Source: Patescibacteria group bacterium (lineage in GTDB: Bacteria > Patescibacteriota > Microgenomatia > 2-02-FULL-39-11). Taken from it: a DNA stretch of 64,000 bases. This document shows positions 1 to 64,000 of the stretch, one piece after another (position 1 is the first letter of the stretch; every line of letters begins with the position of its first letter). The stretch covers positions 73,273 through 137,272 of the forward strand of contig JAMCUI010000004.1 of the NCBI GenBank assembly GCA_023379265.1. The letters are read 5' to 3'. The translations under genes were made by a program, and so were the position numbers. The notes below the pieces were generated by a model. That model did not search any database. It was not told the origin of the DNA and worked only from the letters and a program-made list of their open reading frames with translations.

Positions 1-41
1 AAGTTAGGTTAAAATTTCAAACAAATGCTTATAAATTCTGG

Positions 42-641
42 TTAAAAAGGGATATCGTCAGGAGTTATATCTTCACTGACCGGTGACTCTGTTTCTTCAC
101 TCTTTGCCTCATCTTTTTTCTCTGCCGGCTTTACTCCTTTTTTCCCTTTTCCTCCGGTCCCTGCGGTATCACTCTGTGTCGATTTTATGTCGCTACCTGG
201 CTTTGATCCGGTTGGAACAGCCACACCGCTTGGTGAATCAGCCGGTTCCGCTTCGACTGCTTCATTTCTGCCTCCACCCATCTCGTCTTCCTCTTTTACT
301 ACTTTCTTGGAGTCAAGAATTATCATGTCTTCAATGACTATCTCGGTTGATGTATGCTGTACCCCATCCTGTCCTGCCCAAGAATGTGTCGCCAGTCTGC
401 CTTCCACGTACACTTTCCTCCCTTTGGCCAGAAGCTGGGAACAAAGTTCTCCCAATTTGTTCCATGCGACAATCCGGTGGAACTCTGTCTCTTCTTTAGT
501 CTCGCCTGACTGGGTAGTCCATGACCTGTTGGTTGCCAAACCAAAAGTACATACTGCCGTGCCCGCTGGCGTATAGCGGAGTTCCGGATCCCGCGTCAGA
601 TTTCCTATCAGTATGACCTTGTTCAACGATCTGCTTGACAT
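42..641 (-). CDS. ssb: single-stranded DNA-binding protein with long acidic/Gly-rich C-terminal tail ending DIPF
   Basis: N-terminal OB-fold motifs (VILIGNLTRDPELRYTPAGTAVCTFGLATN...FHRIVAWNKLGE) and C-terminal DDIPF tail typical of SSB. Confidence 0.85.
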   Translation of the reverse strand: MSSRSLNKVILIGNLTRDPELRYTPAGTAVCTFGLATNRSWTTQSGETKEETEFHRIVAWNKLGELCSQLLAKGRKVYVEGRLATHSWAGQDGVQHTSTEIVIEDMIILDSKKVVKEEDEMGGGRNEAVEAEPADSPSGVAVPTGSKPGSDIKSTQSDTAGTGGKGKKGVKPAEKKDEAKSEETESPVSEDITPDDIPF

Positions 642-698
642 ATTTCATCCTCCTCGTGTCGCCAGAAATTCTACCCGGCATTCCATTCCAACGAATGT

Positions 699-1019
699 TT
701 ATTTATCCTTTTTTTCTTTGGCTTTCTTTTTTTGTTCGGGCGGTCTGACAAATAAATAACGCAGGATTGCCTCATTCAGCTTGAACTTTTCCTTTAGTCC
801 TAGAATCTTATCTCCATCTGCTTCCATATCCAAAAGCAAATATTTTCCTTCCTTCTCTTTTTTTATAGGGTAAGATAACTCTCGCTTGCCCCATTCTGTG
901 GTTTTTGTCACTTTGCCTGAAGAGGAAATGATTTTGCCGATTTCCTCTAAAGTCTTTTTTACTTTTTCATCTGCCACAGAAATACGGAATATCAGTGTCA
1001 ATTCATACTTTCTTAGCAT
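699..1019 (-). CDS. rpsF: 30S ribosomal protein S6
   Basis: MLRKYELTLIF... pattern and size typical of S6; located immediately upstream of ssb as in the rpsF-ssb-rpsR arrangement. Confidence 0.8.
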   Translation of the reverse strand: MLRKYELTLIFRISVADEKVKKTLEEIGKIISSSGKVTKTTEWGKRELSYPIKKEKEGKYLLLDMEADGDKILGLKEKFKLNEAILRYLFVRPPEQKKKAKEKKDK

Positions 1020-1100
1020 GGCGATAGTATACCAGATACAGCTAAAAAATAAAATAGGAAAATGAAAGTGAGTTGATGGTAGCTGTTAATTTTTGGGTAA

Positions 1101-2681
1101 TTATGCTTTTTTCTTTACCGCTTCGCCTTCCGGCGTATCTTCAACTATATATCCCATATTTTCTATTTCTTTTCTCAGTTTATCTGAATCTGCAAATTTC
1201 TTTTCCTCTCTAAACGTTGCCCTTTTCTCCACGAGCTCCTGAATTTCCCTGGGAATCTCAACCTCCTTATCAACCGCAGATCCTAAACCCAAACCCAACA
1301 CGTTATCAAAATCTAAAAGCAGCCCGTATTTCTCACTTTTTCGTATACCGCTTTTCAGCGTATCCCAGACAACTGCCAGTGCTTTGGACATATTCAAATC
1401 ATCGTTCACTGCCCCGATAAATTCACTCTTTAACCTGCCTGCTTCTTCTCTTGTAACTTCCCGGCTTTCCGACTCTTGTCCCGATTGTCCTTTCAACTGT
1501 GTCACCTGGATATACAGATTTTTGAGAGCCGTCTGTGCCGCATCTAGTGCCTTCCATGTAAAATTCATCAAGGATCGGTAATTGGCAGTAAGGAATAAAT
1601 ATCTCAGGGAAAGAAGTTCGTATCCCTTGTCCTCAATGTCTTTCAAACGGTAAAAATTACCCAATGATTTGCTCATTTTCTCACCTTCAACAAGAAGATG
1701 TTGTCCGTGCAACCAGTAGTTTACAAACCTTTTACCGCTTGCTGCCTCGCTTTGGGCTATCTCATTGGTATGATGTATCTGAATATGGTCAACCCCTCCG
1801 GTATGCATGTCAAATGTCTCACCCAATATATTCATACTCATTGCCGAACACTCGATATGCCAGCCGGGGAACCCAATTGTTCGCCCATAATCATCTCTAT
1901 CTTTCTTTTTTATTTTACCTATCGCTTGCATCCTGTCTAATTCCAACCATTGATCTCGCTTATACAACTGTCCCTTAAATGGTCCATCAAACCACCATTC
2001 CATTTGTCGTCTTCCAAACAAACTACCAAAATCATCGGTATCTTGATGAGCATATTCGACACTAAACTTCCATAGGACAAAGTCAGTCACGTTTCTTTTA
2101 CCCTCTACCATTTCTATTCTTGCTCCCGCTCTTAAAGCTTTTTGCATCTGGTCAAAAGACATACCGGTAAGGACTCCGTATGATGGAAATTTTGAAGTAT
2201 CAAAATAAATCCCGTCATCCAATCTATACGTAAATCCTTTCTCCTCTAATCTTTTTACCAATTCAATCATTTCGTTTATATATTCTGTAGCCACTGTGAT
2301 AAACTCCGGTTTTTGGATATTCAGTTTCTTTAACATCAGGAAGAAATCGTCTGTATAAAATTTAGCTATTTCCCAAACCGTTTTTTTCTCGCTGAGTGCA
2401 TCTTTCCCGCTTCGCCGCGAGGCGAGTTCCATCTTATCTTCTCCGGTATCGCCGTCAGAAGTCAGATGTCCCACGTCAGTGATATTCATCACCCGTTTTA
2501 CTTTATAACCGTTCAACTCCAAAACCCTCTGTAGAATATCAGCGAAAATATAAGTCCGGGCATGCCCTATATGGGCATAGTCATATACAGTCGGCCCGCA
2601 GGAATAGTATCCGACCTCCCCCGATTTAATCGGTTTGAATTCTTCAATTTTCCGTGTTAGTGAATTGTATAAACGCAGCAT
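1101..2681 (-). CDS. cysS: cysteinyl-tRNA synthetase
   Basis: Class I aaRS HIGH (HIGHARTY) and KMSKS motifs; CysRS-like Cys-binding N-terminus (YSCGPTVYD). Confidence 0.9.
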   Translation of the reverse strand: MLRLYNSLTRKIEEFKPIKSGEVGYYSCGPTVYDYAHIGHARTYIFADILQRVLELNGYKVKRVMNITDVGHLTSDGDTGEDKMELASRRSGKDALSEKKTVWEIAKFYTDDFFLMLKKLNIQKPEFITVATEYINEMIELVKRLEEKGFTYRLDDGIYFDTSKFPSYGVLTGMSFDQMQKALRAGARIEMVEGKRNVTDFVLWKFSVEYAHQDTDDFGSLFGRRQMEWWFDGPFKGQLYKRDQWLELDRMQAIGKIKKKDRDDYGRTIGFPGWHIECSAMSMNILGETFDMHTGGVDHIQIHHTNEIAQSEAASGKRFVNYWLHGQHLLVEGEKMSKSLGNFYRLKDIEDKGYELLSLRYLFLTANYRSLMNFTWKALDAAQTALKNLYIQVTQLKGQSGQESESREVTREEAGRLKSEFIGAVNDDLNMSKALAVVWDTLKSGIRKSEKYGLLLDFDNVLGLGLGSAVDKEVEIPREIQELVEKRATFREEKKFADSDKLRKEIENMGYIVEDTPEGEAVKKKA

Positions 2682-2687
2682 AAAAAA

Positions 2688-3197
2688 TTATCCCACCTTT
2701 GTATCTTTTGATAATCCCTCAAATCCTTTTCCTCCAGACTTCCTTTTACCAAAAAGCATTCCCCGCGGCTGTTTCCCGGATGGGGCGGGCATGGATGACC
2801 GCTGTTTTTTTTGAGCTTCCACCTGTGCTGCTTTCTTTTTTTCTTCTTCCTGGACGGTCAGCTCATAAGGCCGCAACTCTTTCTCTTTTGGTGGCAATCT
2901 CATATGTGCTGGCAAACCGCCCGCCGCCTGCAGGAGTTTCCTTGCCTCCTCAATTTTCTTCTCATCCTCAGTCTTAAACTCCCCCTCTTTTTCTTTCAGC
3001 TTATCACCTGTCAGACTGGGATCTCCTAGATTTTTCAGGTAATCACCCATCGTGTTTTCTGATTGCTTCTGTTTTCCCAGTGCCTGTTCCAAAAGCGCCC
3101 CGGGACTGACAGTATCGGCTATCTGTTTTGCCGACTCTTTTACCGCCTCAAATCCTCCTCCAATGATTTTACCTATAATTTTCTTTGCCTTCCCCAT
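2688..3197 (-). CDS. hypothetical Lys/Glu-rich protein
   Basis: Intact 169-aa ORF, low complexity, no recognisable motif. Confidence 0.35.
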   Translation of the reverse strand: MGKAKKIIGKIIGGGFEAVKESAKQIADTVSPGALLEQALGKQKQSENTMGDYLKNLGDPSLTGDKLKEKEGEFKTEDEKKIEEARKLLQAAGGLPAHMRLPPKEKELRPYELTVQEEEKKKAAQVEAQKKQRSSMPAPSGKQPRGMLFGKRKSGGKGFEGLSKDTKVG

Positions 3198-3260
3198 AAT
3201 TTCTACATTCTACTTACTACCTACTACTTTCTAAATACTTCTAAGACTTCACGCTTTACG

Positions 3261-3563
3261 CTAAAAGAATCCCAATTTCACCCTTGCTTCTTTACTCATC
3301 TTTTCAGGTGTCCAAGGCGGGTCGAAAGTTAGCTCCACAGTGACATCCTTTACGCCTTTTACCTTGCTAAGCTCCATACGTACCGGGTCGGCTATAAGGT
3401 CAAAAAGAGGACAACCCATGGTAGTCAAAGTCATCACCACTTCCACATTTCCATTTTTATCGGCTTTGACATCATAAACCAAACCCAGATCCACAATTGA
3501 AATACCCAGCTCCGGGTCCGGTATATTTTTCAGTTTTTCCAGAAGCGATTTTTTGGATAACAT
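3261..3563 (-). CDS. DUF59/MIP18-family Fe-S cluster assembly protein (SufT-like)
   Basis: ~100 aa; conserved DPELGISIVDLGLVY ... MTLTTMGCP motif of DUF59. Confidence 0.7.
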   Translation of the reverse strand: MLSKKSLLEKLKNIPDPELGISIVDLGLVYDVKADKNGNVEVVMTLTTMGCPLFDLIADPVRMELSKVKGVKDVTVELTFDPPWTPEKMSKEARVKLGFF

Positions 3564-3577
3564 ATTATTTAGGGCTG

Positions 3578-3956
3578 ACTAATATTCCTGCCGGCCTTCA
3601 AGCGATCTGGACAAAGTTACTTCATCAGCATATTCCAAATCCCCTCCTACAGTACTAATATTCCTGCCGGCCTTCAAGCGATCTGGACAAAGTTACTTCA
3701 TCAGCATATTCCAAATCCCCTCCTACAGTACTAATATTCCTGCCGGCCTTCAAGCGATCTGGACAAAGTTACTTCATCAGCATATTCCAAATCCCCTCCT
3801 ACAGTACTAATATTCCTGCCGGCCTTCAAGCGATCTGGACAAAGTTACTTCATCAGCATATTCCAAATCCCCTCCTACAGTACTAATATTCCTGCCGGCC
3901 TTCAAGCGATCTGGACAAAGTTACTTCATCAGCATATTCCAAATCCCCTCCTACAG
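3578..3956. repeat. Tandem direct repeat, 76-bp unit x 5 (first copy slightly degenerate at its 5' base). Each unit is the 3' end of recR (codons GGDLEYADEVTLSRSLEGRQEY + TAG + 7 nt).
   Basis: Exact period of 76 measured between successive aatattcctgccggcc occurrences (3581, 3657, 3733, 3809, 3885). The unit reverse-complement translates to the recR C-terminus. Confidence 0.95.
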
Positions 3957-4506
3957 GCAGCCCGTGAGCCAATCTTGTCATTTTTAACTCATTTAGATTT
4001 GAGTTTTGAGCTTTCAGAATTGAGACTTCACGTCTGATATACATAGCCGTAGCCTCTCCTTCCACATTAGGGTTGGTTGCCAGTATCACTTCCTTTATTT
4101 TACCCGATTTTACCCGCCTCAGAAGCTCGGCTATCTTTATCTCATCAGGACCGATATTGTTTAGCGGGTTTATCGCTCCATGAAGCACATGATAGATACC
4201 CCTGTACTTTCCTGTGCGCTCAAGCGAAAGGATGTCTATGGGTTGTTCTACCACACAGACTATTGATTCATCCCTATCCAGGCTGGCACACACTACACAC
4301 GGATCACTCTCACCTATATTAAAACATTTGGAACAGTAGACGGTTTTATTTTTGAGATTTTTGAGGGAATCGGAAAATTCATCCAGTTCCTCCTGCGGCA
4401 CATGAAGAAGATAAAAAGTCAGCCGGCTGGCGGTTTTTGGACCGATACCGGGCAACCTTTCAAATGCTTCAATAAGTTTTTCAACAGATCTGGGAAGAAT
4501 TTTCAT
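3883..4506 (-). CDS. recR: recombination protein RecR
   Basis: HhH motif (LPGIGPKTASRL), C4 zinc finger (CSKCFN...CVVC), Toprim domain (VCVVEQPIDILSLE); ~200 aa. Confidence 0.9.
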   Translation of the reverse strand: MKILPRSVEKLIEAFERLPGIGPKTASRLTFYLLHVPQEELDEFSDSLKNLKNKTVYCSKCFNIGESDPCVVCASLDRDESIVCVVEQPIDILSLERTGKYRGIYHVLHGAINPLNNIGPDEIKIAELLRRVKSGKIKEVILATNPNVEGEATAMYIRREVSILKAQNSNLNELKMTRLAHGLPVGGDLEYADEVTLSRSLEGRQEY

Positions 4507-4510
4507 TCAC

Positions 4511-5491
4511 TCATTTTATCATCTTTTTTATACCCGAGGCTATTGTGGCTGCAATGGAGAAAACCTTCAGTTTAGGAAACTTGCGGTCAGGAGGAATTAT
4601 TATACTATCCGTTACCCAAACCGCGTCCAAAGGACTGTCCTGGAGTATCTTGTCAGCCCCGCCGACAAAATCAGCGTGCGTGGCTACAGCAATCACTTTT
4701 CTGGCGCCTTTTTCCTTCAAAAGATATGCCGCGTTCACCAGTGTCCCGCCTGTGACAATAACATCATCAACAATGATAGCCGTCTTGTCCTTCACTTCCC
4801 CTACTACTCGCATAGAGAGAATTGTATGCGGACGGTCCAGATCTCTTTTCTTTTCGATTAAAGCAAGCGGCAAATCCAGATGTTCGGCAAACTTCTGTGC
4901 GCGCTTTAGCGCTCCTGCGTCCGGTGTGATAACTACTACCTCATCTTTTATTTTCTCAACTTCCGTCTGGAATACCGACAATCCGGAAACGTGTGTTACC
5001 GGGATTTCAAAAAAACCAAGTATCGCCTCATTGTGAAGTTCGACAGTTACCAGTTTATCATAGCCTACTGATTCAATTAGCTTTGCCACCACATGGGCCG
5101 AGAGGCTTTCTCCCGTACGGTGTAGCCTATCCTGTCTGGCATATCCGTGATATGGCAAAACCGCAATCACTTTCCTTGCCTCTCCCCTTTTGACGGCATC
5201 CCCCAAAAGAAGAAACTCCATCAGGTTTTCGTCAACGGGATTGGAAAGCGACTGGATGATAAAAACATCTTTTCCCTCAACATCTTCCTCGATCCTGACG
5301 CGGCATTCAGAGTCTGCAAACCTGATAATCTCCACTTTCCCAAGTGGAAGTTTTGCTTCTCCGGCTATTTCTTTAGCCAGGGATAAATTGGAATTCCCCG
5401 AAAAAATTACGGATTGCATAAAGCCAAATACATACCTATTATCTTTTTTTTTATTAAAATATGCAACTACCATCTGTATTTCATTTGACAA
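4511..5491 (-). CDS. prs: ribose-phosphate pyrophosphokinase (PRPP synthetase)
   Basis: PRPP-binding loop DDVIVTGGTL and Prs-like N-terminal half; 326 aa. Confidence 0.85.
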   Translation of the reverse strand: MSNEIQMVVAYFNKKKDNRYVFGFMQSVIFSGNSNLSLAKEIAGEAKLPLGKVEIIRFADSECRVRIEEDVEGKDVFIIQSLSNPVDENLMEFLLLGDAVKRGEARKVIAVLPYHGYARQDRLHRTGESLSAHVVAKLIESVGYDKLVTVELHNEAILGFFEIPVTHVSGLSVFQTEVEKIKDEVVVITPDAGALKRAQKFAEHLDLPLALIEKKRDLDRPHTILSMRVVGEVKDKTAIIVDDVIVTGGTLVNAAYLLKEKGARKVIAVATHADFVGGADKILQDSPLDAVWVTDSIIIPPDRKFPKLKVFSIAATIASGIKKMIK

Positions 5492-5522
5492 AACAAAAAA
5501 GTATGATAATGTATGATGAAAG

Positions 5523-7454
5523 ATGGGAAAAGAACAAGCTGATATAGATATTGGAGGTCAAAGCTATAGTCATATAGGACAATACTTTTTCCCTTCACCC
5601 CGTACAAATGACGGGATCCCTATGCACCCTCATGCGTTATCCACCCCCGATAATGGCTGGATTGAATATGCCGTACCAGTGGACAAAGTGGCTTCTGACA
5701 AACTGGCACTTCGAAAAGCTTCTGACGCATTTTTCTCCGAATGGTCATCGGAAAGCGGATTTAGTCCTGCAACCAAAAGAGCTGTTTTTAAGATTTTAAC
5801 AGGATTTGAGCCTCCTCAAAGGGATACTATTTTCAGAAGAAAGTCTGACTTTTCTCCTCAAGCCGCTTACGCATCTGTATCTGTCTTAAAACCTTCAACG
5901 GTTGTAAAAAAAGAAAAATCAGTATTTCAGCTTAAGGGTGATATAGAACCTGGCATGATGGACCATTGGCCTCCCCCTCCACCCGAAGCATACCTGGGAC
6001 AACTGATACGACTGGCAAAAAAAGACCCAAAGCACCCGCTCAAAAAAACCGTCATGGGAGGTGGCCTACTTCCTGAAGAAACGCTCTTTGACTTTTGGGA
6101 TTTACTCACTTCTGACGTTTTTGACGAAATCAGATCCTGGCAACCCCGTAATAAATTAGTGGACCGGGAAAGAGTCCTTGATAGTCTGCAATACGCAAGA
6201 GATGGTGCAGGAGGAGCACCGTCACTTCATGAAAAGATAGTCAGGTATTATTTAAGCCACCAGGATGCTAGAAGAATTGAGAAAGTACATGGAAAGAAAA
6301 ACTCGATTGATGCTGTATGGATGATGAACGGTTCGCAGGACGTACTGCATAGTATGTTAAAAACAATGGTTGAGTACAGAAGAGACAAACATAAACCTGC
6401 TGTTGTGGCAGTCACTGAATCGACCTACGCAGGAGTCTTGATGGCGGCACAGGAAATGATGGAGCGAAACGAGCTGAAATTCAGAATAGTGAAACAGGAC
6501 GAAGACGGTACTATAGATCTTGACGATCTTGACCAAGCACTCAGTACCGGTAACTGTGATTCATTTTACACCTCTGAAGGAAACCCGCTGCCTCTCCCCA
6601 TAGGAAACAAAAAAGAAATTGCAAATATGATTAGGAAAAAACATAAAAATATTATGGTATGGGAAGACAGGGCATATCGCGACCTTGGTTTGGACGACAA
6701 TAATACTTTTGGTAGATTTCTTCCCGACCAGACTGTAACAATAGAAACTACGTCAAAAAAACTTGCGCCAGGTATGCGTCTTGGCATTGTGCATACTGCA
6801 ATACGAAAAGACAAATGCAAAAGGTTGAGGCAAGCGATGCTCGGACCTGATTATAACCAGACATTGGGGCTGCCCGGGATGACCCAGATGATTATGGCAG
6901 GACTAATGATGGTAGATGAAAAAACGGGTAAATTCCGGCGGCATGTGGAAAGCGTTGCCAGAAATTATGAGAAGAGAAGAAAAATATACGCCCAGACATA
7001 TGAAGAAATGTTGAAAATTGCATATGGAGATAAATTTACTAAACTCACAGATTATGTACTTATTGGCGCAGGAATGTTTGGTTACAGAAAAGCTCCTGTT
7101 GATTCAGTAAAATACAGCGACGCCGGCGTGGAAATTGGCGTATTCTCACTACCTGGAACAGAATGTATCCCAGCGAAAAAATATTCTGCGGGTCCAAATC
7201 CCGAGAAATCAAAATATACCCGCTTTCTCAGGCAAAATTACTCCTTTGAGACACCAACTGCTTTGAAAATCGGTATAGCCAAAGATGTGGCACTCCAAGT
7301 TTTATTCGATAAAAGTATTTCCGGAGATTCAAAAGAACTCATTCTTAGAGAGCTTTTGGGGAAAGCAGAACAGTTTGGCGGCGAGAAAAGGCCTGAATTC
7401 GCAGACGTGATAAGAAAAGCAAAAACCTCAGGCTGGACTTGGCCTGCTGCTTAG
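5523..7454 (+). CDS. aminotransferase class I/II-fold PLP-dependent protein with ~300-aa N-terminal extension of unknown function (start uncertain)
   Basis: C-terminal half contains MVWEDRAYRDLG (D-x-x-Y) and TSKKLAPGMRLG (S-x-S-K...G-x-R-x-G PLP-lysine motif). Confidence 0.45.
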   Translation: MGKEQADIDIGGQSYSHIGQYFFPSPRTNDGIPMHPHALSTPDNGWIEYAVPVDKVASDKLALRKASDAFFSEWSSESGFSPATKRAVFKILTGFEPPQRDTIFRRKSDFSPQAAYASVSVLKPSTVVKKEKSVFQLKGDIEPGMMDHWPPPPPEAYLGQLIRLAKKDPKHPLKKTVMGGGLLPEETLFDFWDLLTSDVFDEIRSWQPRNKLVDRERVLDSLQYARDGAGGAPSLHEKIVRYYLSHQDARRIEKVHGKKNSIDAVWMMNGSQDVLHSMLKTMVEYRRDKHKPAVVAVTESTYAGVLMAAQEMMERNELKFRIVKQDEDGTIDLDDLDQALSTGNCDSFYTSEGNPLPLPIGNKKEIANMIRKKHKNIMVWEDRAYRDLGLDDNNTFGRFLPDQTVTIETTSKKLAPGMRLGIVHTAIRKDKCKRLRQAMLGPDYNQTLGLPGMTQMIMAGLMMVDEKTGKFRRHVESVARNYEKRRKIYAQTYEEMLKIAYGDKFTKLTDYVLIGAGMFGYRKAPVDSVKYSDAGVEIGVFSLPGTECIPAKKYSAGPNPEKSKYTRFLRQNYSFETPTALKIGIAKDVALQVLFDKSISGDSKELILRELLGKAEQFGGEKRPEFADVIRKAKTSGWTWPAA

Positions 7455-7464
7455 AAATAAGGAA

Positions 7465-8643
7465 TTATATTTTCGCTAAACCCTGTTTTAAGTCAGCAAT
7501 CAAATCCTTAATATCTTCGATACCCACTGAGAGTCTAATAAGTCCGTCAGACAGACCGATTTTTTCCCTCTCCTCTTTTGGCACAGACGCATGGGTCATT
7601 GAAGCCGGGTGCTCTATCAAAGATTCCACAACTCCCAAACTTTCGGCTACAGATATGAGCTTTAATGATTCGAGAAACTTTATTGACTGGGATAGTGTTG
7701 CCATAAGTTCAAATGATACCATTCCTCCAAATCCGCTCATCTGTTTTTTTGCAATATTGTACCCCGGATGAGTTGGTAAACCCGGATAATATACCTTTTT
7801 GACTTTTTTATGGCGGGAAAGGAATTCCACCACCTTCTTCGCGTTTTCCTCATGTTTTTGCATCCTAAGGGGCAAAGTCTTTATCCCCTTTAACACCTGG
7901 AAACTGTCAAACGGTGAAAGTATGGACCCTACAGCGTTTTGCAGGAACTTTATCCTGTTTGCCAAACCAGCGTCATTTACCACCGCACAACCGGCGATTA
8001 CATCACTATGTCCGCCGATATACTTGGTCATGGAATGGACTACAACATCTGCTCCCAAATCAAGAGGCTTCTGGAAATAAGGGGAAGCAAAAGTGTTATC
8101 TGTTACTGATAAAATTTTTTTAGCTTTTGTGGTCCTGCAGACGTCTTTTATATCGATAATTTTCAAAAGAGGGTTTGACGGTGATTCAAGCCAGACCATT
8201 TTCGTATTGTCCTTAAGATGTTTTTCCAGCTCTTTTCCACTGGCAAAACTGGCGAATGTAAACTCCAGCCCAAACTGTTCAAAGACCTGCACAAAAAGCC
8301 TTCTTGTCCCTCCGTATACGTCATCTATTGAAACCACGTGGTCGCCTTTTTTAAGGAGTAGCAAAACATTTGTTATGGCCGCAAGGCCTGAAGAAAAAGC
8401 AAAGGCATATCTTCCGTTTTCCAAAGATGCAAGATTCTTTTCCAAAGCATATCTGGTCGGATTGCCCGACCTGGAATATTCATATCCGGCCGTTGGCTCC
8501 CCTACTTTTCTTCTGGCAAAGGTTGTGGCAAGATGGATGGGAACTACCACGTCTCCACTCCCTCCCTTTTCCAGATTAGGTTCATTTCCGGTATGTATGG
8601 CACTCGTGCTAAATTTCATATTTATCTCCCTTATCTTTACCAT
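7465..8643 (-). CDS. Cys/Met-metabolism PLP-dependent enzyme (cystathionine gamma-lyase/beta-lyase/gamma-synthase family)
   Basis: Conserved HSMTKYIGGHSDVIAGC PLP-lysine region; ~390 aa typical of the family. Confidence 0.8.
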   Translation of the reverse strand: MVKIREINMKFSTSAIHTGNEPNLEKGGSGDVVVPIHLATTFARRKVGEPTAGYEYSRSGNPTRYALEKNLASLENGRYAFAFSSGLAAITNVLLLLKKGDHVVSIDDVYGGTRRLFVQVFEQFGLEFTFASFASGKELEKHLKDNTKMVWLESPSNPLLKIIDIKDVCRTTKAKKILSVTDNTFASPYFQKPLDLGADVVVHSMTKYIGGHSDVIAGCAVVNDAGLANRIKFLQNAVGSILSPFDSFQVLKGIKTLPLRMQKHEENAKKVVEFLSRHKKVKKVYYPGLPTHPGYNIAKKQMSGFGGMVSFELMATLSQSIKFLESLKLISVAESLGVVESLIEHPASMTHASVPKEEREKIGLSDGLIRLSVGIEDIKDLIADLKQGLAKI

Positions 8644-9607
8644 TAATAAAACCTTCTTTCATCAACCATTCGTCATTGTAGAATTTTGACAGGTAGTTGC
8701 GGCCGGAATCAGGAAATATCATTACCACCAGACCCCTTTTTAATCTTTTTGAGATCTTTATGGCAGCATAAAGAGCCATACCGGATGAACCTCCGGCCAG
8801 TATGCCTTCTCTTCGGGCTAAATTTCTGGCTGCCATAAATGCTTCTTTATCCCCCACTTTCAACACTTCATCAACTACGGAAAAATCCATTGTGCCTGGC
8901 AGAAAATCTTCTCCCACACCTTCCAGTTTATATGTTTTTAGTATATTGGGGATTTTTTTCCTCTTGAAATAATCAAAATAGACAGAACCTTTGGGATCAA
9001 CACCTACGATTTTTATTCTCTTATTCTTTTCTTTGAGGTATTTGCCTATCCCGCTTATTGTACCACCAGTTCCCATGGCTATTACCACATGCGTGACGCG
9101 TCCGTTCGTCTGTTTCCAGATTTCCGGGCCGGTAGTCTTATAGTGTGCCAATGGATTTGCTTCATTTTCATACTGATTTGGTTTAAAACCTTTTATCTCT
9201 TTTTCCAGCCTGTCGGATACTTTGTAATAACTCCTCTCATCCTCTGGGGAAACACCGGTCGGCGTCACGACTACTTTTGCTCCGTAAGATCTGAGCAGGT
9301 TTCTCTTTTCCTCGCTCATCTTATCGGGCATGACAAAAACAGATCTATAACCACGGATGGCAGCTATCTGGGCAAGTCCAACGCCGGTATTCCCGGAGGT
9401 AGGCTCGACAATTATCCCTCCCTTTTTCAGCTTTCCCTCTTTTTCTGCCCTGTCAACCATAAAAGGACCGACTCTATCCTTTATACTGCCTCCGGGATTT
9501 AAGAATTCAAGTTTGGCCAACATTAAAACATGTGGATTTGGATTAAGTTTATTAATTTTCACAAGAGGCGTATTGCCAATGACCTCTAAAATATTGTTGT
9601 AATACAT
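8609..9607 (-). CDS. cysteine synthase / cystathionine beta-synthase-like PLP enzyme (CysK family, no CBS domains)
   Basis: GNTPLV..., NPGGSIKDR, EPTSGNTGVGLA motifs of the tryptophan-synthase beta superfamily; overlaps preceding lyase gene (operon). Confidence 0.8.
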   Translation of the reverse strand: MYYNNILEVIGNTPLVKINKLNPNPHVLMLAKLEFLNPGGSIKDRVGPFMVDRAEKEGKLKKGGIIVEPTSGNTGVGLAQIAAIRGYRSVFVMPDKMSEEKRNLLRSYGAKVVVTPTGVSPEDERSYYKVSDRLEKEIKGFKPNQYENEANPLAHYKTTGPEIWKQTNGRVTHVVIAMGTGGTISGIGKYLKEKNKRIKIVGVDPKGSVYFDYFKRKKIPNILKTYKLEGVGEDFLPGTMDFSVVDEVLKVGDKEAFMAARNLARREGILAGGSSGMALYAAIKISKRLKRGLVVMIFPDSGRNYLSKFYNDEWLMKEGFINGKDKGDKYEI

Positions 9608-9614
9608 AAAAAAA

Positions 9615-9634
9615 ACCTCCCTTTTGGGGGAGGT
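9615..9634 (-). promoter_or_regulatory. Hairpin (acctccc/gggaggt) immediately followed by U-run and the AUG of the CysK-like gene. Its 3' arm is the GGGAGG Shine-Dalgarno.
   Basis: Read directly; a similar hairpin recurs at 9674-9698. Confidence 0.4.
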
Positions 9635-9817
9635 CGTACTTCTAAAATTTATAATTCTACTTCACTAACAGACGTACCTCCCCTTTTTTGGCGAGGTACA
9701 ACAACAAACTAAATTTATAAATCTGACAGTCATAATCTGCTATATTAATAAACTTTTTTCTCCAAGTCAAATTCTTCTATAAATTTTGCCACTTTCTAAA
9801 CTTTAAGAACCTTACGG

Positions 9818-9867
9818 ACTTTATGAACTTTATGAACTTTATGAACTTTATGAACTTTATGAACTTT
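9818..9867. repeat. 9-bp microsatellite (actttatga) x ~5.5
   Basis: Perfect tandem copies immediately 3' of the stop of the 9873..10733 gene. Confidence 0.85.
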
Positions 9868-9872
9868 CCACT

Positions 9873-10733
9873 CTAAATTTTTACCGCTTCAAATTTTATC
9901 TTTCCCAAATCATCCCTTGGGCCGTCAATTCCAAATTCCTCATTTGCTCTTCCCTGAAGTTGGACTATCTCAAGAAGATTGCCCTTCTTTCCGCCTGAGG
10001 AACCTGACACCAGACACAAGTCTCCGGTTTTCCCTACCACTCCATTTAACGTGTTTAGGACAAACTGGGAACGTTTGTTTATACTGACTCTCAATATGCC
10101 GCTTTCCAAAATGCTGTCAGACATATGGCTTCTTTTTATGGTAGTCTTCAAGTTACCATATCCATCCACGGAGGCCACGCAAAACTGCGGCACGTCAGGA
10201 ATAGTTCTTTCCTCAATCGGTTGGCCGACTCTGGACAAATTTCCGTAAATTATCGCCATAGTCGCCTCAGGATAATAATCCCTGGAGCGAAACTGTGTCC
10301 CGCGGTTTGGCACTTCTACCTCCCAAAGGCCTTTGAGCCTGCCTTTTACAAATGAAAGGTTGTAACCGGCATTGACTGCAAAGATAGGGATGCCGTTGTC
10401 TAGGATACCACAGACAAATGCCTGCCTTTCCTCACCATGCCAAAAAATTTCCCCACGGGGTGCGGTGTTGGAAAATATGACCAGATTTTTATGCTCGCTA
10501 TGTAGTCCTTCCTGCGCCAGCCAAAAACCTGTTTCAATGGTGGAAAAGGCATATACTGGATGTTCTGTGACGGCGCTTATCTTTTTTTCCTTGTCAAAAC
10601 GGTAGAAATGGTTACGCACCTCAGAGAAGGCATGATCTGTGGTGTGACCTCCGCCGTAGTCAGCGATAACCTCAATCTGCAACGAATCCCGTTCTATCTT
10701 TTCCAAAAGTCTATAACTCCATTTAGCCTGCAT
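9873..10733 (-). CDS. SAM hydroxide adenosyltransferase (DUF62; fluorinase/chlorinase-like SAM hydrolase family)
   Basis: Two-domain ~285 aa protein. N-terminal ADYGGGHTTDHAF and C-terminal FRSRDYYPEA...LSRVGQPIEE resemble DUF62 family signatures (judged from memory of fluorinase FlA). Confidence 0.55.
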   Translation of the reverse strand: MQAKWSYRLLEKIERDSLQIEVIADYGGGHTTDHAFSEVRNHFYRFDKEKKISAVTEHPVYAFSTIETGFWLAQEGLHSEHKNLVIFSNTAPRGEIFWHGEERQAFVCGILDNGIPIFAVNAGYNLSFVKGRLKGLWEVEVPNRGTQFRSRDYYPEATMAIIYGNLSRVGQPIEERTIPDVPQFCVASVDGYGNLKTTIKRSHMSDSILESGILRVSINKRSQFVLNTLNGVVGKTGDLCLVSGSSGGKKGNLLEIVQLQGRANEEFGIDGPRDDLGKIKFEAVKI

Positions 10734-10845
10734 AATAGATGATTATAGCAAAAATTTCCTTATATCCAAATATATTAATTTAGGCATTTATACCTTTTTT
10801 TCGGCATCATCAACTCAACCTCTTTATTTTATTAAAAATCTAGAT

Positions 10846-12261
10846 TCAGGTCCCTTCCTGCCAACTTGAAAGGTACTTTCGCTGCTCTAAAGTTAAACTA
10901 TCAAATCTGACTTTCATTGCTTTTAACTTCAGCCTAGCTACGCGAGTATCAATAGATTTTGGCAATCTGTAAACTTTAGCTTTTAATTTCCCTCTATTTC
11001 TGACAAAGTGCAAAGCGGCAAGCGCCTGATTGGCAAAAGACATATCCATTACCTCTGCCGGATGCCCTTCCGCCGCCACCAGGTTAACCAATCTTCCCTC
11101 TCCCAACACGTATATTTTTTTACCGTCCGGCAATAAGAATTCCTCCAGATTATTTCGCAAAATTTTTCTCCCCTTGGCAAATTTTACCAGTCCGTCATAA
11201 TCAAACTCTACATTAAAGTGTCCGCTGTTTGCTACAATTGCACCACCATTCATCCTCTTCAGGTTTTCCAAACTGATAACATTCTTATCTCCTGTAGCTG
11301 TCACAAAGAGTTCTCCGTATTTTGCCGCCTTACCTATCCTGTCTACCAGAAATCCATCCATCACCGCTTCAAGTGCCTTGACCGGGTCCACTTCAACCAC
11401 CGTCACCATTGCTCCCATTCCCCGCATTTTGCCTGCAATTCCGCGTCCACACCAGCCGTACCCGCAAACTACCACCCTTTTCCCAGCCAAAAGGATATTT
11501 GTCGCGCGCAATATTCCGTCAATAGTCGACTGGCCAGTACCATAGCGGTTATCAAAAAGGTGTTTAGTATCACTGTCATTGACGGCCACAACCGGTATTT
11601 GCAGCGCCCCGTCTTTCTCCATCGCTTTAAGCCTGATTACCCCAGTTGTCGTCTCTTCAGATGATCCCAGAAATTCCCAATCTTTCATTATATTATATAT
11701 ATTTAATAATTTACCTCCAGATTTAACATTTGAGATCTGAATTTTGAGTTTTTTATGTATCGTACTTACCAGATCAGCCCCGTCATCCATGGTTATCTGC
11801 GGCTTTTTAGCTAAAACCGCATCAATATGTCTATAGTAAGTTTTATTGTCTTCCCCGTGTACGGCAAAAACTGATATCCCGAAATCCGCCACAAGCGATG
11901 CCGCAACAGAATCCTGTGTGGAAAGCGGATTTGAAGCGCACAGATAAACTTCAGCACCACCTGCATGAAGCGCCATCATGAGGTTTGCCGTTTCACTTGT
12001 TACATGCAGGCAGGCACCGATGGTTAACCCGGCAAAAGGTTTCTTTTTTTTGAATTCCCCGGAAATAAGACGCAGCACCGGCATCTGCTGCCCTGCCCAT
12101 TCTATCTTTTTCCTGCCTTCCGAAGCCAAGTCTAAATCTTTTACATCATGATTGCCTTTGGAATTACTGCCCCTCTCGATTTTCTTTTTTCCTTCCGGGG
12201 CAAGTTTAAGATCTTTAACGTCAAAATTTGTTGAGTTCATAACTAACAGATAACTGATCAA
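10846..12261 (-). CDS. ahcY: adenosylhomocysteinase
   Basis: NAD-binding GYGWCGRGIAGKMRGMGA, catalytic TTTGV...HxxD regions; N-terminus carries a duplicated ~18-aa segment (DVKDLKLAPEGKKKIE / DVKDLDLASEGRKKIE). Confidence 0.9.
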   Translation of the reverse strand: MISYLLVMNSTNFDVKDLKLAPEGKKKIERGSNSKGNHDVKDLDLASEGRKKIEWAGQQMPVLRLISGEFKKKKPFAGLTIGACLHVTSETANLMMALHAGGAEVYLCASNPLSTQDSVAASLVADFGISVFAVHGEDNKTYYRHIDAVLAKKPQITMDDGADLVSTIHKKLKIQISNVKSGGKLLNIYNIMKDWEFLGSSEETTTGVIRLKAMEKDGALQIPVVAVNDSDTKHLFDNRYGTGQSTIDGILRATNILLAGKRVVVCGYGWCGRGIAGKMRGMGAMVTVVEVDPVKALEAVMDGFLVDRIGKAAKYGELFVTATGDKNVISLENLKRMNGGAIVANSGHFNVEFDYDGLVKFAKGRKILRNNLEEFLLPDGKKIYVLGEGRLVNLVAAEGHPAEVMDMSFANQALAALHFVRNRGKLKAKVYRLPKSIDTRVARLKLKAMKVRFDSLTLEQRKYLSSWQEGT

Positions 12262-12321
12262 ACTCTATTTAATAACTTACTCTCAAATTTAAGACTTTAT
12301 TCGTTTGAGATTTTGTAGTAA

Positions 12322-13032
12322 CTATCCTGATATTATTTCTAAAAACTTATCAGTCTCTACCAGACTATCAAGTATATATTTTGCTCCTGTTTTTCGCAAG
12401 ACTTCGCGACTGTCAAATCCGCTTGCTACCGCAATTCCATTTATCCCCACTTTCAAATCTGCTTCAATATCGTATTTTGAATCCCCGACGTCATAAATAT
12501 TTTTGTGAACAAATTTTGTATTCACAATTTTCCCTATTCTACTTATGGCTTGCTCAACAGACTCCGCCTTTGAGGACACGTTGTCGCCAAATCCTCCGGT
12601 AATGAAAAAATCTTTCAACCCTGCTTTTTCCAGTCTAAACCAGCCGATTTTTTCCAAATTTCCGCTTTTTATAGCCAAGGGAATTGACCTTTTCTTTAAT
12701 TCAGACAAAAGAGCCCTGACCCCCGGCATAACCATTTCGGTATAATCCTGCCGGCAATGAGCAAAAAAATATTCCTCTTTTGCGCCTTTCAAATCTTCAA
12801 TTTTGTTATGTATAATTTCCGACTTTATTCCGTGTGAAATTTGAGGCAGCTTTTCTAAGATGACCGCATCCGGCTGCCCATGATGTGTAGGCCAGTCGGA
12901 CAACCTGGCCTCAATACCCAATACTTTTTTCCAGGCGTATTGGAATCCATCCACATGTTCCTGTAAATTCCCTTTAAGGAGCGTCCAGTCGATATCAAAA
13001 AGAATTAATTGGTAATTGAGGCTTTTCATCAT
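12322..13032 (-). CDS. HAD-superfamily hydrolase
   Basis: Motif I ILFDIDWTLL and C-terminal GDSxxD motif (VGDSKYD). Confidence 0.65.
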   Translation of the reverse strand: MMKSLNYQLILFDIDWTLLKGNLQEHVDGFQYAWKKVLGIEARLSDWPTHHGQPDAVILEKLPQISHGIKSEIIHNKIEDLKGAKEEYFFAHCRQDYTEMVMPGVRALLSELKKRSIPLAIKSGNLEKIGWFRLEKAGLKDFFITGGFGDNVSSKAESVEQAISRIGKIVNTKFVHKNIYDVGDSKYDIEADLKVGINGIAVASGFDSREVLRKTGAKYILDSLVETDKFLEIISG

Positions 13033-13115
13033 TACATCTAGTACTGTGTTCCTTTGATTTTCATACGTTTCTCAAAGCTGATTCATGAGGCAAAATTTAC
13101 GGGACAAAGTATTAG

Positions 13116-14057
13116 TTACAAATTCAATTCTTCTCCGAAATTTTCCCTGTACCGGTCACAAAATTGTTGGACACTATAAACATGAGTGGTGGTACCATAT
13201 TTCTCCACGGTATAAGCTGCGGCAACCGATCCCATCTGTCCACATGTCAAAAGATCAAACCCGCGCATATATCCGGCCATAAAACCTGCCCTATAGGCAT
13301 CTCCTGCCCCTGCCGGGTCAGTGCTGTTTTTTACCCTGGCAGCCTGTATTTGAGTGGTTTGTCCATTTTCACTGATACGGGAACCTCCTTCTCCCAATGT
13401 AGTGATAATAATTTTACCCTTGTTTGACAGTTCGTGAAGATTTTTTACCTCTGTCTTTTTCTCCATCACGCTGACTTCATAGTCATTCCCTATGATGATT
13501 CTTGCTCCTTCAAAAGCGCTTCTCAAATCAGCACCGGAAAACCACGGCAATTGCATTCCCGGGTCAAAAAGAAAAGGTATCTTCTTTCCTCTATACTCTC
13601 TGGCAAAATTAAGCATTGCCCTGGGATTATGAGGCGCAATGATACCAAAATCTATTTTCCTTCTCACAAGAGAGATTGACAACTGGTCTGAAAGGGAATC
13701 TGCTCCGGTATAAAATCCCCATATTTGGTTATCCCTGGAGTCAGTGATACCAAAGGCTGTCGAGGTATAAAGATTCTCAGCCATTTTGACATATGAAGTA
13801 TCCACTTCATTTTTTTCCAAAAACTCCTTATATGAGGTAAAATCCTGACCTGCTACACCCAAAAGCACAGTCCTTATCCCAAGAAGTGAAAGGGAATAAG
13901 CTATGTTTCCCGCTGTGCCGCCAAAACCTTTCCTCATCTGGTTTACGAGAAAAGAAACATTCAGTATATGCTTCTTCTCTGGCATCAGGTGTTCGGAAAA
14001 CTTACCGGGAAAATCCATGATATGGTCAAAAGCAAGGGAACCGGTAATTAATATCAT
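13116..14057 (-). CDS. PfkB-family carbohydrate/nucleoside kinase (adenosine kinase or ribokinase-like)
   Basis: PfkB signature DPAGAGDAYRAGFMAG near C-terminus; N-terminal GGxxxN motif. Confidence 0.75.
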   Translation of the reverse strand: MILITGSLAFDHIMDFPGKFSEHLMPEKKHILNVSFLVNQMRKGFGGTAGNIAYSLSLLGIRTVLLGVAGQDFTSYKEFLEKNEVDTSYVKMAENLYTSTAFGITDSRDNQIWGFYTGADSLSDQLSISLVRRKIDFGIIAPHNPRAMLNFAREYRGKKIPFLFDPGMQLPWFSGADLRSAFEGARIIIGNDYEVSVMEKKTEVKNLHELSNKGKIIITTLGEGGSRISENGQTTQIQAARVKNSTDPAGAGDAYRAGFMAGYMRGFDLLTCGQMGSVAAAYTVEKYGTTTHVYSVQQFCDRYRENFGEELNL

Positions 14058-14133
14058 AGTTATAAAGTTTGAAAGTTTATAAAGTTATAGAAAATATTAC
14101 TTTAAGAACTTTCGACTTTATTAACTTGCAAAC

Positions 14134-14418
14134 TTATTTCCCTCCCCCGAGTAATCCCTGCAGACCACCATTCATTTCAGTCAGTTTTTTGGCGGCTATT
14201 TCCTGGGATTTTTTGATGGCTTCAGAAAGTGCTTCTTTTATTCTCCAGTCTTCCTGGCCGTCTATGAGAATTTCCTTAATTTTCTGATCTCCTGTCATAA
14301 CCACTTTTACCCCGTTCTTCTCAACTGCCACTTCCTCTGCAGCCAGCATCTGCTGCATCTTCATGGCCTGATCCCGCATGGTTTTGAGATCTCCAACAGC
14401 TTTTAACGGATTAAACAT
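14134..14418 (-). CDS. ybaB: nucleoid-associated protein YbaB/EbfC
   Basis: 94 aa, conserved MMKQAQQMQ-like (MKMQQMLAAEE) start and GGLxGLxG tail; follows dnaX as in the classic cluster. Confidence 0.85.
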   Translation of the reverse strand: MFNPLKAVGDLKTMRDQAMKMQQMLAAEEVAVEKNGVKVVMTGDQKIKEILIDGQEDWRIKEALSEAIKKSQEIAAKKLTEMNGGLQGLLGGGK

Positions 14419-14448
14419 AAATCCTCCTTTATAAAATTAATAACTATA

Positions 14449-15570
14449 CTATTTTTCGCACCATTCGACAATTGCCAGCTCCAGTGGCAACTGAGGTATG
14501 CTGGCTCCCCTTAATTCCAAATAGACTCTGGAAAAAAGTTTTATAAGAAATGATAAATCATTTTTGCTGAATTTATCAACCATTTCAGCTGAAACTTTAT
14601 TTTTGTCAATTCCAAACTGTGCAACCAGCAAATCATGAAGTAAATGTAATATGTCTTCCGTAAAAAGACGGAAATTAGCCCCGCTTTGTCCCATTTTTAT
14701 TATCTCCTCAAGTAATACTTTTGTATCCTTTTTCCCAATTAGTTGCAGAAATTTTTCCGGGGAAATGTTTTGTTTTCCTAAAAGCACCTTAAGCTTTTCC
14801 TCTGTCAGTGCATTCTCGGCAACAGCCTGCTCCAGTATCTTTGTAGCATCTCTGAAGGAACCGTCAGCGGAGGCAGCAATAAGCCTCAGCGCTTCTTCTG
14901 TCAGTTCCAGTTTTTCTCCCGAAATGACACGGGAAAGGCAATTGGATATCTCTTCGCTCGATGCCTTCTGGAAATTTATCCTGATACATCTGGAGATGAT
15001 AGTCAGCGGCAATTTTTCCGGCTCTGTGGTGGCGAGTATAAATACTGCATGTTGAGGAGGTTCCTCCAAAGTCTTGAGAAGTGCATTGAACGCCTCATTA
15101 GTAAGCATATGCACCTCATCTATGATATAAACCTTGTACTTTCCGGATACCGGTGCCAGCCTTATCTTCTCGCGCAAATCCCGGATTTCCTCAATACCGC
15201 GGTTGGATGCCGCGTCAATCTCAAAGACATCAAGGTTGCTGCCTTCGGTTATTGACAGGCATGCGCTGCATTTATTACATGGTTCTATACTTACATCTGT
15301 TTTACCATCTGTCTGTGAAACTGCTTTTTTATCTTTTTCTTCCTTCTTTTTATTATTTGTTACCTGTTCCCTGTTACCTGTTGCCTCTTCACAATTCAGG
15401 ATTTTGGCAATAATTCTGGCGGCAGATGTCTTGCCGGTACCACGGCTCCCGGAGAAAAGAAACGCATGAGGCATGAAAGATGAGGAGAAAATACGCGTCA
15501 GGCTCTCTCTGACGGCACTACTGTCTAGCTCTGATAATTTTTGCGGACGGTATTTCCTATAAAGCACCAT
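14449..15570 (-). CDS. dnaX: DNA polymerase III subunit gamma/tau (short form)
   Basis: Walker A GSRGTGKTS, zinc module CNKCSACLSI, DEVHML box; likely true start MVLYRKYRPQ at 15570 rather than the longer ORF to 15630. Confidence 0.85.
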   Translation of the reverse strand: MVLYRKYRPQKLSELDSSAVRESLTRIFSSSFMPHAFLFSGSRGTGKTSAARIIAKILNCEEATGNREQVTNNKKKEEKDKKAVSQTDGKTDVSIEPCNKCSACLSITEGSNLDVFEIDAASNRGIEEIRDLREKIRLAPVSGKYKVYIIDEVHMLTNEAFNALLKTLEEPPQHAVFILATTEPEKLPLTIISRCIRINFQKASSEEISNCLSRVISGEKLELTEEALRLIAASADGSFRDATKILEQAVAENALTEEKLKVLLGKQNISPEKFLQLIGKKDTKVLLEEIIKMGQSGANFRLFTEDILHLLHDLLVAQFGIDKNKVSAEMVDKFSKNDLSFLIKLFSRVYLELRGASIPQLPLELAIVEWCEK

Positions 15571-15574
15571 AATC

Positions 15575-15970
15575 TTAATCTCCATGATGCTGTCCCAAAA
15601 GGTGCAGCATCCCGTGTTCAACCAACTCATCTATCTTGTCATCGACCAACTTGTTCTCATCGCTTGCTTCCTCACGGGCCACAGGATACGAAATGACTAT
15701 ATCTCCCAGCCTGAGAATCCCATCCGGCATATCTATAAAAGGTGCGTCCTTTTTCTCCTCGGAAAGCGGGAAAGAAAGCACATCGGTCGTCTCATCTAAA
15801 TCACGGTATTTCTTGTTTAAGCTTTTCATCATCCTGTCACCCACGACTGACAGGCTCACCTCCACCCGGGCTTTGACGCCCTTTGCCGACAATACTTTGG
15901 CAATAACTTCCCTCACCCTGTCACGGTTTACAGTATAATGTGATTCCGTTTTTATAAGTACGTTTATCAT
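15575..15970 (-). CDS. ybeY: rRNA maturation RNase YbeY
   Basis: C-terminal H-x-x-x-H-x-x-x-x-x-x-H (HGMLHLLGQHH) zinc motif, ~130 aa. Confidence 0.8.
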   Translation of the reverse strand: MINVLIKTESHYTVNRDRVREVIAKVLSAKGVKARVEVSLSVVGDRMMKSLNKKYRDLDETTDVLSFPLSEEKKDAPFIDMPDGILRLGDIVISYPVAREEASDENKLVDDKIDELVEHGMLHLLGQHHGD

Positions 15971-16084
15971 TGTTTATCTTTACTTTCCTGATAACACACT
16001 ACATACTCTCCCATTCTTACGAACAAGAAAATTTTCACTGCGAGCTATTTATACTTTTTATACAGCTCTGACGCGGGTTTTATG

Positions 16085-16288
16085 TTATACCGCTCTGGCG
16101 CGAGCGCGTCTTCGGGCTTTTTTCCTTCTCTCTATCTCTTTTTTTGCCTCTTTTCTCACTTCAGACGGCTTTACATAAAATTCTTTCTTTTTGAATTCCA
16201 GAAGCAACCCTTCAGCAATGACTTTTTTTGTAAATTTTCTTATAACCGAATCGGAAGTATCTCCCGGTCCTGCTTTGACAAAAACCAT
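16085..16288 (-). CDS. rpsU: 30S ribosomal protein S21
   Basis: 67 aa, basic, KAGPGDTSDSVIRKFTKKV... and Arg-rich C-terminus typical of S21. Confidence 0.8.
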   Translation of the reverse strand: MVFVKAGPGDTSDSVIRKFTKKVIAEGLLLEFKKKEFYVKPSEVRKEAKKEIERRKKARRRARARAV

Positions 16289-16327
16289 AAAAAATAAACA
16301 CCCCCTTACCTTTATTACCCAATTATA

Positions 16328-16675
16328 TTATACCTGCCAATGCGGCTTACTCATCCATCCGCCCAGAATATGGAAATGCAAATGTAAGACAAGCTGCCCT
16401 GCTCCCTCTCCATTATTTGCCACGACTTTATATCCGCTTTTATCTACGTTTGTTTTCCTGGCAATTTCAGACACCGCAATGAGCAATTTTCCCAACAAAT
16501 CCTTATTAGCTGCATCGACATTTGCCAGAGATTCTATATGTTTTTTAGGCACCACCAGTACATGCACCGGCGCTTTAGGATTTATGTCGTTAAAAGCGAC
16601 GATATCCTTATCCTCAAATACTTTTTTGGATGGGATTTCCCCTTTTATGATCTTGCAAAAAATACAATCATCCAT
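16328..16675 (-). CDS. HIT-family (histidine triad) protein
   Basis: CIFCKII N-terminus and HLHFHILGG histidine triad. Confidence 0.85.
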   Translation of the reverse strand: MDDCIFCKIIKGEIPSKKVFEDKDIVAFNDINPKAPVHVLVVPKKHIESLANVDAANKDLLGKLLIAVSEIARKTNVDKSGYKVVANNGEGAGQLVLHLHFHILGGWMSKPHWQV

Positions 16676-16716
16676 AATCTAATTGACAATAATCTCTTTT
16701 GGTTCTTTGTTATCTG

Positions 16717-17598
16717 TTATTTACTCTTTGATTTCAACACTTCAATAATCTCCCTCAGCGTCAGTTTTGTTGCCTTTGTCTGGGGATTTTTCATAGAACC
16801 GTTCAAGACCATATTTTTGCCGGCATGCAAAAACCATGTAGCTTCCTTATCAATTTCCTTATATCTATTATAACAGTCAGTCAAATCCACTCTTGGGTCA
16901 GGAAGGGACTTGATACGCACATAACCTTTTTTGGGATCCTTGCGGACAGCGATTACATAACCGGATTTTTGCGCGATGCGTATTGTCTCATCATTTATGG
17001 TTTCGATACCTATCCCTTTTCCCCACTTGGATTGGAACTCTACTCCGTTTTCCTTTATTTCTCTTTCAGCCCAGACCTTATTTTGCATCGCTTTATAAAT
17101 GCCGTCAAGAGCCTCCATAGCATGACTGATAATCCGCAGATGGTCATCAGAATAAATCAGCTTCCACCCATCCATTATGCCAACCAGCCCGAAATCGTAA
17201 AAGTCGGCAGTGGGGTTGGGAAAATACACTTCCTTAAAGTGGTCTATAATGTTGACCACATCAACCAGTCTCTCCATAGCCTCATCGGGAAATTCTTTAT
17301 GAATCTTATCTTTTGGCCTTTGGCTTTTGGCCTTTGGCTTTAGAACTTGCGAAATGTATTCCATTGTGCGTTTTGCAGCACATGTATCCTCTCCAGTCTG
17401 ATGGTGATCTAGTATACCCATCCCGGTATCCACATGCAAAATATCAGGGTCACTATCAACGGGTTCGTTACCTAGAGTCTTTCCTGCCGGAACAAAAGCG
17501 ACATCCGCACTCTCCCATCCTGGCAAAAAGCGCTTCAGGAGCCAAACGGACGACACCGCATCCACATCTGGTGCCATATGGGTCACTATCGTTTTCAT
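16717..17598 (-). CDS. DHH-family phosphoesterase-like protein (NrnA-like N-terminal domain, atypical C-terminus)
   Basis: Motifs HMAPDVDAVSS, VDTG, ILDHHQ match DHH motifs I-III; no clear GGGH. Confidence 0.5.
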   Translation of the reverse strand: MKTIVTHMAPDVDAVSSVWLLKRFLPGWESADVAFVPAGKTLGNEPVDSDPDILHVDTGMGILDHHQTGEDTCAAKRTMEYISQVLKPKAKSQRPKDKIHKEFPDEAMERLVDVVNIIDHFKEVYFPNPTADFYDFGLVGIMDGWKLIYSDDHLRIISHAMEALDGIYKAMQNKVWAEREIKENGVEFQSKWGKGIGIETINDETIRIAQKSGYVIAVRKDPKKGYVRIKSLPDPRVDLTDCYNRYKEIDKEATWFLHAGKNMVLNGSMKNPQTKATKLTLREIIEVLKSKSK

Positions 17599-17672
17599 AT
17601 CTAAAATATCACAAACCTAACAAGAAACTTATTACAATCTGCTGGTGCCATATGGGTCACTATCGTTTTCAT
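17568..17672. repeat. 31-bp direct repeat (ctggtgccatatgggtcactatcgttttcat) at 17568-17598 and 17642-17672, duplicating the start codon and first 9 codons of the DHH gene
   Basis: Read directly; upstream copy opens a 25-codon decoy ORF (MMKTIVTHMAPADCNKFLVRFVIF*). Confidence 0.8.
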
Positions 17673-17707
17673 CATCTTATTTTAAGTTAATTGTCTGTGT
17701 TAGTCTA

Positions 17708-20314
17708 TCATCTATAATTCTTTATGATCCTGTTTGCCCTGCCAAAAAGCCTATTCATCGCTTCTTCTTCCGAAATCATCCTCTCTTTGGCATATCTCTC
17801 CAAATTCCATCTGTCAACGGTGACGAAAAATGGCCCACCCTGTACTATTTGTCCTTCAAGAGCAGGAATAAATACTATTTCCTGGAGGACATATTCTGTC
17901 TTTAACTTTAGCTGATTCAAAAATTCGCCAAATATTATGATTGACTCGGCCGAATTTGCGGATTGTGCCTCCGCTACCCATTCGTTTCCTTTCGGCAACA
18001 CTTCCCAACAGTTTTCCTTTACCCAATCTATGAGTCGATTAAGTCTGTTTTCTACCTCTCCCACACCTCTCCATTCATTGTAAACATTATCGGAAATAAA
18101 TTTACCGTCGTGAGAAAATGGTAGTTGGGTCATACCGATACCAAGTAAAAACTCATTATTCAGAACTCTGTTCACCAGGTGTCTATGGTAAACCAGTAAG
18201 CTCTGATAGAATTTGTCAATTTGAGGATTGGAACTGTAATAATAATTCTTGGTTCTGTGCCGCTTTGCATCGGCAAGTCCTGTCATGATTTTGATTCCTC
18301 TTTTTATCGCTTTACGGCGGATTTTTTCCTTATCTTCATTTCTATACTGACTCTCCATTATCTGCATCATTTCCGTTTTAACCCTGTTCCTTGCGGCTTT
18401 TGTTGCCAACCTGTCAAATACTTCCGGATCCAAAACTAAACTGCTATCACCATAAACTCTTTCATGCAGCTCAATGACATCACCAGGCTGCAACACCATA
18501 TCCTCCACAATCCTTCCGTTTCTCAATACCACAGGACGGGACAGAAAACGCCCTGACATAACCAGTGCATCTTCGGCAGTTGCACCTTCAGCCAAGTACA
18601 AGTTACTCGGAACGGAATATCCACTCGAACCCACTATGGATACTTTCATCACTTTTCCGGTTTGGAGCTGATCCAAAAAGTCTGAGTAGTCGCCTGACGA
18701 AAGATGTGTTTTAATAGCAGAATATCTTTCTTGAGCATTTTGTCTTTGCCACTCAGGTGTCCCCCTACGGAAAATATCAACTATATCGCCTGAACTGTCA
18801 TAGATAAATGTTGCTAAACTTTTATTATGTCCCCGTACCCTAAGCCTGAAATCGGTCTTTTTTACTCTCTCACCTACTAAGCTCGTCACTTTCCCAGTAC
18901 TGATATTCTGTTCACTTAATGCACCTCTCTCTTCAAGAAATTTTATGAAAGCACGATGAAGATTCCTGTCTCTTATAAAGATATCAACAAATGGTGCAAG
19001 CTGGATTCCCCTATCCATCCTGAATCGGTTTAACTCTGATGCATTAGGATAACGCAAAGCAAATCTCACCGCTGTATTTTCGTCTTTCGTTAACCTTATG
19101 TCCGGCGAAGTTCCTCTTAAAGATGCGAAAAATTCAGCCCTAAACTGCGTCAACTTTTCGGAAATATCCCCTTCCATCCCAACACTGAATTTCTCACGAG
19201 AGAGAAATCTTTTGAATTTACCACTTGCTTTATCCAACACTAGAAACGCAGGATCCTCAATTTGAAGTGCCATCTCATCAAGCCCTAATATCCTTGCAAT
19301 AGGTGCATAAACGTTGCGGGCAAGAAGAGCTTTTTCTTCAGCGCGCTTTTGTCCTCTTCCTGCCACAAGACCGCCAATTGTAGTCATGTTGTCTGCTACA
19401 TCTGCACACTTTACAATTAATGCTCTCACTTCAGACTCTTTTTCAAGTACCGATAGCAATCTCATGAATGTTAGTATCTGCGCTTCTTCCTCCCCGGTAA
19501 CATATTTATTCAGCGCTTCTGATAAAGTGATCACATCACTGCTTTCAAACTTCTCCGCGATATATGGTAACTTCTCAAATTCACTAACTGAAGATGATTT
19601 ATAGTGAGACGAAGTGCCTAGTTCCTTATCCAGTAAAGCAATAAGTTTTTCTATCTCCTCATCCAGACGGAATTGTCTTAAAAAGTCGGTTGCCACGCCG
19701 ACTTCAGTAAGTGACAGATCCTTGGACATTTCCTCTATGCTGTCAGTACTTATTTTGCTAGTTTTTCTACAAGCATTGGCAATATGAATTCCGAATATTT
19801 CCTTTAAGTCTTCATACGTGTATCTTGTATTTTCGATAATGTCATGCAGAAAAGCCACTTGTATAGTCGTTGTGTCAAAACCCACAAGTCTCTCTGCAAC
19901 CCTGGCAAGGTGCATTGCGTAGGGTTGGTGTTTACCGCTGCCATCCGTCTTCAACTCATGTCTGAATCTTTTAGATTCAAACCGCGTATCGGCGCCATGT
20001 GCCCAGATGGCAAAATAGGCTGCAGTACGAATATCCTTTTTTTCTTGAATTGATAACTTTCTAATGGAGGAAGCTTTATCCACTATCTCATTAACCTTTG
20101 TAAGTACATCCTTATCCTCAAGTGCCGAAAGATCTCCTGTGGGTGTAAATGGACTGTCAGGATAATGCTTTTTTGTGGCTTCCAAAAAGGAGACAAAATT
20201 CACAGAATCAAACTGAGACCCCATCAGGTCCAAAAAATCATGATGAGGCCGGTTTAATTCTAGGTCAATTGTCCTTTGAGCACGCCTTGCTTCGCGTTCA
20301 TAACTTTTAGCCAT
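17708..20314 (-). CDS. RelA/SpoT-family protein: HD (ppGpp-hydrolase-type) domain plus TGS-like domain; synthetase motifs not recognisable
   Basis: HD region (AIWAHGAD ... AFLHDIIENT ... KCADVADNMTT ~ LADRLHNMRT) and TGS-like LAEGATAEDAL...NGRIVEDMVLQPGDVIEL. Confidence 0.55.
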   Translation of the reverse strand: MAKSYEREARRAQRTIDLELNRPHHDFLDLMGSQFDSVNFVSFLEATKKHYPDSPFTPTGDLSALEDKDVLTKVNEIVDKASSIRKLSIQEKKDIRTAAYFAIWAHGADTRFESKRFRHELKTDGSGKHQPYAMHLARVAERLVGFDTTTIQVAFLHDIIENTRYTYEDLKEIFGIHIANACRKTSKISTDSIEEMSKDLSLTEVGVATDFLRQFRLDEEIEKLIALLDKELGTSSHYKSSSVSEFEKLPYIAEKFESSDVITLSEALNKYVTGEEEAQILTFMRLLSVLEKESEVRALIVKCADVADNMTTIGGLVAGRGQKRAEEKALLARNVYAPIARILGLDEMALQIEDPAFLVLDKASGKFKRFLSREKFSVGMEGDISEKLTQFRAEFFASLRGTSPDIRLTKDENTAVRFALRYPNASELNRFRMDRGIQLAPFVDIFIRDRNLHRAFIKFLEERGALSEQNISTGKVTSLVGERVKKTDFRLRVRGHNKSLATFIYDSSGDIVDIFRRGTPEWQRQNAQERYSAIKTHLSSGDYSDFLDQLQTGKVMKVSIVGSSGYSVPSNLYLAEGATAEDALVMSGRFLSRPVVLRNGRIVEDMVLQPGDVIELHERVYGDSSLVLDPEVFDRLATKAARNRVKTEMMQIMESQYRNEDKEKIRRKAIKRGIKIMTGLADAKRHRTKNYYYSSNPQIDKFYQSLLVYHRHLVNRVLNNEFLLGIGMTQLPFSHDGKFISDNVYNEWRGVGEVENRLNRLIDWVKENCWEVLPKGNEWVAEAQSANSAESIIIFGEFLNQLKLKTEYVLQEIVFIPALEGQIVQGGPFFVTVDRWNLERYAKERMISEEEAMNRLFGRANRIIKNYR

Positions 20315-20384
20315 AAAAACCTATAGATTATAACTAGAAGGTTATTTGAGGTCAAATCTTTAACCTGGGGTGAATAAATGAGGA

Positions 20385-21869
20385 TTAATAAGCCTGGGCA
20401 AACAGCCAGCGGTACTGTGCGGGTTTTGCACAATATATGCAATTGCCATTTTCTTTTTTGGCATTTAGAGGAAGAACTCTAGTGGTAGCTTTTGTCTCAT
20501 CTTTTATTCTTTTCTCACACTCTTTATTCTGGCACCAGAAAGCCCTGATAAAACCCTTTTTACCTGACATTATTCCCTTGAATTCTTCAAAAGTGGAAAC
20601 GTCGTGCGTATTTTCATCCCTGAACTTTTTCATCTTTTCAAACAGATTCTTCTGTATATCCGTCAATAAGTTTACAATTTCGGATTTGACATTTGCCTGC
20701 CCGCCGGAGAGGCGGGACATTTGAATTTTGAGTTTTGAGTTTATATCTCTCCGGCAAACAGTCAATTCTCCCGCTTCAATCTCTTTGACACCAACTTCAA
20801 TTCTAACCGGTACTCCTTTTAACTCCCATTCGTTGAATTTCCAGCCGACTGTCTTTTCTTCCCTGTCATCCAGAAAAATTTTTATTCCCGCGCCTCTTAA
20901 CTCTTTTTCCAGGCTTCGGCAATACTTCAATACTTTTTCTTCTGATTTTATGGGGACAATAACCACTTGAATAGGCGCAATGGCAGGCGGCAATACCAAT
21001 CCCTGATCGTCCCCGTGAGACATAATAAGAGCCCCGATTACTCTTGTTGTTTCGGCCCAGCTCGTCTGCCAGACATATTGCTGTTTGCCGTTTTTATCCA
21101 AATATTTGATATTGAAAGCTTTGGCAAAATTGTCACCCAGATGATGGGAGGTACCCATCTGTATCGCCCTTCCGTCTGGCATGAGGGACTCCAGTGAATA
21201 AGTAATGGCAGCACCCGGAAATTTCTCACTTTCCGACTTTCTACCGACAATTACCGGTATGGCCAACACTTCCTCATCAAACTTCTCGTAAATTGATAGG
21301 ATTTTCCGGGCAAAATTGTCGGCATCCTCAAAAGTCGCGTGGGCCGTGTGCCCCTCCTGCCATAAAAACTCAGTAGTGCGCAAAAAAAGATAAGTCCTTT
21401 TTTCCCAACGCACCACATTGTTCCAAAGGTTTAAAAGTAAAGGCAAATCCCGCCAACTCTGAATCCAACGGGAGTAAGTATCGTACATTATCGTCTCTGA
21501 GGTTGGCCGCACGACAAGCGGCTCAGACAGTTTTTCTCCACCTCCAACCGTCACGACAGCCAGTTGAGGCGAAAAACCTTCCACGTGCTCCTTCTCGCGC
21601 TTCAGAAACCCGTTGGGTATAAAAAGCGGAAAGTATGCATTTTTTACTCCCAACTCCTTGAATTTCCCGTCAAGATACGACTGTATAAACTCCCAAAGTT
21701 CGTACCCGTAGGGTCGAATTATCATACAGCCCTTTACTGGCGAATAATCTGCCAATTCCCCGCGCAGGATAACATCCGTATACCAGCGGTCCGGATCAAC
21801 CGATTTTTTGATTATCTGTTTTTTTTCAAATTTAGACATATATCCGGATTTACTAGTAAAGTTTTCCAC
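20385..21869 (-). CDS. proS: prolyl-tRNA synthetase, archaeal/eukaryal type
   Basis: Class II motifs, ProRS catalytic core and C-terminal zinc-binding domain ending ...CIYCAKPAQYRWLFAQAY. Confidence 0.9.
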   Translation of the reverse strand: MENFTSKSGYMSKFEKKQIIKKSVDPDRWYTDVILRGELADYSPVKGCMIIRPYGYELWEFIQSYLDGKFKELGVKNAYFPLFIPNGFLKREKEHVEGFSPQLAVVTVGGGEKLSEPLVVRPTSETIMYDTYSRWIQSWRDLPLLLNLWNNVVRWEKRTYLFLRTTEFLWQEGHTAHATFEDADNFARKILSIYEKFDEEVLAIPVIVGRKSESEKFPGAAITYSLESLMPDGRAIQMGTSHHLGDNFAKAFNIKYLDKNGKQQYVWQTSWAETTRVIGALIMSHGDDQGLVLPPAIAPIQVVIVPIKSEEKVLKYCRSLEKELRGAGIKIFLDDREEKTVGWKFNEWELKGVPVRIEVGVKEIEAGELTVCRRDINSKLKIQMSRLSGGQANVKSEIVNLLTDIQKNLFEKMKKFRDENTHDVSTFEEFKGIMSGKKGFIRAFWCQNKECEKRIKDETKATTRVLPLNAKKENGNCIYCAKPAQYRWLFAQAY

Positions 21870-22188
21870 CTATAATTGCTTCTTCATTATCAGGAACGAC
21901 TAATACACACTCATGATTCTCATCCGGCACCCCAAGCGTCAAGACTTCCGACATGAAAGGCCCGATTTGTCTTGGCGGGAAATTTACCACTCCCAAAACT
22001 TTCTTGCCCTTCAAATCTTCTTTTTTATAATACTTTACCAGCTGGGCGCTTGATCTCTTTACGCCAATTTCCGCTCCAAAATCTATGGTCAATTTGTATG
22101 ATGGTTTTCAAGCCTGTGGAAAATCCTCCACATCGATAATTTTCCCGACCCTTATATCCAGTTTCGCAAAATCATCATAAGTCGCCAT
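21853..22188 (-). CDS. CsaA/Trbp111-like tRNA-binding domain protein, interrupted by an in-frame TGA (revcomp of 22108-22110). Possible pseudogene, sequencing error or recoding.
   Basis: AAGGAG SD + ATG at 22188, then MATYDDFAKLDIRVGKIIDVEDFPQA-[TGA]-KPSYKLTIDFGAEIGVKRSSAQLV...; both halves match the Myf/EMAP tRNA-binding fold. Confidence 0.6.
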
Positions 22189-22230
22189 AAGAAACTCCTT
22201 TAGGATAACATTACTTCATTTATAAAACAA

Positions 22231-23070
22231 TTAACGCTGATCCTTCTCCAGCTCTTTTGTTACTTTTCCCATTTTAGCAAGGCCAAGATCAATGCTTGAT
22301 TTCAGAATTTTACGGAAGTTTTTCTTCTCCAGATTATTAATTATCTCTTCGGTAATTCCACCTTTTGTAGCGACTGCCGTCACTAATTCCTGGGGAGACT
22401 GGTTTGTTTGTTTCAATTGATAAAGGGTTCCCCAAAAAGTTTCCATTGCGATTTTCCCCGGCATTTCAGTACCAAAACCATAAGACTTGGCGACATCTTT
22501 TACCGCGTCGATAAAATACGCCACATATCCTGTTCCGCAACCCGTTATTACATTCAACCTGTTCATTTCTTCTTCATTTTTACATTTGACGACTATACCC
22601 AAAGGCGAAAAAATAGACCCGACAATTTCATTATCTTTTTTATTCAGTTGGCCGTTATCCGTATAAGCCACAACACCTTTACCAAACGCGATCGGTATGT
22701 TTGGTAAAACCCTGACAATTTTCCACATTTTGCCCAAAAAATACCTGTTGAGAAGTCCAAATGTTACTCCGGCCGCAACAGATATAATTATGGCATTTCT
22801 CCCCAGATCGCCTTTAATCTCCTTGGCAACTTGATTTACTACATTGGGGCGGACGCAAATAAAAATAATGTCTGCTGATTTTGCCGCCTGGCGATTATCA
22901 CTTGTAACCCTGACGCCATACTTTTTCCCTAAATCCGAAAACTTCTCAGGATGTGGACCTGAGAGTGTGATGGCTTTCGGATCAACTTTTCCTCCCCGGC
23001 AGAGACCCGCAACAAACGCATGTGCTATATGCCCTGCCCCGATTATGGCGATTTTCTTTTTGTTTAACAT
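22231..23070 (-). CDS. proC: pyrroline-5-carboxylate reductase
   Basis: N-terminal Rossmann IAIIGAGHIAHAFVAGL and P5CR dimerisation-domain pattern; adjacent to proA/proB. Confidence 0.85.
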   Translation of the reverse strand: MLNKKKIAIIGAGHIAHAFVAGLCRGGKVDPKAITLSGPHPEKFSDLGKKYGVRVTSDNRQAAKSADIIFICVRPNVVNQVAKEIKGDLGRNAIIISVAAGVTFGLLNRYFLGKMWKIVRVLPNIPIAFGKGVVAYTDNGQLNKKDNEIVGSIFSPLGIVVKCKNEEEMNRLNVITGCGTGYVAYFIDAVKDVAKSYGFGTEMPGKIAMETFWGTLYQLKQTNQSPQELVTAVATKGGITEEIINNLEKKNFRKILKSSIDLGLAKMGKVTKELEKDQR

Positions 23071-23071
23071 T

Positions 23072-24310
23072 CTACTCTCTCACCTGGCCACTGCCAGACG
23101 CAATCCATTTATAAGTAGTCAATTCATTAAGTCCAACTGGTCCCCTTGCGTGCAGTTTTCCTGTAGCAATACCCATCTCAGTCCCCATACCAAAAATTCC
23201 CCCATCATGAAGACGCGTCGAACAGTTGACAAAAATTGCCGCACAATCAACAGACTTACTAAAAAAGTTTACTACGTTTTGGTCACCCGCAATAATCCCT
23301 TCTGTATGACGTTTGGTATATTTACTCACAAATCTTACGGCTTCTTCAATACCCTCTACTACTTTTATGCCTATTTCCAGATCCAAAAATTCCCTGCCCC
23401 ATGTGTCTTTATCCGCTCTTTTGGCACCGGCAAAATCACAGACGGCTTCATCCCCGAAAACTTCGACTCCAATAGAACTTAATCCTTTTACTATAGAGGG
23501 TACAAACTGCTTTGCGATTTTTTCATCAACCAAAACTGTATCGACCGAATTGCATGCTGCCGGTTTACTTATCTTGGCGTTTAAGATAATTTTCTCACCC
23601 ATTTTCAAGTCAGCAGTTCTGTCCACATAAATTCTGGCTCCACCCGCGGAATGTGCAAGGACCGGGATTTTAGATTTTTCCTGTATATCTTTCACCATCT
23701 TATAGCCACCGCGGGCAACAACAAGATCAATATAGTTTGTTTTCCTCAATAAACTGTAAACATTCTTTCTCTTAATTTCCGGTAAGAACGAGATAGTCTC
23801 AACGGGATATCCTGTTTCGCCCAGTGATTCAAAAATGCATTTATACAAAGCTGAATTAGTATGCAGCGCTTCACTTCCGCCCTTCAGGATAGCACAATTA
23901 CCTGACTTTATACAAAGAGCTGCCACGTCAACTGTCACCTCGGGCCTGGCTTCATAGATGACAAAAATCACTCCTATCGGCACCCTGACTTTTTGCAGTA
24001 AGACGCCGTTTTCCAGTTTTCTTTTTTCCATCACTTCTCCCAACCCGTTTTTAAGCTTCATTGTCCTATTTATTGACTCAATTACTCCATCCACGCCATG
24101 ATTGCCCACTTTCAATCTCTGTGTAAAAGCCCGTGACAGATTTTTCTCCTTTGCTCTCCTAACATCCAAAACATTTGCCTCTATAATTTTCTTCCTTGAA
24201 GAATGAATTTTTGCCGCGAGAATATTCAAAAAATTATCCGCTTCTTTTTCTCCTTTTTGGGATAAACATGATGCTTCCCTGATTTTTTTCAGTTTAGAAT
24301 CTTCAATCAT
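23072..24310 (-). CDS. proA: gamma-glutamyl phosphate reductase
   Basis: 412 aa aldehyde-dehydrogenase-fold protein with ProA-like catalytic Cys region; in proBAC context. Confidence 0.85.
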   Translation of the reverse strand: MIEDSKLKKIREASCLSQKGEKEADNFLNILAAKIHSSRKKIIEANVLDVRRAKEKNLSRAFTQRLKVGNHGVDGVIESINRTMKLKNGLGEVMEKRKLENGVLLQKVRVPIGVIFVIYEARPEVTVDVAALCIKSGNCAILKGGSEALHTNSALYKCIFESLGETGYPVETISFLPEIKRKNVYSLLRKTNYIDLVVARGGYKMVKDIQEKSKIPVLAHSAGGARIYVDRTADLKMGEKIILNAKISKPAACNSVDTVLVDEKIAKQFVPSIVKGLSSIGVEVFGDEAVCDFAGAKRADKDTWGREFLDLEIGIKVVEGIEEAVRFVSKYTKRHTEGIIAGDQNVVNFFSKSVDCAAIFVNCSTRLHDGGIFGMGTEMGIATGKLHARGPVGLNELTTYKWIASGSGQVRE

Positions 24311-24332
24311 ATTTTATCTATAAAATTTCTGC

Positions 24333-25031
24333 TTAAGACAGAATACTCCTTAGGATAATATTTTTCTCTCTGCCGTCTAATATGCACGTTTTAATTCCGC
24401 GCTCAATCAGGCTGTTTTTTACTGTTTCTTTTGCTTCTCCTCCTCCCACTCCAAACAATGAACCTTCCCATGAAGAAAGGATCAAAAGCCTGCTTTTGCC
24501 AAAAAGTTTTGCAATCTCTCCGGCCAGAAAATCGTTGCCCCCAAAACTGTTCAAGTCTAAAACATCATTTTCGTTTAATACCGGAACCACCCCGTTTTGC
24601 ATATATAGTCTTAATACTTTCCTTATATTCCCGCGCATAGCCGCATACTTAAAATCATATTTTGTCATCAATATCTGGGCAATCCTTACACCTCTCCTGC
24701 GCGCTAACTTGGCTAGAATCTGCATCATTTCCACCTGTCCGACTCCTGCGGCCGCCTGTTTACTCATCTTATCACTCTGTCCGACTCCTGCGGCCGCCTG
24801 TTTACTCATCTTATCACTCTCAACCTGCTTCTGAAAAAAGACTCTCATCCCGCAACCTACCGCTCCGGACAATACCAAAATTGGCGCAAACCCTTCTTGC
24901 CTCAGCTTGACCAGTTGGTCAACTATATGACTCAACCGTCTCCCGCAGAGCTTCCCTTTACCCTCAATAATTACCGAACTGCCGATTTTTACCACAATTA
25001 TTTTTCTTTCCATAAAAAAAGCCCTCTCCAC
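24333..25031 (-). CDS. proB: glutamate 5-kinase (short form, no PUA domain); contains in-frame 14-aa tandem duplication
   Basis: Amino-acid kinase N-terminus IVVKIGSSVI; duplicated SDKMSKQAAAGVGQ. Confidence 0.8.
   Translation of the reverse strand: MERAFFMERKIIVVKIGSSVIIEGKGKLCGRRLSHIVDQLVKLRQEGFAPILVLSGAVGCGMRVFFQKQVESDKMSKQAAAGVGQSDKMSKQAAAGVGQVEMMQILAKLARRRGVRIAQILMTKYDFKYAAMRGNIRKVLRLYMQNGVVPVLNENDVLDLNSFGGNDFLAGEIAKLFGKSRLLILSSWEGSLFGVGGGEAKETVKNSLIERGIKTCILDGREKNIILRSILS
24736..24819. repeat. 42-bp perfect tandem duplication inside proB
   Basis: ctgtccgactcctgcggccgcctgtttactcatcttatcact x 2. Confidence 0.9.
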
Positions 25032-25144
25032 CGATATAAATCGGTCTCAAGGACTCTTCGCAAACCAGAGTAAACTTAAAATTTCCGTTTACCCTGAGCT
25101 CTTTTAAAAAGAGCGAAGGGTGGTACCACCTTGTTTCACTTTAC

Positions 25145-25180
25145 AAAAAAGCACACTACCAGTTAGTGTGCGTCTTTTTA
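25145..25180. terminator. Bidirectional rho-independent terminator (stem gcacact/agtgtgc, loop accagtt) flanked by A6 upstream and T-run downstream
   Basis: Read directly. Confidence 0.6.
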
Positions 25181-25475
25181 TAAAACCTCATTTAGTGCTC
25201 CTTCCCGCTCTAGCGGGATGACACACCTGCTTTTATTTTTACGGTCAAGCTTCCGTATTGCTCCTATCCTGAGTATTACCGGAGGATTTCGCAATCAGCT
25301 CTTCCGGCGGGAAACCGGAATAACAGCGCTTTTATTTAATTAACTTATTATATTATCAACCCAAATCAATGTCAATAAGTAACAAATAACATTACTTTTA
25401 AAATAACGCACTTACAAAACCTTCCACCCTTGCGATTAAGAATATTTTCACTGCAAGCAGCTTCTGGCTAAAGCT

Positions 25476-26564
25476 TTATTTCGCAAAAATCCTGACGAGG
25501 TCGTTTATGGTCACCAAAACCATCAGCAGCAAAAGTATAACCATCCCTACCTGGTGGATATAACGCTCCCAGTTGGTCTTGATCTTTTTACCCGTTACCG
25601 CCTCAACGACCACAAAAAGCAGTCTTCCTCCATCAAGCGCTGGAAATGGCAAAATATTTACTATAGCCAAATTAAGAGAAAGAAGCCCGAGAAGTTCCAA
25701 AACAGCACTTTCCCCTGTCTTTACGGCCTGACCGGTCATCTGGGCAATACCTATTGGACCGGCCACATCCTTTGAAACCGGCTGGAAAGAAATAAGTTTC
25801 CAGATGGTCGTCCCTATTCCTTTTAGGAGTTCTCCGGTCAAGGCTATCGACTCTTTTGTACCCAGAACCGGCGCCTGCCACAGTGGATATTTTTTCTCCT
25901 CATAATTTGAGATTACAATTCCCATAGGCCCCTGGTCTTTGGGATAAACTTTTCTGGGAATAATAAATAATTGCAGTGTACTTGCTCCGCGAAGTACCGT
26001 CAAATCAATCTTTTCACCGGCATGATCTCTTGTAAATTTGATAAGGTCGTCACTGGATTTTAGAGCCATTCCGTTATTGCCCCAACTCACACTTTTTATG
26101 ACATCATTTTTCTGCAAACCGGCCTGTGCGGCAGGAGAATTTGACATGACATTTTCTATATGTATCCGGTTTGTCGGAACCATCACTCCCTGTGTAAAAA
26201 GGTAGGAAATTACAACTATTGCCAAAACAAAATTCATCGCTACTCCGGCAACAAGTACTATCGCCCTTTGCCAAACCGGCCGGGTATAAAAAGCCCTTTT
26301 TTGTACCTCACTGCTTTTTGGATTTTTCCCGGCTATATCTGTATCCCCTTCCTCGCCAAACAGTTTGACAAAGCCGCCGATGGGCAACCAGTTGATAGAA
26401 TAGATTGTCTCACCCCTTTTAATTCCGAACATTCTAGGCGGCAACCCGAAACCGAATTCCTCTACCTTTATACCCATTTTTTTGGCCGCGGTGAAATGGC
26501 CAAACTCATGAACAAGAACCAGTACAGAAAGTATGAGAAGAAAAACTATCACTGTCACCAACAT
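25476..26564 (-). CDS. rseP: RIP zinc metalloprotease RseP (site-2 protease, M50)
   Basis: HEFGH zinc motif in first TM helix, PDZ-like middle, LDGG motif near C-terminus. Confidence 0.85.
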   Translation of the reverse strand: MLVTVIVFLLILSVLVLVHEFGHFTAAKKMGIKVEEFGFGLPPRMFGIKRGETIYSINWLPIGGFVKLFGEEGDTDIAGKNPKSSEVQKRAFYTRPVWQRAIVLVAGVAMNFVLAIVVISYLFTQGVMVPTNRIHIENVMSNSPAAQAGLQKNDVIKSVSWGNNGMALKSSDDLIKFTRDHAGEKIDLTVLRGASTLQLFIIPRKVYPKDQGPMGIVISNYEEKKYPLWQAPVLGTKESIALTGELLKGIGTTIWKLISFQPVSKDVAGPIGIAQMTGQAVKTGESAVLELLGLLSLNLAIVNILPFPALDGGRLLFVVVEAVTGKKIKTNWERYIHQVGMVILLLLMVLVTINDLVRIFAK

Positions 26565-26716
26565 AAACTTTATTGTAGATTACCCAACTTTGTAATTCAA
26601 CAGTAAAAAGGACTATAATAATACAAACTGATAACGCACTCACAAAATCTCCCATCCTTGCGAGAAAGAAAATTTTTACTGTAAACATTTGGTCTTATTT
26701 TTTAATTATTTACAAC

Positions 26717-28369
26717 ATGCATCAAGGCAATACCACTTTCAATACCGAAGAAATTGAAATCCACATAAGGACCTACCGGTCTCTCCTGAAATCTACCGGC
26801 GAGGTGGCAATAAACCAGCTTATTACCTCCCACAACAGCATGAAATCAATCCTTCATGAGAAAGGCAGTAAGGATGAGGTGGATATGTCAGCCTTCATAT
26901 ATGTACTTTTGCGTCTCCCTTTTTGCATGTCAAATGTAAAAAAAGTAATACTTGGCCAATCCTATGACGTCTTTGCCAACCACGGCTTTGGACAAATTAC
27001 CGGCTGGAAGATGGTTGCGGCACCGGGAAGAAGAAGGATGATGTATTTTGACGGAAGAGATACGCTTGCTGTTTATATCGCCTCAGTCACCGACGTAGAC
27101 GATCTTATTACTCTTCTTACGGCATTCCAGATAGAATGGAATAAATTCCACCAAAAGCTAAAAAATACCGGCGGCAATATAGAATCGGCCGCGGGAAAAA
27201 TTCTTGAGGAAGAAGACATTGAAAAAGTGAAAAACATATGGGGAGGCGATTATATAAAATTCCTGACCGCCATAAAATACAAAGAGGTCGATTTCACTGT
27301 CCGGCTCCTTGCCGGCTCCTATGTGGAGTATGCCAAATCCACACAGAAATGGTGGAACAATATTTCAGAAAATAATAAAGATTTGAGACTTGATAAAAGG
27401 CCTGTATATTTTATATCCAGCAATACACACTCCATCATCAATCTCCTGACCCGGTTTGTTGTCGGTGAAGAAAAGGGACTAATTGACTTTTTATATAAGA
27501 CAAAAGACGAAAACCTCATTTCGCTTTGGAGAGACATCGAGTCGGACAGGTCCAAAGTCAACCGGGAAAATTTTCTGTACTATATCGCCAAAAAATATGC
27601 CCGGATAAATCCTCCCCTTGTCAGAAAAAAGGCGGCCATGGAGAAAAAAATCGGCATCCGGCACATCGCTGCTTCCCACTATCTAGATATTGACGCGCAG
27701 GTGGTGGAATTCAGAAACCTGTCAAAACTGCAGCTCTCTCCTCAAATCGGAATAAACACCAAAAGTCTGGCTAAAAGTGACGCTGTAGCAGTCAACATCG
27801 ACTATCCTTTGGGCTGGGCAGCCTATCAGGTCCTGACAGAGATAGGCCAGAATGTCTCAAATGTCCGTGGAGTCTACATCATGGGTAAGGCCGCGACGTT
27901 AAACGGACAGATCGGTGACATCCTGTTACCAACCACTGTTTTTGACCAACATACAAAAAATATATACGTCTTTAATAATTCTTTTTCCGGTCGTGACTTT
28001 AAGAACATATTCAAAACCGGCCTGGTCCTTGACCACCAGAAAACCATTGCCGCCAAAGGTACATTTCTGGAAAACCGTGAGTTGATCAAGAAATGGTATA
28101 GAGAAGGTTATACTGCAATCGAAATGGAGTCCGGACCGTACCTCAACGCCATGTATGAATTTGTCTATTACAACCGCTATGCGGAAAACCAGTTTATAAA
28201 CCTGACGGATACTCCTTTTGATATCGGCATAGCACATTATGCCTCTGATACCCCTTATTCCAAAGCCAAAAACCTGGGAGTCAGGAATCTTTCATATGAA
28301 GGAGTCGAACCGACTTATGCGATTTCTTTGGCGATATTGAAGAAAATAATCGAAAAAGAAACGGGATAA
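26717..28369 (+). CDS. AMP nucleosidase-like protein: N-terminal regulatory-like domain + C-terminal PNP/UDP-phosphorylase family domain
   Basis: C-terminal VRGVYIMGKAATLNGQIGDILLP and TAIEMESGPYLNA resemble PNP_UDP_1 signatures; domain architecture and size resemble Amn. Confidence 0.5.
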   Translation: MHQGNTTFNTEEIEIHIRTYRSLLKSTGEVAINQLITSHNSMKSILHEKGSKDEVDMSAFIYVLLRLPFCMSNVKKVILGQSYDVFANHGFGQITGWKMVAAPGRRRMMYFDGRDTLAVYIASVTDVDDLITLLTAFQIEWNKFHQKLKNTGGNIESAAGKILEEEDIEKVKNIWGGDYIKFLTAIKYKEVDFTVRLLAGSYVEYAKSTQKWWNNISENNKDLRLDKRPVYFISSNTHSIINLLTRFVVGEEKGLIDFLYKTKDENLISLWRDIESDRSKVNRENFLYYIAKKYARINPPLVRKKAAMEKKIGIRHIAASHYLDIDAQVVEFRNLSKLQLSPQIGINTKSLAKSDAVAVNIDYPLGWAAYQVLTEIGQNVSNVRGVYIMGKAATLNGQIGDILLPTTVFDQHTKNIYVFNNSFSGRDFKNIFKTGLVLDHQKTIAAKGTFLENRELIKKWYREGYTAIEMESGPYLNAMYEFVYYNRYAENQFINLTDTPFDIGIAHYASDTPYSKAKNLGVRNLSYEGVEPTYAISLAILKKIIEKETG

Positions 28370-28390
28370 AAAGGAAATTGAAAAAAAGTG

Positions 28391-28993
28391 TCATATCTGG
28401 CTGAGTTCCGATTCTTTTTTCTCACGCAATACTTCGATCTCCGTCATCATCTCATCCGTAAGATTCTGGATTTCTTTTTCCAGCCTTTTATTGTCATCTT
28501 CGGAAATCTCTTTGGCCTCAAACCTGCGCTTCAAATCACTCATCGCCTCATGCCTCACTTGCCGTATCATGATCCGGCCCCCCTCAAGTTTCTCATGGGC
28601 CAGCTTTATGTACTCATCCCGCCGCTCGGCAGTAAGAGCTGGAATACTTATCCTTATAATCTGGCTGTCAACTGCGGCGGTAAAACCCAAATTGGCAGCG
28701 TTAATCCCCCGCTCTATATCCTGTATGACTGAAGGGTCAAACGGTGCGATAATTATCATCCGGGGACCATCAGTGGTAATTGTCGCCATCTCTTTGAGCT
28801 TTAGATGTTGGGTGTTGTCGTAAGCGGAAATCACTACGTTTTCCACCAATGCCGGAGTTGCTCTTCCCGTCCGTATAGTCCCCAAATCTTCGGTAATGAC
28901 GTGGATAGCCTTCATCATCTGGTCTTTAACTGAACTTATCACTTGCTGGTCCATTTCAACATTACAATAACATACTTCCTTCCTTAAACTCAA
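28391..28993 (-). CDS. frr: ribosome recycling factor
   Basis: RRF pattern ...RIPALTAERRDEYIK...IRQVRHEAMSDLKR...; start may be internal (MDQQ...). Confidence 0.85.
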   Translation of the reverse strand: MSLRKEVCYCNVEMDQQVISSVKDQMMKAIHVITEDLGTIRTGRATPALVENVVISAYDNTQHLKLKEMATITTDGPRMIIIAPFDPSVIQDIERGINAANLGFTAAVDSQIIRISIPALTAERRDEYIKLAHEKLEGGRIMIRQVRHEAMSDLKRRFEAKEISEDDNKRLEKEIQNLTDEMMTEIEVLREKKESELSQI

Positions 28994-29079
28994 TACCGTA
29001 TACTAAACTAGAAAGAAAATTATTAATATCCAATTTTTAATTTCTAATCAATGTTTAATTTCCAATGACTTAAACTCAA

Positions 29080-29451
29080 ATGAAGTACGATTTGGAAGAA
29101 AGGACGGCCGGATTTGGAGAGAGAATTATTGATTTTGCTAAAAAAGTCAAAAAAGATAATGTTTTTCTCTCAATTGTTATTCAATCAGTACGTTCCGGGA
29201 CAAGTATCGGTGCAAATTATAGTGAAGCGAATCAAGCCAGTTCTAAAAGAGATTTCCGGAATAAAATCTATATATGTAAAAAGGAGGCAAATGAAACAAA
29301 ATACTGGCTGCGAATGCTAGCCAAAACCTTTCCTGACAAAAAACTTGAATGCCGGATTCTCTGGAAGGAAGCGCATGAATTGACTTTGATTTTTTCAAAG
29401 ATTTTGTCCTCCTCAAAAAAAACGATTAATAATAAAATTTCTAATTTATAA
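29080..29451 (+). CDS. four-helix-bundle protein (23S rRNA intervening-sequence protein family)
   Basis: ~120 aa with SIVIQSVRSGTSIGANYSEA ... ICKKEANETKYWLRML hallmark. Confidence 0.75.
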   Translation: MKYDLEERTAGFGERIIDFAKKVKKDNVFLSIVIQSVRSGTSIGANYSEANQASSKRDFRNKIYICKKEANETKYWLRMLAKTFPDKKLECRILWKEAHELTLIFSKILSSSKKTINNKISNL

Positions 29452-29572
29452 ATCTTAATCTTAATCAAACACAAATTTCAAATGAATAAATTTTAAAACA
29501 TTAATGCAATAATAAATTGGAAATTGATTAAAAATTAGAAATTATAAATTAAAAATTGTAAATTATAACTAT

Positions 29573-32056
29573 ATGGCCGAAAACAAAGTTGTCCTTGAGC
29601 TTCGCACGCCAAAAACGGCTGAGGAAACACCAGGCTCTATGGAGCAGGTCTTTGCCGCGCTTTTTTCAGGCGGTCATATCCCCCACTGGAAAAGGCTCTG
29701 GATAAAGGTGCGCACTCTTTCTTTTGAAATCGCGAGCTTTAACCAGACCATCCATTTTTACTCGGTAGTACCGGAATCTTTCAGGACGTTTATCGAAAGC
29801 CAGCTGACCAGCCAATACCCCAAAATACTTATAACAAAAGTACCCGATTATATCGGCGAAATTACCAGGTCCCCGTTTCTTGCTGTAGGCAACCTGCAGC
29901 TGGCGCATGCTTTTTACTATCCCATCAAGACTTTTTCCGAGTTCAAAGAACTGGATCCTATGTCCTCAATCATCGGTGTCTTGTCCAAACTCTCACCTTT
30001 GCAAAAAGCCCTCATCCAGATAGTGATTGAGCCTCCGCACTTTAACTGGCAGGGAATGGTGACAAGGATGATTGAGCGCGGCATTCCTGACCCCACCCCA
30101 ACCGCTCCTGATAAAACCAAATCCTTCCCGCACGCGTCAATTATCGAGACCAAACTGAAAAATACCGGATACCGCACTTATATCAGGCTACTCGTAGGAG
30201 GAGAGACTGACAAGGAGGCCAAAAGTCTCATGTTCAACCTGGCCGGTTCCTTTGGCGCCTTTGCCCTGGGAGAAGGCAACCGGATAATTCTCAGGCGCCC
30301 ACGGCTGTTCTTTAAGAAAGTCATATTTAACCGCATCATAAAGCGCGAAAAAAGCCACTTTCCCCGTCACCAAATCTTTAATACCGCAGAACTGGCTACC
30401 ATCTTCCATCCGCCCACCATGCTTTTGGCAGGCATAAAAAATATCGCCTGGGGCAGATCTCTTGTCGGTGAGCCTCCGCAAAATCTGCCCGTTGCCCTGG
30501 GTGCCACAGAGGAACAAAAAAGCCAAATCAACTTCTTTGCCAAAGCAGAGTTTAAGAACTCCCTTACTACATTTGGTGTGAAGAAAGAAGATAGACGGAA
30601 ACACGTGTATGTCATCGGGAAAACGGGTACCGGGAAATCCACCATGATTGCCAACCTGGCTATAAATGACATGAGAAACCGCGAGGGCCTGGCGGTTGTC
30701 GACCCCCACGGCGATCTGTCTGAAATACTCCTTCACTATGTTCCCTCATACAGAATAAACGATGTAGTTTATCTGGAACCGTTTAATCAAGACCGTCCCT
30801 TCTGGATAAATCCGCTGGAAGTCAAAAATCCGGTCCACCGAGAACTGGTTGCATCCGGCATCGTCTCTATTTTCTCCAAATTATACGCTTACTCATGGGG
30901 ACCGAGGCTGGAGTATATTCTGAGAAATGTCATCCTCACGCTTCTGGAATATCCAAATGCCACCCTCACTATGGCCCTGGACCTTCTGGCCGACCAGAAC
31001 TTCCGACAGGGAGTCCTACTAAAGGTCCAGGATAGAGTACTCCAAAACTTCTGGCATAACGAATTTGACAAGATGCACCCCAGGCTAAAAAGCGAAGCAA
31101 TTGCGCCTATCCAAAACAAAGTCGGCCAGTTTGTCCAGTCCCCGACTATCAGACAGATCATAGGCCATTCCTCCTCAACTATTGATCTTGAAGACATCAT
31201 GAACCAGGGAAAAATACTGATACTAAATCTCGCCCAGGGGAAACTCGGCGAGGACAATGCTGCGCTTCTGGGGGCAATGTTTATCACCAAGATGCAGCTT
31301 GCGGCCATGAACCGGGTAAACATGCCTGAAGCCGAAAGGAAGGATTTTTACCTTTACGTGGACGAGTTCCAGAATTTTGCTACTTCATCTTTTATAAAAA
31401 TACTTTCCGAAGCCAGAAAATACAGACTGGACCTTATCCTGGCCAACCAGTATATAGGCCAGCTTGAAGAGACAGTGCAAAAAGCCATTTTCGGCAATGC
31501 CGGCACACTCATTTCCTTTGTTATTGGAGCCCAGGATGCCGCGGCAATAAGTAAGGAATTCGGCCAGTGGTATAAAGAGGAAGATTTAGTTAACTTAGGT
31601 TCATACCAGATAGTCATTAAACTTGCTATCGACAACCTCACTTCACTTCCCTTCCATGCCGTCACACTCCCCTTACCCAAAAGTGTCAATCAAAATAGAG
31701 ATAAGGTAGTCAGATTGTCGCTTGAAAGATACACGAAAAACGCGGATCCAACGCTTAGCGCGCTTAGGCAAACCCCTGCTTCCGCGGTACTTCCCAAACC
31801 GCAAACAGCCAGTTTTACCCAGACTCCTTCCCAACAAGCTCCTCCTGTCAAAAATACTCCAGAGACAAGTACTTCCACTAGTCTTCCCCAAGAGACAACG
31901 AGTACTTCCGCCAAGATATCTCGTCTTCCCCATCCGCAAACCAAAAAACAGCCAAAACCGGCCAAAGATACACCAAACACTTCACAGCCTGTTAATTCCA
32001 ATCCTACTAACCAATCCAACCAAACCAGCCAGACAAACACAAACCGTTCACAATAA
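29573..32056 (+). CDS. P-loop ATPase of the FtsK/HerA/TraD-VirD4 superfamily (type IV coupling-protein-like) with ~140-aa Pro/Thr/Gln-rich C-terminal tail
   Basis: Walker A VIGKTGTGKST, VVDPHGDL (TraG/VirD4-type motif), Walker B FYLYVDEFQNF; no N-terminal TM helices; GC content visibly above host genes. Confidence 0.5.
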   Translation: MAENKVVLELRTPKTAEETPGSMEQVFAALFSGGHIPHWKRLWIKVRTLSFEIASFNQTIHFYSVVPESFRTFIESQLTSQYPKILITKVPDYIGEITRSPFLAVGNLQLAHAFYYPIKTFSEFKELDPMSSIIGVLSKLSPLQKALIQIVIEPPHFNWQGMVTRMIERGIPDPTPTAPDKTKSFPHASIIETKLKNTGYRTYIRLLVGGETDKEAKSLMFNLAGSFGAFALGEGNRIILRRPRLFFKKVIFNRIIKREKSHFPRHQIFNTAELATIFHPPTMLLAGIKNIAWGRSLVGEPPQNLPVALGATEEQKSQINFFAKAEFKNSLTTFGVKKEDRRKHVYVIGKTGTGKSTMIANLAINDMRNREGLAVVDPHGDLSEILLHYVPSYRINDVVYLEPFNQDRPFWINPLEVKNPVHRELVASGIVSIFSKLYAYSWGPRLEYILRNVILTLLEYPNATLTMALDLLADQNFRQGVLLKVQDRVLQNFWHNEFDKMHPRLKSEAIAPIQNKVGQFVQSPTIRQIIGHSSSTIDLEDIMNQGKILILNLAQGKLGEDNAALLGAMFITKMQLAAMNRVNMPEAERKDFYLYVDEFQNFATSSFIKILSEARKYRLDLILANQYIGQLEETVQKAIFGNAGTLISFVIGAQDAAAISKEFGQWYKEEDLVNLGSYQIVIKLAIDNLTSLPFHAVTLPLPKSVNQNRDKVVRLSLERYTKNADPTLSALRQTPASAVLPKPQTASFTQTPSQQAPPVKNTPETSTSTSLPQETTSTSAKISRLPHPQTKKQPKPAKDTPNTSQPVNSNPTNQSNQTSQTNTNRSQ

Positions 32057-32105
32057 ATACCCAAACAGCTTCAATTGAACAATTTATTTACTCTATGAAA
32101 AATAA

Positions 32106-32351
32106 TTATTGGATTGGAGGTAGATTAAGATGATCTTCTATTCGTTCGTCACGTTTACGAAGATCCAGATATTCGGTATCAAAAAACTCAGCAATTATAC
32201 TAACATCTTTACGTATTTTCGTATTGTCTTTTTTAATTATTTTTACCTCTGAATTCAATACTTGTAAATCCCTCTTGATGGGGTGGAGCTCTTCCTTGAT
32301 AAATTTCATTAAGGAATTTCTTAAAGACAGAATATCAATTTTTGTCAGCAT
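32106..32351 (-). CDS. small coiled-coil protein, paralog of 44546..44809
   Basis: 81 aa; shares MLTK.DL start and DFFD.EYLD.R.R.ERIE.HLNL.P.Q end with the 87-aa paralog. Confidence 0.55.
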   Translation of the reverse strand: MLTKIDILSLRNSLMKFIKEELHPIKRDLQVLNSEVKIIKKDNTKIRKDVSIIAEFFDTEYLDLRKRDERIEDHLNLPPIQ

Positions 32352-32388
32352 ATAACGACATATTAGGCTATGAAATAAATACTGTCAA
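32352..32388 (-). promoter_or_regulatory. sigma70-type promoter TTGACA-17-TAATAT, ending 8 nt before the ATG (leaderless or near-leaderless transcript)
   Basis: Reverse complement of 32360-32365 = TAATAT, of 32383-32388 = TTGACA, spacer 17. Confidence 0.55.
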
Positions 32389-32513
32389 CAACAAACACTC
32401 ATTATAACCCTATAACAAAACTATGACTTTATCATATATTCTACTATTTAATTATGGCTTTATGATATAAATATAAAAAAATCAATACTTTATTACCTCT
32501 TATTTAGTCAAGA

Positions 32514-32542
32514 TTGACAATCCTATAATTTAGTGGTATAGT
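32514..32542 (+). promoter_or_regulatory. sigma70-type promoter TTGACA-17-TATAGT reading rightward into a 640-nt non-coding leader
   Basis: Read directly. Confidence 0.4.
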
Positions 32543-32680
32543 TCGCGTCACGTTTCAGAAAAGCTTATTATTGTAGTATAAAATACAAAATATGCAGACA
32601 TCCGGAAAAATAAAATTTAACTTCCTGTTTTCCATAAAAAGAATTTTTGTCGTTCTTTTTATCTAAGTCAGGGAGTTTTT

Positions 32681-32775
32681 TGTGGCAAAACTAAACTCCC
32701 AAACTGAAGAAAAAGGGAGTTTTTTGTGGCAAAACTAAACTCCCAAACTGAAGAAAAAGGGAGTTTTTTGTGAGA
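32681..32775. repeat. Tandem repeat, ~44-bp unit x ~2.5; each unit contains a hairpin gggagtttt...aaactccc
   Basis: gggagttttttgtggcaaaactaaactcccaaactgaagaaaaa repeated without spacers. Confidence 0.85.
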
Positions 32776-33179
32776 AGTGAAACGACGAATCTGTTTGTGA
32801 AGGACTACCGGCTTTATTAAGATTTTGGTTAAAGGTAAATATTCTGCCCAAGATTTTTTGTCTTGGGTTTTTTTGCACTTTAACAAAAAGTGTCCCGTAT
32901 CTTTTTGTGACGGTTACACAATTTGCGTGTATTTATGTCTAAAAAGAGAGGAACACTTATCTTCCTGTGTTTAGAAAGTAACTTTTCCTCGCTTTGTTTC
33001 CCCGGACGTAACCGGCATTTTGGGCCTATAAATTGATGGACTCAAAATGACGGTTACGTTCATTATCTTTCATCGCAGAAACCAATTCACGCAGTAAAGG
33101 AGGAAAAGCACACAACAATCAAACAATCGTTATCCATCGAGATCGAAAAAATCGTATGTATGCCAAATGGAGGTAAACC

Positions 33180-34007
33180 ATGGCAAAGAAAGAAAAACCC
33201 ACCAACCACACGAAATGGTTCTGGTGGTTCTGGTTCCTGTTCTGCATCGTGGTCCTTGGCGGCATGGGACTCTGGGAGATCGCAAACCTCATCTTTTCGA
33301 AAAACGGCATTCAAGACATAGTGTTTGGAATGTCCGCCAACGACGACTTTGCGAATCTCCTGGGCTGGAGCGGCGCGGTCTTCTTCAGTTTCAACGAATT
33401 CCTGCCGTTCCTGGTCCTACTACTGCCCCCCGTGCGCAAGTACTTTGACAAGTGGTACAAGTGGGCGGCGATCATTGCCCTCTCCATCGTGCTCGGGTGG
33501 ATTCCCGACATCGGCAGCACGTATCTCGACATTTCGAGCCACACCGAGTACTGGAGCACGTTGGGACAGAACAAACTCATGACGACCGAGATGGTGATGG
33601 GGACCAAAATCCTCTTCAGCATCATCCTCGCCAACATGGAGCCGCTCATCGGCTTGAACATGATCCTCATCTCCGCACTATGGGAGAAGATGCATCATCT
33701 CGACGGCGATACTGTCGAGCCGCTTGAAGAACTCGAAGAGCTGATGCCCATTCTCGCAAAACTCGTCGAGGACGAGGAACTTGACGAAGAAGATGAAACA
33801 TTCATCAAGGGCGTGCTCGGCAAAGGCGAAGACGATGAACTCACAGCCAAAGATTTGAAGAAACTCCCCGGTAAGATCGAGGGCATCGCGGAAGCGGCTG
33901 AAAGCGCCAACGAGGGAGTCGAAAAACTCGTCGAACACCTCAAGGAAAAAGAGGAAGAAGAAGGCGACGAAGAGGACGACGAGGACAACGAAGACGAAGA
34001 GGATTAA
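33180..34007 (+). CDS. hypothetical multi-TM membrane protein with poly-acidic C-terminal tail
   Basis: Strong SD GGAGGT; hydrophobic segments; C-terminus EEEGDEEDDEDNEDEED; GC-rich. Confidence 0.5.
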   Translation: MAKKEKPTNHTKWFWWFWFLFCIVVLGGMGLWEIANLIFSKNGIQDIVFGMSANDDFANLLGWSGAVFFSFNEFLPFLVLLLPPVRKYFDKWYKWAAIIALSIVLGWIPDIGSTYLDISSHTEYWSTLGQNKLMTTEMVMGTKILFSIILANMEPLIGLNMILISALWEKMHHLDGDTVEPLEELEELMPILAKLVEDEELDEEDETFIKGVLGKGEDDELTAKDLKKLPGKIEGIAEAAESANEGVEKLVEHLKEKEEEEGDEEDDEDNEDEED

Positions 34008-34305
34008 CGTCTCTCTCTGCGCCTTTTGGGCGCGTCATGCCAAACACAGGAAGAGCGGGGGGCTGAAGAAAGCTTCAAAGAAGATGCACCGGCACAATAT
34101 GTGCAGGTTTGAACACCGTAACAGGTGCATCTATCTTGATTCTTTTCTCAGTCCCCCGTTTTTCCATTTCAGTATTTGTCCTGGGACAAGATGAATTTTT
34201 CGTTTTTACCGAGGACAAATATGGACAAATCTGTTCTCAATTTTTCTCTGCCAGACAGCCGGTAAAAGCTCCGGTTTTTTCTGGTGGGAAAAAGCTCTTT
34301 AACAG

Positions 34306-34425
34306 TTGAATGATAACGGATAAATGGTTATATGGAGTAGTTCGTATCCTTCAAATTCGTTTGGCGCGAGAGAAAGAGAAGCCAATTTCTGGTTGACTTT
34401 TCTTTTTCTCAAGCGTCAGATGAAA
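34306..34425 (+). promoter_or_regulatory. Repeat family A copy 1: conserved ttgaatgataacgga box, long imperfect hairpin (gcgagagaaagagaag/cttttctttttctcaagcg), conserved cgtcagatgaa, then SD
   Basis: Three copies share identical flanks; see copies at 35160 and 36958. Confidence 0.75.
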
Positions 34426-34451
34426 ATCGCAAAAAGAAAGGAAGGTCTGCC

Positions 34452-34910
34452 ATGTACATTTGCGGATGGGAAGAATTCGGTACACTTCCCTACAAGGACC
34501 AGGCAGAGATATTACGCGTGATAAATCAACAGGAAAGTATAAGTGTCTATGGCGGAATGAATGAGTTTTTCGAACTTGTTGAAAGGCTGATACCACAACA
34601 CCTGGAGTGGGTCGAGACGTATTGCAGCAACGCCCAAACTTTCAACAAAATAAAAAGAAGATACGATCTTGAGGAAATCGAGGCAATGCTGGAAGGATTG
34701 ATCCCTCCCGCAAATCCCGCACTCATGCCACCGCCAAAACCAAAACCCATGCCTGTATATACTCCTGTTGTTAAGAAGAGAGTTCACAAAACTTCCAAAC
34801 CCAGCCGTCATCGGATTCACCGATTGCGAAAGAGCAAAAATCGCAAGAAGAAATCCTGGATAGGAAGGATTGTGGGGAAAGGAAAAAAATTCCTTTCATC
34901 TTTCTTTTGA
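34452..34910 (+). CDS. hypothetical protein with Pro-rich middle and highly basic C-terminus
   Basis: SD AAGGAAGG; intact 152-aa ORF; no recognisable domain. Confidence 0.45.
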   Translation: MYICGWEEFGTLPYKDQAEILRVINQQESISVYGGMNEFFELVERLIPQHLEWVETYCSNAQTFNKIKRRYDLEEIEAMLEGLIPPANPALMPPPKPKPMPVYTPVVKKRVHKTSKPSRHRIHRLRKSKNRKKKSWIGRIVGKGKKFLSSFF

Positions 34911-35025
34911 AAACCGTTATCGTTCCCAGCTTGCATATTGGGTTTCTGCCCGAAGAGGGTGCTGGACGCCTGGTCCATCACAAAAATTCAAACCCTCTAA
35001 ATTGCACGTCTTGTCCTTAAATTTT

Positions 35026-35150
35026 TTGAGGACTGGACCTGACAGACAACATCTGTTGTCTGGAAATGATTATGGACTATATTTTTGAAATAAGTTCTTC
35101 AATATAGCCTCACAAATTGCGTGGGGTTTATTTTGATGGAATTTATCGCT
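35026..35150 (+). repeat. Repeat family B/C copy 1: gaggactggacc, hairpin cagacaacatctgttgtctg, gattatgga, then G/C hairpin + T-run
   Basis: Aligns with 36841-36957 and 39455-39590. Confidence 0.7.
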
Positions 35151-35159
35151 CTTTAACAG

Positions 35160-35263
35160 TTGAATGATAACGGAAATTATTCTCCTTCTGTTTCGTCTGG
35201 CGTGAGAGAATCAGTACCTAAACCACTCACTTGGGTTCTGTTTCTCTCAACCGCCAGATGAAG
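35160..35263 (+). promoter_or_regulatory. Repeat family A copy 2
   Basis: ttgaatgataacgga ... gcgtgagagaatcagtaccta / gggttctgtttctctcaaccgccagatgaag. Confidence 0.75.
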
Positions 35264-35394
35264 TAAATCCAAATCAGAAAGGAGATGGTAAAAGCAAAAA
35301 AAACTAATCGGCGCAAGAGAATGTACTGTAGTATCCGGAAGACAAAACCAAAAACCAACATGTTTTCCGGTATCTCTGATCGGAGGAAAAGATC

Positions 35395-36141
35395 ATGAAA
35401 GTGAAAGTATTTCTTGCAACGCAACTTGACGCCTCGCAAAGAAAAGCATTGTACGACGCGGTAGTCAAGTTCGCAAAGGACTTGGATCTCGAATCGTTCG
35501 AGGACATGTCCAAGTTCCATGAGTACATGGGCAATGCCGTTGACGACAAGATCGCAGGCGCTGTCAAAGGGACAATCACCACGGTCAAGAAATTGGAACT
35601 CTTGGTTGAAGCCGCAGAAGATAACTGGCAGCCGGAAGAGAAAACCGCGCCCGAAAAGCAGGAACCCAAATCGTCCGCGTCACCCACGCGCACAGCGGCA
35701 AAAGACCGCGCGGGGCGGCAACGGCGGATCGTGTTTCTCGTCGCAGCGGCGGCGGTCGTCCTGGTCGTCGTCTGCATCGGCATTGTCTTCTCGGGAGTTC
35801 TCGGTGGCGGAACCAGCAGCGCGACCAGCACGCTCACGCCAGCCGCACTCACGCCAATGTCAAACGCAGCGCCGAAAACTCCGGCTTCCAGCGGCTTGAA
35901 AATTCAGTCGGCACCAACCCCTCGCGGATTCTGCGAGCCGGGCACCAAAGTGCCGGCGGGACTGCCGCTCTACCGGATCACTTCGCCGGTAAACTCTGCC
36001 GTTCCCACGTGGGGCTTGACCGGCGGAAAAACCACCGACAACCAGACTTTCACAACCGGTTGGCAATCGGCTGAAAACGGCACAGTACGCATGTGCGCCG
36101 TGTCCAACAGCCCGTACGCAGTCCGTATTCCGGTGAAATAG
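35395..36141 (+). CDS. hypothetical protein with central TM helix and Ser/Thr/Pro-rich extracellular region
   Basis: SD GGAGG; TM segment IVFLVAAAAVVLVVVCIGIVF; GC-rich. Confidence 0.45.
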   Translation: MKVKVFLATQLDASQRKALYDAVVKFAKDLDLESFEDMSKFHEYMGNAVDDKIAGAVKGTITTVKKLELLVEAAEDNWQPEEKTAPEKQEPKSSASPTRTAAKDRAGRQRRIVFLVAAAAVVLVVVCIGIVFSGVLGGGTSSATSTLTPAALTPMSNAAPKTPASSGLKIQSAPTPRGFCEPGTKVPAGLPLYRITSPVNSAVPTWGLTGGKTTDNQTFTTGWQSAENGTVRMCAVSNSPYAVRIPVK

Positions 36142-36150
36142 GAGAAGAAC

Positions 36151-36588
36151 ATGACAACGCAAATCTTGCGAAAGAGAAAGACGTGGCTCGATGGGCACCC
36201 GCGCGCAAAGGCGTTCTGGCAACAAGTCCAACGCCACTGGCGGGTCGGCTCAAGCATCTTTGCTCTGGCGATCATCGCGTGGATTGGTGTCATGTACATC
36301 GCGGTTCCCATGGCTCACTTTGCGACGATCAGCGTGCCCAACCCCAACGACACCGCGTGTTCACTCGGAAACACCACGAACTCTGTGGTGTTCATGAAAT
36401 TTACTCCGAGCGGTACATTGCGTATCCACGGTAAGGTCGGCGCGAACCGTCTGGACTGGAACGAACCATTAGCACCCCTTGGCTATACTTGGACTAGCAA
36501 CAACATCCTGCCATGGGTCGGCTATTGGGAGCCGAACACCATCAAACCATGCACTGAAGCGCAAACTGCAATGACCGGCGGGCACTAG
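36151..36588 (+). CDS. hypothetical membrane-anchored protein
   Basis: SD AGGAG 10 nt after previous stop (operon with 35395 gene); TM helix SSIFALAIIAWIGVMYIAV. Confidence 0.45.
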   Translation: MTTQILRKRKTWLDGHPRAKAFWQQVQRHWRVGSSIFALAIIAWIGVMYIAVPMAHFATISVPNPNDTACSLGNTTNSVVFMKFTPSGTLRIHGKVGANRLDWNEPLAPLGYTWTSNNILPWVGYWEPNTIKPCTEAQTAMTGGH

Positions 36589-36840
36589 CCGCCAAAAGTG
36601 TATGCCGCGAGCAACTCGCCCGGGGCATACATTTGGACTCATCTTTCCGTTATTCTATCAACGATGTAGGGGTCTTGCGGATTTCCGCAGGGAAACAAAG
36701 ACAGAGAGACAAAAGAGGATATCATACTTTTTTGTTGGATCCGGTGTCTACACTGGATATCAACCACCCTCTTTACTTTTCTGTCTCCCCTAATTTCCAA
36801 GGAGATAAAAAGGTTTTGTCTTTTTGGATGTTCAGATAAT

Positions 36841-36957
36841 TGGACTTTTTCAAATTGTCTGAAAAAAAGATTATGGAATTTATGAAAGTATACTGTTCCA
36901 CGAGTTAACCCCTTTATGCGGGGTTATTTCTAGTGGGATGGATATGCACCTTAAAAA
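36841..36957 (+). repeat. Repeat family B/C copy 2 (5' part truncated)
   Basis: ttgtctgaaaaaaagattatggaatttatgaa ... aaccccttt atgcggggttatttct ... tgcaccttaaaaa. Confidence 0.7.
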
Positions 36958-37095
36958 TTGAATGATAACGGAATAATCACCTTCCCTTTCACTTTCATTT
37001 GGCGCGAGAGAACCAGCACCTAATTTCATTCGTGATACTAAATACGTAATACGTAATACAAATTTAGGTTCTGGTTTTCTCAAGCGTCAGATGAA
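36958..37095 (+). promoter_or_regulatory. Repeat family A copy 3 (17-bp stem gagagaaccagcaccta / taggttctggttttctc with 45-nt loop)
   Basis: Read directly. Confidence 0.75.
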
Positions 37096-37132
37096 AAAAC
37101 CAAAATCAAATATACGAAAGGAAGGTGCAATC

Positions 37133-39313
37133 ATGACAAAGTTAGAATTGCTAAAGTACCTCCGAAGAACAAACAGGTCACGGAAGTTTTACGAATTACT
37201 CACTAAATACCAAAACAATCTGTTTTTCAGGTTGAGAGGATTTAGTAGTGATTCGTTTCGACTCTACCTGAAGTTTGTCGGAGAGGCAAATTTAGCAAGA
37301 ACCATCGGAGACGTCAACACGACTTCACTCCGCCGCGTCTATCGCGTCCTCAAGAAAAGGTACGGGGATGAGGATGAATTGGAAGAGGATGATGGTCTAA
37401 CCATCAATATGAGTAAAGTACTTACAGTCGCGATTCTGATCGTGATTGGACTCGTAGTTCTGATGGGTCTCCCGGCGATTGGGGAAATCTCTTCCCAACT
37501 CGGGATACAGCTGGAGAAGGTGGCTGCGTCGATACCAACAACTCAACCGCAACCGCCAACCCTGGCACCAACACCCATCCCTCCCACCAAAGCTCCCCCT
37601 CTTCCCCCGCCCCCGACAGCGACACCTCAACCGCCTCCTCCGACGGTTGTAGTGGAGATGACAGCAACAGAAGCAGCTCCAGCCACTGACTGCGGCAATG
37701 AACTTTCAGCACAGGAATGTCAGAGGCTGCATGGTATGGTGGCTGCATACGGGAAGAAATGGACAGATGGGGATCCTAGTACCGGCTTGCCGCTTGGGCC
37801 GATGATGGTGGACAGGTATCTGCACGTGTGGAACCGGGATTGGACAGCTACGCAACAGGGGTTTAACGACATCCTGGGTCCACAAGGTGGGAACAGTACA
37901 CAAGCCACCAGTTCGGCAAGTTCTCCGGCGAAAAAATCGACACCGTATCCTACCATCGGCTACATTCAACCGATGACAATCACGGTGCAGGACAATAGCG
38001 GTCCGGCAGAAAATCCGACTCCCACAGCAACTCCATCTCCGCAAGCACAAGGAGGATGCAAGTCTGACGACTGGGGTTGTCAGTTCGGGAACTGGCTGCA
38101 AAGCCAATTTACGCCGATGACGTCGACACCCCAGGCACAGACGCAAACTAGCGGAAGTTGGTGCGTGAAGAAAGTGGATTGGAACGCCATGCAGGCGTGG
38201 TACTCCCACGGTACGGGAGACTTCACCGCAAATCTGCGTGACGTGAACCAGGGAGTGCTTCTGGACCGGGGTTTCAGCTGGACTGGTTTATATTGGAAAC
38301 CGGTCAATCTGTGCGGTAACGCCCAGATTATCGGCAACCCGCCGGCAAACCAATCGCAGGGGCCGCAAGCGCAAACACAACCCACACAGAGAACTCCGCT
38401 ACCCGGGTGGATGGCAAGCGCAGGAAGCTGGGGCTGTTGGGCATCTCCTTGGGGTGTAAGTCTGGATGCACAGATAGTAGATGGGTATTGGACCAATGAC
38501 GGTTACGTACTCATTTACTCACCACAGCGGGGCAAGAACGAGGTGGAAAAGGATCCCAACAAGATCCGGCAAGGAAAATGTCCGCCTACGCCAACGCCCA
38601 TGCCCACCAGTACGCCGCTTCCCCAACCGACTGCTCCACCACAGCGGATCGGGATCTACTGCATTTCAAGTGCAAGCGCCACAGGAGCAAGCGTCATGCT
38701 GACGCCAAACTCAGGCACAGGCGTAAACGTGACGCAGCAATTCCCGGTATACGAGGGATTCCGCTGGAACGGCCGATACCAGGAACCGGATGGCAGCAAA
38801 CCGATGTGCAACAGCTTGCCACAGTTTGCGCCGCCGGCACCTACCCAGATGACGGCACCGTTGCCCTCACCAACAGCATCCGTCTGCGTCCAATCAGTAT
38901 CGGACACGACATTGTATCTTCTCTGGAACAGCAGCCACGTCACTAAAAGCGTGACTGATGCTTCCGCAGGGCTGAGCCCTTACGGATTCAGCTGGACAAA
39001 CGGCAGATGGGTGACAAACACAAACGTCAAATACTGTGCCGGACCTCCCGGACCAACTACTGCTCCAACAGTCAGCGGTCCGCCCGGACCTACTGCAGTA
39101 CCAGCGCCTGTAAGGACTGCGTGTTTCCTTAAAGTTGACGGACAGAACATCTATATGCGGACTTTCGTCAACGGGATTCAATCCCCGCATGGTGATGTAT
39201 CCGTCAACCGGTACACGCAATCAGCCCAGATGGACTCGTACGGTTTTCAATGGAATGTCCCATGGTGGGGCGATCCTGCGTACGACCAGGGCACAGTACC
39301 TTCATGTAACTAA
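37133..39313 (+). CDS. large secreted/anchored hypothetical protein: N-terminal TM/signal anchor, Pro-rich linkers, Trp- and Cys-rich repeats
   Basis: SD AAGGAAGG before ATG 37133 (ORF track start 37091 lies inside the conserved leader); PQPPTLAPTPIPPTKAPPLPPPPT linker; many W/C residues. Confidence 0.5.
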   Translation: MTKLELLKYLRRTNRSRKFYELLTKYQNNLFFRLRGFSSDSFRLYLKFVGEANLARTIGDVNTTSLRRVYRVLKKRYGDEDELEEDDGLTINMSKVLTVAILIVIGLVVLMGLPAIGEISSQLGIQLEKVAASIPTTQPQPPTLAPTPIPPTKAPPLPPPPTATPQPPPPTVVVEMTATEAAPATDCGNELSAQECQRLHGMVAAYGKKWTDGDPSTGLPLGPMMVDRYLHVWNRDWTATQQGFNDILGPQGGNSTQATSSASSPAKKSTPYPTIGYIQPMTITVQDNSGPAENPTPTATPSPQAQGGCKSDDWGCQFGNWLQSQFTPMTSTPQAQTQTSGSWCVKKVDWNAMQAWYSHGTGDFTANLRDVNQGVLLDRGFSWTGLYWKPVNLCGNAQIIGNPPANQSQGPQAQTQPTQRTPLPGWMASAGSWGCWASPWGVSLDAQIVDGYWTNDGYVLIYSPQRGKNEVEKDPNKIRQGKCPPTPTPMPTSTPLPQPTAPPQRIGIYCISSASATGASVMLTPNSGTGVNVTQQFPVYEGFRWNGRYQEPDGSKPMCNSLPQFAPPAPTQMTAPLPSPTASVCVQSVSDTTLYLLWNSSHVTKSVTDASAGLSPYGFSWTNGRWVTNTNVKYCAGPPGPTTAPTVSGPPGPTAVPAPVRTACFLKVDGQNIYMRTFVNGIQSPHGDVSVNRYTQSAQMDSYGFQWNVPWWGDPAYDQGTVPSCN

Positions 39314-39454
39314 TCAGAATGATGAAGCTCTGAACTCCGTTGTCATTCCCAGCCATAGTGGGAGCAGTTTTTATACTCTCCCGACAGGGGGGCTGGATGT
39401 TCTCATCCGTCAAACCCAAAATACCCCTAAATGCTCGTTTGGTCCCCAAAAGTA

Positions 39455-39590
39455 TTTGAGGACTGGACCAGGCAGACAAAGAAATTTGTCTGCAAAAAAG
39501 ATTATGGAACTTATGAAGAAATTCTGTTTCACTATTTAGCCCCTTATTGCGGGGTTGTTTCTGGTGGAATAGAAATTGCACCTTAAAAAG
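39455..39590 (+). repeat. Repeat family B/C copy 3 (perfect hairpin cagacaaagaaatttgtctg; ccccttattgcggggttgtttct; gcaccttaaaaa)
   Basis: Read directly. Confidence 0.7.
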
Positions 39591-39799
39591 TTCATCCATT
39601 CAAGAAAAAAGGACAGGTTGATTATAAAAAGTCAGCTGCCGCATGGAGGGTATAAAGTTTTGTATCTTCCAAACGGCAGCTGAATGAACAAATCGTATCG
39701 TAAACCAACAAATTCAACTCATAAAGGAGGTAAACGCGACAAGTTCAAAATCAGGAAATCCGTAATCAACCATGTTCAATCTCAAAACTGGAGGACAGT

Positions 39800-40708
39800 A
39801 TGTCGAAACGAAACGTTCGCAAACTGACGATCGTCGACGCAATTCTCTTGCTGACGGTTGTCCTTGTTCTTGCGGCCTGTGGGTCTCCGCCGCCCCCCAC
39901 TGCCACGCCGCAAAACCCCATCCTGAAGATTGTCACTGAAGCCATCAAAATTGACAATACCTCTTCAGATGTGGTGCTGGCTGATCTGTATCAGGCGCCG
40001 CTCAAAGACGTCCTGGACCTGTCAAACGTGCTTCCGCAATACAGCACGCAGTTTGACGCGCAGGCAAAGCAAACGCCACAGTCGCAGCAACAGGACCAGG
40101 CAATCCAGGCGGCAAAAGATCAGCAAAAGCAAACGCTTGACTATCTGAACAGTTGCTACATCGGCATGGTCAAGTTTCGGCGGTATCGAGCCGATGGCAA
40201 AACGGCTTTGACCGACGGGCACAGCATCCCGGCGTCCGGAAAGTACAAGGTCTTTTGTCCGACGGAACAAGATCGGCAGGCAGGAATGGCTCCCAACCAG
40301 CTTGCGCTCATCATGAGTGTCTGGTGGAATAAGTCCATGTCGGCGTGGTACTACTCGCCGCATGGCATCAGACCTGCGTACTTCGGCGTGCAGTTGGGAA
40401 CGGTTGAAACCGACCCCACCTTCAATCCCAACCAAGCGCCTCCGGCAAACCTCGGTACCCAATGGTGGGTGGGCACCGACTGTAACTTTCTCGATCTGGG
40501 CAGCAATCAAAGGATGCCGTGCAGCACCGACTGGGTACAACAGGGGATGAGCGTGGCATACGCCGCCAATCCGACACCGGGTGTCGTGGGCGTGCAAGCC
40601 CATATCCTGGTGCTCGCAAACGGCAAGAGCGGCATCCGCTACGTCTCGGCAGCAAGCATGGGCGACAACAGCCCAATGCCGCCGATTACGGGTAACGTCG
40701 AAAAGTAG
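39800..40708 (+). CDS. hypothetical lipoprotein
   Basis: Signal peptide + lipobox LVLAAC; SD GGAGG; GC-rich. Confidence 0.55.
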   Translation: MSKRNVRKLTIVDAILLLTVVLVLAACGSPPPPTATPQNPILKIVTEAIKIDNTSSDVVLADLYQAPLKDVLDLSNVLPQYSTQFDAQAKQTPQSQQQDQAIQAAKDQQKQTLDYLNSCYIGMVKFRRYRADGKTALTDGHSIPASGKYKVFCPTEQDRQAGMAPNQLALIMSVWWNKSMSAWYYSPHGIRPAYFGVQLGTVETDPTFNPNQAPPANLGTQWWVGTDCNFLDLGSNQRMPCSTDWVQQGMSVAYAANPTPGVVGVQAHILVLANGKSGIRYVSAASMGDNSPMPPITGNVEK

Positions 40709-40737
40709 AGATTTCTGACAAACAAGGAGGAAAAACC

Positions 40738-41181
40738 ATGCCAGACAAAAACAGCAAGCGCAAAAACAAAAAGCGCTTACAACCACCGCAGGAAGTTGAT
40801 TGGACTAAGGTCGCGCTGGACGGCGTCGGCATCGTGATCATCGCGGTCTTCATGATACTAGGAATGCAGGATTTGGCTGCGATGCTCATCTGGGGATTTG
40901 CCGGATACTTGCTTGCGCGAAGCGACAGACGCAACAAACTGGTATCGGGAATCGTGGGATTTGCCGTCGCGTGTGTGATCTTTGCGATTGATCCCATCAT
41001 CCCCCTCCAGACCTGGACGGTACGATTTATAGAGTTCGCCCAGTGCGTCGCGCTACCGCTTCTGATCGCCGCCTTCATCTGGCTCACTCTGTCAGTCTGG
41101 AAAGTCGTGGCGCAAAAGGTCAAAACCCTCATCAATCAACTCAACGAAGCGACGCGAGAGAAGACACCGCCCCAGGCGTAA
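40738..41181 (+). CDS. hypothetical small membrane protein (3-4 TM)
   Basis: SD AAGGAGG 30 nt after previous stop (operon). Confidence 0.45.
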   Translation: MPDKNSKRKNKKRLQPPQEVDWTKVALDGVGIVIIAVFMILGMQDLAAMLIWGFAGYLLARSDRRNKLVSGIVGFAVACVIFAIDPIIPLQTWTVRFIEFAQCVALPLLIAAFIWLTLSVWKVVAQKVKTLINQLNEATREKTPPQA

Positions 41182-41201
41182 AATCTCGAATGGAATGAAC
41201 T

Positions 41202-41279
41202 ATCGGGGACACTGCCACGTTTGGCAGGACTGTGACGCTTCATGCGTCCTCTCTTTGCCAAACGTGTCCCCCCGATTTT
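41202..41279 (+). terminator. Long imperfect hairpin (atcggggacac...gtgtccccccgat with nested acgtttggca/tgccaaacgt) followed by TTTT
   Basis: Read directly. Confidence 0.55.
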
Positions 41280-41535
41280 CCAGCTTTGAAAGAAATTTCA
41301 GAGCTGAGAATACGGTCTTTGCACCTTAAAATATGAAAGAAATCAAAATTACGCAGCGGGAATACCCGAGGGTGCGGCGTGGAAGATTAATATTGTCGAC
41401 AAAAACAATATCCGTTTTCCGCGTCGCGCCGTCGGGGAAAATCAAAAGTATGTCATCAGGAGGTGAAACAGAAAAACGAACACTCTATCGATTCAACCAA
41501 GTACATGAGATCAATCGAAAGGAGAATCTACGAAA

Positions 41536-42435
41536 ATGAGTAGACGAAGCAGAAAAAGCGGCGGTAGCATCTTCACTATCCGCAATGCCATTGCCGTCGC
41601 AATCGTGCTGGTCGTCGTGTTCATGCTCTTTGGGGCGGGTCAAGCCTTCACGATGGCTCTCCTCCACAACGCGACGAACCAGTCAGTCGGTGCCAGCACC
41701 ACCAAGGGCGAAATTGGACCTGCTCCTACGCAGACACCACTGAATCCGGTCACGCAAGCACAAAGGTCAATCGGCGAACTGCCGGGTCAGGTGATCCAGA
41801 AGGTCACTGCCAGACCTACGGCGACACCTATGGTCAAAGCCGATCCGTACGCGTACTTCCAATCTGTCGCGGACGACGACTTTACCATTTTGACTGTGGC
41901 GGCGAAAATGGAGCCGTGCGATCCCAATCACCCTGAGAACGGTGGTTTTACAGTCATCGCCACGCGCAACCAAGGCGGTTTAGACGGTGCGTTAAACGGC
42001 AGAACCTACACGCTGAAAGTCTGGGGCGTCGTACGCGCCGGTGTGGACATGAAGGGATTTAATTTATCAAACATCGAGCTGGTTGGCGACCACCTCGTCA
42101 TTCATGTCCCCAAAGGACACTTGGAGCAGCCGACATACTATCAGGATTGCACCTACGAAAAGACGAACAACGGCGCGTTCGTCATGCTGGGAAAGATCTG
42201 GTGGAACCTCACCGACTTGCCCGACATGAACGAAGTAAGTTTGCGGCGCGAGGCAATGAAGAAAGCCGACAACGCCATCGAGAGTGCGGGCTACAACATG
42301 GGACTCGACACGCTTGCCCAGCAGAAGGTGTTTGACCGCATCGTGGACGTTGTCAAAGCAGTGGACGGGGCGGCGCATCGAGAGACCCTCCCGATCATCC
42401 CAGACTACCAGACGAACCAACCCCCGCAGTACTGA
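41536..42435 (+). CDS. hypothetical N-terminally anchored extracytoplasmic protein
   Basis: SD AAGGAG; TM helix AIAVAIVLVVVFMLFGAG after basic N-terminus. Confidence 0.45.
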   Translation: MSRRSRKSGGSIFTIRNAIAVAIVLVVVFMLFGAGQAFTMALLHNATNQSVGASTTKGEIGPAPTQTPLNPVTQAQRSIGELPGQVIQKVTARPTATPMVKADPYAYFQSVADDDFTILTVAAKMEPCDPNHPENGGFTVIATRNQGGLDGALNGRTYTLKVWGVVRAGVDMKGFNLSNIELVGDHLVIHVPKGHLEQPTYYQDCTYEKTNNGAFVMLGKIWWNLTDLPDMNEVSLRREAMKKADNAIESAGYNMGLDTLAQQKVFDRIVDVVKAVDGAAHRETLPIIPDYQTNQPPQY

Positions 42436-42480
42436 CGCGAAACGATCTATGCCAACGAGTTTGTCTCCCCCGACGGCGCG

Positions 42481-42786
42481 ATGGGCATGGAAAGGAAGGT
42501 GATCTTGAAAAAAAGTTTGACAGTGAAGGGACTGTTTGCCGCCATCATACTCCTCCTCTGCGTCGCGTACTTCTTTAGCCCGATCAATTGGGCTGATGAC
42601 GTCATCCCGGTCCTGGGATTTGCGGATGACTTCGTCGACATCGCGATCGCGGTGCTGGATGTGATGTGGTTTTTCGCGCAGGCGAGAAAACTGAGAGAAT
42701 CGGGCGCAAACCCGGTTGCTGCTCTAGAGAGTTCTGCGCGAATTCCGAAGAAAAAACGGAGAAAAAAGACAGTCCATCGCGCGTGA
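42481..42786 (+). CDS. DUF1232 (YkvA-like) small membrane protein
   Basis: ADDVIPVLGFADDFVDIAIAVLD motif characteristic of DUF1232. Confidence 0.55.
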   Translation: MGMERKVILKKSLTVKGLFAAIILLLCVAYFFSPINWADDVIPVLGFADDFVDIAIAVLDVMWFFAQARKLRESGANPVAALESSARIPKKKRRKKTVHRA

Positions 42787-42791
42787 ACGAA

Positions 42792-42820
42792 ATCTTGAAC
42801 CGAACATCTCGGTTCAAGAT
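42792..42820. other. Perfect 12-bp stem hairpin (atcttgaaccga/tcggttcaagat, loop acat) just after the DUF1232 stop
   Basis: Read directly. Confidence 0.7.
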
Positions 42821-43244
42821 GCAATGATTTCTTTCATAAAATCAATAAAACCATGAGCGGATCCTGCGTTAGACAACAGGACCATGGTCTGGGTGGAGAC
42901 GAAGAAGAGATGAAATTTGGCACGCGCGCCAACTCCGAAGCTTTACCGCTTCCTCATCTCCTTTTCCCCCTCCGTTTTACCCAGTTTCCACTCCCTTGGA
43001 TATAATAAATCTATATTACATCCAAAGGAGTGGATTTTTAGAATAGTTCCATTACCCCGGAAGTAAACAAAAATTTAACTCCGGAGGAATGGAACGGTAA
43101 GTTTTTCCATTGCACATTGAAAACTTATGGGGAAAAAATGCAGTGGGGTTATAAGGTTTTAACCAGTTTGGTTACAGCCTTTCATCCCCATTGCATTCAT
43201 CGTGAAATAAAAACCAAAATCATTCGTGTCAAAAAGGAGGAACC

Positions 43245-44252
43245 ATGAACACGAACATGAACGTAGACTGGCGGGAAATCCTGGAACAAACTCTCGAATT
43301 CCTGGATGGAATCGCCGAATGGATGGAAGAACGGTTGGGCTGGAAAGGGCTTGCAGTAAGCGCAATCGTAGCGCTCATCTGGCTGGTCCTCCTGACCCTT
43401 GTAGTCAAGATCTTCGCGCCGGGCTGGTCGGGCGCGATCATCTGGCTTACCCTGCTGGTCGGACTCCCGGCAAGCGTCTTCACCGGCATGGGCTGGAAAG
43501 CAGGCACGGTCTTGCCGGCGCTGGTGAGCATCGCGCACTTTTTGCGCACTCACTGGAAGGCGATTCTGGTCATCGGCTGGCCCGTCATCGCCTTCATCGT
43601 CTGGTGGTTTATTGCTGTGTTTATCAATGACACTGCAGATGCGCTTATTTACTGCGCGGTAGAAGGAGTGTTAATTTTCCTCCTTTGGAACCACCGACAT
43701 CCGCTGAACGTCACGAAAAAAAGTGAAAGACGCGACGTGTACAAACTGCCTGCAAGCTGGCTGCCCGGAGTGAAAGAACTGATCCTTTCGCTCATCGTCA
43801 TGTGCGTCTGGCTGGCAATCGTCATGGGTCTTGGAATCGCTCTTGGAACTAGCGTAGGATCCTGGATCCCGATTGCCATCGCGGTAGTCGCTTATCTAGT
43901 CAGCGGCTATTTCCTGCAAAAATACGTCAGGAAGGAGTTACCAGACGTCAACCTGTTCTGGACCCGGGTCATCGTGGATTTCGGTGAAAAGATGCTTATC
44001 ATCAACACAGAATTCCTTGGAATGGGTGAAAGACGGACGGTTCGTTTCAAGGACTTCAGCGAGGTGAAACATCAAGCAAAGGGCATCGGTGGCTTCTTCG
44101 TCAATAGCATCCACTTCTCACTAGAAATCATCGGTGGAGGTCCGCTCGTACTTCCCGGTCTGCGTTACAAAGGCGCAAAGTACGTGACGGCAAATGGTCA
44201 GTCGTACACAGGCGAGGATGCCTTGATTGCGTTGATGGACGAAACAAAATAA
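43245..44252 (+). CDS. hypothetical polytopic membrane protein
   Basis: SD AAGGAGG; multiple hydrophobic helices. Confidence 0.45.
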   Translation: MNTNMNVDWREILEQTLEFLDGIAEWMEERLGWKGLAVSAIVALIWLVLLTLVVKIFAPGWSGAIIWLTLLVGLPASVFTGMGWKAGTVLPALVSIAHFLRTHWKAILVIGWPVIAFIVWWFIAVFINDTADALIYCAVEGVLIFLLWNHRHPLNVTKKSERRDVYKLPASWLPGVKELILSLIVMCVWLAIVMGLGIALGTSVGSWIPIAIAVVAYLVSGYFLQKYVRKELPDVNLFWTRVIVDFGEKMLIINTEFLGMGERRTVRFKDFSEVKHQAKGIGGFFVNSIHFSLEIIGGGPLVLPGLRYKGAKYVTANGQSYTGEDALIALMDETK

Positions 44253-44409
44253 TTTCACCGCACAGGTTTTCGGGGGAGCACCCCAAGTCTCTTGAGGTGC
44301 TCCACCTCACACACTCTCCCCAAAAATCAACCTGCGTCCATCATCCTGGACAGGAATTATCCTGTCCGTGATTTGTGTACGCAGGATGATATTTAAGTTT
44401 CAAACCCGT

Positions 44410-44467
44410 TTGAGGAAATCCGGATTTTTGCATCCGGAATTTCATAGGACGGGTTTTTTAGTTGGAA
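44410..44467 (+). terminator. Stem aaacccgt/acgggttt enclosing inner hairpin tccgga-N8-tccgga, followed by T6
   Basis: Read directly. Confidence 0.5.
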
Positions 44468-44545
44468 AAAAATTTGGGGTTCCATGCTTGGAAAAGGTGA
44501 AGAAAAATGGTTAAATCCTTAGAGCGGGATGTGATTGGTATATAT

Positions 44546-44809
44546 TTACTGAAGCGGTGAGAGATTGAGATGTTTTTCGATACGCTCTACTCGTTGACGA
44601 AAATCCAAATATTCTTTATCAAAGAAATCTGTAATCGTACCTGTATCTTTTCTTATTTTGGCAATATCCAGTTTAATAGGTTTCAGATCATCTTTGGTAA
44701 CAAAACTTCTCAAATCATCCCTTCTCACAAAAGATTTCGCATCATCTTTGGTTAGAGCAACTTCCTTGATTGACTGCTTAATTTTTTGCAGATCTGTTTT
44801 TGTGAGCAT
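44546..44809 (-). CDS. small coiled-coil protein, paralog of 32106..32351
   Basis: 87 aa; conserved N- and C-terminal blocks with the 81-aa paralog. Confidence 0.55.
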   Translation of the reverse strand: MLTKTDLQKIKQSIKEVALTKDDAKSFVRRDDLRSFVTKDDLKPIKLDIAKIRKDTGTITDFFDKEYLDFRQRVERIEKHLNLSPLQ

Positions 44810-44847
44810 ATAACGACAATATTATGATAAGAAAAAATTGCTGTCAA
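44810..44847 (-). promoter_or_regulatory. sigma70-type promoter TTGACA-17-TAATAT, ending 9 nt before ATG; near-identical to the promoter at 32352-32388
   Basis: Reverse complement of 44819-44824 = TAATAT; of 44842-44847 = TTGACA. Confidence 0.55.
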
Positions 44848-44935
44848 TAACAACAGGACTATCTTAGATTTTTTGGGAGAACAAATAAAATTCTTAAATT
44901 GATAAATTATTCCAAAAGGAGCATAATAAGTCACC

Positions 44936-45361
44936 ATGAGTCCTGAGGGAAAAAGAAGATCAAGCATCCCCAGAGATCTGAGAGATGTTTACCAACAAAA
45001 AGAACCTCCGCTTGTTGAAATCCAGCCCGAAACTCCTTTGGAAAAAGAATTTGAACAACCGCCTGACATACCTTTTCAACACGTAGTAAAAGCTTTTGAA
45101 AAAGTCGTTTTCCAGGTAGGCCACAGGAAAGTAAAAAGGAGAGATGACTTGCGGCTTCCCAGACGAAATGTTGTTGTCGCACTGAGACAACCCAATGATC
45201 CCGATCAAACCATCTTTGCAAGAATCACTTCGGGAGCTGCCGACTGGATAGGAAGTATACCCACAGTTGGGATACATGGAGTAAGGCGCGTAGGACACGA
45301 AAAACTTCCCAAAAAGGCCAGGCAGGCAGCAAGACAGAAAAGAAAAATAGGTTTAAGGTAG
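44936..45361 (+). CDS. hypothetical basic protein
   Basis: Intact 141-aa ORF, no domain recognised. Confidence 0.3.
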   Translation: MSPEGKRRSSIPRDLRDVYQQKEPPLVEIQPETPLEKEFEQPPDIPFQHVVKAFEKVVFQVGHRKVKRRDDLRLPRRNVVVALRQPNDPDQTIFARITSGAADWIGSIPTVGIHGVRRVGHEKLPKKARQAARQKRKIGLR

Positions 45362-45381
45362 TCAAATATTTCGAAGAATGA

Positions 45382-45651
45382 TTAAATCCATCCCTTTTCC
45401 TTAGGCAGCTTCGACAACCATGTATGCGTACCTTTCAGTTCCGGAGGAGATTCAATTTCTACATAATAAAATAGTAGTCCTTCTGATTTTCTTGGGGAAC
45501 CGATAAGCCAAACCTTCGTTCCGGGAGGCGCTTTCCCGTCTTCATGCCTACCACTTGAATATCCGGTCCAAAAAGGTGTCCCTGCTCTCACTCCATACGG
45601 ATGAGGCATCGCTTCACTTTCCCTATTTTGTGTTTCTAATTCTCTAACCAC
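45382..45651 (-). CDS. hypothetical protein
   Basis: 89-aa ORF, no domain recognised. Confidence 0.3.
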   Translation of the reverse strand: MVRELETQNRESEAMPHPYGVRAGTPFWTGYSSGRHEDGKAPPGTKVWLIGSPRKSEGLLFYYVEIESPPELKGTHTWLSKLPKEKGWI

Positions 45652-45896
45652 AATAGTTTCTGGTTATAGAAAAATTTTGAATTAAAATTATATTCGTTCG
45701 TATAAAACATCGCACTCACTTATATCAGTTGTGTATTGTACATCTTGCTAACAGGAATTTTCAATAACTATCCACTCTCTTTGATATTTTTAATTCTTTG
45801 GACTATTGTTATTATGAGGACACTCATCTTCTGAAAGAATGAGAAAGTCTGAAAATGGTATTAGAAACACCATACAATTTATAAAAAAATAATTAT

Positions 45897-47804
45897 ATGA
45901 GCTATCCTCCAGTACCAGAAATGCGCATGTCGCAGCCATTGGTTGCCCCCCGGGAAAATCTACCCGTGGCCTCCCCTATCCGGCCGGTGGCCGCCGAACA
46001 CAAAGCCCGTATAGTTACTCCCGAGGCAAAAAACAGAGCTCAGGCAATTCTGGCATCCAAAAAGCAAGCGCTTGAAGCCGAACAACGCCGCCTTGCCTGG
46101 AACTTAAAACAGGGCAACTGTATCAGGCTGGACCAGCTTACCCGCGACTACGACAACGAAATACTGCGCTATCAGCAAGCGCTTGATGGTCTTGCCGCGG
46201 GCGATAACGGCCAGGCCCGTGACCTTCTTGAACAGCAAATCTGCCGCAACTTGCAGTCATCCGCTCAGCTGAGATCTTATCAGAGCGAAATGACACAGGA
46301 TTATGTCCAGGCTGGCGGGCAACTGCAGGAGGCACGAAATATGTTAAATACGGACTCAAACGACAGGCTCAGGTATTCAAACCCGCAGGAGCTGGACATG
46401 GCGATAAACAAAATGCTTCTGGAGCAAGTCTACCAGGCCAACCCCGCATGGAGGGGCAGCAAAAACCCGGTTTTTATCGCGTCCCGTGATGCTGAAGTCG
46501 TCAGGCTGAAAAATATGCTGGCTTTGACCACTCCCGACCAGCTTCTCTCCCAGGCGCGCAAATTGGCCCAAAACCCAAAAGATGCAAACGGCAGGCTGGG
46601 TCTTTTTGTCCAGATACAATTCAAAGAGATTAGCATGCTTGAAGAACAGAGGGGACAAATGCACTCTATCGTCCAATCACACGAAAACCTTGAAAGGGAG
46701 AATTTGGAAATGGATGGGCTTGTTATAGATCTGGGAGGCCAACTGTCAAATCATCCTGACAGGCTGTCCCAGCGCCAACAAATTCTCCAGCAACTGAAAA
46801 ATGCAGCTGAAACCGATCCCGCCAAAAGTTATGAACAGATTTTGCAAAGCGCAAAAGAAAGTGGCGTGGCAGTAGAACAGAATTTTGCGGCCACATACAG
46901 GCAAATTGCAGATGAACGAGCCAAAGTGGAATACGCGCTGAAAAAAGCAGAAAGCAAACACAATGACCGTGTAGTCAGACTCCACAGACTGCGACTGTCC
47001 AGACTTTCTCTTCTGGAATACCGGCTTTCCGAGACGTACAATATCCACCGGCAAAAAAACCCGGGCAAAAATCCGCCGGCCTTAAAAGAGCTTGCTGCCA
47101 CAAACCAGATGGAAGAACAAAGACAACCGGAAGCTTCAGCAAAGCCCCAGACAAATATTGCACGTTCTCCTACAATTGCCTCCGCCCCCATGGTAAACAA
47201 ACCGGCTGCCTCTCCCACCGCCAGCAACAGGCAAGAATCCGCCGCGCCACCGGTTGAAATGAAAATAAAAACATCCATTGGGAAAAGCCAAATCGACCAG
47301 ATTATTGACGAGTCGCACGGAGCCTGGCGGACGGTAAATTCACGTGTAGTTGCCATTTCAGTCCTAAATGAACTTGAAGGAAATCTTGGCTACTCTTTTC
47401 CTTTGCTTGATAGGACCGAAATAGCTTATGGCATTCCCAAGACTGTGATGCCTGATAATATTTCGCTAAATCCCGACGGCCAACCTCCGGCAGCGTGGTT
47501 GGAGATTGACGTTCCCGTAGGACCGGGAAAACCTGCCAGAAGAGTGGCGATAAACAACACCGCTGAGCTAAACGCGGCAATTGCCTATGCCAAGCAAGTC
47601 AGACTGCTTGACGGCAGGCTAAACCCTCACCCGATGTCACTAATTCATCTGGTAATGCGTGATGATATAGCCCAGCAATTCACTGTGGACCGGCTCAGAC
47701 AAAATCCACAAGTGCTCAATCAAATTGCAAGTGATCTCATCCACTTTTCCGACCAGTCTCAGCCGCCCAAACGCCGCCTCGAATCCGTAAGATTTACTAT
47801 CTAA
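45897..47804 (+). CDS. hypothetical Gln/Leu-rich coiled-coil protein (635 aa), GC-rich
   Basis: Long intact ORF; heptad-like Q/L/E-rich stretches; no enzymatic motif. Confidence 0.45.
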   Translation: MSYPPVPEMRMSQPLVAPRENLPVASPIRPVAAEHKARIVTPEAKNRAQAILASKKQALEAEQRRLAWNLKQGNCIRLDQLTRDYDNEILRYQQALDGLAAGDNGQARDLLEQQICRNLQSSAQLRSYQSEMTQDYVQAGGQLQEARNMLNTDSNDRLRYSNPQELDMAINKMLLEQVYQANPAWRGSKNPVFIASRDAEVVRLKNMLALTTPDQLLSQARKLAQNPKDANGRLGLFVQIQFKEISMLEEQRGQMHSIVQSHENLERENLEMDGLVIDLGGQLSNHPDRLSQRQQILQQLKNAAETDPAKSYEQILQSAKESGVAVEQNFAATYRQIADERAKVEYALKKAESKHNDRVVRLHRLRLSRLSLLEYRLSETYNIHRQKNPGKNPPALKELAATNQMEEQRQPEASAKPQTNIARSPTIASAPMVNKPAASPTASNRQESAAPPVEMKIKTSIGKSQIDQIIDESHGAWRTVNSRVVAISVLNELEGNLGYSFPLLDRTEIAYGIPKTVMPDNISLNPDGQPPAAWLEIDVPVGPGKPARRVAINNTAELNAAIAYAKQVRLLDGRLNPHPMSLIHLVMRDDIAQQFTVDRLRQNPQVLNQIASDLIHFSDQSQPPKRRLESVRFTI

Positions 47805-47891
47805 TCAAGTTTGCCATCAGTAGTTACGCACTCTGTATCTTATATCCTGTTTCACGTAACTCAGGTTTGCAACTGAGTTACTCAGTATATA

Positions 47892-47965
47892 ACCATCTAT
47901 GCTTCGGCTACGTCTCAGCACTTATCTGCTTTTTTGGCTCTACGAGCTTCAAACCAGAGTAAGAT
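47892..47965. repeat. Left copy of ~74-bp inverted repeat (partner at 59634-59706, 3 mismatches); overlaps the start codon and first ~22 codons of the 47899 gene
   Basis: Reverse complement of 47892-47965 aligns with 59634-59706. Confidence 0.85.
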
Positions 47966-48546
47966 GGGTATATAATAATCCCGACATGCCGGGCAAAGAA
48001 CATTTTTCTTTCAGGAATGATTTCCAACTGGGCTCACCTGCAGATTTTCAAGTGAGACAAACGGGCGACAGAATCCTCAGGGAACATCACCTGGATCTGA
48101 CGGTGACGGATCTGGACGTGATGCTTTCGCTTACTTCCCTGCCGCGCAACAACCGCACATTTGAACACATCAGGGATGACTGCATCACTCTCAATCCCCC
48201 TTCAGCCCGTCCCAACGCGCAACTCACCAGACATCCGGAATATACAGACTATGCCAATCGGGCTCTGGCTCTTACACTAAAAAGGATGGAACGGCAAGAT
48301 AGGATCAGACGGAGGGCAACAAACAGTCATGATGGAGAACTTTATGACATCACCTCAAGAGGACGGGAACAGCTCAGGAAAGCAAAAAGAGTCTTTTCAG
48401 CACTTCCCGCGCCAGAGTCTAAAAGATATGGAGATACTGGCTCAATCACGGGCATCATGCAAATATTCCCCGACAGTATCATCTCCTTTATCAAAAGCCT
48501 CAAAAGGCACAAAAGGAAATTTTCCCGTAGATTAAGTCAGAGATAG
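47899..48546 (+). CDS. hypothetical protein
   Basis: 215-aa ORF; N-terminus encoded by the inverted repeat. Confidence 0.4.
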   Translation: MLRLRLSTYLLFWLYELQTRVRWVYNNPDMPGKEHFSFRNDFQLGSPADFQVRQTGDRILREHHLDLTVTDLDVMLSLTSLPRNNRTFEHIRDDCITLNPPSARPNAQLTRHPEYTDYANRALALTLKRMERQDRIRRRATNSHDGELYDITSRGREQLRKAKRVFSALPAPESKRYGDTGSITGIMQIFPDSIISFIKSLKRHKRKFSRRLSQR

Positions 48547-48822
48547 AATAATAAGTAGAGAAACTAGAACTTATCAAAACTATGATTTTGAACGTAAGTC
48601 ATAGTATTCCATCAAGCTCGAATTTGAGGTTTTGATACCAGTTAAATGAAAGATAGCGGGATGGGTTTTTGGGGGTTGGTAAAAAATTGGCAATTTTGGG
48701 AAAATTGCGGATTTGTTTTTTGTTTACCCCAGAGGAGGTGAATTTCCCGAGAGAGTCGGGTGCCAGACCGGAAAAGCATCCGGCACCCTCATCCAGGCCG
48801 ATTGGATAATCATTTTTCATCT

Positions 48823-49284
48823 TCACCAAAACTTTATCGGGAAGATGATCGCGGCGGCTCCCCAAAGAAGCAGACCCACCGCGAGGGTGAAAAGGTATTT
48901 CCTTACGGGAATTAGAAGTGGTTCGCTAGACTGCTGTGTCACTTGCTTTCGCGTGACGAAGTAACGCAGCACCCGGGGAAATGCAATCCCGGTTCCGCCT
49001 ACAAGCGAACCCCAACAGGTAATTCCCTGCAGGAAAACCCATGAGCCAAACCAAAACCGGAAGAGGAAAAAAGCCACCTCGGGGTTTTGGATCAGCCAAC
49101 TGACTGTCCAATCAAACTTTGCGACGAACAAGTCCCAGTTTGTCATGTTCTGCCTCCTCAGAAAGATTTTTGAAAATACCGCATTGGAAAAGGCAAATTT
49201 TGCCTTCTCTATTGCGGTATCTTCCTCCCTTCCCGCTATCTTTTCAAAGAACAAAAAGAAAACGTCATAAACTTTCAGCCGCAA
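48823..49284 (-). CDS. hypothetical small membrane protein (start probably internal, MTNWDLF...)
   Basis: Hydrophobic helices FFLFRFWFGSWVFL, LAVGLLLWGAAAIIFPI. Confidence 0.4.
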   Translation of the reverse strand: MRLKVYDVFFLFFEKIAGREEDTAIEKAKFAFSNAVFSKIFLRRQNMTNWDLFVAKFDWTVSWLIQNPEVAFFLFRFWFGSWVFLQGITCWGSLVGGTGIAFPRVLRYFVTRKQVTQQSSEPLLIPVRKYLFTLAVGLLLWGAAAIIFPIKFW

Positions 49285-49363
49285 AAAAGCTGATATTTAT
49301 GAAATTTCGGGAATTATAGCACATTTCTTGACTATAGGTTAAATCCATCATAAAATTCCTTTC

Positions 49364-51499
49364 ATGCCGCACGAAAGACTAGGAAGATTATCACAACAGT
49401 TTGCCCAAAACGGAAGACAATACGTCGAGGATAGGATCCCCAGATATATACCTATTCCCGTGGCAAGAGGCATTGCTGAAGCAACTCAATTTATCCCAGA
49501 ACGTCTTAGAAGACCGGTTATAGGTTTAGCGGACCGACTTCCATTCGCGCCGGGTGCAGCGGCGGAAATTGCCAAAAGACAAACCTGGGGATATTTCCAT
49601 GAAATACTAAAGGGTGCAGCGGAAAGTAAAGAACAGTTACCATCAAAAGAATATCAACTAACGGCAGCAAGAGCGGAGTTATACGGGCAATCAAGAATTG
49701 ACATTATGATGTTCTACAAACCGTTTCCTGACCGGCCAAGAAGGAAGAATAAAATCTATCCGCCAAGAACAGGTTTTTTTGATAGAAGACTGAACGCACT
49801 GCTTTCTCCACATACCAGTAACGGACTTCCTGATGAATGGTTTCTTCGGGATGCCGATGGCAGATATATTCAGCGGGAGGAGGGGCTTGACGCAAAACTT
49901 CTCCATGAAATGTATTATGCATTGCCTGATAGGCGTGCTGCTTATTTTGAGATGGAAAAAATCTTTGATGAGGTAGTAAGACAAGAAATACCCCCGGTTG
50001 GACAAGATGTACTAAACCGGTTGAGATTTTTGGGCATGTCAAATGAAGAAGAATTTGTTAATACTACTGAGGAAAATTTATTAAATAGGATAAATGCCAA
50101 AATTAATCAGATTGCAGGAACAAATAGGAATAAAAAATTTAGTTTGAAAAATCTGACAGAGTTTATGAACATGGCTCGCCAATCAGACGCGATAAGAAGG
50201 AAGGAAGATCCGAAACATAAAGGCAAGAGAAGAACTGGAGAATCTTATTATTGCCATTACCTTGCTTCTGCCTGGTTTCTATGGACAATGATAGAAGAAG
50301 ACCTCACAACTGAACAGGATGTTTTAGACGCTTTGGAAGATGTAGAAACTATGATGGTACATGACATCATGGAAGACCTTCCCTACAAACTCAGAACGCA
50401 ATATGATCCTGAAAATCAGGAAAACAGATTTTTCCTTGATTTGGAAATACCTCAACCGATCGATATAAACGGAAGGGCACCAATAGTTACAGACTTATCC
50501 GAGGATATCACACCAGTGGTAACAATCGAAAAAAAAGGTGACAGTGATGAATACCAGTATATCCTCTGGAAAAAAAGTAAAACTCTTAGCATAGAGCTTA
50601 GTCGAAACCAATGGCTTATTTTAGAAGCCATGCACAAAGAAAAAGATGATGAAAGTGGATTTATATGGCTTGAGAAAATCAAAAATATTTTCGATCCCAA
50701 CGACCCTACTCCCCAAAGGAAAAATTACCTCATAAAAAAAGCTGCTAGGTGTAAATCTGCCGATAGGTTGGCGAACTTACTCACGATTACTTCCGCCGGA
50801 GGACCTTTTTACGACGTAGTAAGAAAACTAAACGAAACTATTTATGGAGGCAAATATCTTGCCTGGCTATCAAATTTTGGAGATCTGGGACCGGTAGGTA
50901 CAATAGATCGATTGAAAAAAATTGCCAAAAATAATAGATTTGTTCTTCTTCTCTCTGCTATACCAATTATTGCTGAAATGGAAAAAAGGAATATCATGAT
51001 TAAATTCGGACAAAAACTGATGGAAAAAATAAGAGAAAATACTGATAAACCTTGGGCAAAACAAATTATATATATTATTGATAAGAATATACGATATCCG
51101 CATGGCGGTCCCAATCCTTTACCCTATGGTTTAAGAAGATTGGAAGATCTTAAAGCGTGTTACAGGATACCTTCTGAATTTGATGACTATATTTTGTCTT
51201 CGGAAAATCTGCATCACTATCTAAGTCTTGAACAATTTGTACAGCAAGAAAACTTTTTCCCACAAAATCAGCCAATAGAATTTGTTCACTTCAAACACCT
51301 TATAAATCGCTTGGAAACATTTGAGAAATGGATGATGCCATATGAAGGAATACTTCCGGGAGGAGTAGATGATTATTTCGGACCGAGACCTCTTCTTTAT
51401 GTGGATTTTTTCACTATTAGGGATATGACTTCTGAATTTATGGAACAGATGGCAGAAACAATTGCCTGGGGTAAAGCTTATGAATACGAAGAAGAATAA
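49364..51499 (+). CDS. divergent HD-domain protein of the RelA/SpoT (RSH) hydrolase type with long unique N- and C-terminal regions
   Basis: HD region YYCHYLASAWFL ... MMVHDIMEDLP ... RCKSADRLANLLT (~ LADRLHNMRT). Confidence 0.5.
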   Translation: MPHERLGRLSQQFAQNGRQYVEDRIPRYIPIPVARGIAEATQFIPERLRRPVIGLADRLPFAPGAAAEIAKRQTWGYFHEILKGAAESKEQLPSKEYQLTAARAELYGQSRIDIMMFYKPFPDRPRRKNKIYPPRTGFFDRRLNALLSPHTSNGLPDEWFLRDADGRYIQREEGLDAKLLHEMYYALPDRRAAYFEMEKIFDEVVRQEIPPVGQDVLNRLRFLGMSNEEEFVNTTEENLLNRINAKINQIAGTNRNKKFSLKNLTEFMNMARQSDAIRRKEDPKHKGKRRTGESYYCHYLASAWFLWTMIEEDLTTEQDVLDALEDVETMMVHDIMEDLPYKLRTQYDPENQENRFFLDLEIPQPIDINGRAPIVTDLSEDITPVVTIEKKGDSDEYQYILWKKSKTLSIELSRNQWLILEAMHKEKDDESGFIWLEKIKNIFDPNDPTPQRKNYLIKKAARCKSADRLANLLTITSAGGPFYDVVRKLNETIYGGKYLAWLSNFGDLGPVGTIDRLKKIAKNNRFVLLLSAIPIIAEMEKRNIMIKFGQKLMEKIRENTDKPWAKQIIYIIDKNIRYPHGGPNPLPYGLRRLEDLKACYRIPSEFDDYILSSENLHHYLSLEQFVQQENFFPQNQPIEFVHFKHLINRLETFEKWMMPYEGILPGGVDDYFGPRPLLYVDFFTIRDMTSEFMEQMAETIAWGKAYEYEEE

Positions 51500-51744
51500 A
51501 TTAACTCTGTTGAAAACAAATAATACGAAATAGAGATTCAATTAAACGCAGGTCTGGCGATGAATATAATTTCGTGAGGCGGACTGCTATCAGCCTTTTT
51601 CTCCAATCTGACATCTCTAGGACAGGACATACGAAGTGGACAATCTTTATCAATACAAGTTGCGGTTTTGGAATCGATAGAGGGAGCTTTGATATTGGCA
51701 ATATCTCCGCGGGATATACAATTTGCTTCCAGAAAGACCATAAT

Positions 51745-52209
51745 TCAGACTATTTTTTCTCCCAATTGATACCGGCAGAATCTGGAAACAGTGATATTTT
51801 CTCCCAGTTTTCCTATCACCTGTTTGACTAATTTCTCAATCGTTAAAGACGGATCTCTAATATATTCCTGTGCCAGAAGCGCTTTCACATCTTTTGGGCC
51901 CATCGAGGCTATCTGCAGACAAATTTCGTGTGAAAGATCCCTAAAATCGTCAGTCTTTGCGACAAAATCAGTCTCACAAAGAATCTCGAGAATCACTCCG
52001 ACTTTGCCCCCTGCATGAATATAACTATCGACAATTCCTGCATGTGTGGCACGGTCCGCTTTTTTCTCTGCTTTCTCCACTCCCCATTTATTGAGAAGCT
52101 CAACGGCTTTTTTCTCGTCCCCCTTCGTCTCCTCTAAAGCTCTCCGGCAATCCATCACTCCGGCGCCGGTCCTTTCTCTAAGTTTTTTTATCTGGTCAAC
52201 GGAAATCAT
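51745..52209 (-). CDS. tsf: elongation factor Ts (short form)
   Basis: UBA-like N-terminus LRERTGAGVMDCRRALEE and EF-Ts core; immediately downstream of rpsB. Confidence 0.8.
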   Translation of the reverse strand: MISVDQIKKLRERTGAGVMDCRRALEETKGDEKKAVELLNKWGVEKAEKKADRATHAGIVDSYIHAGGKVGVILEILCETDFVAKTDDFRDLSHEICLQIASMGPKDVKALLAQEYIRDPSLTIEKLVKQVIGKLGENITVSRFCRYQLGEKIV

Positions 52210-52244
52210 ATTTCATTTAACAATTAACAGATAACAAATTTCTC

Positions 52245-53084
52245 TTATTTTGTCATTTTCACCGGTTGTTTTCTGGTCTCAGTTTCCTTATCTTTGTTAT
52301 CTTTTTTTTGTTCCTTGTTCTCTGCTTGCCCTGAGTCCTTCCTTATGTCGGGACGGAGGGTTTTTTGTTCTTTGTTCTCTGCTTTCTCTTCCTTTTTCTC
52401 CCTCTCCGCTTTTCCTTCGGCATATGCATCTGCAATATAATCTATAATTATTTTTATACTACCTACGGCATCGTCATTGGCAGGGATGGGATAGTCTACA
52501 TCTGTCGGATCAACATTAGTATCGACTATCGCCGCTATGGGCATCTCATACTGCTGAGCTTCCCGCACACTAGCCACTTCACGCTTGAGATCCACTATAA
52601 AAAGCGCATCCGGTAAAGTCACCAGATCAGCCACTCCCGAATAGACCATTTCGCTTTTGCGCAACTCTTTTTCCAGTTTGACAATCTCATGTTTAGGAAA
52701 TTTAGTCCAGCTACCATCTGTCCTTTCTTTCCTCATCCTGTTTATCTTGGCGATATTGTTTTTCACCTGATCCCAGTTGGTGATAAATCCACCAATCCAA
52801 CGGTTGGTCAAATATGGCAATCCTGCGCGCTTGGCAGCTTCAGTGACTACGCCTTTTGCCTGTTTTTTGGTGGCTACCATAAGGACGGTCTTGCCTTCCT
52901 TGGCCAAATCGCGGAAATATCCGGCTGTCTTTTTTAGCCCATCACGTGTCTGAACTAGATCAATAATATGCAGTCCTTCCCGCACCTGGTATATGTAAGA
53001 AGCTGCTTTTGGATGCCACCTTTCTTTCTTATGTCCGAAATGGCAACCGGCTTCAAGAAGATCTTTAAGTGATATGTCTTTCAT
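52245..53084 (-). CDS. rpsB: 30S ribosomal protein S2 with Lys/Glu-rich C-terminal extension
   Basis: LLEAGCHFGHKKERWHPK signature. Confidence 0.9.
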   Translation of the reverse strand: MKDISLKDLLEAGCHFGHKKERWHPKAASYIYQVREGLHIIDLVQTRDGLKKTAGYFRDLAKEGKTVLMVATKKQAKGVVTEAAKRAGLPYLTNRWIGGFITNWDQVKNNIAKINRMRKERTDGSWTKFPKHEIVKLEKELRKSEMVYSGVADLVTLPDALFIVDLKREVASVREAQQYEMPIAAIVDTNVDPTDVDYPIPANDDAVGSIKIIIDYIADAYAEGKAEREKKEEKAENKEQKTLRPDIRKDSGQAENKEQKKDNKDKETETRKQPVKMTK

Positions 53085-53298
53085 ATAAATTGCGAATTAC
53101 CCAATTTCCCAATTGAGAATTAATAACGTATTAACCCAAAAAAATAAGCAGAGACACTTCTCTGCTTTGTAGAAAAATGTCTCCTTATCCCGATTTTATC
53201 GGGACCTTCCACCCGGACATTTTTTATCAGGAGACACATCCGGATGTGTGTGATTTTTATATTATAACCTATTGCAGAAATTTATCAAGCACAAGATC

Positions 53299-54582
53299 TT
53301 ATCTAGCGTACATATCTATTATGCCCGGATTAAAAAAGTTGACCAATTCTCTAATAAAGGTGTTATTAAATATGTCATATTGGCTGAAAACAGTCTTATT
53401 TTGCGGGATGCTGTTTATGCTCGCAGAATTTAACCTCTCTACTAATTCCTGTAACCTCAGCCCTTTATGATAATCCAGTACAAAATCCGTCCCCAACTCA
53501 TCTGCCCAGAGATCCTGAGCTACCGTAGAATCAAAAAAACCGGTAGCCAAAATTCTGTTATATTCATCCAAATCCATCTCACCTGGGCTGGCTATGCCTG
53601 CCTTTTCCCGCATCCACTTCACTGACTCTGATATTTCCAAAGCTATTCCTGAAAGCCTCATGAACCATTGGACTTTGTCATAAATATCCCTTCCCAAAAA
53701 ATCCGACATTATTTTTGCCGCACGAGGGACTCTTCCAATTTCCGGTATTTTGTCCTTTTGAGCCAGAAAATACATGTGTGCCAACCAGGCAAACTGGGCA
53801 AAATGCACTACCCTATCGGCCCCCAGACATCTGTTATAAATATCCATCGCTGAATCAGTGCATTGGGTAATAGAAAGAGGATAGACTCTGGGATGTTTCC
53901 CGTATACTTTCATCCACCAAGGAATCTCTTTATCATGCTCCATCCAGTACGCATTGGATATCGGCACATTCAGTTTTTGGGGACTAGTGATATCATCTCT
54001 TGTAAGATAAGGACTGAAGATTACGGCAAAAGAGTAAAGAGCAAGATGCAGGGCGTTCTCGTCGCTTACATTCCTGCCTGGAAATTCTTTTTGCAGTGCG
54101 GCTCTGGCATAACCCAAATGTTTATTAAACTCATTTCCTAAAAGAGGCGGATGTCCAAAAATAGGAGGTGTCGCAAAATATTCCCTTAAGGCAATTTGTA
54201 ATATCCCGGGATTATTCCAATCCGGATTATTCAGTAATTTATCGTGAAGTGCCACATGCATCAGAAAATTCTTATGGCCGTCTTTATCCCTGCCATCAAC
54301 CAGGGGAGGCAATCCTTGCCTATTGTGATACTCCAGCCACCCGGGAGAAGGAAAATTAATTCCGCGTTTTGAATTTTCACTACTGTTGGTGGGGTCAATA
54401 AGATAGTTTGCAGCTCTTGCCGCCAATCTTCCTCCAGTTCTTGCTGCTGCCACAGCATTATATATTTGGTAAGCGACCTCCATATCAGCCGCAACACCTG
54501 CCACGAATGCGCCTCCGGCAAATAAAGCGCCTTTTTCCAGAAACTCGCGCCTGCTTATAGGTGATTCCAGTTGGTTTTGCAT
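53299..54582 (-). CDS. hypothetical exported protein with twin-arginine (Tat) signal peptide
   Basis: N-terminal SRREFLEKGALFAGGAFVAGVAA. Confidence 0.5.
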   Translation of the reverse strand: MQNQLESPISRREFLEKGALFAGGAFVAGVAADMEVAYQIYNAVAAARTGGRLAARAANYLIDPTNSSENSKRGINFPSPGWLEYHNRQGLPPLVDGRDKDGHKNFLMHVALHDKLLNNPDWNNPGILQIALREYFATPPIFGHPPLLGNEFNKHLGYARAALQKEFPGRNVSDENALHLALYSFAVIFSPYLTRDDITSPQKLNVPISNAYWMEHDKEIPWWMKVYGKHPRVYPLSITQCTDSAMDIYNRCLGADRVVHFAQFAWLAHMYFLAQKDKIPEIGRVPRAAKIMSDFLGRDIYDKVQWFMRLSGIALEISESVKWMREKAGIASPGEMDLDEYNRILATGFFDSTVAQDLWADELGTDFVLDYHKGLRLQELVERLNSASINSIPQNKTVFSQYDIFNNTFIRELVNFFNPGIIDMYAR

Positions 54583-54675
54583 CTGATTTTTTGAGGCAGA
54601 AATAATTTAGGGAGAAAACTGAACCAAGTTTGACATGATCCTGGGTCTATAGATCTGGATTTGATTTGACATGCG

Positions 54676-55314
54676 TTATCGCAATTTTGGATTTTTCCCG
54701 ACTTTCCCTTCTACTCTTTCCCAAATCAACCCCTCCACAATTTCAATTTCCTTGCTGCTGTCGACAACAAAATATCTGTCACTGAATTTTTTTGCGAGCA
54801 GGTGATAGCCTCTATACACTCTCTCGTAAAAATCTTTCTGTTGCAGGTCAAGCCTATCGATCTTGTCTGTCCCGTTACGGCGGGCAAAGCCTGTTTCACA
54901 TGACACATCAAGTAGGATAGTCAAGTCAGGCATCACTCCCTCCAAAGCCGCTTTATTCAACTCCAAAATCTCTTTTTCTCCCAACTGCCGTCCATAACCT
55001 TGATAGGCTAGTGATGAATCGATATATCGGTCGCAAACCACAATTTTCCCCTCTGAGAGTGAGGGTTTTATTATCTCCCTTACATGCTGGGCGCGCGAGG
55101 CGGCCATAAGATATGCCTCTGTCACTGCGGTCAAATCCACATTTTCCCGGCCGTGGGTGATACTTCTAATCTCCTCCCCTATCCTTGTCCCGCCCGGCTC
55201 CCGCGTCACCACGATGTCATACCCTTCCTCCTTGAGCCTGCTCCCCAGAAGCCCGACCTGAGTGGACTTGCCGCTACCCTCAATACCCTCAAAAGTGATA
55301 AAAAATCCTTTCAT
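54676..55314 (-). CDS. tmk: thymidylate kinase
   Basis: P-loop FITFEGIEGSGKST, DRY motif, LID region. Confidence 0.9.
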   Translation of the reverse strand: MKGFFITFEGIEGSGKSTQVGLLGSRLKEEGYDIVVTREPGGTRIGEEIRSITHGRENVDLTAVTEAYLMAASRAQHVREIIKPSLSEGKIVVCDRYIDSSLAYQGYGRQLGEKEILELNKAALEGVMPDLTILLDVSCETGFARRNGTDKIDRLDLQQKDFYERVYRGYHLLAKKFSDRYFVVDSSKEIEIVEGLIWERVEGKVGKNPKLR

Positions 55315-55389
55315 CCATATCTATTCTATCAGATTTTCACAATCATCTCTTGCCGCAGCGTATAATATGATATAAATTGAAATTAAACC

Positions 55390-56976
55390 ATGAATGACTT
55401 GATAGGGGGAGCGGAAATTCTTACTACCGCTCCAGTTGTAAACAGCCAGCCAAAAGATGCGTCTATTTTTGCACGGCCAATCCAAAAAAATCCTCAAAAT
55501 CTGGAACTTTCACGAAACGGTACAGGAAATTACGAGTCCAACCTTCAGCTTATGATCGGACTTCTTGGCCATAAGGCTATTCAGGAAGCGTTTGGGTGTT
55601 CCGGCAACGCTTTACCAATGGTTGCGTTTACCGATTCACTCGATAAGCAACAGGTAGGAGGTGTGGCCAAAGCCGGAGAATTTATCAGAACTCAATTAAA
55701 TTATGCCGCTGAGGAAACCCGCGCGCAAATAGAATCTGCGCTTCCCATTGGCTATCAGACTATATGGCGTTCGGAACTACCGTTTGAACCATCCCATGAA
55801 CAAATTCTCAGAATAGAAAATGCCTTAAAGGATGAAAAACGTATCAAAACCGCTGTAAGACTGCTTGGATTTCCTTCGCTTCAGAGTCTTGCAATCCAAT
55901 CAATTACAAATCCGGACTTCAAAATTGTAGTTAGAAAAAACGATAAGCATATGCCCCAATATCTTAGGGCGGCAGACATAGTCTCACAAAAACTTGGCCG
56001 GCGCCCACCCGGACAAGGTGAAGATATAGTAATAAATCTTAGAGATATCTACAATATCGTTCGCAATTCGACACCAGAGGAATTAAGTAAATCGGCTTTT
56101 CTTGAGACATTGGCTTTTGCCGCTGATATATCTTCGTATTATTTTGTCGATTCCAGCATGCTGCCAAACCAGGCATTTGAATCCGGAGAAAAAATACTTG
56201 ATAAATATCTCAAAGTAATCCTGTCTGCCGGAACGAGAGTTGACCTCATTGGTTTTTCGGTCAGGGAGGGAGACGCAAAAGCCAAAACGGTGCTGCAAAA
56301 TGTCCTTCAAAGTTTTAACGGAAATCAGTGGGGATACAGATCGCCCATGGATTTCATGCAAAAGGGCGCAGACGTCAATGGGCTTTATAAAGAGTTTATC
56401 GACATGCTCCAACCCACCACAGGTGAACAGGGTCAAGTCTTGCCTCCCAGGGTTATTATTACTTTTACGGAATGTAAAATAAACCCTCTTGCTGCGCAAG
56501 GACAACAATCAGGTGAAGGACCTTCCCCCTCTCACGAAATTTCAAACGATTATTATTCTGACGCGGGCCATACTCTGTGGGCTGTTTTACAATGGATTAC
56601 AAGAGCTGCAAATTTGGAAAAAGGGAGCTCATACGAACCTCTCCTCAACCTTATGACAGCATCAAGATCAGACAGATTCAGTTCTGCAAAGGGCGCGCTT
56701 AGGGTGTTGGATCCCCTTATTTCTTCCCCACATAAATTTTTTCTCGCCCAGATAGAATGGCCAGTAATAGAAACGGACGTACGAACCGTAAATCGGGGAA
56801 AACAATCACCAAAAGTGTTCAAAAGCTATAGATTTTCACCGCATTTCGACACTGTCCCTATCAGGGATGCAAAAATCTTGCCTTTCAATGTCAGATCGCT
56901 AAGGAAGGCAGTCCAAAAAAATGGTCTGAGAATGATAAAGAGGCTTCAGGACGAGTCTAAAGGAAAGGACAATTGA
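55390..56976 (+). CDS. hypothetical protein
   Basis: 528-aa ORF, no domain recognised. Confidence 0.35.
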   Translation: MNDLIGGAEILTTAPVVNSQPKDASIFARPIQKNPQNLELSRNGTGNYESNLQLMIGLLGHKAIQEAFGCSGNALPMVAFTDSLDKQQVGGVAKAGEFIRTQLNYAAEETRAQIESALPIGYQTIWRSELPFEPSHEQILRIENALKDEKRIKTAVRLLGFPSLQSLAIQSITNPDFKIVVRKNDKHMPQYLRAADIVSQKLGRRPPGQGEDIVINLRDIYNIVRNSTPEELSKSAFLETLAFAADISSYYFVDSSMLPNQAFESGEKILDKYLKVILSAGTRVDLIGFSVREGDAKAKTVLQNVLQSFNGNQWGYRSPMDFMQKGADVNGLYKEFIDMLQPTTGEQGQVLPPRVIITFTECKINPLAAQGQQSGEGPSPSHEISNDYYSDAGHTLWAVLQWITRAANLEKGSSYEPLLNLMTASRSDRFSSAKGALRVLDPLISSPHKFFLAQIEWPVIETDVRTVNRGKQSPKVFKSYRFSPHFDTVPIRDAKILPFNVRSLRKAVQKNGLRMIKRLQDESKGKDN

Positions 56977-58925
56977 TGATGAAAGGAATAATTAAAATTT
57001 CTCTTTATATTAGTCTCCTTCTTATATTGTTACTCCATCCAATAAGTGTAGAAGCCAAATCTTACTCCATCACCTCCGACATATACCACGTTCTTATAAA
57101 CAGCGACAAATCCATAGATATAGGAGAAGAGCTGACATATGATTTCTCAGGCAGCTTCAGCTGGGCAGACATGTATATACCCACAAACATCCAAAGGCAG
57201 AACCACAACTACAATGTCACAATTGACAACTTCACTATCTCTTCTGCCGACGGCAACCCGGTCACCCTACTCGAAGACAGACAGGAAGGAAACCGCTTTT
57301 ACGCAAAGTGGGGTTACCAGGCACAGGATGAGAAAAAGACATTCCTTATAAACTACCATGTTACAAATGCGATACAAAAATATCCACTGGTTGCCGAGTT
57401 GTACTGGCAAATTATAGGCAGCGACTGGACGGTTGGCCACTATAATATCGATATCACGGTCATTCTGCCGCAACCCGCCGCTTCAGCAGCCGATATAAAC
57501 GTCTGGGGACATGGTCCACTCAACGGGAAATCGGAAATTATCGATAAGCAAACGGCGCATTTTACCGCCTCTAGTGTTGCTGCCGGACAATTTATGGAGA
57601 TTAGACTTGTCTTTCCTTCCAGTCTTATTTCCGGCAAAACCGACGCCAATACCACTCTTTCCCAGATAAAAAATGGGGAAAACAGTTTTGTCAACCAGAC
57701 TATAAACGCCGCCAAAAATGCCCAGATTCTAAACAATATTCTCCCAAAGATTTTTTCAGGTATGGCAATTATTCCTCTTGCATGGATATTAATACTCATT
57801 TATATCTGGAAAAAATATGGTGAAGAATATAAAGTCAACGGTATACCCAAATACATTAGGGAATTGCCCTCCAATCTCTCACCATCAGAAGTAGACATAC
57901 TGGTAAACCAAGGTGACAAACCGGGTATAAAAGCTTTTACAGCTTCAATATTTGATCTGGCCCGGAGGGGGTTTATAAAAATTCACGACCAGGCCACCCC
58001 AAAAGCAGGTCTTTTTTCTTCAAAAATTGAATACGAGACTACCCTGGAACTTTCTGTCGACTGGCAAAAAAAAGAAAACAAACTTACTGATTATGAAAAT
58101 GACCTTTTATACCTTTTATTTTCTACCATTGGACGCGCACCCGCCGACTCTAAACCATCTGCAGTTAACCATAATGAAAGTATTAAATCCCAATCTCAAA
58201 GTGCAGGTGGGTCAGTTGCCGGCTATCTTGACAAGCTCTTGCACAAAAAGACAGCCTTTGAGGATAAAAACGATAATAAAGTGACTTTTGAAGAGGTAAA
58301 AAGCTGGCTAAAAGGAAATTCCGAGGAATTCACCACTTGGTTTTCCGACTGGCAGGATTCGGTAAAAAAAGAATCTCAAAAATATGCTTTTATCGAGAAA
58401 AAAAGTCGACAGATGTTTGTCGCCTGCTGGATAATTACATTTATTATTCTTTTTATCTCATTTAACCCTCTTCCTCTTATTGCGGCATTTATTATCATCC
58501 CCAAGATTAAACGCTGGGACCGAAAATGGGTAAAGGAAGCAGAAGAGTGGAAAGCCTTCAAACAATTCCTCAAAGATTTCGGCGGCTTTAAGAACTTGCC
58601 GCCTGAATCTTTTAAACTTTGGGAATTTTATCTCGTCTTTGCCATCCTTTTTGGAGTAGCAGATAAGATCATAAAGATGCTGCCGGCCATTCTAGCTAGT
58701 CCCCAAGCTGTTCATGCCGGATGGTACTATATGGCAACAAGCAGCAATCTTTCTGGCGGGTCAAATCTGGATGCTACTACTCAAATGGTAAATTCTCTAA
58801 ATATACTTACGTCGGAATTGCAAACGGCTTCGATTTCCTCATCACACTACTCATCAGGAGGAGGCGGTGGCTTTTCCGGAGGAGGCGGTGGCGGCGGGGG
58901 TGGTGGAGGAGGAGGCGCAGGATGA
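56973..58925 (+). CDS. DUF2207-family membrane protein with Gly-rich C-terminus
   Basis: Signal peptide, central/C-terminal TM helices, terminal SGGGGGFSGGGGGGGGGGGGGAG. Confidence 0.6.
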   Translation: MMMKGIIKISLYISLLLILLLHPISVEAKSYSITSDIYHVLINSDKSIDIGEELTYDFSGSFSWADMYIPTNIQRQNHNYNVTIDNFTISSADGNPVTLLEDRQEGNRFYAKWGYQAQDEKKTFLINYHVTNAIQKYPLVAELYWQIIGSDWTVGHYNIDITVILPQPAASAADINVWGHGPLNGKSEIIDKQTAHFTASSVAAGQFMEIRLVFPSSLISGKTDANTTLSQIKNGENSFVNQTINAAKNAQILNNILPKIFSGMAIIPLAWILILIYIWKKYGEEYKVNGIPKYIRELPSNLSPSEVDILVNQGDKPGIKAFTASIFDLARRGFIKIHDQATPKAGLFSSKIEYETTLELSVDWQKKENKLTDYENDLLYLLFSTIGRAPADSKPSAVNHNESIKSQSQSAGGSVAGYLDKLLHKKTAFEDKNDNKVTFEEVKSWLKGNSEEFTTWFSDWQDSVKKESQKYAFIEKKSRQMFVACWIITFIILFISFNPLPLIAAFIIIPKIKRWDRKWVKEAEEWKAFKQFLKDFGGFKNLPPESFKLWEFYLVFAILFGVADKIIKMLPAILASPQAVHAGWYYMATSSNLSGGSNLDATTQMVNSLNILTSELQTASISSSHYSSGGGGGFSGGGGGGGGGGGGGAG

Positions 58926-59140
58926 CAGAAAATATAGTTGTACTAAAAACTTACAGTTCCAGAATTGAGGCAGAACTTGTCAGGGGAAAACTGGAAACTG
59001 TCGGTATAGAATCATTTGTGATGGCTGACGATGCCGGAGGAATGTATCCCTTCCCCGCTCAGTCGGGGTTTGATAAAGTCAAGCTTTTTGTTCGCAAAAG
59101 TGACTTAAAAAATGCTCTGAAACTGCTTTGCCCCAATTGA
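58922..59140 (+). CDS. DUF2007-like small protein (putative signal-transducing domain)
   Basis: 72 aa; ATGA start/stop overlap with preceding gene; motif similar to DUF2007. Confidence 0.45.
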   Translation: MTENIVVLKTYSSRIEAELVRGKLETVGIESFVMADDAGGMYPFPAQSGFDKVKLFVRKSDLKNALKLLCPN

Positions 59141-59146
59141 ATTTTC

Positions 59147-59569
59147 TTATATCAATACCAATACAGCAGCCATAAAAAGAAGCGATACCAGCCTGAAAGC
59201 ATTATCAAGAACATATAATTCCCACGGCTTCTTTTCTGCACCAAATAAATATCCTGATAAGCTTGTTGTCGCTACAAAACCAAGCCATGCCCATACAGCA
59301 GTTTTGAGACCTACTGTAAGATTATAGGATCCTGGCTTGGTAAACCAGATGAAATGGAAGAGCACATACGCCATGACTGCTGAAGAAACAAACATCGTCA
59401 GGTATTTGCCATTCATGCCTTTCCTGGCTGCCTCCATTTGCTTCTCTGTTATCCCGGCCAGCTTCATCCATTGTTTGCCAAAAAGCGGACCGTACCAGAT
59501 AAATCCGGTAAGCATCGACACCAAAGCGGCTATTACAACTGAAAAATAATTCACAGGCACCAAAAACAT
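59147..59569 (-). CDS. DUF1761-like small membrane protein
   Basis: SD GGAGGTG; pattern ...VVIAALVSMLTGFIWYGPLFGKQW... Confidence 0.45.
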   Translation of the reverse strand: MFLVPVNYFSVVIAALVSMLTGFIWYGPLFGKQWMKLAGITEKQMEAARKGMNGKYLTMFVSSAVMAYVLFHFIWFTKPGSYNLTVGLKTAVWAWLGFVATTSLSGYLFGAEKKPWELYVLDNAFRLVSLLFMAAVLVLI

Positions 59570-59633
59570 CCTTCATCACCTCCTATCTTCATTGAGTATA
59601 AACACAATATATGACTTATCAATAACATATACA

Positions 59634-59706
59634 CATCTTATTCTGGTTCGAAGCTTGTAGAGCCAAAAAAGCAGATAAGTGCTGAGACGTAGCCGAAGCA
59701 TAGATG
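59634..59706. repeat. Right copy of ~74-bp inverted repeat (partner 47892-47965)
   Basis: See left copy. Confidence 0.85.
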
Positions 59707-59710
59707 GGTA

Positions 59711-60523
59711 TTAACTTCTGAAATACTCGAGAGTCAAGCATTTTACCGAGCCGCCACCCTTAAAATACTCCTCCATTTGGGTTTCAAATATTTCATAGCC
59801 TACTTTCAAAAGTTCGCTTTTGACATCTTTACCTACTCCGCGTCCGGTTATCACGGTATGGTCCCGGGAGAGAATATTGCAACACATAAACGGCATATCT
59901 GCTTTTTGGGCCAAAATGACTTTCTTGAAATTCTTTTTTATCTTTTCTACATCCTCGTTGCTGAAAGATGAAGGATTTATGACTACTTTGCCGTCTCCCA
60001 AAGGCGCAAAACAGGTATCCAGGTGGTAATAATACGGATCATTGACTTCAAAACTGATAACTTTCTCGCCTACTATCTTTTCTATATACTTCAGAGCTTC
60101 TTTTGATGTCCTCTTGCCCCAACCGCAAAAGAATTTTCCATCCCGGTAAAACATATCCCCCTGTCCTTCAAAATATATGCCCTCAGGTATCTTTTTTATC
60201 TTAAATCCCTTTTCCTTAAAATATTTTTCTGCCCAGTCTGCTTCCTTTCTCCTTTGCTGAAATCGGAAGTTTGACTTTATAAAAATATCATCTATGACAA
60301 AACCGTGGTTGGCGGCATAGACCATGTCGGGCAATCCGGGCTGCGCGTCAATCTCTTGCACCTCAAGATCCAGCTTCCTGTAAATATCTTTAAGATTTTT
60401 ATATTCCGATTTGACTTTTTGTTGATCAACCTTATTTTTGATATCCATCCACGGATTTATCTCATACTCTATTTGGTAATAGTCAGGCGGACACAAAAGG
60501 ACGGTCTTTATATCTTTTGACAT
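59711..60523 (-). CDS. amidinotransferase-superfamily enzyme (DDAH / arginine-deiminase / agmatine-deiminase-like)
   Basis: ~270 aa with C-terminal GGGSVKCLT catalytic-Cys-like motif. Confidence 0.5.
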   Translation of the reverse strand: MSKDIKTVLLCPPDYYQIEYEINPWMDIKNKVDQQKVKSEYKNLKDIYRKLDLEVQEIDAQPGLPDMVYAANHGFVIDDIFIKSNFRFQQRRKEADWAEKYFKEKGFKIKKIPEGIYFEGQGDMFYRDGKFFCGWGKRTSKEALKYIEKIVGEKVISFEVNDPYYYHLDTCFAPLGDGKVVINPSSFSNEDVEKIKKNFKKVILAQKADMPFMCCNILSRDHTVITGRGVGKDVKSELLKVGYEIFETQMEEYFKGGGSVKCLTLEYFRS

Positions 60524-60664
60524 AAATTGTGAGAAATATTACAAAGAATTAGTATGAGTGTATCGTCTGAGAGCAAAAATTGTCAATAAGGAAACCCGCT
60601 GGAGGCATCCGGCGGGTCATAAAGATTCCGCCATTTCCCTAAATACTCTCACAATTATCAGGCT

Positions 60665-61681
60665 TTACTTATTTGTCTCCAAATAATATTCCAAAAGAGT
60701 TCTAAAAAGTGCGGTTACTGGCACAGCCAATATCATGCCAAGTATTCCCCAGAGGTGCGCGCCAGCCACTACAGCAAAAAGTACAACAAATGGGTGGAGT
60801 TTTGTTGCCTTACCCAAGACGACAGGAATTATAAGTATGTCTTCAGCTTCGCGCAAAATAAAATAGGCCAGGGCAACCACCAACCCCTGCATAAGAGGTG
60901 GCAGATTGAGAGTATTTATACCATCAAATATTGCCACCAATACCGCTGCTGCCCCGGCGATAACCGGACCGACAATGGGAACAATTTCCGCGATGCCGGT
61001 AAATATTCCCAAAGTCAGAGCATATCTGACATGCAATAGGGACAACACAATAAACGACACGACAGCCATAAGAAATACCAGAAAAATCTGACCTCGCAAA
61101 TAATCATTCAGGACAGTACTTGTACGTGAGAAAATATCCTCAGCGATTTTCCTGTATTTTGGCGGTAGGCTTCCTATTAGTTTTCTTATCATCATATCCC
61201 CGTCTTTGAGAAAATAAAACCCTGAAACAAGAAAAATAAGAGTGGATACTATACCTGAAAGGGCCCCAGAAAAATAAGGAGTAAGACGGGTAGGCGTAAA
61301 TGAGTATACCAACTCGCGGTTTGCCGCCAGCTCCATGATGGTAAAACGTAACCAGTCCGGATAATCGGATAATTGGTTGGCAGAGATATAACGCAGTTTA
61401 CTGAGTTCACTACCCAATTCCCTTGATTCCCTAGCAAGAAGTATGCCTGACCTGGCTGAAGCAATGACGAGGATTGCAGCCACCAGAATATAAATTGTCA
61501 CTACACTCAAAGTTCTGGGTATATGCAACTTTTCTGAAAGAAATCTGACTGAAGGATTCAGTATATATGCTAATATAGCAGCCAGTATAAAGGGAGTAAG
61601 GACTCCTCTTATAACAAACAGGAAGAGCAAAGCTCCTGTAAAAAGGAGGGTCTTTACGGTATTCCTCTGGTCAATTTTCAT
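60665..61681 (-). CDS. AI-2E family transporter (UPF0118/PerM-like)
   Basis: 338 aa, ~8 TM, conserved family topology. Confidence 0.7.
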   Translation of the reverse strand: MKIDQRNTVKTLLFTGALLFLFVIRGVLTPFILAAILAYILNPSVRFLSEKLHIPRTLSVVTIYILVAAILVIASARSGILLARESRELGSELSKLRYISANQLSDYPDWLRFTIMELAANRELVYSFTPTRLTPYFSGALSGIVSTLIFLVSGFYFLKDGDMMIRKLIGSLPPKYRKIAEDIFSRTSTVLNDYLRGQIFLVFLMAVVSFIVLSLLHVRYALTLGIFTGIAEIVPIVGPVIAGAAAVLVAIFDGINTLNLPPLMQGLVVALAYFILREAEDILIIPVVLGKATKLHPFVVLFAVVAGAHLWGILGMILAVPVTALFRTLLEYYLETNK

Positions 61682-62130
61682 ACGTGGTATTTTTTCTTCA
61701 TTACTACCGATGCGGCTACAAAACCAATCCCGACAAGGATAAAAAATATAGGCAGGATTATTCCCGCTGCGCCTGCCAGTAGCCCTGCTGATGGTGTGGC
61801 GGTTGGAGTTGCAGGCACGATTGTGTCTGTTGGTGTCAGGCTGGGAGTATCGGTGGGAACTTCAGTAGGCAGCGCACGGTATACCGGTCTTGGTGTAGAT
61901 GTTGCTGAAGCGGGCACAGGAGTAAGTGTTTCAGTCGGGCCCGGTGTATTTGTCGGCCCTGACGTGGGAGTAATAGTAGGCGTATCTGACGATGCTGGAG
62001 TACCTGTGGCAGGAGCAGTTGTTGGAGTATTAGACTGCGCCAAAACAGAACCCTGTTTTGTCAAAATTACGGTAAGAAGGAATAATATGCTCAAAAAACA
62101 AAAAAATACCGCTTTTTTCATCATATTCAA
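61678..62130 (-). CDS. hypothetical secreted Pro/Thr-rich protein with C-terminal TM anchor
   Basis: Signal peptide, PT-rich repeats, C-terminal hydrophobic helix + KKKYHV. Confidence 0.4.
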   Translation of the reverse strand: MNMMKKAVFFCFLSILFLLTVILTKQGSVLAQSNTPTTAPATGTPASSDTPTITPTSGPTNTPGPTETLTPVPASATSTPRPVYRALPTEVPTDTPSLTPTDTIVPATPTATPSAGLLAGAAGIILPIFFILVGIGFVAASVVMKKKYHV

Positions 62131-62170
62131 ACGATAGCGTATTTTACATTATCGGGAATAAGAAGACAAG

Positions 62171-63382
62171 TTATTTATTAGAAGGTTTATAAAACTTTCT
62201 ACCCTTTAATTTTTCCGGCAAAAAGTATTTTCCTTCTGTTGGCCCGACATATCCCCCACTCCAGATATAATCCTTGGCATACCCCAACTGTTTCATCAGT
62301 TTTGTCGGTGCATTGCGAAGATGAAGAGGTACCGGTTCATTTGGTAATTCATAAACAGCACTTTTGGCTGCGGAAAGAGCGTTGGGTACTGCCCTGGACT
62401 TTGGCACGCGGGAAAGGTAAATGGCGGTATGAGCCAATATAAGTTGTGCCTCCGGCATACCAATTTTGGTCACAGCATCAAATGCAGCATTTGCCATAAT
62501 CAGCGCTCCGCGGTCGGCCATACCGATATCTTCTGAGGCTAGGATTATCATTCTTCGGGCTATAAATTTGGGATCCTCGCCGTTTTCTAGCATCCTGGCC
62601 AAATAATATAAAGCAGCATCGGGATCACTACCGCGCACCGATTTTATGAAAGCACTTATGATATTGTAATGTTCATCGGCTTTCTTATCATAAAGACCGG
62701 CCGAGCGTGTCTGGAAAACTTCTTTTACCAATTCATTATCAATATCCCTTTTTCTATATGCAGTCACTGCCATTTCCAAAGCGTTCAGCATTATCCGGGC
62801 ATCACCTCCGGAAAGTCGCATAAGGAGTTCGCTTGCATCTTTGTCAATTTTCTTCTTATATTTACCCAATCCGTCTTTGATGTCCGTCATTGCCCTTTGA
62901 ATAATTTTCTCCAAATCATCCTTTTCCAATCCTCTAAGCACAAACACCCTGCATCTTGACAACAAAGGACTGATTATCTCAAATGACGGGTTTTCTGTTG
63001 TTGCACCAATAAGAATTAGAATGTTTGACTCTACATGAGGCAAAAGGACATCCTGCTGGGCTTTATTCCAACGGTGTATCTCATCAATAAAAAGGATTGT
63101 CTTTTTACCTATTTGCTGGTTAAGTTTGGCTAAGTTAATAATTTTTAATAACGCTTCCTTACCGCTTTCTACAGCTGACAGTTGGTGGAAATCTGCCCCC
63201 GTTTCCTGTGAAATTATATAAGCTAATGTAGTCTTGCCGCTTCCCGGCGGCCCCCAGAAAATCATGGAAAAGAGATTGTCACCCTCAATCATCTTCCTTA
63301 TTATTCTCCCCCATCCAACCAGATGCTCTTGTCCGACAAAATCCGCAAGACTTTTGGGTCTCAGGCTGTAGGCTAAATTCAT
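62171..63382 (-). CDS. rarA: replication-associated recombination protein A (AAA+ ATPase)
   Basis: Walker A GPPGSGKTTLA, Walker B ILFIDEIHRWN, MgsA C-terminal domain. Confidence 0.85.
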   Translation of the reverse strand: MNLAYSLRPKSLADFVGQEHLVGWGRIIRKMIEGDNLFSMIFWGPPGSGKTTLAYIISQETGADFHQLSAVESGKEALLKIINLAKLNQQIGKKTILFIDEIHRWNKAQQDVLLPHVESNILILIGATTENPSFEIISPLLSRCRVFVLRGLEKDDLEKIIQRAMTDIKDGLGKYKKKIDKDASELLMRLSGGDARIMLNALEMAVTAYRKRDIDNELVKEVFQTRSAGLYDKKADEHYNIISAFIKSVRGSDPDAALYYLARMLENGEDPKFIARRMIILASEDIGMADRGALIMANAAFDAVTKIGMPEAQLILAHTAIYLSRVPKSRAVPNALSAAKSAVYELPNEPVPLHLRNAPTKLMKQLGYAKDYIWSGGYVGPTEGKYFLPEKLKGRKFYKPSNK

Positions 63383-63426
63383 GGCCTTATTGTATCACGG
63401 GATAAAAGGAGTTTAACGGAGAAAAT

Positions 63427-63999
63427 TTAGGGGGCTGGCGGCACAACTACAGTCTTTAGTCCGTATGCGCCGTCTATATAAGTAACAAATATAGTACTAC
63501 TGCCGGAATAATTACTGGATAACTCCCAAAAAGCATCACCTTGCATCATAGAGTTTGGCGTCCATGAGGTATTGGTCACTGTCTGTACCGCTGACCAGTT
63601 TGCTCCCTGGAATGGGTTTTGTCCTACCTTATAAAACACTCCTGCGTTTGCGCTGTCATTTTTGCCGGCAGACCGGTAGAAAACATAGAGATTACCGGTG
63701 GAAGTATCAAGCGATATAGCGGGTGTATAAAATACGGTGCTGTTATCCAATGTAACCGGGCTGTTCCATTGTGTCGTTCTGTTTTCATACTGTACTGAAC
63801 CGTCACTGCCTATATATACCAAATGTACGGTATCCCCATTGGCAACTATAGAAAATCCCTGTATATAAATTCCCATTACTGTTGAAGAAACTATAGTCTC
63901 CTGGGGTTGCCAACTTGTACCATCAAAAAGTCTCCCGTAAATCTGTCCGTATGTCCCGTCTGTACTTTTATACACCACATAGACCTTCCCATTTGTCAA
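63427..63999 (-). CDS. hypothetical exported protein, N-terminally truncated by window edge
   Basis: ORF continues beyond 63999; Ser/Thr/Tyr-rich. Confidence 0.3.
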   Translation of the reverse strand: MTNGKVYVVYKSTDGTYGQIYGRLFDGTSWQPQETIVSSTVMGIYIQGFSIVANGDTVHLVYIGSDGSVQYENRTTQWNSPVTLDNSTVFYTPAISLDTSTGNLYVFYRSAGKNDSANAGVFYKVGQNPFQGANWSAVQTVTNTSWTPNSMMQGDAFWELSSNYSGSSTIFVTYIDGAYGLKTVVVPPAP

Positions 64000-64000
64000 C

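Follow-up and report, generated by a model that had tools for sequence, protein, structure and literature searches.

Tandem re-copying of a gene terminus raises the question whether the copies are part of the chromosome or a product of assembly and, if they exist, whether they serve the neighbouring genes or are simply tolerated. Such a locus is found in a Patescibacteria group bacterium, in which the end of recR, stop codon included, stands several times head-to-tail in front of a DUF59 gene. The DNA analysed here is a 64-kb stretch of this genome (64,000 nt, hereafter the window), and positions refer to this window if not stated otherwise. A preliminary description, made from the sequence alone, had considered replication slippage, a hypervariable locus and an assembly artefact, and had suggested that the copies might supply additional terminators or promoters.

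Structure of the recR-tail array

The array at 3578-3956 is the standout tandem repeat of the window. TRF reports a period of 76, 5.0 copies, 100% matches and a score of 758, and a direct scan delimits a maximal periodic stretch of 379 nt (4x76+75, or 4.99 copies). Both methods agree with the earlier view that the recR terminus is re-copied in tandem, with full identity of the copies. The array shows 303 consecutive self-matches at offset 76. This cannot be chance. In 455 kb of control loci, which are recR loci of 80 other bacteria, a single exact short-range repeat reaches a length of 25 nt or more. The unit is found nowhere else in the 64-kb window, and the periodicity ends within one base at each end of the array.

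Read on the recR coding strand, which is the minus strand in window coordinates (Table 1), the copied native segment measures 75 nt and consists of CT of a Pro codon, 23 sense codons (VGGDLEYADEVTLSRSLEGRQEY), the TAG stop and one T. The preliminary description had counted 22 codons, one too few. Its period of 76 bp is exact, but the make-up behind it was missed: the period is the sum of 75 native nucleotides and one non-native base per junction. This base is an A in recR sense at all four junctions, i.e. a T on the plus strand at the junction positions listed in Table 1. It is unlike the native upstream base (C) and the native downstream base (C); the two native boundaries of the unit thus have a single C in common where the junctions carry A. 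The junction sequence is GGAATATTAGTACTGTAGGAGG. An internal junction reads …TATTAGTACTGTAGG… and the exit from the array …TATTAGTCAGCCC…, and at the level of 31-mers the internal junction is …GGCAGGAATATTAGTACTGTAGGAGGGGATT…, the exit …GGCAGGAATATTAGTCAGCCCTAAATAAT… and the entry …CACGGGCTGCCTGTAGGAGG…. In composition the unit has an A fraction of 0.28 and a GC fraction of 0.45.

The recR TAG is present in every unit, as had been noted, and only the first copy can belong to recR, in line with the proposal that the contiguous copy alone is translated. The additional copies occupy 3578-3881 and do lie between recR and DUF59. They move the DUF59 ATG away from the recR stop, from 15 nt with one copy to 91 nt with two and 319 nt with five. 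The encoded RecR has the full Pfam architecture (RecR_HhH, RecR_ZnF, Toprim_4, RecR_C), and the 24-residue RecR_C model, matched over positions 1-24 of 24 at residues 182-205, is essentially the duplicated piece. The neighbours of the array are prs, recR, DUF59, a hypothetical gene and cysS. The native unit stands between the arms of a 6-nt inverted repeat, GGGCTG…CAGCCC, which may be chance.

Table 1. Features of the recR-DUF59 locus, in window coordinates.
Feature	Position	Strand	Remarks
recR, 207 aa, complete	3883..4506	-	ORF list and Pfam; last 23 codons and TAG are repeat copy 1
Copy 1 (native 75 nt: CT of Pro codon, 23 codons, TAG, T)	3882..3956	-	Adjoins recR body; right flank GCAGCCC runs on into recR
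Copy 2 (75 nt) and junction base at 3881	3806..3881	-	100% identical
Copy 3 and junction base at 3805	3730..3805	-	100% identical
Copy 4 and junction base at 3729	3654..3729	-	Reading phase of copy 1 (228 nt = 76 codons downstream), yet beyond recR stop
Copy 5 and junction base at 3653	3578..3653	-	Tail gives native sequence directly upstream of DUF59
Native 14-nt spacer CAGCCCTAAATAAT (gene sense), last copy to DUF59 ATG	3564..3577	-	Identical exit sequence in contigs L001 (GCA_023487465.1) and L002 (Logan, SRR10278331)
DUF59/FeS_assembly_P gene, 100 aa, intact	3261..3563	-	Pfam PF01883, E=3.6e-20; downstream of array
GGGCTG, arm 1 of 6-nt inverted repeat bracketing native recR unit	3572..3577	.	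Read from sequence
CAGCCC, arm 2 of 6-nt inverted repeat bracketing native recR unit	3958..3963	.	Read from sequence

At the species level, the closest relatives are MAGs of Candidatus Gottesmanbacteria and of other Microgenomates/Patescibacteria, with RecR identities of at most 76%. All ten relatives inspected downstream of recR have one recR terminus with the same end residue, and the RecR C-terminus of the window aligns with theirs end-to-end. In two relatives (L006 and L007) the DUF59 ATG lies 2 nt past the recR stop. Judged from this comparison, the array is a recent, lineage-specific insertion into an ancestrally tight junction, at which recR and DUF59 were probably translationally coupled.

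The duplication and its copy number in independent assemblies

Several properties of the array could point to a pure assembly artefact, with a single recR terminus and no duplication in the cell: the copies do not differ in a single base, the MAG was built from short reads, and the period of 76 equals 77-1 and thereby resembles a common k-mer size. Logan contigs allow an independent view, because they stem from another assembler that was run with k=31 directly on the SRA runs, and break k-1 = 30 nt from any 30-mer with two continuations. Contigs from SRR10267473 (L087) and SRR10252151 (L088) have their first base at window 3927, which places the break exactly 30 nt inside the array on its recR side; a contig from SRR10278331 (L002) begins exactly 30 nt ahead of the point where the last copy gives way to the DUF59 side. 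Breaks at exactly this distance mean that the reads of three runs hold both the exit and the internal junction. The same break signature recurs at an independent 42-nt repeat. None of the Logan contigs spans recR completely, although the neighbouring 643-aa gene is present on such contigs in at least three runs, and none joins recR to DUF59.

Other assemblies of the same population were recovered by exact-protein look-ups. A second MAG, GCA_023487465.1 (contig JAMDBJ010000009.1, L001), has the identical junction, with 2 copies. It is 99.97% identical to the window across the recR locus and about 99.9% overall, differing by about 46 substitutions and five indels in about 39 kb, and three of these indels are changes in repeat number. 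Taken together, the k=31 breaks in three runs, the shared junction and the lack of a Logan link between recR and DUF59 leave a single, unduplicated terminus with hardly any credibility. As far as contigs of separate assemblers can tell, the duplication is present in the DNA, and a pure assembler artefact is excluded for practical purposes. The resemblance of the period to k-1 (k=77) is probably coincidental, since no assembler with k=77 had a part in the Logan evidence.

The number of copies is a different matter: from the contigs, at least two recR-tail copies appear secure and five plausible. The 379-nt array is probably longer than one short read, so that the count of five in the window may rest on coverage or read-pair inference. 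It is quite possible, though we would not call it probable, that the duplication is real with a true state of about two copies and that five reflects over-expansion of a de Bruijn loop by the assembler. The length of the array beyond the span of a single read is in line with this, as are the two copies with identical junction in GCA_023487465.1. A similar discrepancy is seen at a 44-nt repeat, of which the window has 2.3 units and the Logan contig of a 100%-identical run 1.3. The window thus carries one copy more than the Logan assembly of its best-matching run, and for at least one of the assemblers the repeat count in these data must be wrong. However, two copies are also exactly the minimal path through the loop at k of about 77-141, and the count in GCA_023487465.1 may itself be a collapse. 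Five is minimal for no usual k, which would suggest that coverage or pair evidence entered the count. The difference of five versus two could hence be technical, not biological. With respect to the artefact considered in the preliminary description, the single-copy version fails at the Logan breaks in SRR10278331, SRR10267473 and SRR10252151, while the five-copy count could still have been set by an assembler. The comparison with related strains that it had proposed yields the two-copy junction in GCA_023487465.1 and one tail in farther relatives, with the reservation that either count, five or two, may be assembler-set.

Search for signals in the repeat unit

The idea that the array multiplies terminator or promoter signals of the recR end did not hold. 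A scan of 3100-4600 found neither promoter-like (sigma-70, -35/-10) nor intrinsic-terminator-like sites in 3578-3956 on either strand, and an array of terminators or promoters was therefore rejected. No such signal is to be expected at the recR end, given that the gap between recR and DUF59 is only 2 nt in relatives. The fold of the array RNA (z = -1.8) and of the unit DNA (z = 0.1 and 1.5 for the two strands) is like that of shuffled sequences. Rfam searches came back empty, both at E<=1 for 3400-4100 and at gathering score for all 64 kb, and a tRNA scan together with Rfam reveals no tRNA or tmRNA gene in the window. Thus, the 76-nt unit is neither tRNA-like nor a known RNA, and a known structured RNA was discarded as an explanation.

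A functional regulatory array, in which promoters, terminators, structured RNA or small ORFs tune DUF59 and the downstream operon and the copy number acts as a phase-variation dial, would fit the shift in recR-DUF59 spacing from 15 to 319 nt and a copy number that seems variable. In addition, each unit contains AGGAGG followed by TTG/ATG. These AGGAGG motifs, however, are the Gly-Gly codons of RecR, and even loosely defined SD-like leaders precede only about 9 of the 39 genes of the window; a mini-ORF driven by AGGAGG in each unit was dropped, as most genes of the window lack such leaders. The missing sites, the unremarkable folds and an Rfam search that is empty even at E<=1 also speak against regulation, and so do the absence of the array from relatives and the unrelated sequence of the sibling arrays in this population. 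We therefore regard a regulatory function as very improbable.

Comparison with known repeat systems

Tandem repeats with units of tens of bp are known from the MIRU-VNTR loci of Mycobacterium tuberculosis, which lie in intergenic gaps within operons and vary between strains. MIRUs are a family of related units that lie dispersed over about 40 loci. The recR array resembles bacterial VNTRs in its head-to-tail units within the range of about 10-100 bp and in its position in a short gap between co-directional operon genes. Regarding the variable number of copies that defines VNTRs, there are 5 here and 2 in the near-identical GCA_023487465.1, where either count is possibly assembler-set, and slippage or unequal recombination is presumed as the cause. 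In contrast to MIRUs, each array described here derives from its own local sequence, and the recR unit occurs only in its own array within 64 kb. A further difference is that the recR unit is a coding terminus with its stop and that all copies are perfect, i.e. very young. The recR array joins the known class of bacterial minisatellites or VNTRs; it is known in kind, and the locus itself is new.

Tandem duplications of a few to about 100 bp also arise during lagging-strand synthesis in rad27/FEN1 or polA 5'-nuclease mutants, where they are flanked by short direct repeats and have no filler. A duplication of this type would suit a reduced-genome organism with limited repair, but the filler observed here differs. 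Two further classes of arrays were considered and set aside. A CRISPR array does not fit a constant single base between copies, and the Pfam annotations within about 3 kb of recR contain no cas-like gene. For a diversity-generating retroelement, the copies are 100% identical, and no RT domain was found in the neighbours or in 20 scanned proteins. A literature search on perfect tandem repeats in CPR, and on the run and assembly accessions, returned no report.

Further repeats in the same population

The window contains four exact short-range repeats of 25 nt or longer, as compared to one in the 455 kb of control loci, an enrichment of about 28-fold. In GCA_023487465.1, the tail of DUF59 forms an additional perfect array (L001 3965-4168, period 75 x 2.7), whose unit consists of the last 54 nt of the gene (17 codons and TAG; window 3261-3314) and a 21-nt filler (TTGAGTAATATGAATTCATTC). 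A Logan contig of SRR10267473 starts exactly 30 nt before the end of this repeat; the SRR10278331 contig and the window pass through a single copy. On the basis of these contigs, the DUF59-tail array is a read-supported presence/absence polymorphism between runs. The 303-nt DUF59 gene of GCA_023487465.1 thereby has arrays of about 75 nt on both sides.

At 17568-17672 (minus strand), a 293-aa gene has its first 31 nt, counted from the ATG, repeated 74 nt upstream, with 43 nt of unique filler between the copies. The repeat creates a mini-ORF of 23 codons, and GCA_023487465.1 has a SNP at 17664 in the upstream copy. Comparison of the filler with the preceding 43 nt showed that it is not a diverged copy of these. 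A perfect in-frame duplication of 42 nt (SDKMSKQAAAGVGQ x2) is located at 24735-24820 (minus strand) in an AA_kinase gene (24333-25031). Logan contig L004 breaks 30 nt inside this duplication, and GCA_023487465.1 carries a SNP at 24750 in one of the copies. The repeat at 32670-32772 has a 44-nt unit in 2.3 copies, composed of 15 nt (AGGGAGTTTTTTGTG) and a 29-nt filler; no convincing ORF covers it and it is apparently intergenic. It is reduced to 1.3 copies in the SRR10278331 Logan contig, which is otherwise 100% identical to the window. The contig of GCA_023487465.1 ends near window position 32600, as calculated by coordinate arithmetic from L003 without alignment, and the Logan contig ends at 32825. 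An imperfect 9-nt VNTR, (ACTTTATGA)n, is found at 9791-9867 in a 265-nt intergenic gap; GCA_023487465.1 and SRR10267473 lack three of its units (27 nt, 9818-9844).

The sibling units are mutually unrelated, with pairwise similarity at background, except for one 12-mer that two of them have in common. This 12-mer, AAGATGAGTAAA (KMSK in frame), occurs in the window at 3302, 24770 and 24812 (minus strand), i.e. only in the DUF59 tail and in both 42-nt copies, and every recR unit contains a near-match to it with one indel (GATGAAGTAA). The analytic chance of such a common 12-mer is about 0.3-1%, for a motif found post hoc; it may be a trigger motif or a coincidence. The fillers of 21, 43 and 29 nt have no other copy in the window and all fetched loci, and neither the end of the recR unit nor the 21-nt filler had a match in JGI metagenome contigs. 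The repeats are positioned at two 3' ends, at one 5' end, at one apparently intergenic site and, in one case, in frame within a gene.

Duplicated gene 3' ends with their stop are classically left by integrases directed at gene termini, and the locus is like an attL/attR pair in that the terminus including the stop is duplicated and the gene remains intact. A scar of site-specific integration, left by a mobile element that inserts at the 3' end of recR and brings its own copy of that end, is nevertheless extremely improbable. A single nucleotide, and no element, separates the recR copies, five of them stand head-to-tail, and no integrase is adjacent. The filler of the DUF59 array, of just 21 nt, has no other copy in the searched sequence, and no element lies between such copies in the recR loci of 10 relatives or in 80 repeat-screened loci.

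Elsewhere in the window, a compositionally distinct block extends from about 29500 to 52000, with a GC content of up to 0.54 compared to about 0.42 elsewhere. It opens with a coupling ATPase similar to VirD4/TraG/TrwB (29573-32056), followed by many proteins without Pfam match, several of which are preceded by SD-like leaders, in contrast to the remainder of the window. Diverged direct-repeat families lie at 34.2-39.6 kb, and the block as a whole may represent a secretion/uptake island or a mobile element that has integrated. A 90-nt inverted repeat with 92% complementarity has its arms at 47884-47973 and 59627-59716, 11.6 kb apart; in three runs, Logan contigs terminate within the arm at 59.6 kb. 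At 60599-60655, an intergenic segment of 57 nt contains a hairpin (ACCCGC…GCGGGT) with TTTCC behind it. The window and SRR10278331 have this segment, which is cleanly missing in GCA_023487465.1, SRR10267473, SRR10244963 and SRR10252151. This indel was checked as a candidate for a further repeat and is not one.

Origin of the array

We consider it probable that the recR array is a young, locally derived minisatellite (VNTR) without function that arose by tandem duplication and slippage, and whose copy number is uncertain. A segment of 75-76 nt that begins within recR and ends one base beyond its stop would have been duplicated in tandem in an ancestor of this Gottesmanbacteria-like Patescibacteria population. 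Once two perfect 75-nt copies existed, slippage or unequal recombination could have grown and shrunk the array, re-copying the junction base each time. Such a history would account for the identity of the copies, for one and the same base at every junction and in the second MAG, and for fast gain and loss. The replication-slippage or hypervariable locus of the preliminary description thereby stays the best reading, with the two-copy junction in the second MAG and the variation of neighbouring repeats between samples in its favour.

It seems plausible that the array is tolerated because the first copy completes recR and the last restores the native sequence in front of DUF59, leaving the spacing as the only change. 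The position at a gene end would then be an effect of survivorship and not of design: a duplication whose length is not a multiple of 3 destroys a gene that encloses it, so that survivors span a gene boundary, lie between genes or stay in frame, and the repeats of this population occupy just these kinds of position. Intergenic gaps in the window range from a few to about 100 nt. Most likely, the array has no function. At most, it weakens the translational coupling of DUF59 to recR, and it is likely neutral to mildly deleterious.

Two observations do not follow from simple slippage. The non-native filler, 1 nt here and 21 nt elsewhere, is not what simple slippage between microhomologies would yield, and a purely random process explains neither the clustering of the periods nor the 12-mer common to two unrelated units. 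The periods fall at 74, 75 and 76 and at 42 and 44, while the split into copied part and filler varies from 75+1 (recR) and 54+21 (DUF59 tail) to 31+43 (17568 locus) and 15+29 (44-nt unit). An alternative to generic slippage is therefore an active lineage-specific process of repeat formation, similar to that of Borgs, which would use about 75 nt and about 43 nt as a length ruler and might depend on a sequence trigger. Borg repeats are described as perfect, recent and independent at many loci and as variable between close relatives; they sometimes begin inside the end of an ORF, and cause assembly errors that need read-level curation (Schoelmerich et al., PLoS Biol 2023, PMC9879509). The same study describes Borg units as enriched in A, with flanking partial repeats, and gives examples of 18-21 nt (PMC9879509). 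The four perfect short-range repeats of the window and the fifth in GCA_023487465.1 are similar to Borg repeats in being perfect and of recent, independent origin at several loci; their sequences are unrelated and they are missing from relatives. They differ from Borg repeats in that they lie on a bacterial chromosome and not on an archaeal element, at far lower density and with units longer than these examples of 18-21 nt. The recR unit, moreover, is without A enrichment (28%) or flanking partial repeats as these are described there, and its junctions carry filler bases.

Apart from the clustered periods, a length ruler would be in line with the two arrays flanking a single 303-nt gene, with the confinement of the 12-mer, within the window, to duplication-prone units and its near-match in recR, and with the roughly 28-fold excess of perfect repeats over the controls. 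Substitutions between the populations are also enriched in repeat copies, with 2 of the 15 in a 20.9-kb stretch falling inside them. On the other side, the patterns are all post hoc and stem from five loci. Another 14 kb or so past the window edges, checked for the ruler, contained no further repeats, so that it stays at five loci; the window encodes no candidate enzyme; and the units are neither A-rich nor accompanied by partial repeats of the Borg type. Such a ruler is thus an unlikely, though not negligible, alternative to generic slippage. Slightly less likely still is the more specific version, in which a process of this lineage, perhaps driven by an enzyme, makes perfect local duplications of about 75 or about 43 nt (about 7 or 4 helical turns) that would be locally clustered, with non-templated filler and possibly a GATGA(A)GTAA-like start. 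If true, this process would be the chromosomal bacterial counterpart of the mechanism that forms Borg repeats.

Implications

Whether slippage or a dedicated process formed the recR array, assemblies of MAGs from the same population disagree at this array and at 3261-3314, 9791-9867 and 32670-32772. Copy numbers at such repeats in deposited genomes are hence untrustworthy without read-level checks, and gene callers may mishandle an apparently intergenic gap of 319 nt. Populations with about 99.9% identity differ in at least three of the repeats, namely the 44-nt unit, the 9-nt VNTR and the array of the DUF59 tail, to which the recR array may have to be added. With three or more repeat loci differing at this level of identity, gain and loss of repeats emerges as a major and fast part of the micro-diversity of a bacterium with a reduced genome, and the variable loci could act as strain markers. 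If the clustering of lengths and the motif hold genome-wide, they would point to a specific defect or activity of replication or repair in Patescibacteria.

Follow-up and report, generated by a model that had tools for sequence, protein, structure and literature searches.

Leaderless genes have been described in Actinobacteria, Deinococcus-Thermus and archaea, and no paper on leaderless genes in Microgenomates turned up in a literature search. Efficient RecA recombination in Escherichia coli requires roughly 23–27 nt or more of exact identity. Among the short bacterial coiled-coil proteins that stand alone, one comparable to those considered here is PDB 7o97 (hypothetical protein UY81_C0065G0003 from Candidatus Giovannonibacteria), which resembles them in length (~80–90 aa) and in belonging to the candidate phyla radiation; a literature search found no paper on it. 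The profile match to 7o97 covers positions 17–76 (E 8e-5) and the likeness is at the level of coiled-coil composition, as 7o97 has neither the N-terminal MLTKxDL nor the C-terminal KIRKDxxxIxxFFDxEYLxLRKRVERIExHLNLPP that characterise the family described below.

The two genes of this family that were examined lie in a Gottesmanbacteria-like genome, in a 64 kb stretch of DNA (the window) that was analysed as a whole. The original prediction was that they bracket an island as recombination substrates, as markers of an integration site or mobile unit, or as regulators of the cassettes. This would imply a new way of delimiting or exchanging islands in bacteria of the candidate phyla radiation, which the evidence does not bear out. 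On balance, we favour the reading that the paralogs are old resident copies of a widespread housekeeping family which flank a variable block, and are not parts of a mobile or recombination system.

Two paralogous genes in direct orientation

32106..32351, minus strand: paralog 1 (81-aa type), encoding a predicted single-helix coiled-coil protein of 81 aa
44546..44809, minus strand: paralog 2 (87-aa type), encoding a protein of 87 aa

The two ORFs were confirmed in the predicted positions, sizes and direct orientation, with 12,194 bases (32352 to 44545) between them. They are true paralogs, with 46% identity over the full length of the products (tblastn, E 7e-16), and no third copy was detected in the window by tblastn. 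The claim that the products share both ends held for MLTK.D at the N-terminus and FFD.EYLD.R.R.ERIE.HLNL.P.Q at the C-terminus, but not for the residue preceding FFD, which is E in one paralog and D in the other. Orthologues of paralog 1 (P0006, 73–75% identity, and P0002, 99%) and of paralog 2 (P0003, P0004 and P0005, 68–75%) were found, the latter located directly after tsf in other species. The dN/dS of the 87-aa gene was ~0.1 against two orthologues, while for the 81-aa gene dN was 0.18 and dS was saturated. We take both ORFs to be genuine protein-coding paralogs under purifying selection.

The label coiled-coil agrees with the AlphaFold2 monomer prediction, which returned one helix spanning residues 4–74 (pLDDT 93), and with the remote PDB profile matches of the small protein, which are coiled coils. 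Inspection of the conserved C-terminal half revealed hydrophobic residues at a 3–4 spacing; prediction and inspection together describe an amphipathic helix that is long, unbroken and patterned in heptads. Most likely, the product is abundant and oligomeric, a coiled coil with a housekeeping or adaptor function, though this is inferred.

A widespread family found among housekeeping genes

The 38 close homologues are all small, and those from named sources belong to Patescibacteria or Gottesmanbacteria. Wider searches recovered 589 family representatives at E<=1e-10, rising to 1566 at the looser E<=1e-3. The family, clustered at 50% identity, comprises 589 clusters or more, and every named source is in Patescibacteria or Microgenomates. 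Members that seemed longer proved to have the same MLTK start with a spurious extension at the N-terminus. Neither the two proteins nor the 35 family members scanned matched a Pfam, NCBIfam or PHROG family above the curated threshold, and no DNA-binding domain (HTH, RHH and similar) was matched in this set in Pfam or NCBIfam. Many members produced sub-threshold matches to generic coiled-coil Pfam families (DUF1664, YgaB, FlaC_arch, KxDL and LPP; best E 0.002–0.007). None of these reached the gathering score and they were scattered over unrelated families, a resemblance of composition only. As judged from the sequences, this is a widespread, unannotated family of 60–130-aa single-helix coiled-coil proteins of the Microgenomates (Patescibacteria), and it is probably strongly expressed. 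Its importance lies in its conservation under purifying selection, its size of hundreds of clusters at 50% identity, a distribution limited to date to Patescibacteria/Microgenomates records, and its absence from Pfam, NCBIfam and PHROGs.

The genomic context was surveyed in 83 fetched loci, with at most 10 kb available on either side and ~64 kb for the window's own genome. The family gene was found alone in 81 of the 83 loci, and two copies were found only in the window and in one further locus (L078), where two direct copies surround opposite-strand genes, leaving some room for a recurrent paired arrangement. The small gene follows tsf in L025–L029 (for the 87-aa type, 60 nt after tsf in L026–L029), lies in the order rpsB-tsf-frr-small gene-rseP in L013, L018, L020 and L056, in the order M23-obg-small gene in about 12 loci, and beside secF/yqeY in L023 and L084. 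The neighbours in the other loci were also housekeeping genes. Single copies set among tsf, frr, rseP, obg and secF/yqeY do not fit the idea that the gene marks an integration site or a mobile unit. The paralogs found in other loci had housekeeping surroundings rather than an association with variable DNA, the outcome that had been named beforehand as refuting the original prediction. Genes of this family would thus normally stand alone among housekeeping genes. Linkage to translation genes was seen in roughly one third to one half of loci, which are phylogenetically non-independent, and a tie to translation through tsf, frr, obg and yqeY is possible, though a weak guess.

The tsf...frr interval and its variable block

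28391..28993, minus strand: frr (ribosome recycling factor), left anchor of the enlarged tsf...frr interval
29573..32056, plus strand: VirD4/TrwB-like type IV coupling-protein homologue, convergent with paralog 1
32352..32825: AT-rich intergenic region, ~31% GC, common to strain L004
32514..32542, plus strand: promoter TTGACA-17-TATAGT (11/12), inside the AT-rich intergenic region
32826..44545, plus strand: strain-variable block of about ten genes, ~11.7 kb
51745..53084, minus strand: tsf (51745–52209) and rpsB (52245–53084), right anchor

Both copies lie between frr and tsf. The coupling-protein gene is also a neighbour of the small gene in L001, L004–L006 and L065, and since it is beside frr in L001 too, it looks resident. 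In this genome the rpsB-tsf...frr interval appears to have grown to ~23 kb and would hold both the 87-aa type, with orthologues after tsf, and the 81-aa type, with orthologues by the coupling-protein gene, as two ancient branches of the family. In Gottesmanbacteria this interval seems to be hypervariable.

The DNA between the paralogs was predicted to be compositionally distinct and strain-variable, and this was borne out. The GC content of the block is 50–57% versus ~42% in its flanks, and seven to eight of its ten genes are preceded by a strong Shine–Dalgarno (SD) motif. Over 10.7 kb up to window position 32825, strain L004 matches at 99.25% identity, and from there it diverges into different genes. 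The block therefore both deviates in composition and is replaced between close strains, which are among the features of integrative islands. The single mappable breakpoint between strains, 32825/32826, falls outside the 81-aa gene, 474 nt upstream of it. An independent contig (L030) corresponds to 32796–36677 at 100% identity, with 30 nt of overlap in the shared flank. The left end of the block was set by this strain comparison, and the right end was assumed to coincide with the 3′ end of paralog 2. In the AT-rich region, a 44-nt tandem repeat (32670–32757) varies in copy number between strains. On inspection of their sequences, most block products are secreted or lie in the membrane and carry Pro/Thr-rich linkers; a homology search with one of them, the DUF4230 product (41536–42435), found no homologues. 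The space between the small genes would thus be occupied by a set of GC-richer, SD-using envelope-protein genes. The small genes would flank it as residents of a hypervariable spot, with no apparent role in mobilising, delimiting or regulating it.

Start-proximal promoters

32360..32388, minus strand: promoter of paralog 1, sigma-70 type, TTGACA-17-TAATAT, with 8 nt between the -10 box and the ATG
44819..44847, minus strand: promoter of paralog 2, sigma-70 type, TTGACA-17-TAATAT, with 9 nt between the -10 box and the ATG

Both promoters are as predicted, with the 8 or 9 nt to the ATG leaving no room for a leader or SD motif, and GGAG, GAGG and AGGA were absent ahead of the start in both paralogs. 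The upstream regions of the two align over ~55 nt at 84% identity. A start-proximal promoter scoring at least 10/12 precedes 0.35% of all ATGs in the window, so the presence of two before two paralogs is not due to chance. A promoter of at least 9/12 with the -10 box ending 6–9 nt before the ATG, a score reached by 1.5% of background ATGs, was found in 26 of 47 distinct family upstream regions, and the arrangement is kept in 26–33 of the 47. This position of the -10 box and the missing SD motif are the sequence features of leaderless genes, and imply that the mRNAs of both paralogs are leaderless or nearly so. Each family gene may have its own housekeeping-sigma promoter starting transcription at, or a few bases from, the AUG, and translation would then initiate without an SD motif, by leaderless initiation. 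The architecture is not, however, a special feature of the paralogs as had been supposed: 9 of 42 non-island genes in the window have the start-proximal pattern and 4 of 42 have an SD motif, which suggests that, in this Microgenomates genome, it is common for a gene to combine such a promoter with the lack of an SD motif. Leaderless host genes set against an SD-led variable block may offer an easy way to recognise DNA that was acquired or is regulated differently.

The 48 nt upstream of the two window copies are 78% identical, and those of L001 (81-aa type) and L026 (87-aa type) are 72% identical, while same-type pairs across genomes share 56–58%, the level of shuffled sequence. The three organisms are equidistant by EF-Ts (80–83% identity), and both window promoters are closer to each other than either is to the promoter of its orthologue. 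This incongruence suggests concerted evolution or shared regulation. The likeness may reflect common descent together with concerted change in this lineage, by gene conversion at the 5′ ends or through shared regulation.

Search for recombination and mobility features

The longest exact run common to the two copies is 14 nt, short of the length needed for efficient RecA recombination, and the copies are consequently poor recombination substrates. Similarity at the DNA level is confined to two short patches, one of 57 nt (84%) and one of 116 nt (72%), and the central parts of the genes could not be aligned. No integrase, recombinase, transposase or relaxase was found among the flanking and most of the island proteins (Pfam, NCBIfam and PHROG), and there is no tRNA gene at the block. 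A repeat search of 31900–45100 found no terminal repeats at 32826 or ~44545, and the only direct repeat tied to both genes was a 27-nt, 89%-identical match in their start regions; near-identical att-like direct repeats at both block ends were not seen. A mobile element or recombination device is not supported, given the short exact run, the absence of an integrase among the proteins scanned and of terminal repeats at the block ends, and the housekeeping context elsewhere.

Alternative explanations

That one of the copies is a xenologue, brought in with the island on a segment from another Gottesmanbacteria-like donor that integrated at the resident copy, is an unlikely explanation, and with it the idea that the duplicate marks the island's arrival. 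The foreign composition of the island would fit, and so would the finding that the tsf...frr interval is occupied in sister species by either the 81-aa type (L001) or the 87-aa type (L025–L029), each locus showing a single copy, as expected of diverged alleles of one locus. However, the L025–L029 contigs are at most 4.8 kb and a second copy may lie beyond them. The small genes also have host-type leaderless, SD-free starts, unlike the island genes, and both have the same lineage-specific promoter variant, which differs from those of L001 and L026. As a distant donor copy would be expected to bring a foreign promoter, the shared variant counts against this origin. It is quite improbable that the island is deleted or exchanged, as was originally proposed, with the direct repeats as homology arms for RecA. 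The direct orientation at a 12.2 kb distance, the different block in a near-identical strain, and 5′ ends and promoters that look homogenised, possibly through past gene conversion, would all be in keeping with this. Set against them are the 14-nt exact match where roughly 23–27 nt or more are needed, the restriction of 72–84% similarity to two short patches, the strain breakpoint 474 nt outside the gene, and the absence of any hybrid gene among the 38 close homologues.

A role as a dedicated regulator of divergently transcribed neighbours, with each copy facing a plus-strand gene set, is slightly harder still to credit. Both copies, and that of L004, are divergent from plus-strand genes, and the block contains repeated intergenic modules that could be operator-like. 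These modules are, however, absent from other loci, the L004 cassette included. The protein is a predicted single uninterrupted helix with no DNA-binding domain, and in most loci the gene is co-directional with, or among, housekeeping genes such as tsf and obg where no such cassettes are present. We give least credence to a chimeric contig joined at shared promoter or repeat sequence. The contig is metagenome-derived, position 32826 is where strain variants part, and the starts of independent Logan contigs fall at 32796–32799. Yet the 14 shared identical bases are well below typical assembly k-mers, and independent contigs reproduce both sides at 99–100% identity, the coupling-protein and paralog 1 side in L004–L006, the left part of the island with 30 nt of shared flank in L030 and the right part with paralog 2 in L024.

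The finding, read as old resident housekeeping genes flanking a variable block, is real but mostly ordinary, and the three points that remain, namely the unannotated family, the start-proximal promoters and the hypervariable interval, would not surprise a specialist. A bolder version, which we offer only as a speculative and rather doubtful proposal, is that proteins with the family motifs are Microgenomates-specific, highly expressed leaderless housekeeping factors tied to translation, as their genes are repeatedly linked to tsf, frr, rpsB, obg and yqeY in bacteria with reduced ribosomes, that the Gottesmanbacteria interval would be a hotspot for swapping envelope-gene sets without known relatives, and that the two copies might be co-regulated through concerted promoter evolution.

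Comparison with known systems

The likeness to leaderless genes, a -10 box 6–9 nt before the start and no SD motif, holds for both paralogs and most of the family and extends to at least a fifth of the window's remaining non-island genes; leaderless status is here predicted from sequence. The block resembles att-bounded genomic islands and integrative elements in its deviant composition, its variability between strains and the similar, directly oriented sequences that flank it. It differs from them in that no integrase, relaxase or transposase was found among the flanking and most of the island proteins and no tRNA gene at the block, and in that the flanking repeats are whole diverged genes, with the mapped boundary lying away from the repeat.

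The paralogous genes and their promoters

Two small paralogous genes flank a block of plus-strand genes that varies between strains, and their original description was borne out in all details that matter, namely coordinates, strand, lengths, conserved ends, promoters and the lack of a Shine–Dalgarno (SD) sequence.

Copy 1: 32106..32351, minus strand, ORF of 81 aa
Copy 2: 44546..44809, minus strand, ORF of 87 aa

Across their whole length the two products share 46% identity (tblastn, E 7e-16); tblastn detected no third copy in the 64 kb window. Both have the N-terminus MLTK.D and the C-terminal motif FFD.EYLD.R.R.ERIE.HLNL.P.Q. The dN/dS for copy 2 was ~0.1 against two orthologues, and copy 1 against its orthologue gave dN 0.18 with dS saturated; both genes are under purifying selection. 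Residue 68 of the copy 1 product is Asp, a position that is nearly always Val or another hydrophobic residue in the family (RKRVERIE to RKRDERIE), and in the near-identical strains represented by L004–L006 the invariant Glu72 is additionally replaced by Gly. The constraint on copy 1 may perhaps be relaxed.

Both genes are preceded by TTGACA, a 17 nt spacer and TAATAT, which ends 8 or 9 nt before the ATG; ~55 nt of the two upstream regions align at 84% identity, and no SD-like motif precedes either gene. From this spacing we infer that transcription starts at the AUG. Upstream sequence was available for 47 distinct family members, whose promoters were scored against TTGACA-(16–18)-TATAAT. A score of at least 9/12 was reached by 26, with the −10 box ending 6–9 nt, most often 6 nt, before the ATG, and seven more scored 8 to 8.5. 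Only 1.5% of all ATGs in the window reach 9/12, and the leaderless-type arrangement is therefore an old, conserved trait of the family. Among the 42 window genes outside the island, nine have a consensus-like promoter ending 5–12 nt before the ATG and only four have an SD-like motif, so that a start-proximal, SD-free architecture is common outside the island rather than peculiar to the family. Literature searches on leaderless usage in Patescibacteria and on SD usage in the candidate phyla radiation returned nothing directly relevant.

The strain-variable block between the genes

The region from 33 to 44 kb has a GC content of 50–57%, compared with about 42% in the flanks. Seven to eight of the ten plus-strand island genes (33180–44252) have a strong GGAGG-type SD behind intergenic regions of 350–500 nt, and a start-proximal promoter was found for none of the ten. 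The island stands out by its translation signals as well as by GC content. By inspection, it encodes membrane proteins, lipoproteins or secreted proteins whose linkers are rich in Pro and Thr, and weak Pfam matches were found for only two of the ten (DUF4230 and DUF1232). A search of 5.8 billion proteins with the DUF4230 protein returned no homologue but itself.

The contig L004, from another sample, shares 99.25% identity with the window along 10.7 kb that include the proline biosynthesis genes (proB/proA/proC homologues by Pfam), rseP, frr, the coupling-protein gene and copy 1. The identity runs on for 474 nt upstream of copy 1 and ends abruptly after window position 32825, beyond which L004 carries a different GC-rich gene set that includes an SPFH/Band-7 gene. 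The independent contig L030 matches window positions 32796–36677 exactly and starts 30 nt before the breakpoint, as would be expected where an assembly graph branches between strains. The right part of the block is present together with copy 2 in L024, with a sequence identical to the window. The block is therefore real and varies between strains, with a left junction that is not within the small gene. No strain variants of the right side were found; the 141 aa neighbour was not on record and the contig with the 635 aa neighbour was too short.

The alternative cassette in L004 (bases 1–3478, 50–54% GC) encodes the SPFH/Band-7 protein and membrane proteins without an assigned family. Its genes point away from the small gene, as in the window, and have no detectable similarity to the island. 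The island intergenic regions share repeated modules (34275–34440, 35129–35225, 36852–37027, 39449–39576 and also 41320–41349) made up of a terminator-like hairpin (e.g. CCCCTTTATGCGGGG with a T-run), then TTGAATGATAACGGA, found in three exact copies with about 0.3 expected, then TTTGGCGCGAGAGAA, also in three copies. The modules precede successive genes, like a reused promoter/5′-UTR cassette. This motif is absent from the L004 cassette, and other loci gave only chance-level matches with two mismatches.

The AT-rich region shared by the strains near the left junction contains a near-consensus plus-strand promoter at 32514–32542 (TTGACA-17-TATAGT with TG before it). Downstream of this promoter come a possible ORF of 24 codons from 32593 (MQTSGKIKFNFLFSIKRIFVVLFI), a 44 nt tandem repeat at 32670–32757 with a partial third unit and a hairpin in each unit, and an intrinsic terminator at 32846–32868. 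There are fewer copies of the repeat in L004 and L006. The stretch 32514–32875 is possibly a unit for a small RNA or a small peptide. An Rfam search of 31900–45100 (E≤0.1) returned only a chance miRNA match.

Relationship of the small genes to the block

In the original prediction, the directly repeated genes were proposed as recombination arms able to delete or exchange the island. The regions around the two copies are similar over 57 nt (84%) and 116 nt (72%), the middles of the genes cannot be aligned, and the longest identical run is 14 nt (TGTCGTTATATGCT, across the start codon). Efficient RecA-dependent recombination needs some 23–27 nt or more of exact identity, and the copies are therefore poor substrates. 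No hybrids of the 81 and 87 aa types were present among 38 close homologues, and the position of the left junction outside copy 1 also counts against this role.

The surroundings of the small gene were examined in 83 loci from genomes and metagenomes, with flanks of at most 10 kb and many short contigs. The neighbours were housekeeping genes, in the following contexts.

Positions of the small gene in the loci inspected
Directly after tsf: L025–L029
In an rpsB-tsf-frr-small-rseP-proS cluster, with frr and rseP on either side: L013, L018, L020, L056
Following an M23-peptidase gene and obg: about 12 loci
Flanked by secF and yqeY: L023, L084
Convergent with a VirD4-like coupling-protein gene: window copy 1, L004–L006, L065
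Adjoining assorted metabolic and envelope genes: other loci

Two copies in the visible DNA were found only in the window and in L078, a 3 kb metagenome contig. The copies in L078 (505–738 and 2644–2949) point the same way, are separated by 1.9 kb and enclose an APH-family kinase gene and one unknown gene, both on the opposite strand; the locus has no GC or compositional anomaly. The second is of a longer 'NKIQKD' subtype, like the homologue P0030. Within these flanks, family members showed no association with variable DNA, the outcome that the original prediction had itself named as refuting it. For the block in the window, with most island proteins scanned, the searches revealed neither an integrase nor a transposase, and no tRNA gene or terminal repeat; the whole window is free of tRNA genes. 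Together with the housekeeping neighbours, this argues against a mobile-unit marker, and a role as dedicated regulator of the island cassettes likewise found no support. With moderate confidence, we consider the two genes to be resident, co-regulated, leaderless paralogs from an unannotated Microgenomates housekeeping family of coiled-coil proteins, bracketing a strain-variable insertion hotspot.

History of the two gene types

Orthologues with 68–75% identity were found in other Gottesmanbacteria-like organisms, both for the 81 aa type (P0006, P0007) and for the 87 aa type (P0003–P0005), and they too lie in the rpsB-tsf...frr interval. Hence both types are old lineages, in an interval that is now hypervariable. 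They may stem from an ancient duplication or, less likely, from an allele that came from a relative. Woesebacteria-like genomes have tsf and frr side by side, and the window has about 23 kb between them; elsewhere the interval contains toxin–antitoxin genes such as PIN, MazE/Fic and HicB. Besides the island, the expanded interval in the window (28391–32056 and 44936–51499) includes the following.

29080–29451: 23S-rRNA-intervening-sequence protein gene
29573–32056: VirD4/TrwB-like ATPase gene
44936–51499, plus strand: four genes without a family match, several with host-type start-proximal promoters

The promoter regions are at odds with simple divergence of the two types. Over the 48 nt upstream, identity is 78% between the window copies (promoter regions 32360–32400 and 44819–44860) and 72% between L001 (81 aa type, 6453–6500) and L026 (87 aa type, 1810–1857), whereas same-type pairs across genomes are only 56–58% identical, the level of shuffled sequence. 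The window organism, L001 and L026 are equidistant by EF-Ts (80–83% identity), and the promoters therefore group by lineage and not by paralog type. In the five sequences compared, this suggests either that the 5′ ends were homogenized inside each genome, a hint of concerted evolution, or that they co-evolved with a common regulator.

A family of coiled-coil proteins

Wherever a close homologue has a named source, the label is Patescibacteria or Gottesmanbacteria. When species-representative genomes were scanned with a 12-sequence family alignment, relatives turned up under the names Roizman-, Gottesman-, Collier-, Woese-, Blackburn- and Daviesbacteria and 'Microgenomates'. Another six records bear the title Gammaproteobacteria or Pseudomonadales (L009, L010, L011, L013, L015, L017); these titles look like mislabels, because L013 has the rpsB-tsf-frr-small-rseP-proS order of the Woesebacteria loci L018 and L020. 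In an exhaustive profile search, representatives of clusters defined at 50% identity numbered 589 at E≤1e-10 and 1566 at E≤1e-3.

All members are stand-alone proteins of about 60–130 aa. Their N-terminus is conserved, the middle differs in length and is often repetitive, and the C-terminal part carries the conserved motif KIRKDxxxIxxFFDxEYLxLRKRVERIExHLNLPP. Apparent domain fusions (131–246 aa) were rejected as spurious upstream extensions of the same MLTK start. A resemblance of MLTKxDL and DFFDxEY to the N-terminal motifs of DivIVA/GpsB was considered and rejected, as no DivIVA match was obtained even at E≤1 across 35 family members.

Structure prediction and remote-homology searches, as originally proposed, gave a single helix and a coiled-coil resemblance with no curated family. 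The AlphaFold2 model is one helix (residues 4–74, pLDDT 93), and when the two proteins, 35 family members and most island proteins were scanned against Pfam, NCBIfam and PHROG, the family gave nothing but sub-threshold coiled-coil noise. We infer that the product is an adaptor or structural protein, present in abundance and assembled into coiled-coil oligomers; a link to translation, based on the recurrent neighbours, is conceivable but improbable. A PDB profile search gave coiled-coil matches only. The best was 7o97 (E 8e-5), on which a literature search found nothing directly relevant, and which is likewise a coiled-coil protein, of unassigned function, from another bacterium of the candidate phyla radiation.

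Follow-up and report, generated by a model that had tools for sequence, protein, structure and literature searches.

A strain-variable, GC-rich island of predicted envelope-protein genes between a VirD4-like ATPase gene and tsf in Candidatus Gottesmanbacteria

The window, as we call the whole 64-kb stretch of DNA analysed, derives from the tiny genome of a Candidatus Gottesmanbacteria host (CPR). Between a VirD4-like ATPase gene and tsf it carries a GC-rich segment that is absent from related species and replaced by a different one in a sister strain; its ten genes, all singletons, are arranged in six units with a shared leader. We think it probable that this segment is a strain-variable 'flexible' genomic island of the replacement type, composed of envelope-protein cassettes that come from a pool within Gottesmanbacteria.

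In related species the order frr, VirD4-like ATPase, tsf, rpsB is retained, with 0.1–5 kb where the window has 19.6 kb. The synteny of frr, the ATPase gene and tsf was found in four other Gottesmanbacteria (L009, L011, L012 and L016), and the island is absent from the syntenic site in each of them. The earlier note on this DNA had recognized the GC-rich island, but the insertion at the site is larger: compared with other species, the total extra DNA is about 19.6 kb (32.1–51.7 kb). The site contains the following features around the island:

29573–32056, plus strand: VirD4/TrwB-like coupling-type ATPase, DUF8128 N-domain and P-loop (Pfam TrwB_AAD_bind, T4SS-DNA_transf, TraG-D_C)
32106–32351, minus strand: 81-aa coiled-coil small protein, GC 31%, left copy of a paralogous pair
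32352–32825, plus strand: AT-rich conserved flank common to both strains, ending at break point 32825/32826
44546–44809, minus strand: 87-aa paralogue of the 81-aa gene, GC 34.5%, convergent with the island, own promoter at 44847–44819
44810–45514, no strand: right border interval of the strain-variable segment, with contig breaks at 44950, 45215 and 45514
45897–51499, plus strand: species-level insertion, common to strains, absent at the site in other species

The ATPase gene belongs to the conserved backbone; it bounds the hot spot on the left and lies outside the island. We rejected it as evidence of a conjugative element, because it is core and syntenic and its mild GC excess is present in all relatives too; the GC-elevated, TraD/VirD4-like neighbor reported earlier is as described but no part of a mobile element. 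The bracketing of the island by paralogous small genes was correctly noted, the 81-aa and 87-aa proteins being 46% identical. A promoter scan placed a sigma-70-like promoter at 32388–32360, 8 nt from the ATG of the 81-aa gene, and in L011 a 75% identical homologue of the 81-aa protein adjoins a GC-rich cassette. The AT-rich left flank contains a near-consensus promoter facing the island (32514–32542) and an exact 44-nt tandem repeat (32670–32757), of which strain B has one copy. The species-level insertion encodes proteins of 635 (coiled-coil), 215, 153 (minus strand) and 711 aa (host-like in composition), for none of which was a family assignment obtained.

Strain B (L002/L023), whose flanks are 99.5% identical to those of the window, diverges exactly after base 32825 and continues, within a single 21.8-kb contig, into an island of different genes with 53–55% GC and SD sites, whose products include an acidic, a multi-TM and a Band_7 protein. 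Contigs of five same-species assemblies end or diverge at 32.5–32.8 kb: at the left break point L001 ends at 32825 and L021 begins at 32796, and sister MAG contigs end at 32604 and 45514. The strain-variable segment begins at 32826, and its right end falls between 44950 and 45514. The right border interval holds a 141-aa ORF (44936–45361, plus strand) and part of an 89-aa ORF (45382–45651, minus strand). In the window's own sample, the contig of the left flank overlaps the first contig of the island by just 30 nt, and contiguity at this junction rests on the MAG assembler and indirect arguments. On the right, an independent Logan contig (L007) joins five island genes to the low-GC, Gottesmanbacteria-type 87-aa gene. 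The island genes are not conserved syntenically in relatives, and the proposal that the segment is foreign to the conserved backbone is borne out by its absence from other Gottesmanbacteria, its replacement in the sister strain and its alien composition.

Base composition is not uniform across the window. In eleven 1-kb windows at 33–44 kb the mean G+C is 50.8% (range 43.9–56.8), compared with 42.2% (sd 1.8, maximum 45.7) in 41 background windows (z = 4.8; Mann-Whitney p = 6e-7). The tetranucleotide correlation with background drops from 0.91–0.97 to 0.34–0.44 at 36–44 kb. GC3 is 0.64–0.73 in eight island genes and about 0.37–0.47 (~0.42) in host genes; the exceptions are the 740/726-aa gene (0.55) and the 152-aa gene (0.46), whose codon use is host-like. 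Windowed GC confirms the G+C jump originally placed at about 33.1–44.3 kb. The flanks, described at that time as 30–40% G+C, are in fact at about 42%, and the lower range applies only to two AT-rich spacers (32057–33079, 31.6%; 44546–45896, 37%). Codon use (RSCU) of the island does not follow that of the host (r = -0.18); it correlates with the strain B island (0.80), the L011 gene (0.64) and an L017 patch (0.71), although correlation among GC3-rich gene sets arises partly for trivial reasons. A strong SD had been claimed for every island gene. Nine of the ten have an SD core of 5 nt or longer, as do 9 of the 44 remaining genes (Fisher p = 7e-5). The coding parts were probably gained horizontally, since they are unlike the host in composition, codon use and translation signals.

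The ten island ORFs are real genes, called alike by NCBI and Logan (locus tags M1271_00900–00950). They are arranged as follows:

33180–34007, plus strand: unit 1, 275-aa polytopic membrane protein, 4 predicted TM segments, GC3 0.73, SD GGAGGT
34452–34910, plus strand: unit 2, 152-aa protein, no TM segment, basic C-terminus, GC3 0.46
35395–36588, plus strand: unit 3, 248-aa (35395–36141) and 145-aa (36151–36588) proteins
37133–39313, plus strand: unit 4, 726-aa predicted surface 'stalk' protein
39800–41181, plus strand: unit 5, 302-aa predicted lipoprotein (39800–40708) and 147-aa protein (40738–41181)
41536–44252, plus strand: unit 6, 299-aa (41536–42435), 101-aa (42481–42786) and 335-aa (43245–44252) proteins

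Localization was predicted using a simple hydropathy scan (Kyte-Doolittle) and sequence features. TM segments, a signal anchor or a lipobox were detected in 9 of 10 products; the claim that all ten are extracytoplasmic or membrane-bound thus holds except for the 152-aa protein. Of the other individual features listed in the earlier note, the lipobox was found in the 302-aa protein, the acidic tail in the 275-aa protein, and the Pro-rich linkers and Trp/Cys repeats in the 726-aa protein. As it also stated, no enzymatic domain was recognized in the island products, the only matches being DUF1232 and a sub-threshold DUF4230.

The 275-aa protein has a long, acidic C-terminal tail ending ...EEDDEDNEDEED. 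Both proteins of unit 3 are predicted to be single-pass and N-in, and the ectodomain of the 145-aa protein ends in a Cys-bracketed Trp module resembling those of the 726-aa protein. The latter is most likely translated from 37133, within a 740-aa ORF that begins at 37091. It is predicted to consist of an N-terminal cytoplasmic domain, a TM segment (96–114), a Pro-rich spacer and five Cys-to-Cys beta modules of 50–60 aa with the motif GFxW..W..C, separated by Pro/Thr/Gln linkers. In unit 5 the 302-aa protein carries the lipobox LAAC and the 147-aa protein three predicted TM segments. Unit 6 encodes a signal-anchored, DUF4230-like protein (299 aa), a DUF1232 membrane protein (101 aa) and a protein with five predicted TM segments (335 aa), the last preceded by a highly structured spacer of 458 nt. 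A 68-aa ORF at 41333–41539 is probably leader sequence and not a gene.

Each transcription unit opens with a hairpin and an 11-nt box, GCWCYTTAAMA, followed by a long 5' stem-loop, an arrangement that is a new observation here:

32846–32885, plus strand: first hairpin and T-run (32846–32868) and first box (32875–32885), opening unit 1
34257–34451, plus strand: leader copy 1, hairpin and T-run, box 34294–34304, 29-bp stem-loop; covariance-model match 34292–34428
35106–35394, plus strand: leader copy 2, hairpin, box 35148–35158, conserved stem-loop 35146–35266
36906–37132, plus strand: leader copy 3, hairpin, box 36946–36956, stem-loop 36944–37099
39537–39799, plus strand: leader copy 4, hairpin, box 39578–39588, different stem-loop of ~24 bp; weak model match 39576–39688
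41234–41535, plus strand: leader copy 5, hairpin 41234–41248, box 41321–41331, stem-loop of ~30 bp; weak model match 41319–41441
44343–44456, plus strand: terminal hairpins closing the array, 44347–44368 and nested 44402–44456, then a T-run

All six matches to the box in the 64-kb window lie inside the island, on the coding strand and at unit starts (0.48 expected). Hairpins with T-runs do separate the units, as had been claimed (34257, 35106, 36906, 39537, 41234 and 44347), and another lies 5' of the first gene at 32846, but their region-wide number does not exceed that of shuffled sequence (23 vs 23.0). Every island spacer contains a hairpin of 60–110 nt, conserved in structure and variable in sequence. 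The 29-bp stem shows compensatory changes and G-U pairs, and its sense strand scores far better in the covariance model. Box and leader also precede GC-rich genes in strain B, in another Gottesmanbacteria species (L011, NC groundwater) and in L033, the latter two being Gottesmanbacteria assemblies from unrelated studies. In a metagenome contig the element stands between a toxin-antitoxin pair, the gene of a small protein and a GC-rich ORF. The box probably belongs to a promoter or operator, and the stem-loop may act as RNA; in L033 the box is antisense to adjacent low-GC genes, a poor fit with a simple promoter role.

The ten proteins occur only in this MAG and sample, and for four of them (335, 302, 726 and 299 aa) deep searches of 5.8 billion clusters or 1.8 billion representatives gave no relatives. 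These searches identify no donor; the high-GC donor suggested earlier is a conjecture. Because the AT-rich leader is common to strains and species, the immediate source was most likely a pool of genes in circulation within the Gottesmanbacteria lineage, and not direct import from a distant phylum. A pool of this kind does not readily account for the persistence of GC-rich coding regions beside AT-rich leaders.

We propose that the 12 kb comprise six self-contained expression units in an insertion hot spot between the core ATPase gene and tsf. Each unit consists of an upstream hairpin/terminator, the box, a long structured 5' leader, a canonical SD and one to three GC-rich ORFs, whose products are predicted to be membrane-anchored, lipid-anchored or polytopic envelope proteins; the beta modules of the stalk protein would be small and disulfide-closed. 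Strains differ in the set of cassettes found at this one nucleotide position, and the likely route of exchange is recombination in the conserved flanks, replacing the island. If so, the cassettes may provide strain-specific decoration of the cell surface, serving in host-cell attachment and/or phage escape.

The segment could instead be what is left of an integrated mobile element (ICE, integrative plasmid or prophage), with the ATPase as coupling protein and the membrane proteins acting in the mating pore, entry exclusion or lysogenic conversion. Membrane proteins dominate its content, its composition is atypical, and the adjoining TrwB/VirD4-family ATPase matches phage family phrog_5156 (function unknown; E 1e-61). 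We regard this as quite improbable: the ATPase is in its syntenic place in species that have no island, a scan of viral contigs for the leader motif gave chance matches only, and the window yielded no mobility gene, integrase, VirB4, relaxase, replication, capsid or terminase gene, other phage hallmark or integron feature, tRNA gene, att repeat or flanking direct repeat. It is highly unlikely that the island is an assembly or binning chimera, in which GC-rich contigs of another organism were joined to a CPR scaffold. The sharp composition switch, the break in all independent assemblies at 32.5–32.8 kb and the short contig overlap would fit such an error, but two alleles at one site would also be expected to branch the assembly graph, and strain B has a similar GC-rich continuation. 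Furthermore, L007 links the island to the 87-aa gene, whose paralogue and orthologues are Gottesmanbacteria genes, and the leader in the AT-rich spacers recurs in L011 and L033. We give just as little credence to a substrate or accessory module of the ATPase, which would recruit the island proteins by their acidic C-terminal tails and help to export or insert them. Acidic tails may resemble T4SS signals, the first product has a Glu/Asp-rich end in both islands (...EEDDEDNEDEED in the window, ...ATEEEEE in strain B), and in L011 and L017 the ATPase gene has GC-rich secreted-protein genes at a distance of 1–2 kb or less. However, the ATPase has no such neighbor in L012 and L016, no further T4SS component was found in the window, and the ordinary signal anchors or lipobox of most island proteins suit Sec.

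Unlikely, in our estimate, is a lineage-specific, integron-like system, in which hairpin, box and stem-loop serve as a recombination or capture signal and a recombinase shuffles GC-rich ORFan cassettes in and out of a fixed chromosomal platform of Gottesmanbacteria; the 81/87-aa genes or the 635-, 215- and 711-aa neighbors could then belong to the machinery. Within the window the element recurs only between cassettes, and it is also found beside cassettes of a second strain, a second species and a metagenome contig. The spacer hairpins fall in the size range of attC, ORFan cassettes with alien codon use are like those of chromosomal integrons, and homologues of the 81-aa gene adjoin such cassettes. 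On the other hand, the 64 kb yielded no tyrosine or serine recombinase, transposase or reverse transcriptase, the units carry SD sites and, probably, promoters of their own, and the G-U pairs and strand asymmetry of the stem favor a role as RNA. The box is not the crossover point, because the strains diverge 50 nt upstream of it and 20 nt before the first hairpin. Integron attC/attI sites differ in their inverted RYYYAAC...GTTRRRY cores, which are not present in the island elements, where the box never forms an inverted pair; the likeness proposed for hairpin, box and stem-loop is one of function.

The segment between about 33.1 and 44.3 kb stands apart from its surroundings in composition. 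G+C averages 50.8% in the island and reaches 56.8% (eleven one-kb windows, 33–44 kb), compared with a background mean of 42.2% (sd 1.8, maximum 45.7; 41 one-kb windows outside 29–52 kb; z = 4.8, Mann-Whitney p = 6e-7); the entire 64-kb window has 43.7%. The compositional jump described in the earlier note is therefore borne out, and it extends to GC3, relative synonymous codon usage (RSCU) and tetranucleotides. The same note had placed the flanks at 30–40% G+C, which is wrong: they are at about 42%, and the lower range is reached only in the AT-rich spacers at 32057–33079 and 44546–45896. The tetranucleotide correlation with the background drops from 0.91–0.97 to 0.34–0.44 at 36–44 kb. GC3 is 0.64–0.73 in eight of the ten island genes, 0.55 in the largest and 0.46 in the 152-aa gene, versus about 0.42 (~0.37–0.47) in host genes. 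Between the island and 29 host genes, RSCU shows no correlation (r = -0.18); the codon use of the 152-aa gene resembles that of the host. The island thus has the deviant composition and codon use by which genomic islands are recognized.

Comparison of strains shows that the segment is strain-variable. Using exact-protein look-ups, same-species contigs (99.5–100% DNA identity) were found in four sequencing runs and in a sister MAG; they end at window positions 32498, 32604 or 32825, or diverge at 32825. The 21.8-kb contig of SRR10267473 (L002/L023), which represents a second strain of the species, strain B, is 99.5% identical to the window through base 32825 and unrelated from there on. Its sequence beyond this point has 53–55% G+C and encodes three proteins: one of 104 aa that ends in EEEEE, one of 269 aa with multiple TM segments, and a Band_7 protein of 270 aa. 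These three genes have GGAGG-type sites and GC3 values of 0.59–0.63, and no similarity was found between them and the window's island genes. Near-identical strains carrying unrelated genes at one position is the hallmark of a replacement island. A second contig of the sister MAG ends at 45514 and is common with the window from there to beyond tsf. From these contig ends and divergence points, the strain-variable segment starts at 32826 and stops within 44950–45514; the left border is exact, and the right border lies in an interval that no strain B contig crosses.

We asked what occupies this site in related species. A query with the VirD4/TrwB-like ATPase (29573–32056, plus strand), using one genome per species, returned twelve loci, of which the closest are from Candidatus Gottesmanbacteria (78–92% protein identity). 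In the closest relatives the backbone reads rseP, frr, VirD4-like ATPase, tsf, rpsB, and this conserved order identifies the ATPase as a core, syntenic gene. The gap between ATPase and tsf measures ~15–140 bp in the relatives L016 and L012, 2.5 kb in L009, ~5 kb in L011 and 19.6 kb in the window. Syntenic conservation of the island among relatives would have spoken against a foreign origin; instead, the island is absent from the site in all four of these relatives, and its ten genes have no match in any ATPase-containing relative locus. Its presence is therefore patchy, as in genomic islands: absent in four relatives, replaced in strain B (L023) and composed of ten singletons. The earlier note had also pointed to the elevated GC of the adjoining ATPase. 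A mild excess over the surroundings is present, but it recurs in relatives, giving no sign of recent transfer.

Several other features of this neighborhood stand out. The ATPase of the window carries a Pro/Thr/Ser/Gln-rich, low-complexity C-terminal extension of ~100 aa (31740–32056), whereas most orthologues end near residue 722–729. Between rseP and frr lies a gene for a 550-aa DUF6909 protein (26717–28369; E 1e-188), another variable insertion, found in relatives L008 and L018 and missing from L009, L011 and L019. A 123-aa '23S rRNA intervening-sequence protein' (PF05635, the family to which the Avd proteins of diversity-generating retroelements belong) is wedged between frr and the ATPase gene. 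This gene (29080–29451) is flanked by 49-nt AT-rich inverted repeats at 29018–29066 and 29516–29564 and is missing from the frr–ATPase position in L009 and L011; a similar gene in the metagenome contig L033 (509–865) is flanked by GTTGTGAGTT-type inverted repeats. The gene and its repeats look like a small mobile cassette. On the other side of the island, 45897–51499 encodes proteins of 635 aa (coiled-coil), 215 aa, 153 aa (minus strand) and 711 aa with no family assignment. These genes are common to the strains and missing from the site in other species; a 33%-identical relative of the 711-aa protein is encoded elsewhere in L016. An 85-nt inverted repeat (94% identical, copies 11.7 kb apart), with one copy at the start of the 215-aa gene (47889–47973) and the other immediately upstream of the gene at 59711 (59627–59711), could mediate inversion. 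Farther upstream, 22231–25031 encodes the full enzyme set for proline biosynthesis (glutamate 5-kinase-like AA_kinase, glutamate-5-semialdehyde dehydrogenase and pyrroline-5-carboxylate reductase) adjoining an archaeal-type ProRS, with a short direct repeat of ~45 nt at 24732–24820. In the distant relative L017 (ATPase 52% identical, genome ~33–37% GC), a 2.5-kb patch of 58–65% GC lies 1 kb upstream of the ATPase gene (L017 6500–9000). It encodes two secreted Cys/Trp proteins with repeated W-x-P-x2-C-x-P-L modules, carries no box, and is a further GC-rich surface-protein insertion near the same core gene.

The ten island genes are also called by NCBI (locus tags M1271_00900–00950) and in an independent assembly, in agreement with the earlier gene count. 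For the largest, the most probable start is 37133, preceded by AAGGAAGGTG, which makes the protein 726 aa long. A simple hydropathy scan predicts TM segments in nine of the ten products, which can be grouped as follows.

Predicted classes of island products (hydropathy scan; lipoprotein candidate from its lipobox)
275, 147, 101 and 335 aa: polytopic membrane proteins, predicted (four)
248, 145, 726 and 299 aa: single-pass signal-anchor proteins, predicted (four)
302 aa: lipoprotein candidate, LAAC lipobox

The view that every product is membrane-bound or extracytoplasmic therefore holds, as a prediction, for nine proteins and fails for the 152-aa protein, which has no TM segment. The acidic tail, lipobox, Pro-rich linkers and Trp/Cys repeats described previously were all found, in the 275-, 302- and 726-aa proteins; the C-terminal tail of the 275-aa protein is Glu/Asp-rich. 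The 726-aa protein would be a modular stalk: its sequence predicts a cytoplasmic N-domain, a single TM segment, a Pro-rich spacer and then five Cys-to-Cys modules of 50–60 residues each, with the motif GFxW..W..C and Pro/Thr/Gln linkers between them. One Cys-to-Cys module of the same type is present in the 145-aa protein, and a search for fold relatives of the repeat module of the 726-aa protein detected none. Family scans (Pfam, NCBIfam, PHROGs, PADLOC) returned DUF1232 for the 101-aa protein, a sub-threshold DUF4230 for the 299-aa protein and otherwise noise, consistent with the earlier statement that there is no recognizable enzymatic domain. Taken together, the TM segments, the lipobox and the Cys-bracketed ectodomain modules predict that the island cargo is exposed in the envelope.

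Island and host genes also differ in their translation signals. A Shine-Dalgarno (SD) core of at least 5 nt precedes nine of the ten island genes, compared with 9 of the 44 other window genes (Fisher p = 7e-5), so that the strong SD site attributed to every island gene is there for all except one. In many host genes no SD site is present, and a -10-like hexamer takes its place (native starts at, for example, 9873, 25476, 32351, 44809, 49364 and 62171). Such a hexamer (at least 5/6 match), ending 5–12 nt before the start codon, was found in 13 of 44 host genes and in 0 of 10 island genes, a difference that amounts to no more than a trend (p = 0.095). This suggests that leaderless or very short-leader mRNAs are frequent in the host genome, unlike the long leaders of the island.

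These leaders are structured and shared. Repeat analysis revealed a ~130–200-nt module upstream of the genes at 34452, 35395 and 37133. It consists, in order, of a hairpin with a T-run, the 11-nt box GCWCYTTAAMA, a 29-bp stem-loop 50 nt on, with a variable loop of up to ~40 nt, and the SD site. In the consensus fold six pairs have both sides changed, and there are several G-U pairs. The covariance model, built from three copies, scores 125–140 bits on the sense strand, far above the 25–36 bits on the antisense strand, which speaks for a structured RNA in the 5' UTR. The 64 kb contain six copies of the box, all of them on the coding strand and inside the island; 0.48 occurrences are expected, and none of 100 shuffles reached six.

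Box starts in the window, one per transcription unit
32875, coding strand, box
34294, coding strand, box
35148, coding strand, box
36946, coding strand, box
39578, coding strand, box
41321, coding strand, box

In the remaining three leaders the stems differ and are equally long and stable (z = -4 to -7). If the box is read as a sigma-70 -35 element, a plausible -10 element follows at 15–18 nt downstream in only about half of the copies. Each unit probably has its own promoter, as argued by the terminator-like hairpins ahead of the units and by the conserved box. Just outside the island, a near-consensus sigma-70 promoter (TTGACA-17-TATAGT with TG) faces it within 32514–32876. It is followed by ~330 nt of ORF-free, strongly structured sequence (z = -4.6) ending at a hairpin at 32846–32868. 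An exact 44-nt tandem repeat at 32670–32757, each copy of which forms a GGGAGTTT...AAACTCCC hairpin, is present as one copy in strain B. The segment, for which Rfam gave no match, may be a small RNA gene with its 3' end at the island junction.

The leader recurs outside the window. In strain B it precedes the first island gene and appears again at the contig end (L023 13805 and 17149). In L011, a different species from a different study, it lies at 13504–13619 (E ~1e-4), upstream of a GC-rich (58%) gene for a secreted protein. In the metagenome contig L033 it is found three times. These matches establish hairpin, box, stem-loop, SD and GC-rich ORF as a recurring design in the lineage. The three box copies of L033 (1–3100), each preceded by a hairpin and antisense to low-GC genes, mark the boundaries between an 81-aa-gene homologue, a HicAB-like toxin-antitoxin pair, a small ORF and an SD-led GC-rich ORF, and the array adjoins a tRNA-like 3' fragment (GGTTCAAACCCGGGTC). 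A metagenome scan with the 81-aa family gave six loci, three with the box and a cassette-like layout (L033) and the rest without shared context; the small gene is therefore an unreliable marker of such islands. Viral contigs scanned with the extended box motif TTTTTGCACTTTAACAA gave nine chance matches, with neither a hairpin nor GC-rich sequence downstream.

Where do the island genes come from? All ten proteins are singletons at 90% identity among ~15 billion proteins; their only two sources are the window's MAG and the Logan contigs assembled from run SRR10278331, which are 100% identical to the window. Deep searches of the 335-, 302- and 299-aa proteins against 5.8 billion clusters, and a full HMMER search of 1.84 billion representatives with the 726-aa protein, returned only the query, and no donor taxon can be inferred from them. 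By composition, codon use and translation signals, the island coding sequences are foreign. RSCU of the island correlates with that of the strain B island (0.80), the L011 gene (0.64) and the 64%-GC patch of L017 (0.71), in part a trivial consequence of their common high GC3. The AT-rich, lineage-specific leader common to strains and species suggests that the genes came most immediately from a pool of cassettes that circulates within Gottesmanbacteria rather than by direct import from a distant high-GC phylum.

The usual signs of mobility were sought. There are no tRNA or tmRNA genes in the 64-kb window and no real Rfam families in 28–52.5 kb. The left-junction sequence is not repeated at the right side, and an 8–9-nt TGGTTAAA match at 32826 and 44508 is within chance. 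Scans with Pfam, NCBIfam and PHROGs, covering the island, the adjoining genes and most other unassigned window ORFs, found no integrase, transposase, relaxase, VirB4, reverse transcriptase or phage structural gene among the scanned ORFs. An integron or CALIN was rejected, there being no Phage_integrase or other recombinase match among the scanned ORFs and no attC cores (RYYYAAC/GTTRRRY); the spacer hairpin bases read TCAnCTGGCG...CGCCAGnTGA. The box is on one strand only, without an inverted partner, and the spacer hairpins lie 250–450 nt past the preceding stop codon, whereas attC sites directly follow the ORF. An ICE or type IV secretion locus was set aside: of its components the scans showed the coupling-type ATPase alone, and relatives without the island have that ATPase as a syntenic core gene. 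A prophage or its remnant was discarded, PHROGs giving only weak matches to families of unknown function and a marginal spanin-like match on a signal peptide; so was an anti-phage defense island, for which the only PADLOC matches in the island, marginal ones to PD-T4-6, fall where the 248-aa protein is of low complexity or forms a TM segment. A diversity-generating retroelement was likewise discarded: despite the Avd-family gene at 29080–29451, there is no RT domain among the scanned ORFs and no TR/VR-type repeat pair in 28–52.5 kb.

These observations most likely reflect a flexible genomic island of the replacement type, lodged in a hot spot that has the core ATPase gene on one side and tsf on the other. 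An assembly chimera is unlikely, and we give it a very slim chance. The contig L007 joins five island genes to the low-GC 87-aa gene, whose paralogue (the bracketing small genes noted earlier are indeed such a pair, 46% identical) and orthologues (75% in L011) are Gottesmanbacteria genes; the AT-rich island spacers carry the leader found in other studies' Gottesmanbacteria assemblies; and strain B shows the same kind of transition within one contig. The assembly breaks would be the expected outcome of a graph branch between two alleles. Equally improbable is that the island is a substrate module of the ATPase, whose products would be recognized through acidic tails, a reading for which the support is resemblance only. 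That a remnant mobile element uses the ATPase is also very unlikely: the ATPase is core, and hallmark genes are missing from the scanned ORFs.

Genuine recombination of cassettes, acting at the leader, would account for the integron-like layout. It has a small probability, since no recombinase was found in the scanned ORFs, the strain break point lies away from the box and the stem appears to be selected as RNA. Improbable too is an undescribed Gottesmanbacteria cassette system in a wider sense, in which GC-rich envelope ORFans tagged by the AT-rich hairpin/box/stem-loop leader would be installed at fixed platforms by a recombination machinery. The platform may be the position beside the VirD4-like ATPase, next to genes of the 81-aa family. 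Such a system would give strain-specific surfaces to an attachment-dependent organism; it would parallel integrons and variable surface loci in function, with homology to neither.

In the flexible-island reading, six autonomous expression units would furnish the envelope, within or at its surface, with proteins particular to the strain. The predicted products are a tall stalk protein of modular build, one lipoprotein, and several proteins each of two further kinds, signal-anchored with an ectodomain and polytopic. Exchange would proceed by recombination in the conserved flanks, and the role may be surface diversification for host attachment, phage evasion or both. Members of the CPR/Patescibacteria are believed to be attached to other cells in their way of life, and most of their surface proteins lack annotation; to our knowledge, host recognition and phage evasion in this group are largely unknown. 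The locus offers a concrete, testable case: one exact site at which near-identical strains carry wholly different predicted envelope sets. The structured leaders and strong SD sites of the island, set against host genes mostly without SD, provide a handle on foreign-gene expression, and other CPR genomes can be searched for such cassettes by means of the box and leader. If widespread, these cassettes would define a lineage-wide mechanism of surface diversification.

Replacement-type flexible, or 'metagenomic', islands, a concept of Rodriguez-Valera and colleagues, encode envelope structures in free-living bacteria and archaea. As in those islands, near-identical strains carry unrelated genes at one site, the products are envelope-exposed (here by prediction), the composition is atypical, metagenome assemblies break at the site, and mobility genes are not needed. 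Flexible islands, however, usually encode glycosyltransferases, O-antigen or S-layer functions and are usually lower in GC, whereas the window island consists of higher-GC ORFans with alien translation signals, in units that each carry a conserved lineage-specific leader. Classical genomic or pathogenicity islands, defined by the criteria of Hacker and Kaper, share the deviant GC and codon use, the restriction to some strains and the surface or secreted cargo (predicted here). They differ in having a tRNA or tmRNA target, flanking direct repeats and an integrase or transposase, none of which was found here.

Sedentary chromosomal integrons and CALINs are similar in that most of their cassettes are ORFans with foreign codon use, a repeated, species-typical hairpin element lies between the cassettes, and toxin-antitoxin cassettes occur, here in the related locus L033. 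The island departs from them in having no IntI among the scanned ORFs and no attC inverted cores, its own SD sites and probably its own promoters, a stem that looks selected at the RNA level, and a strain break point off the repeat. In the vsp, vlp and vsa loci of Mycoplasma, one paralogue family switches by inversion or slippage within one genome. These loci likewise belong to reduced-genome, host-dependent bacteria and cluster surface genes with a conserved 5' region before divergent coding sequence, but the window cassettes are mutually unrelated and vary between strains. The VARTIG locus of Thermococcales is also hypervariable and centered on a large multi-domain surface protein, with variable small genes downstream and a proposed role in cell–cell recognition or conflict (PMC8416519). 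In that account, VARTIG has recognizable Ig domains and recombines within a conserved gene (PMC8416519), whereas in the window whole unrelated genes are swapped. No account of islands like this one, in Gottesmanbacteria or elsewhere in the CPR, was found in the literature searched. The window island is thus of a familiar kind, a strain-variable envelope island; relative to that literature, it adds cassettes of higher-GC ORFans in a CPR genome, a split between host and island in translation-initiation signals, and a conserved leader that tags cassettes across strains and species.
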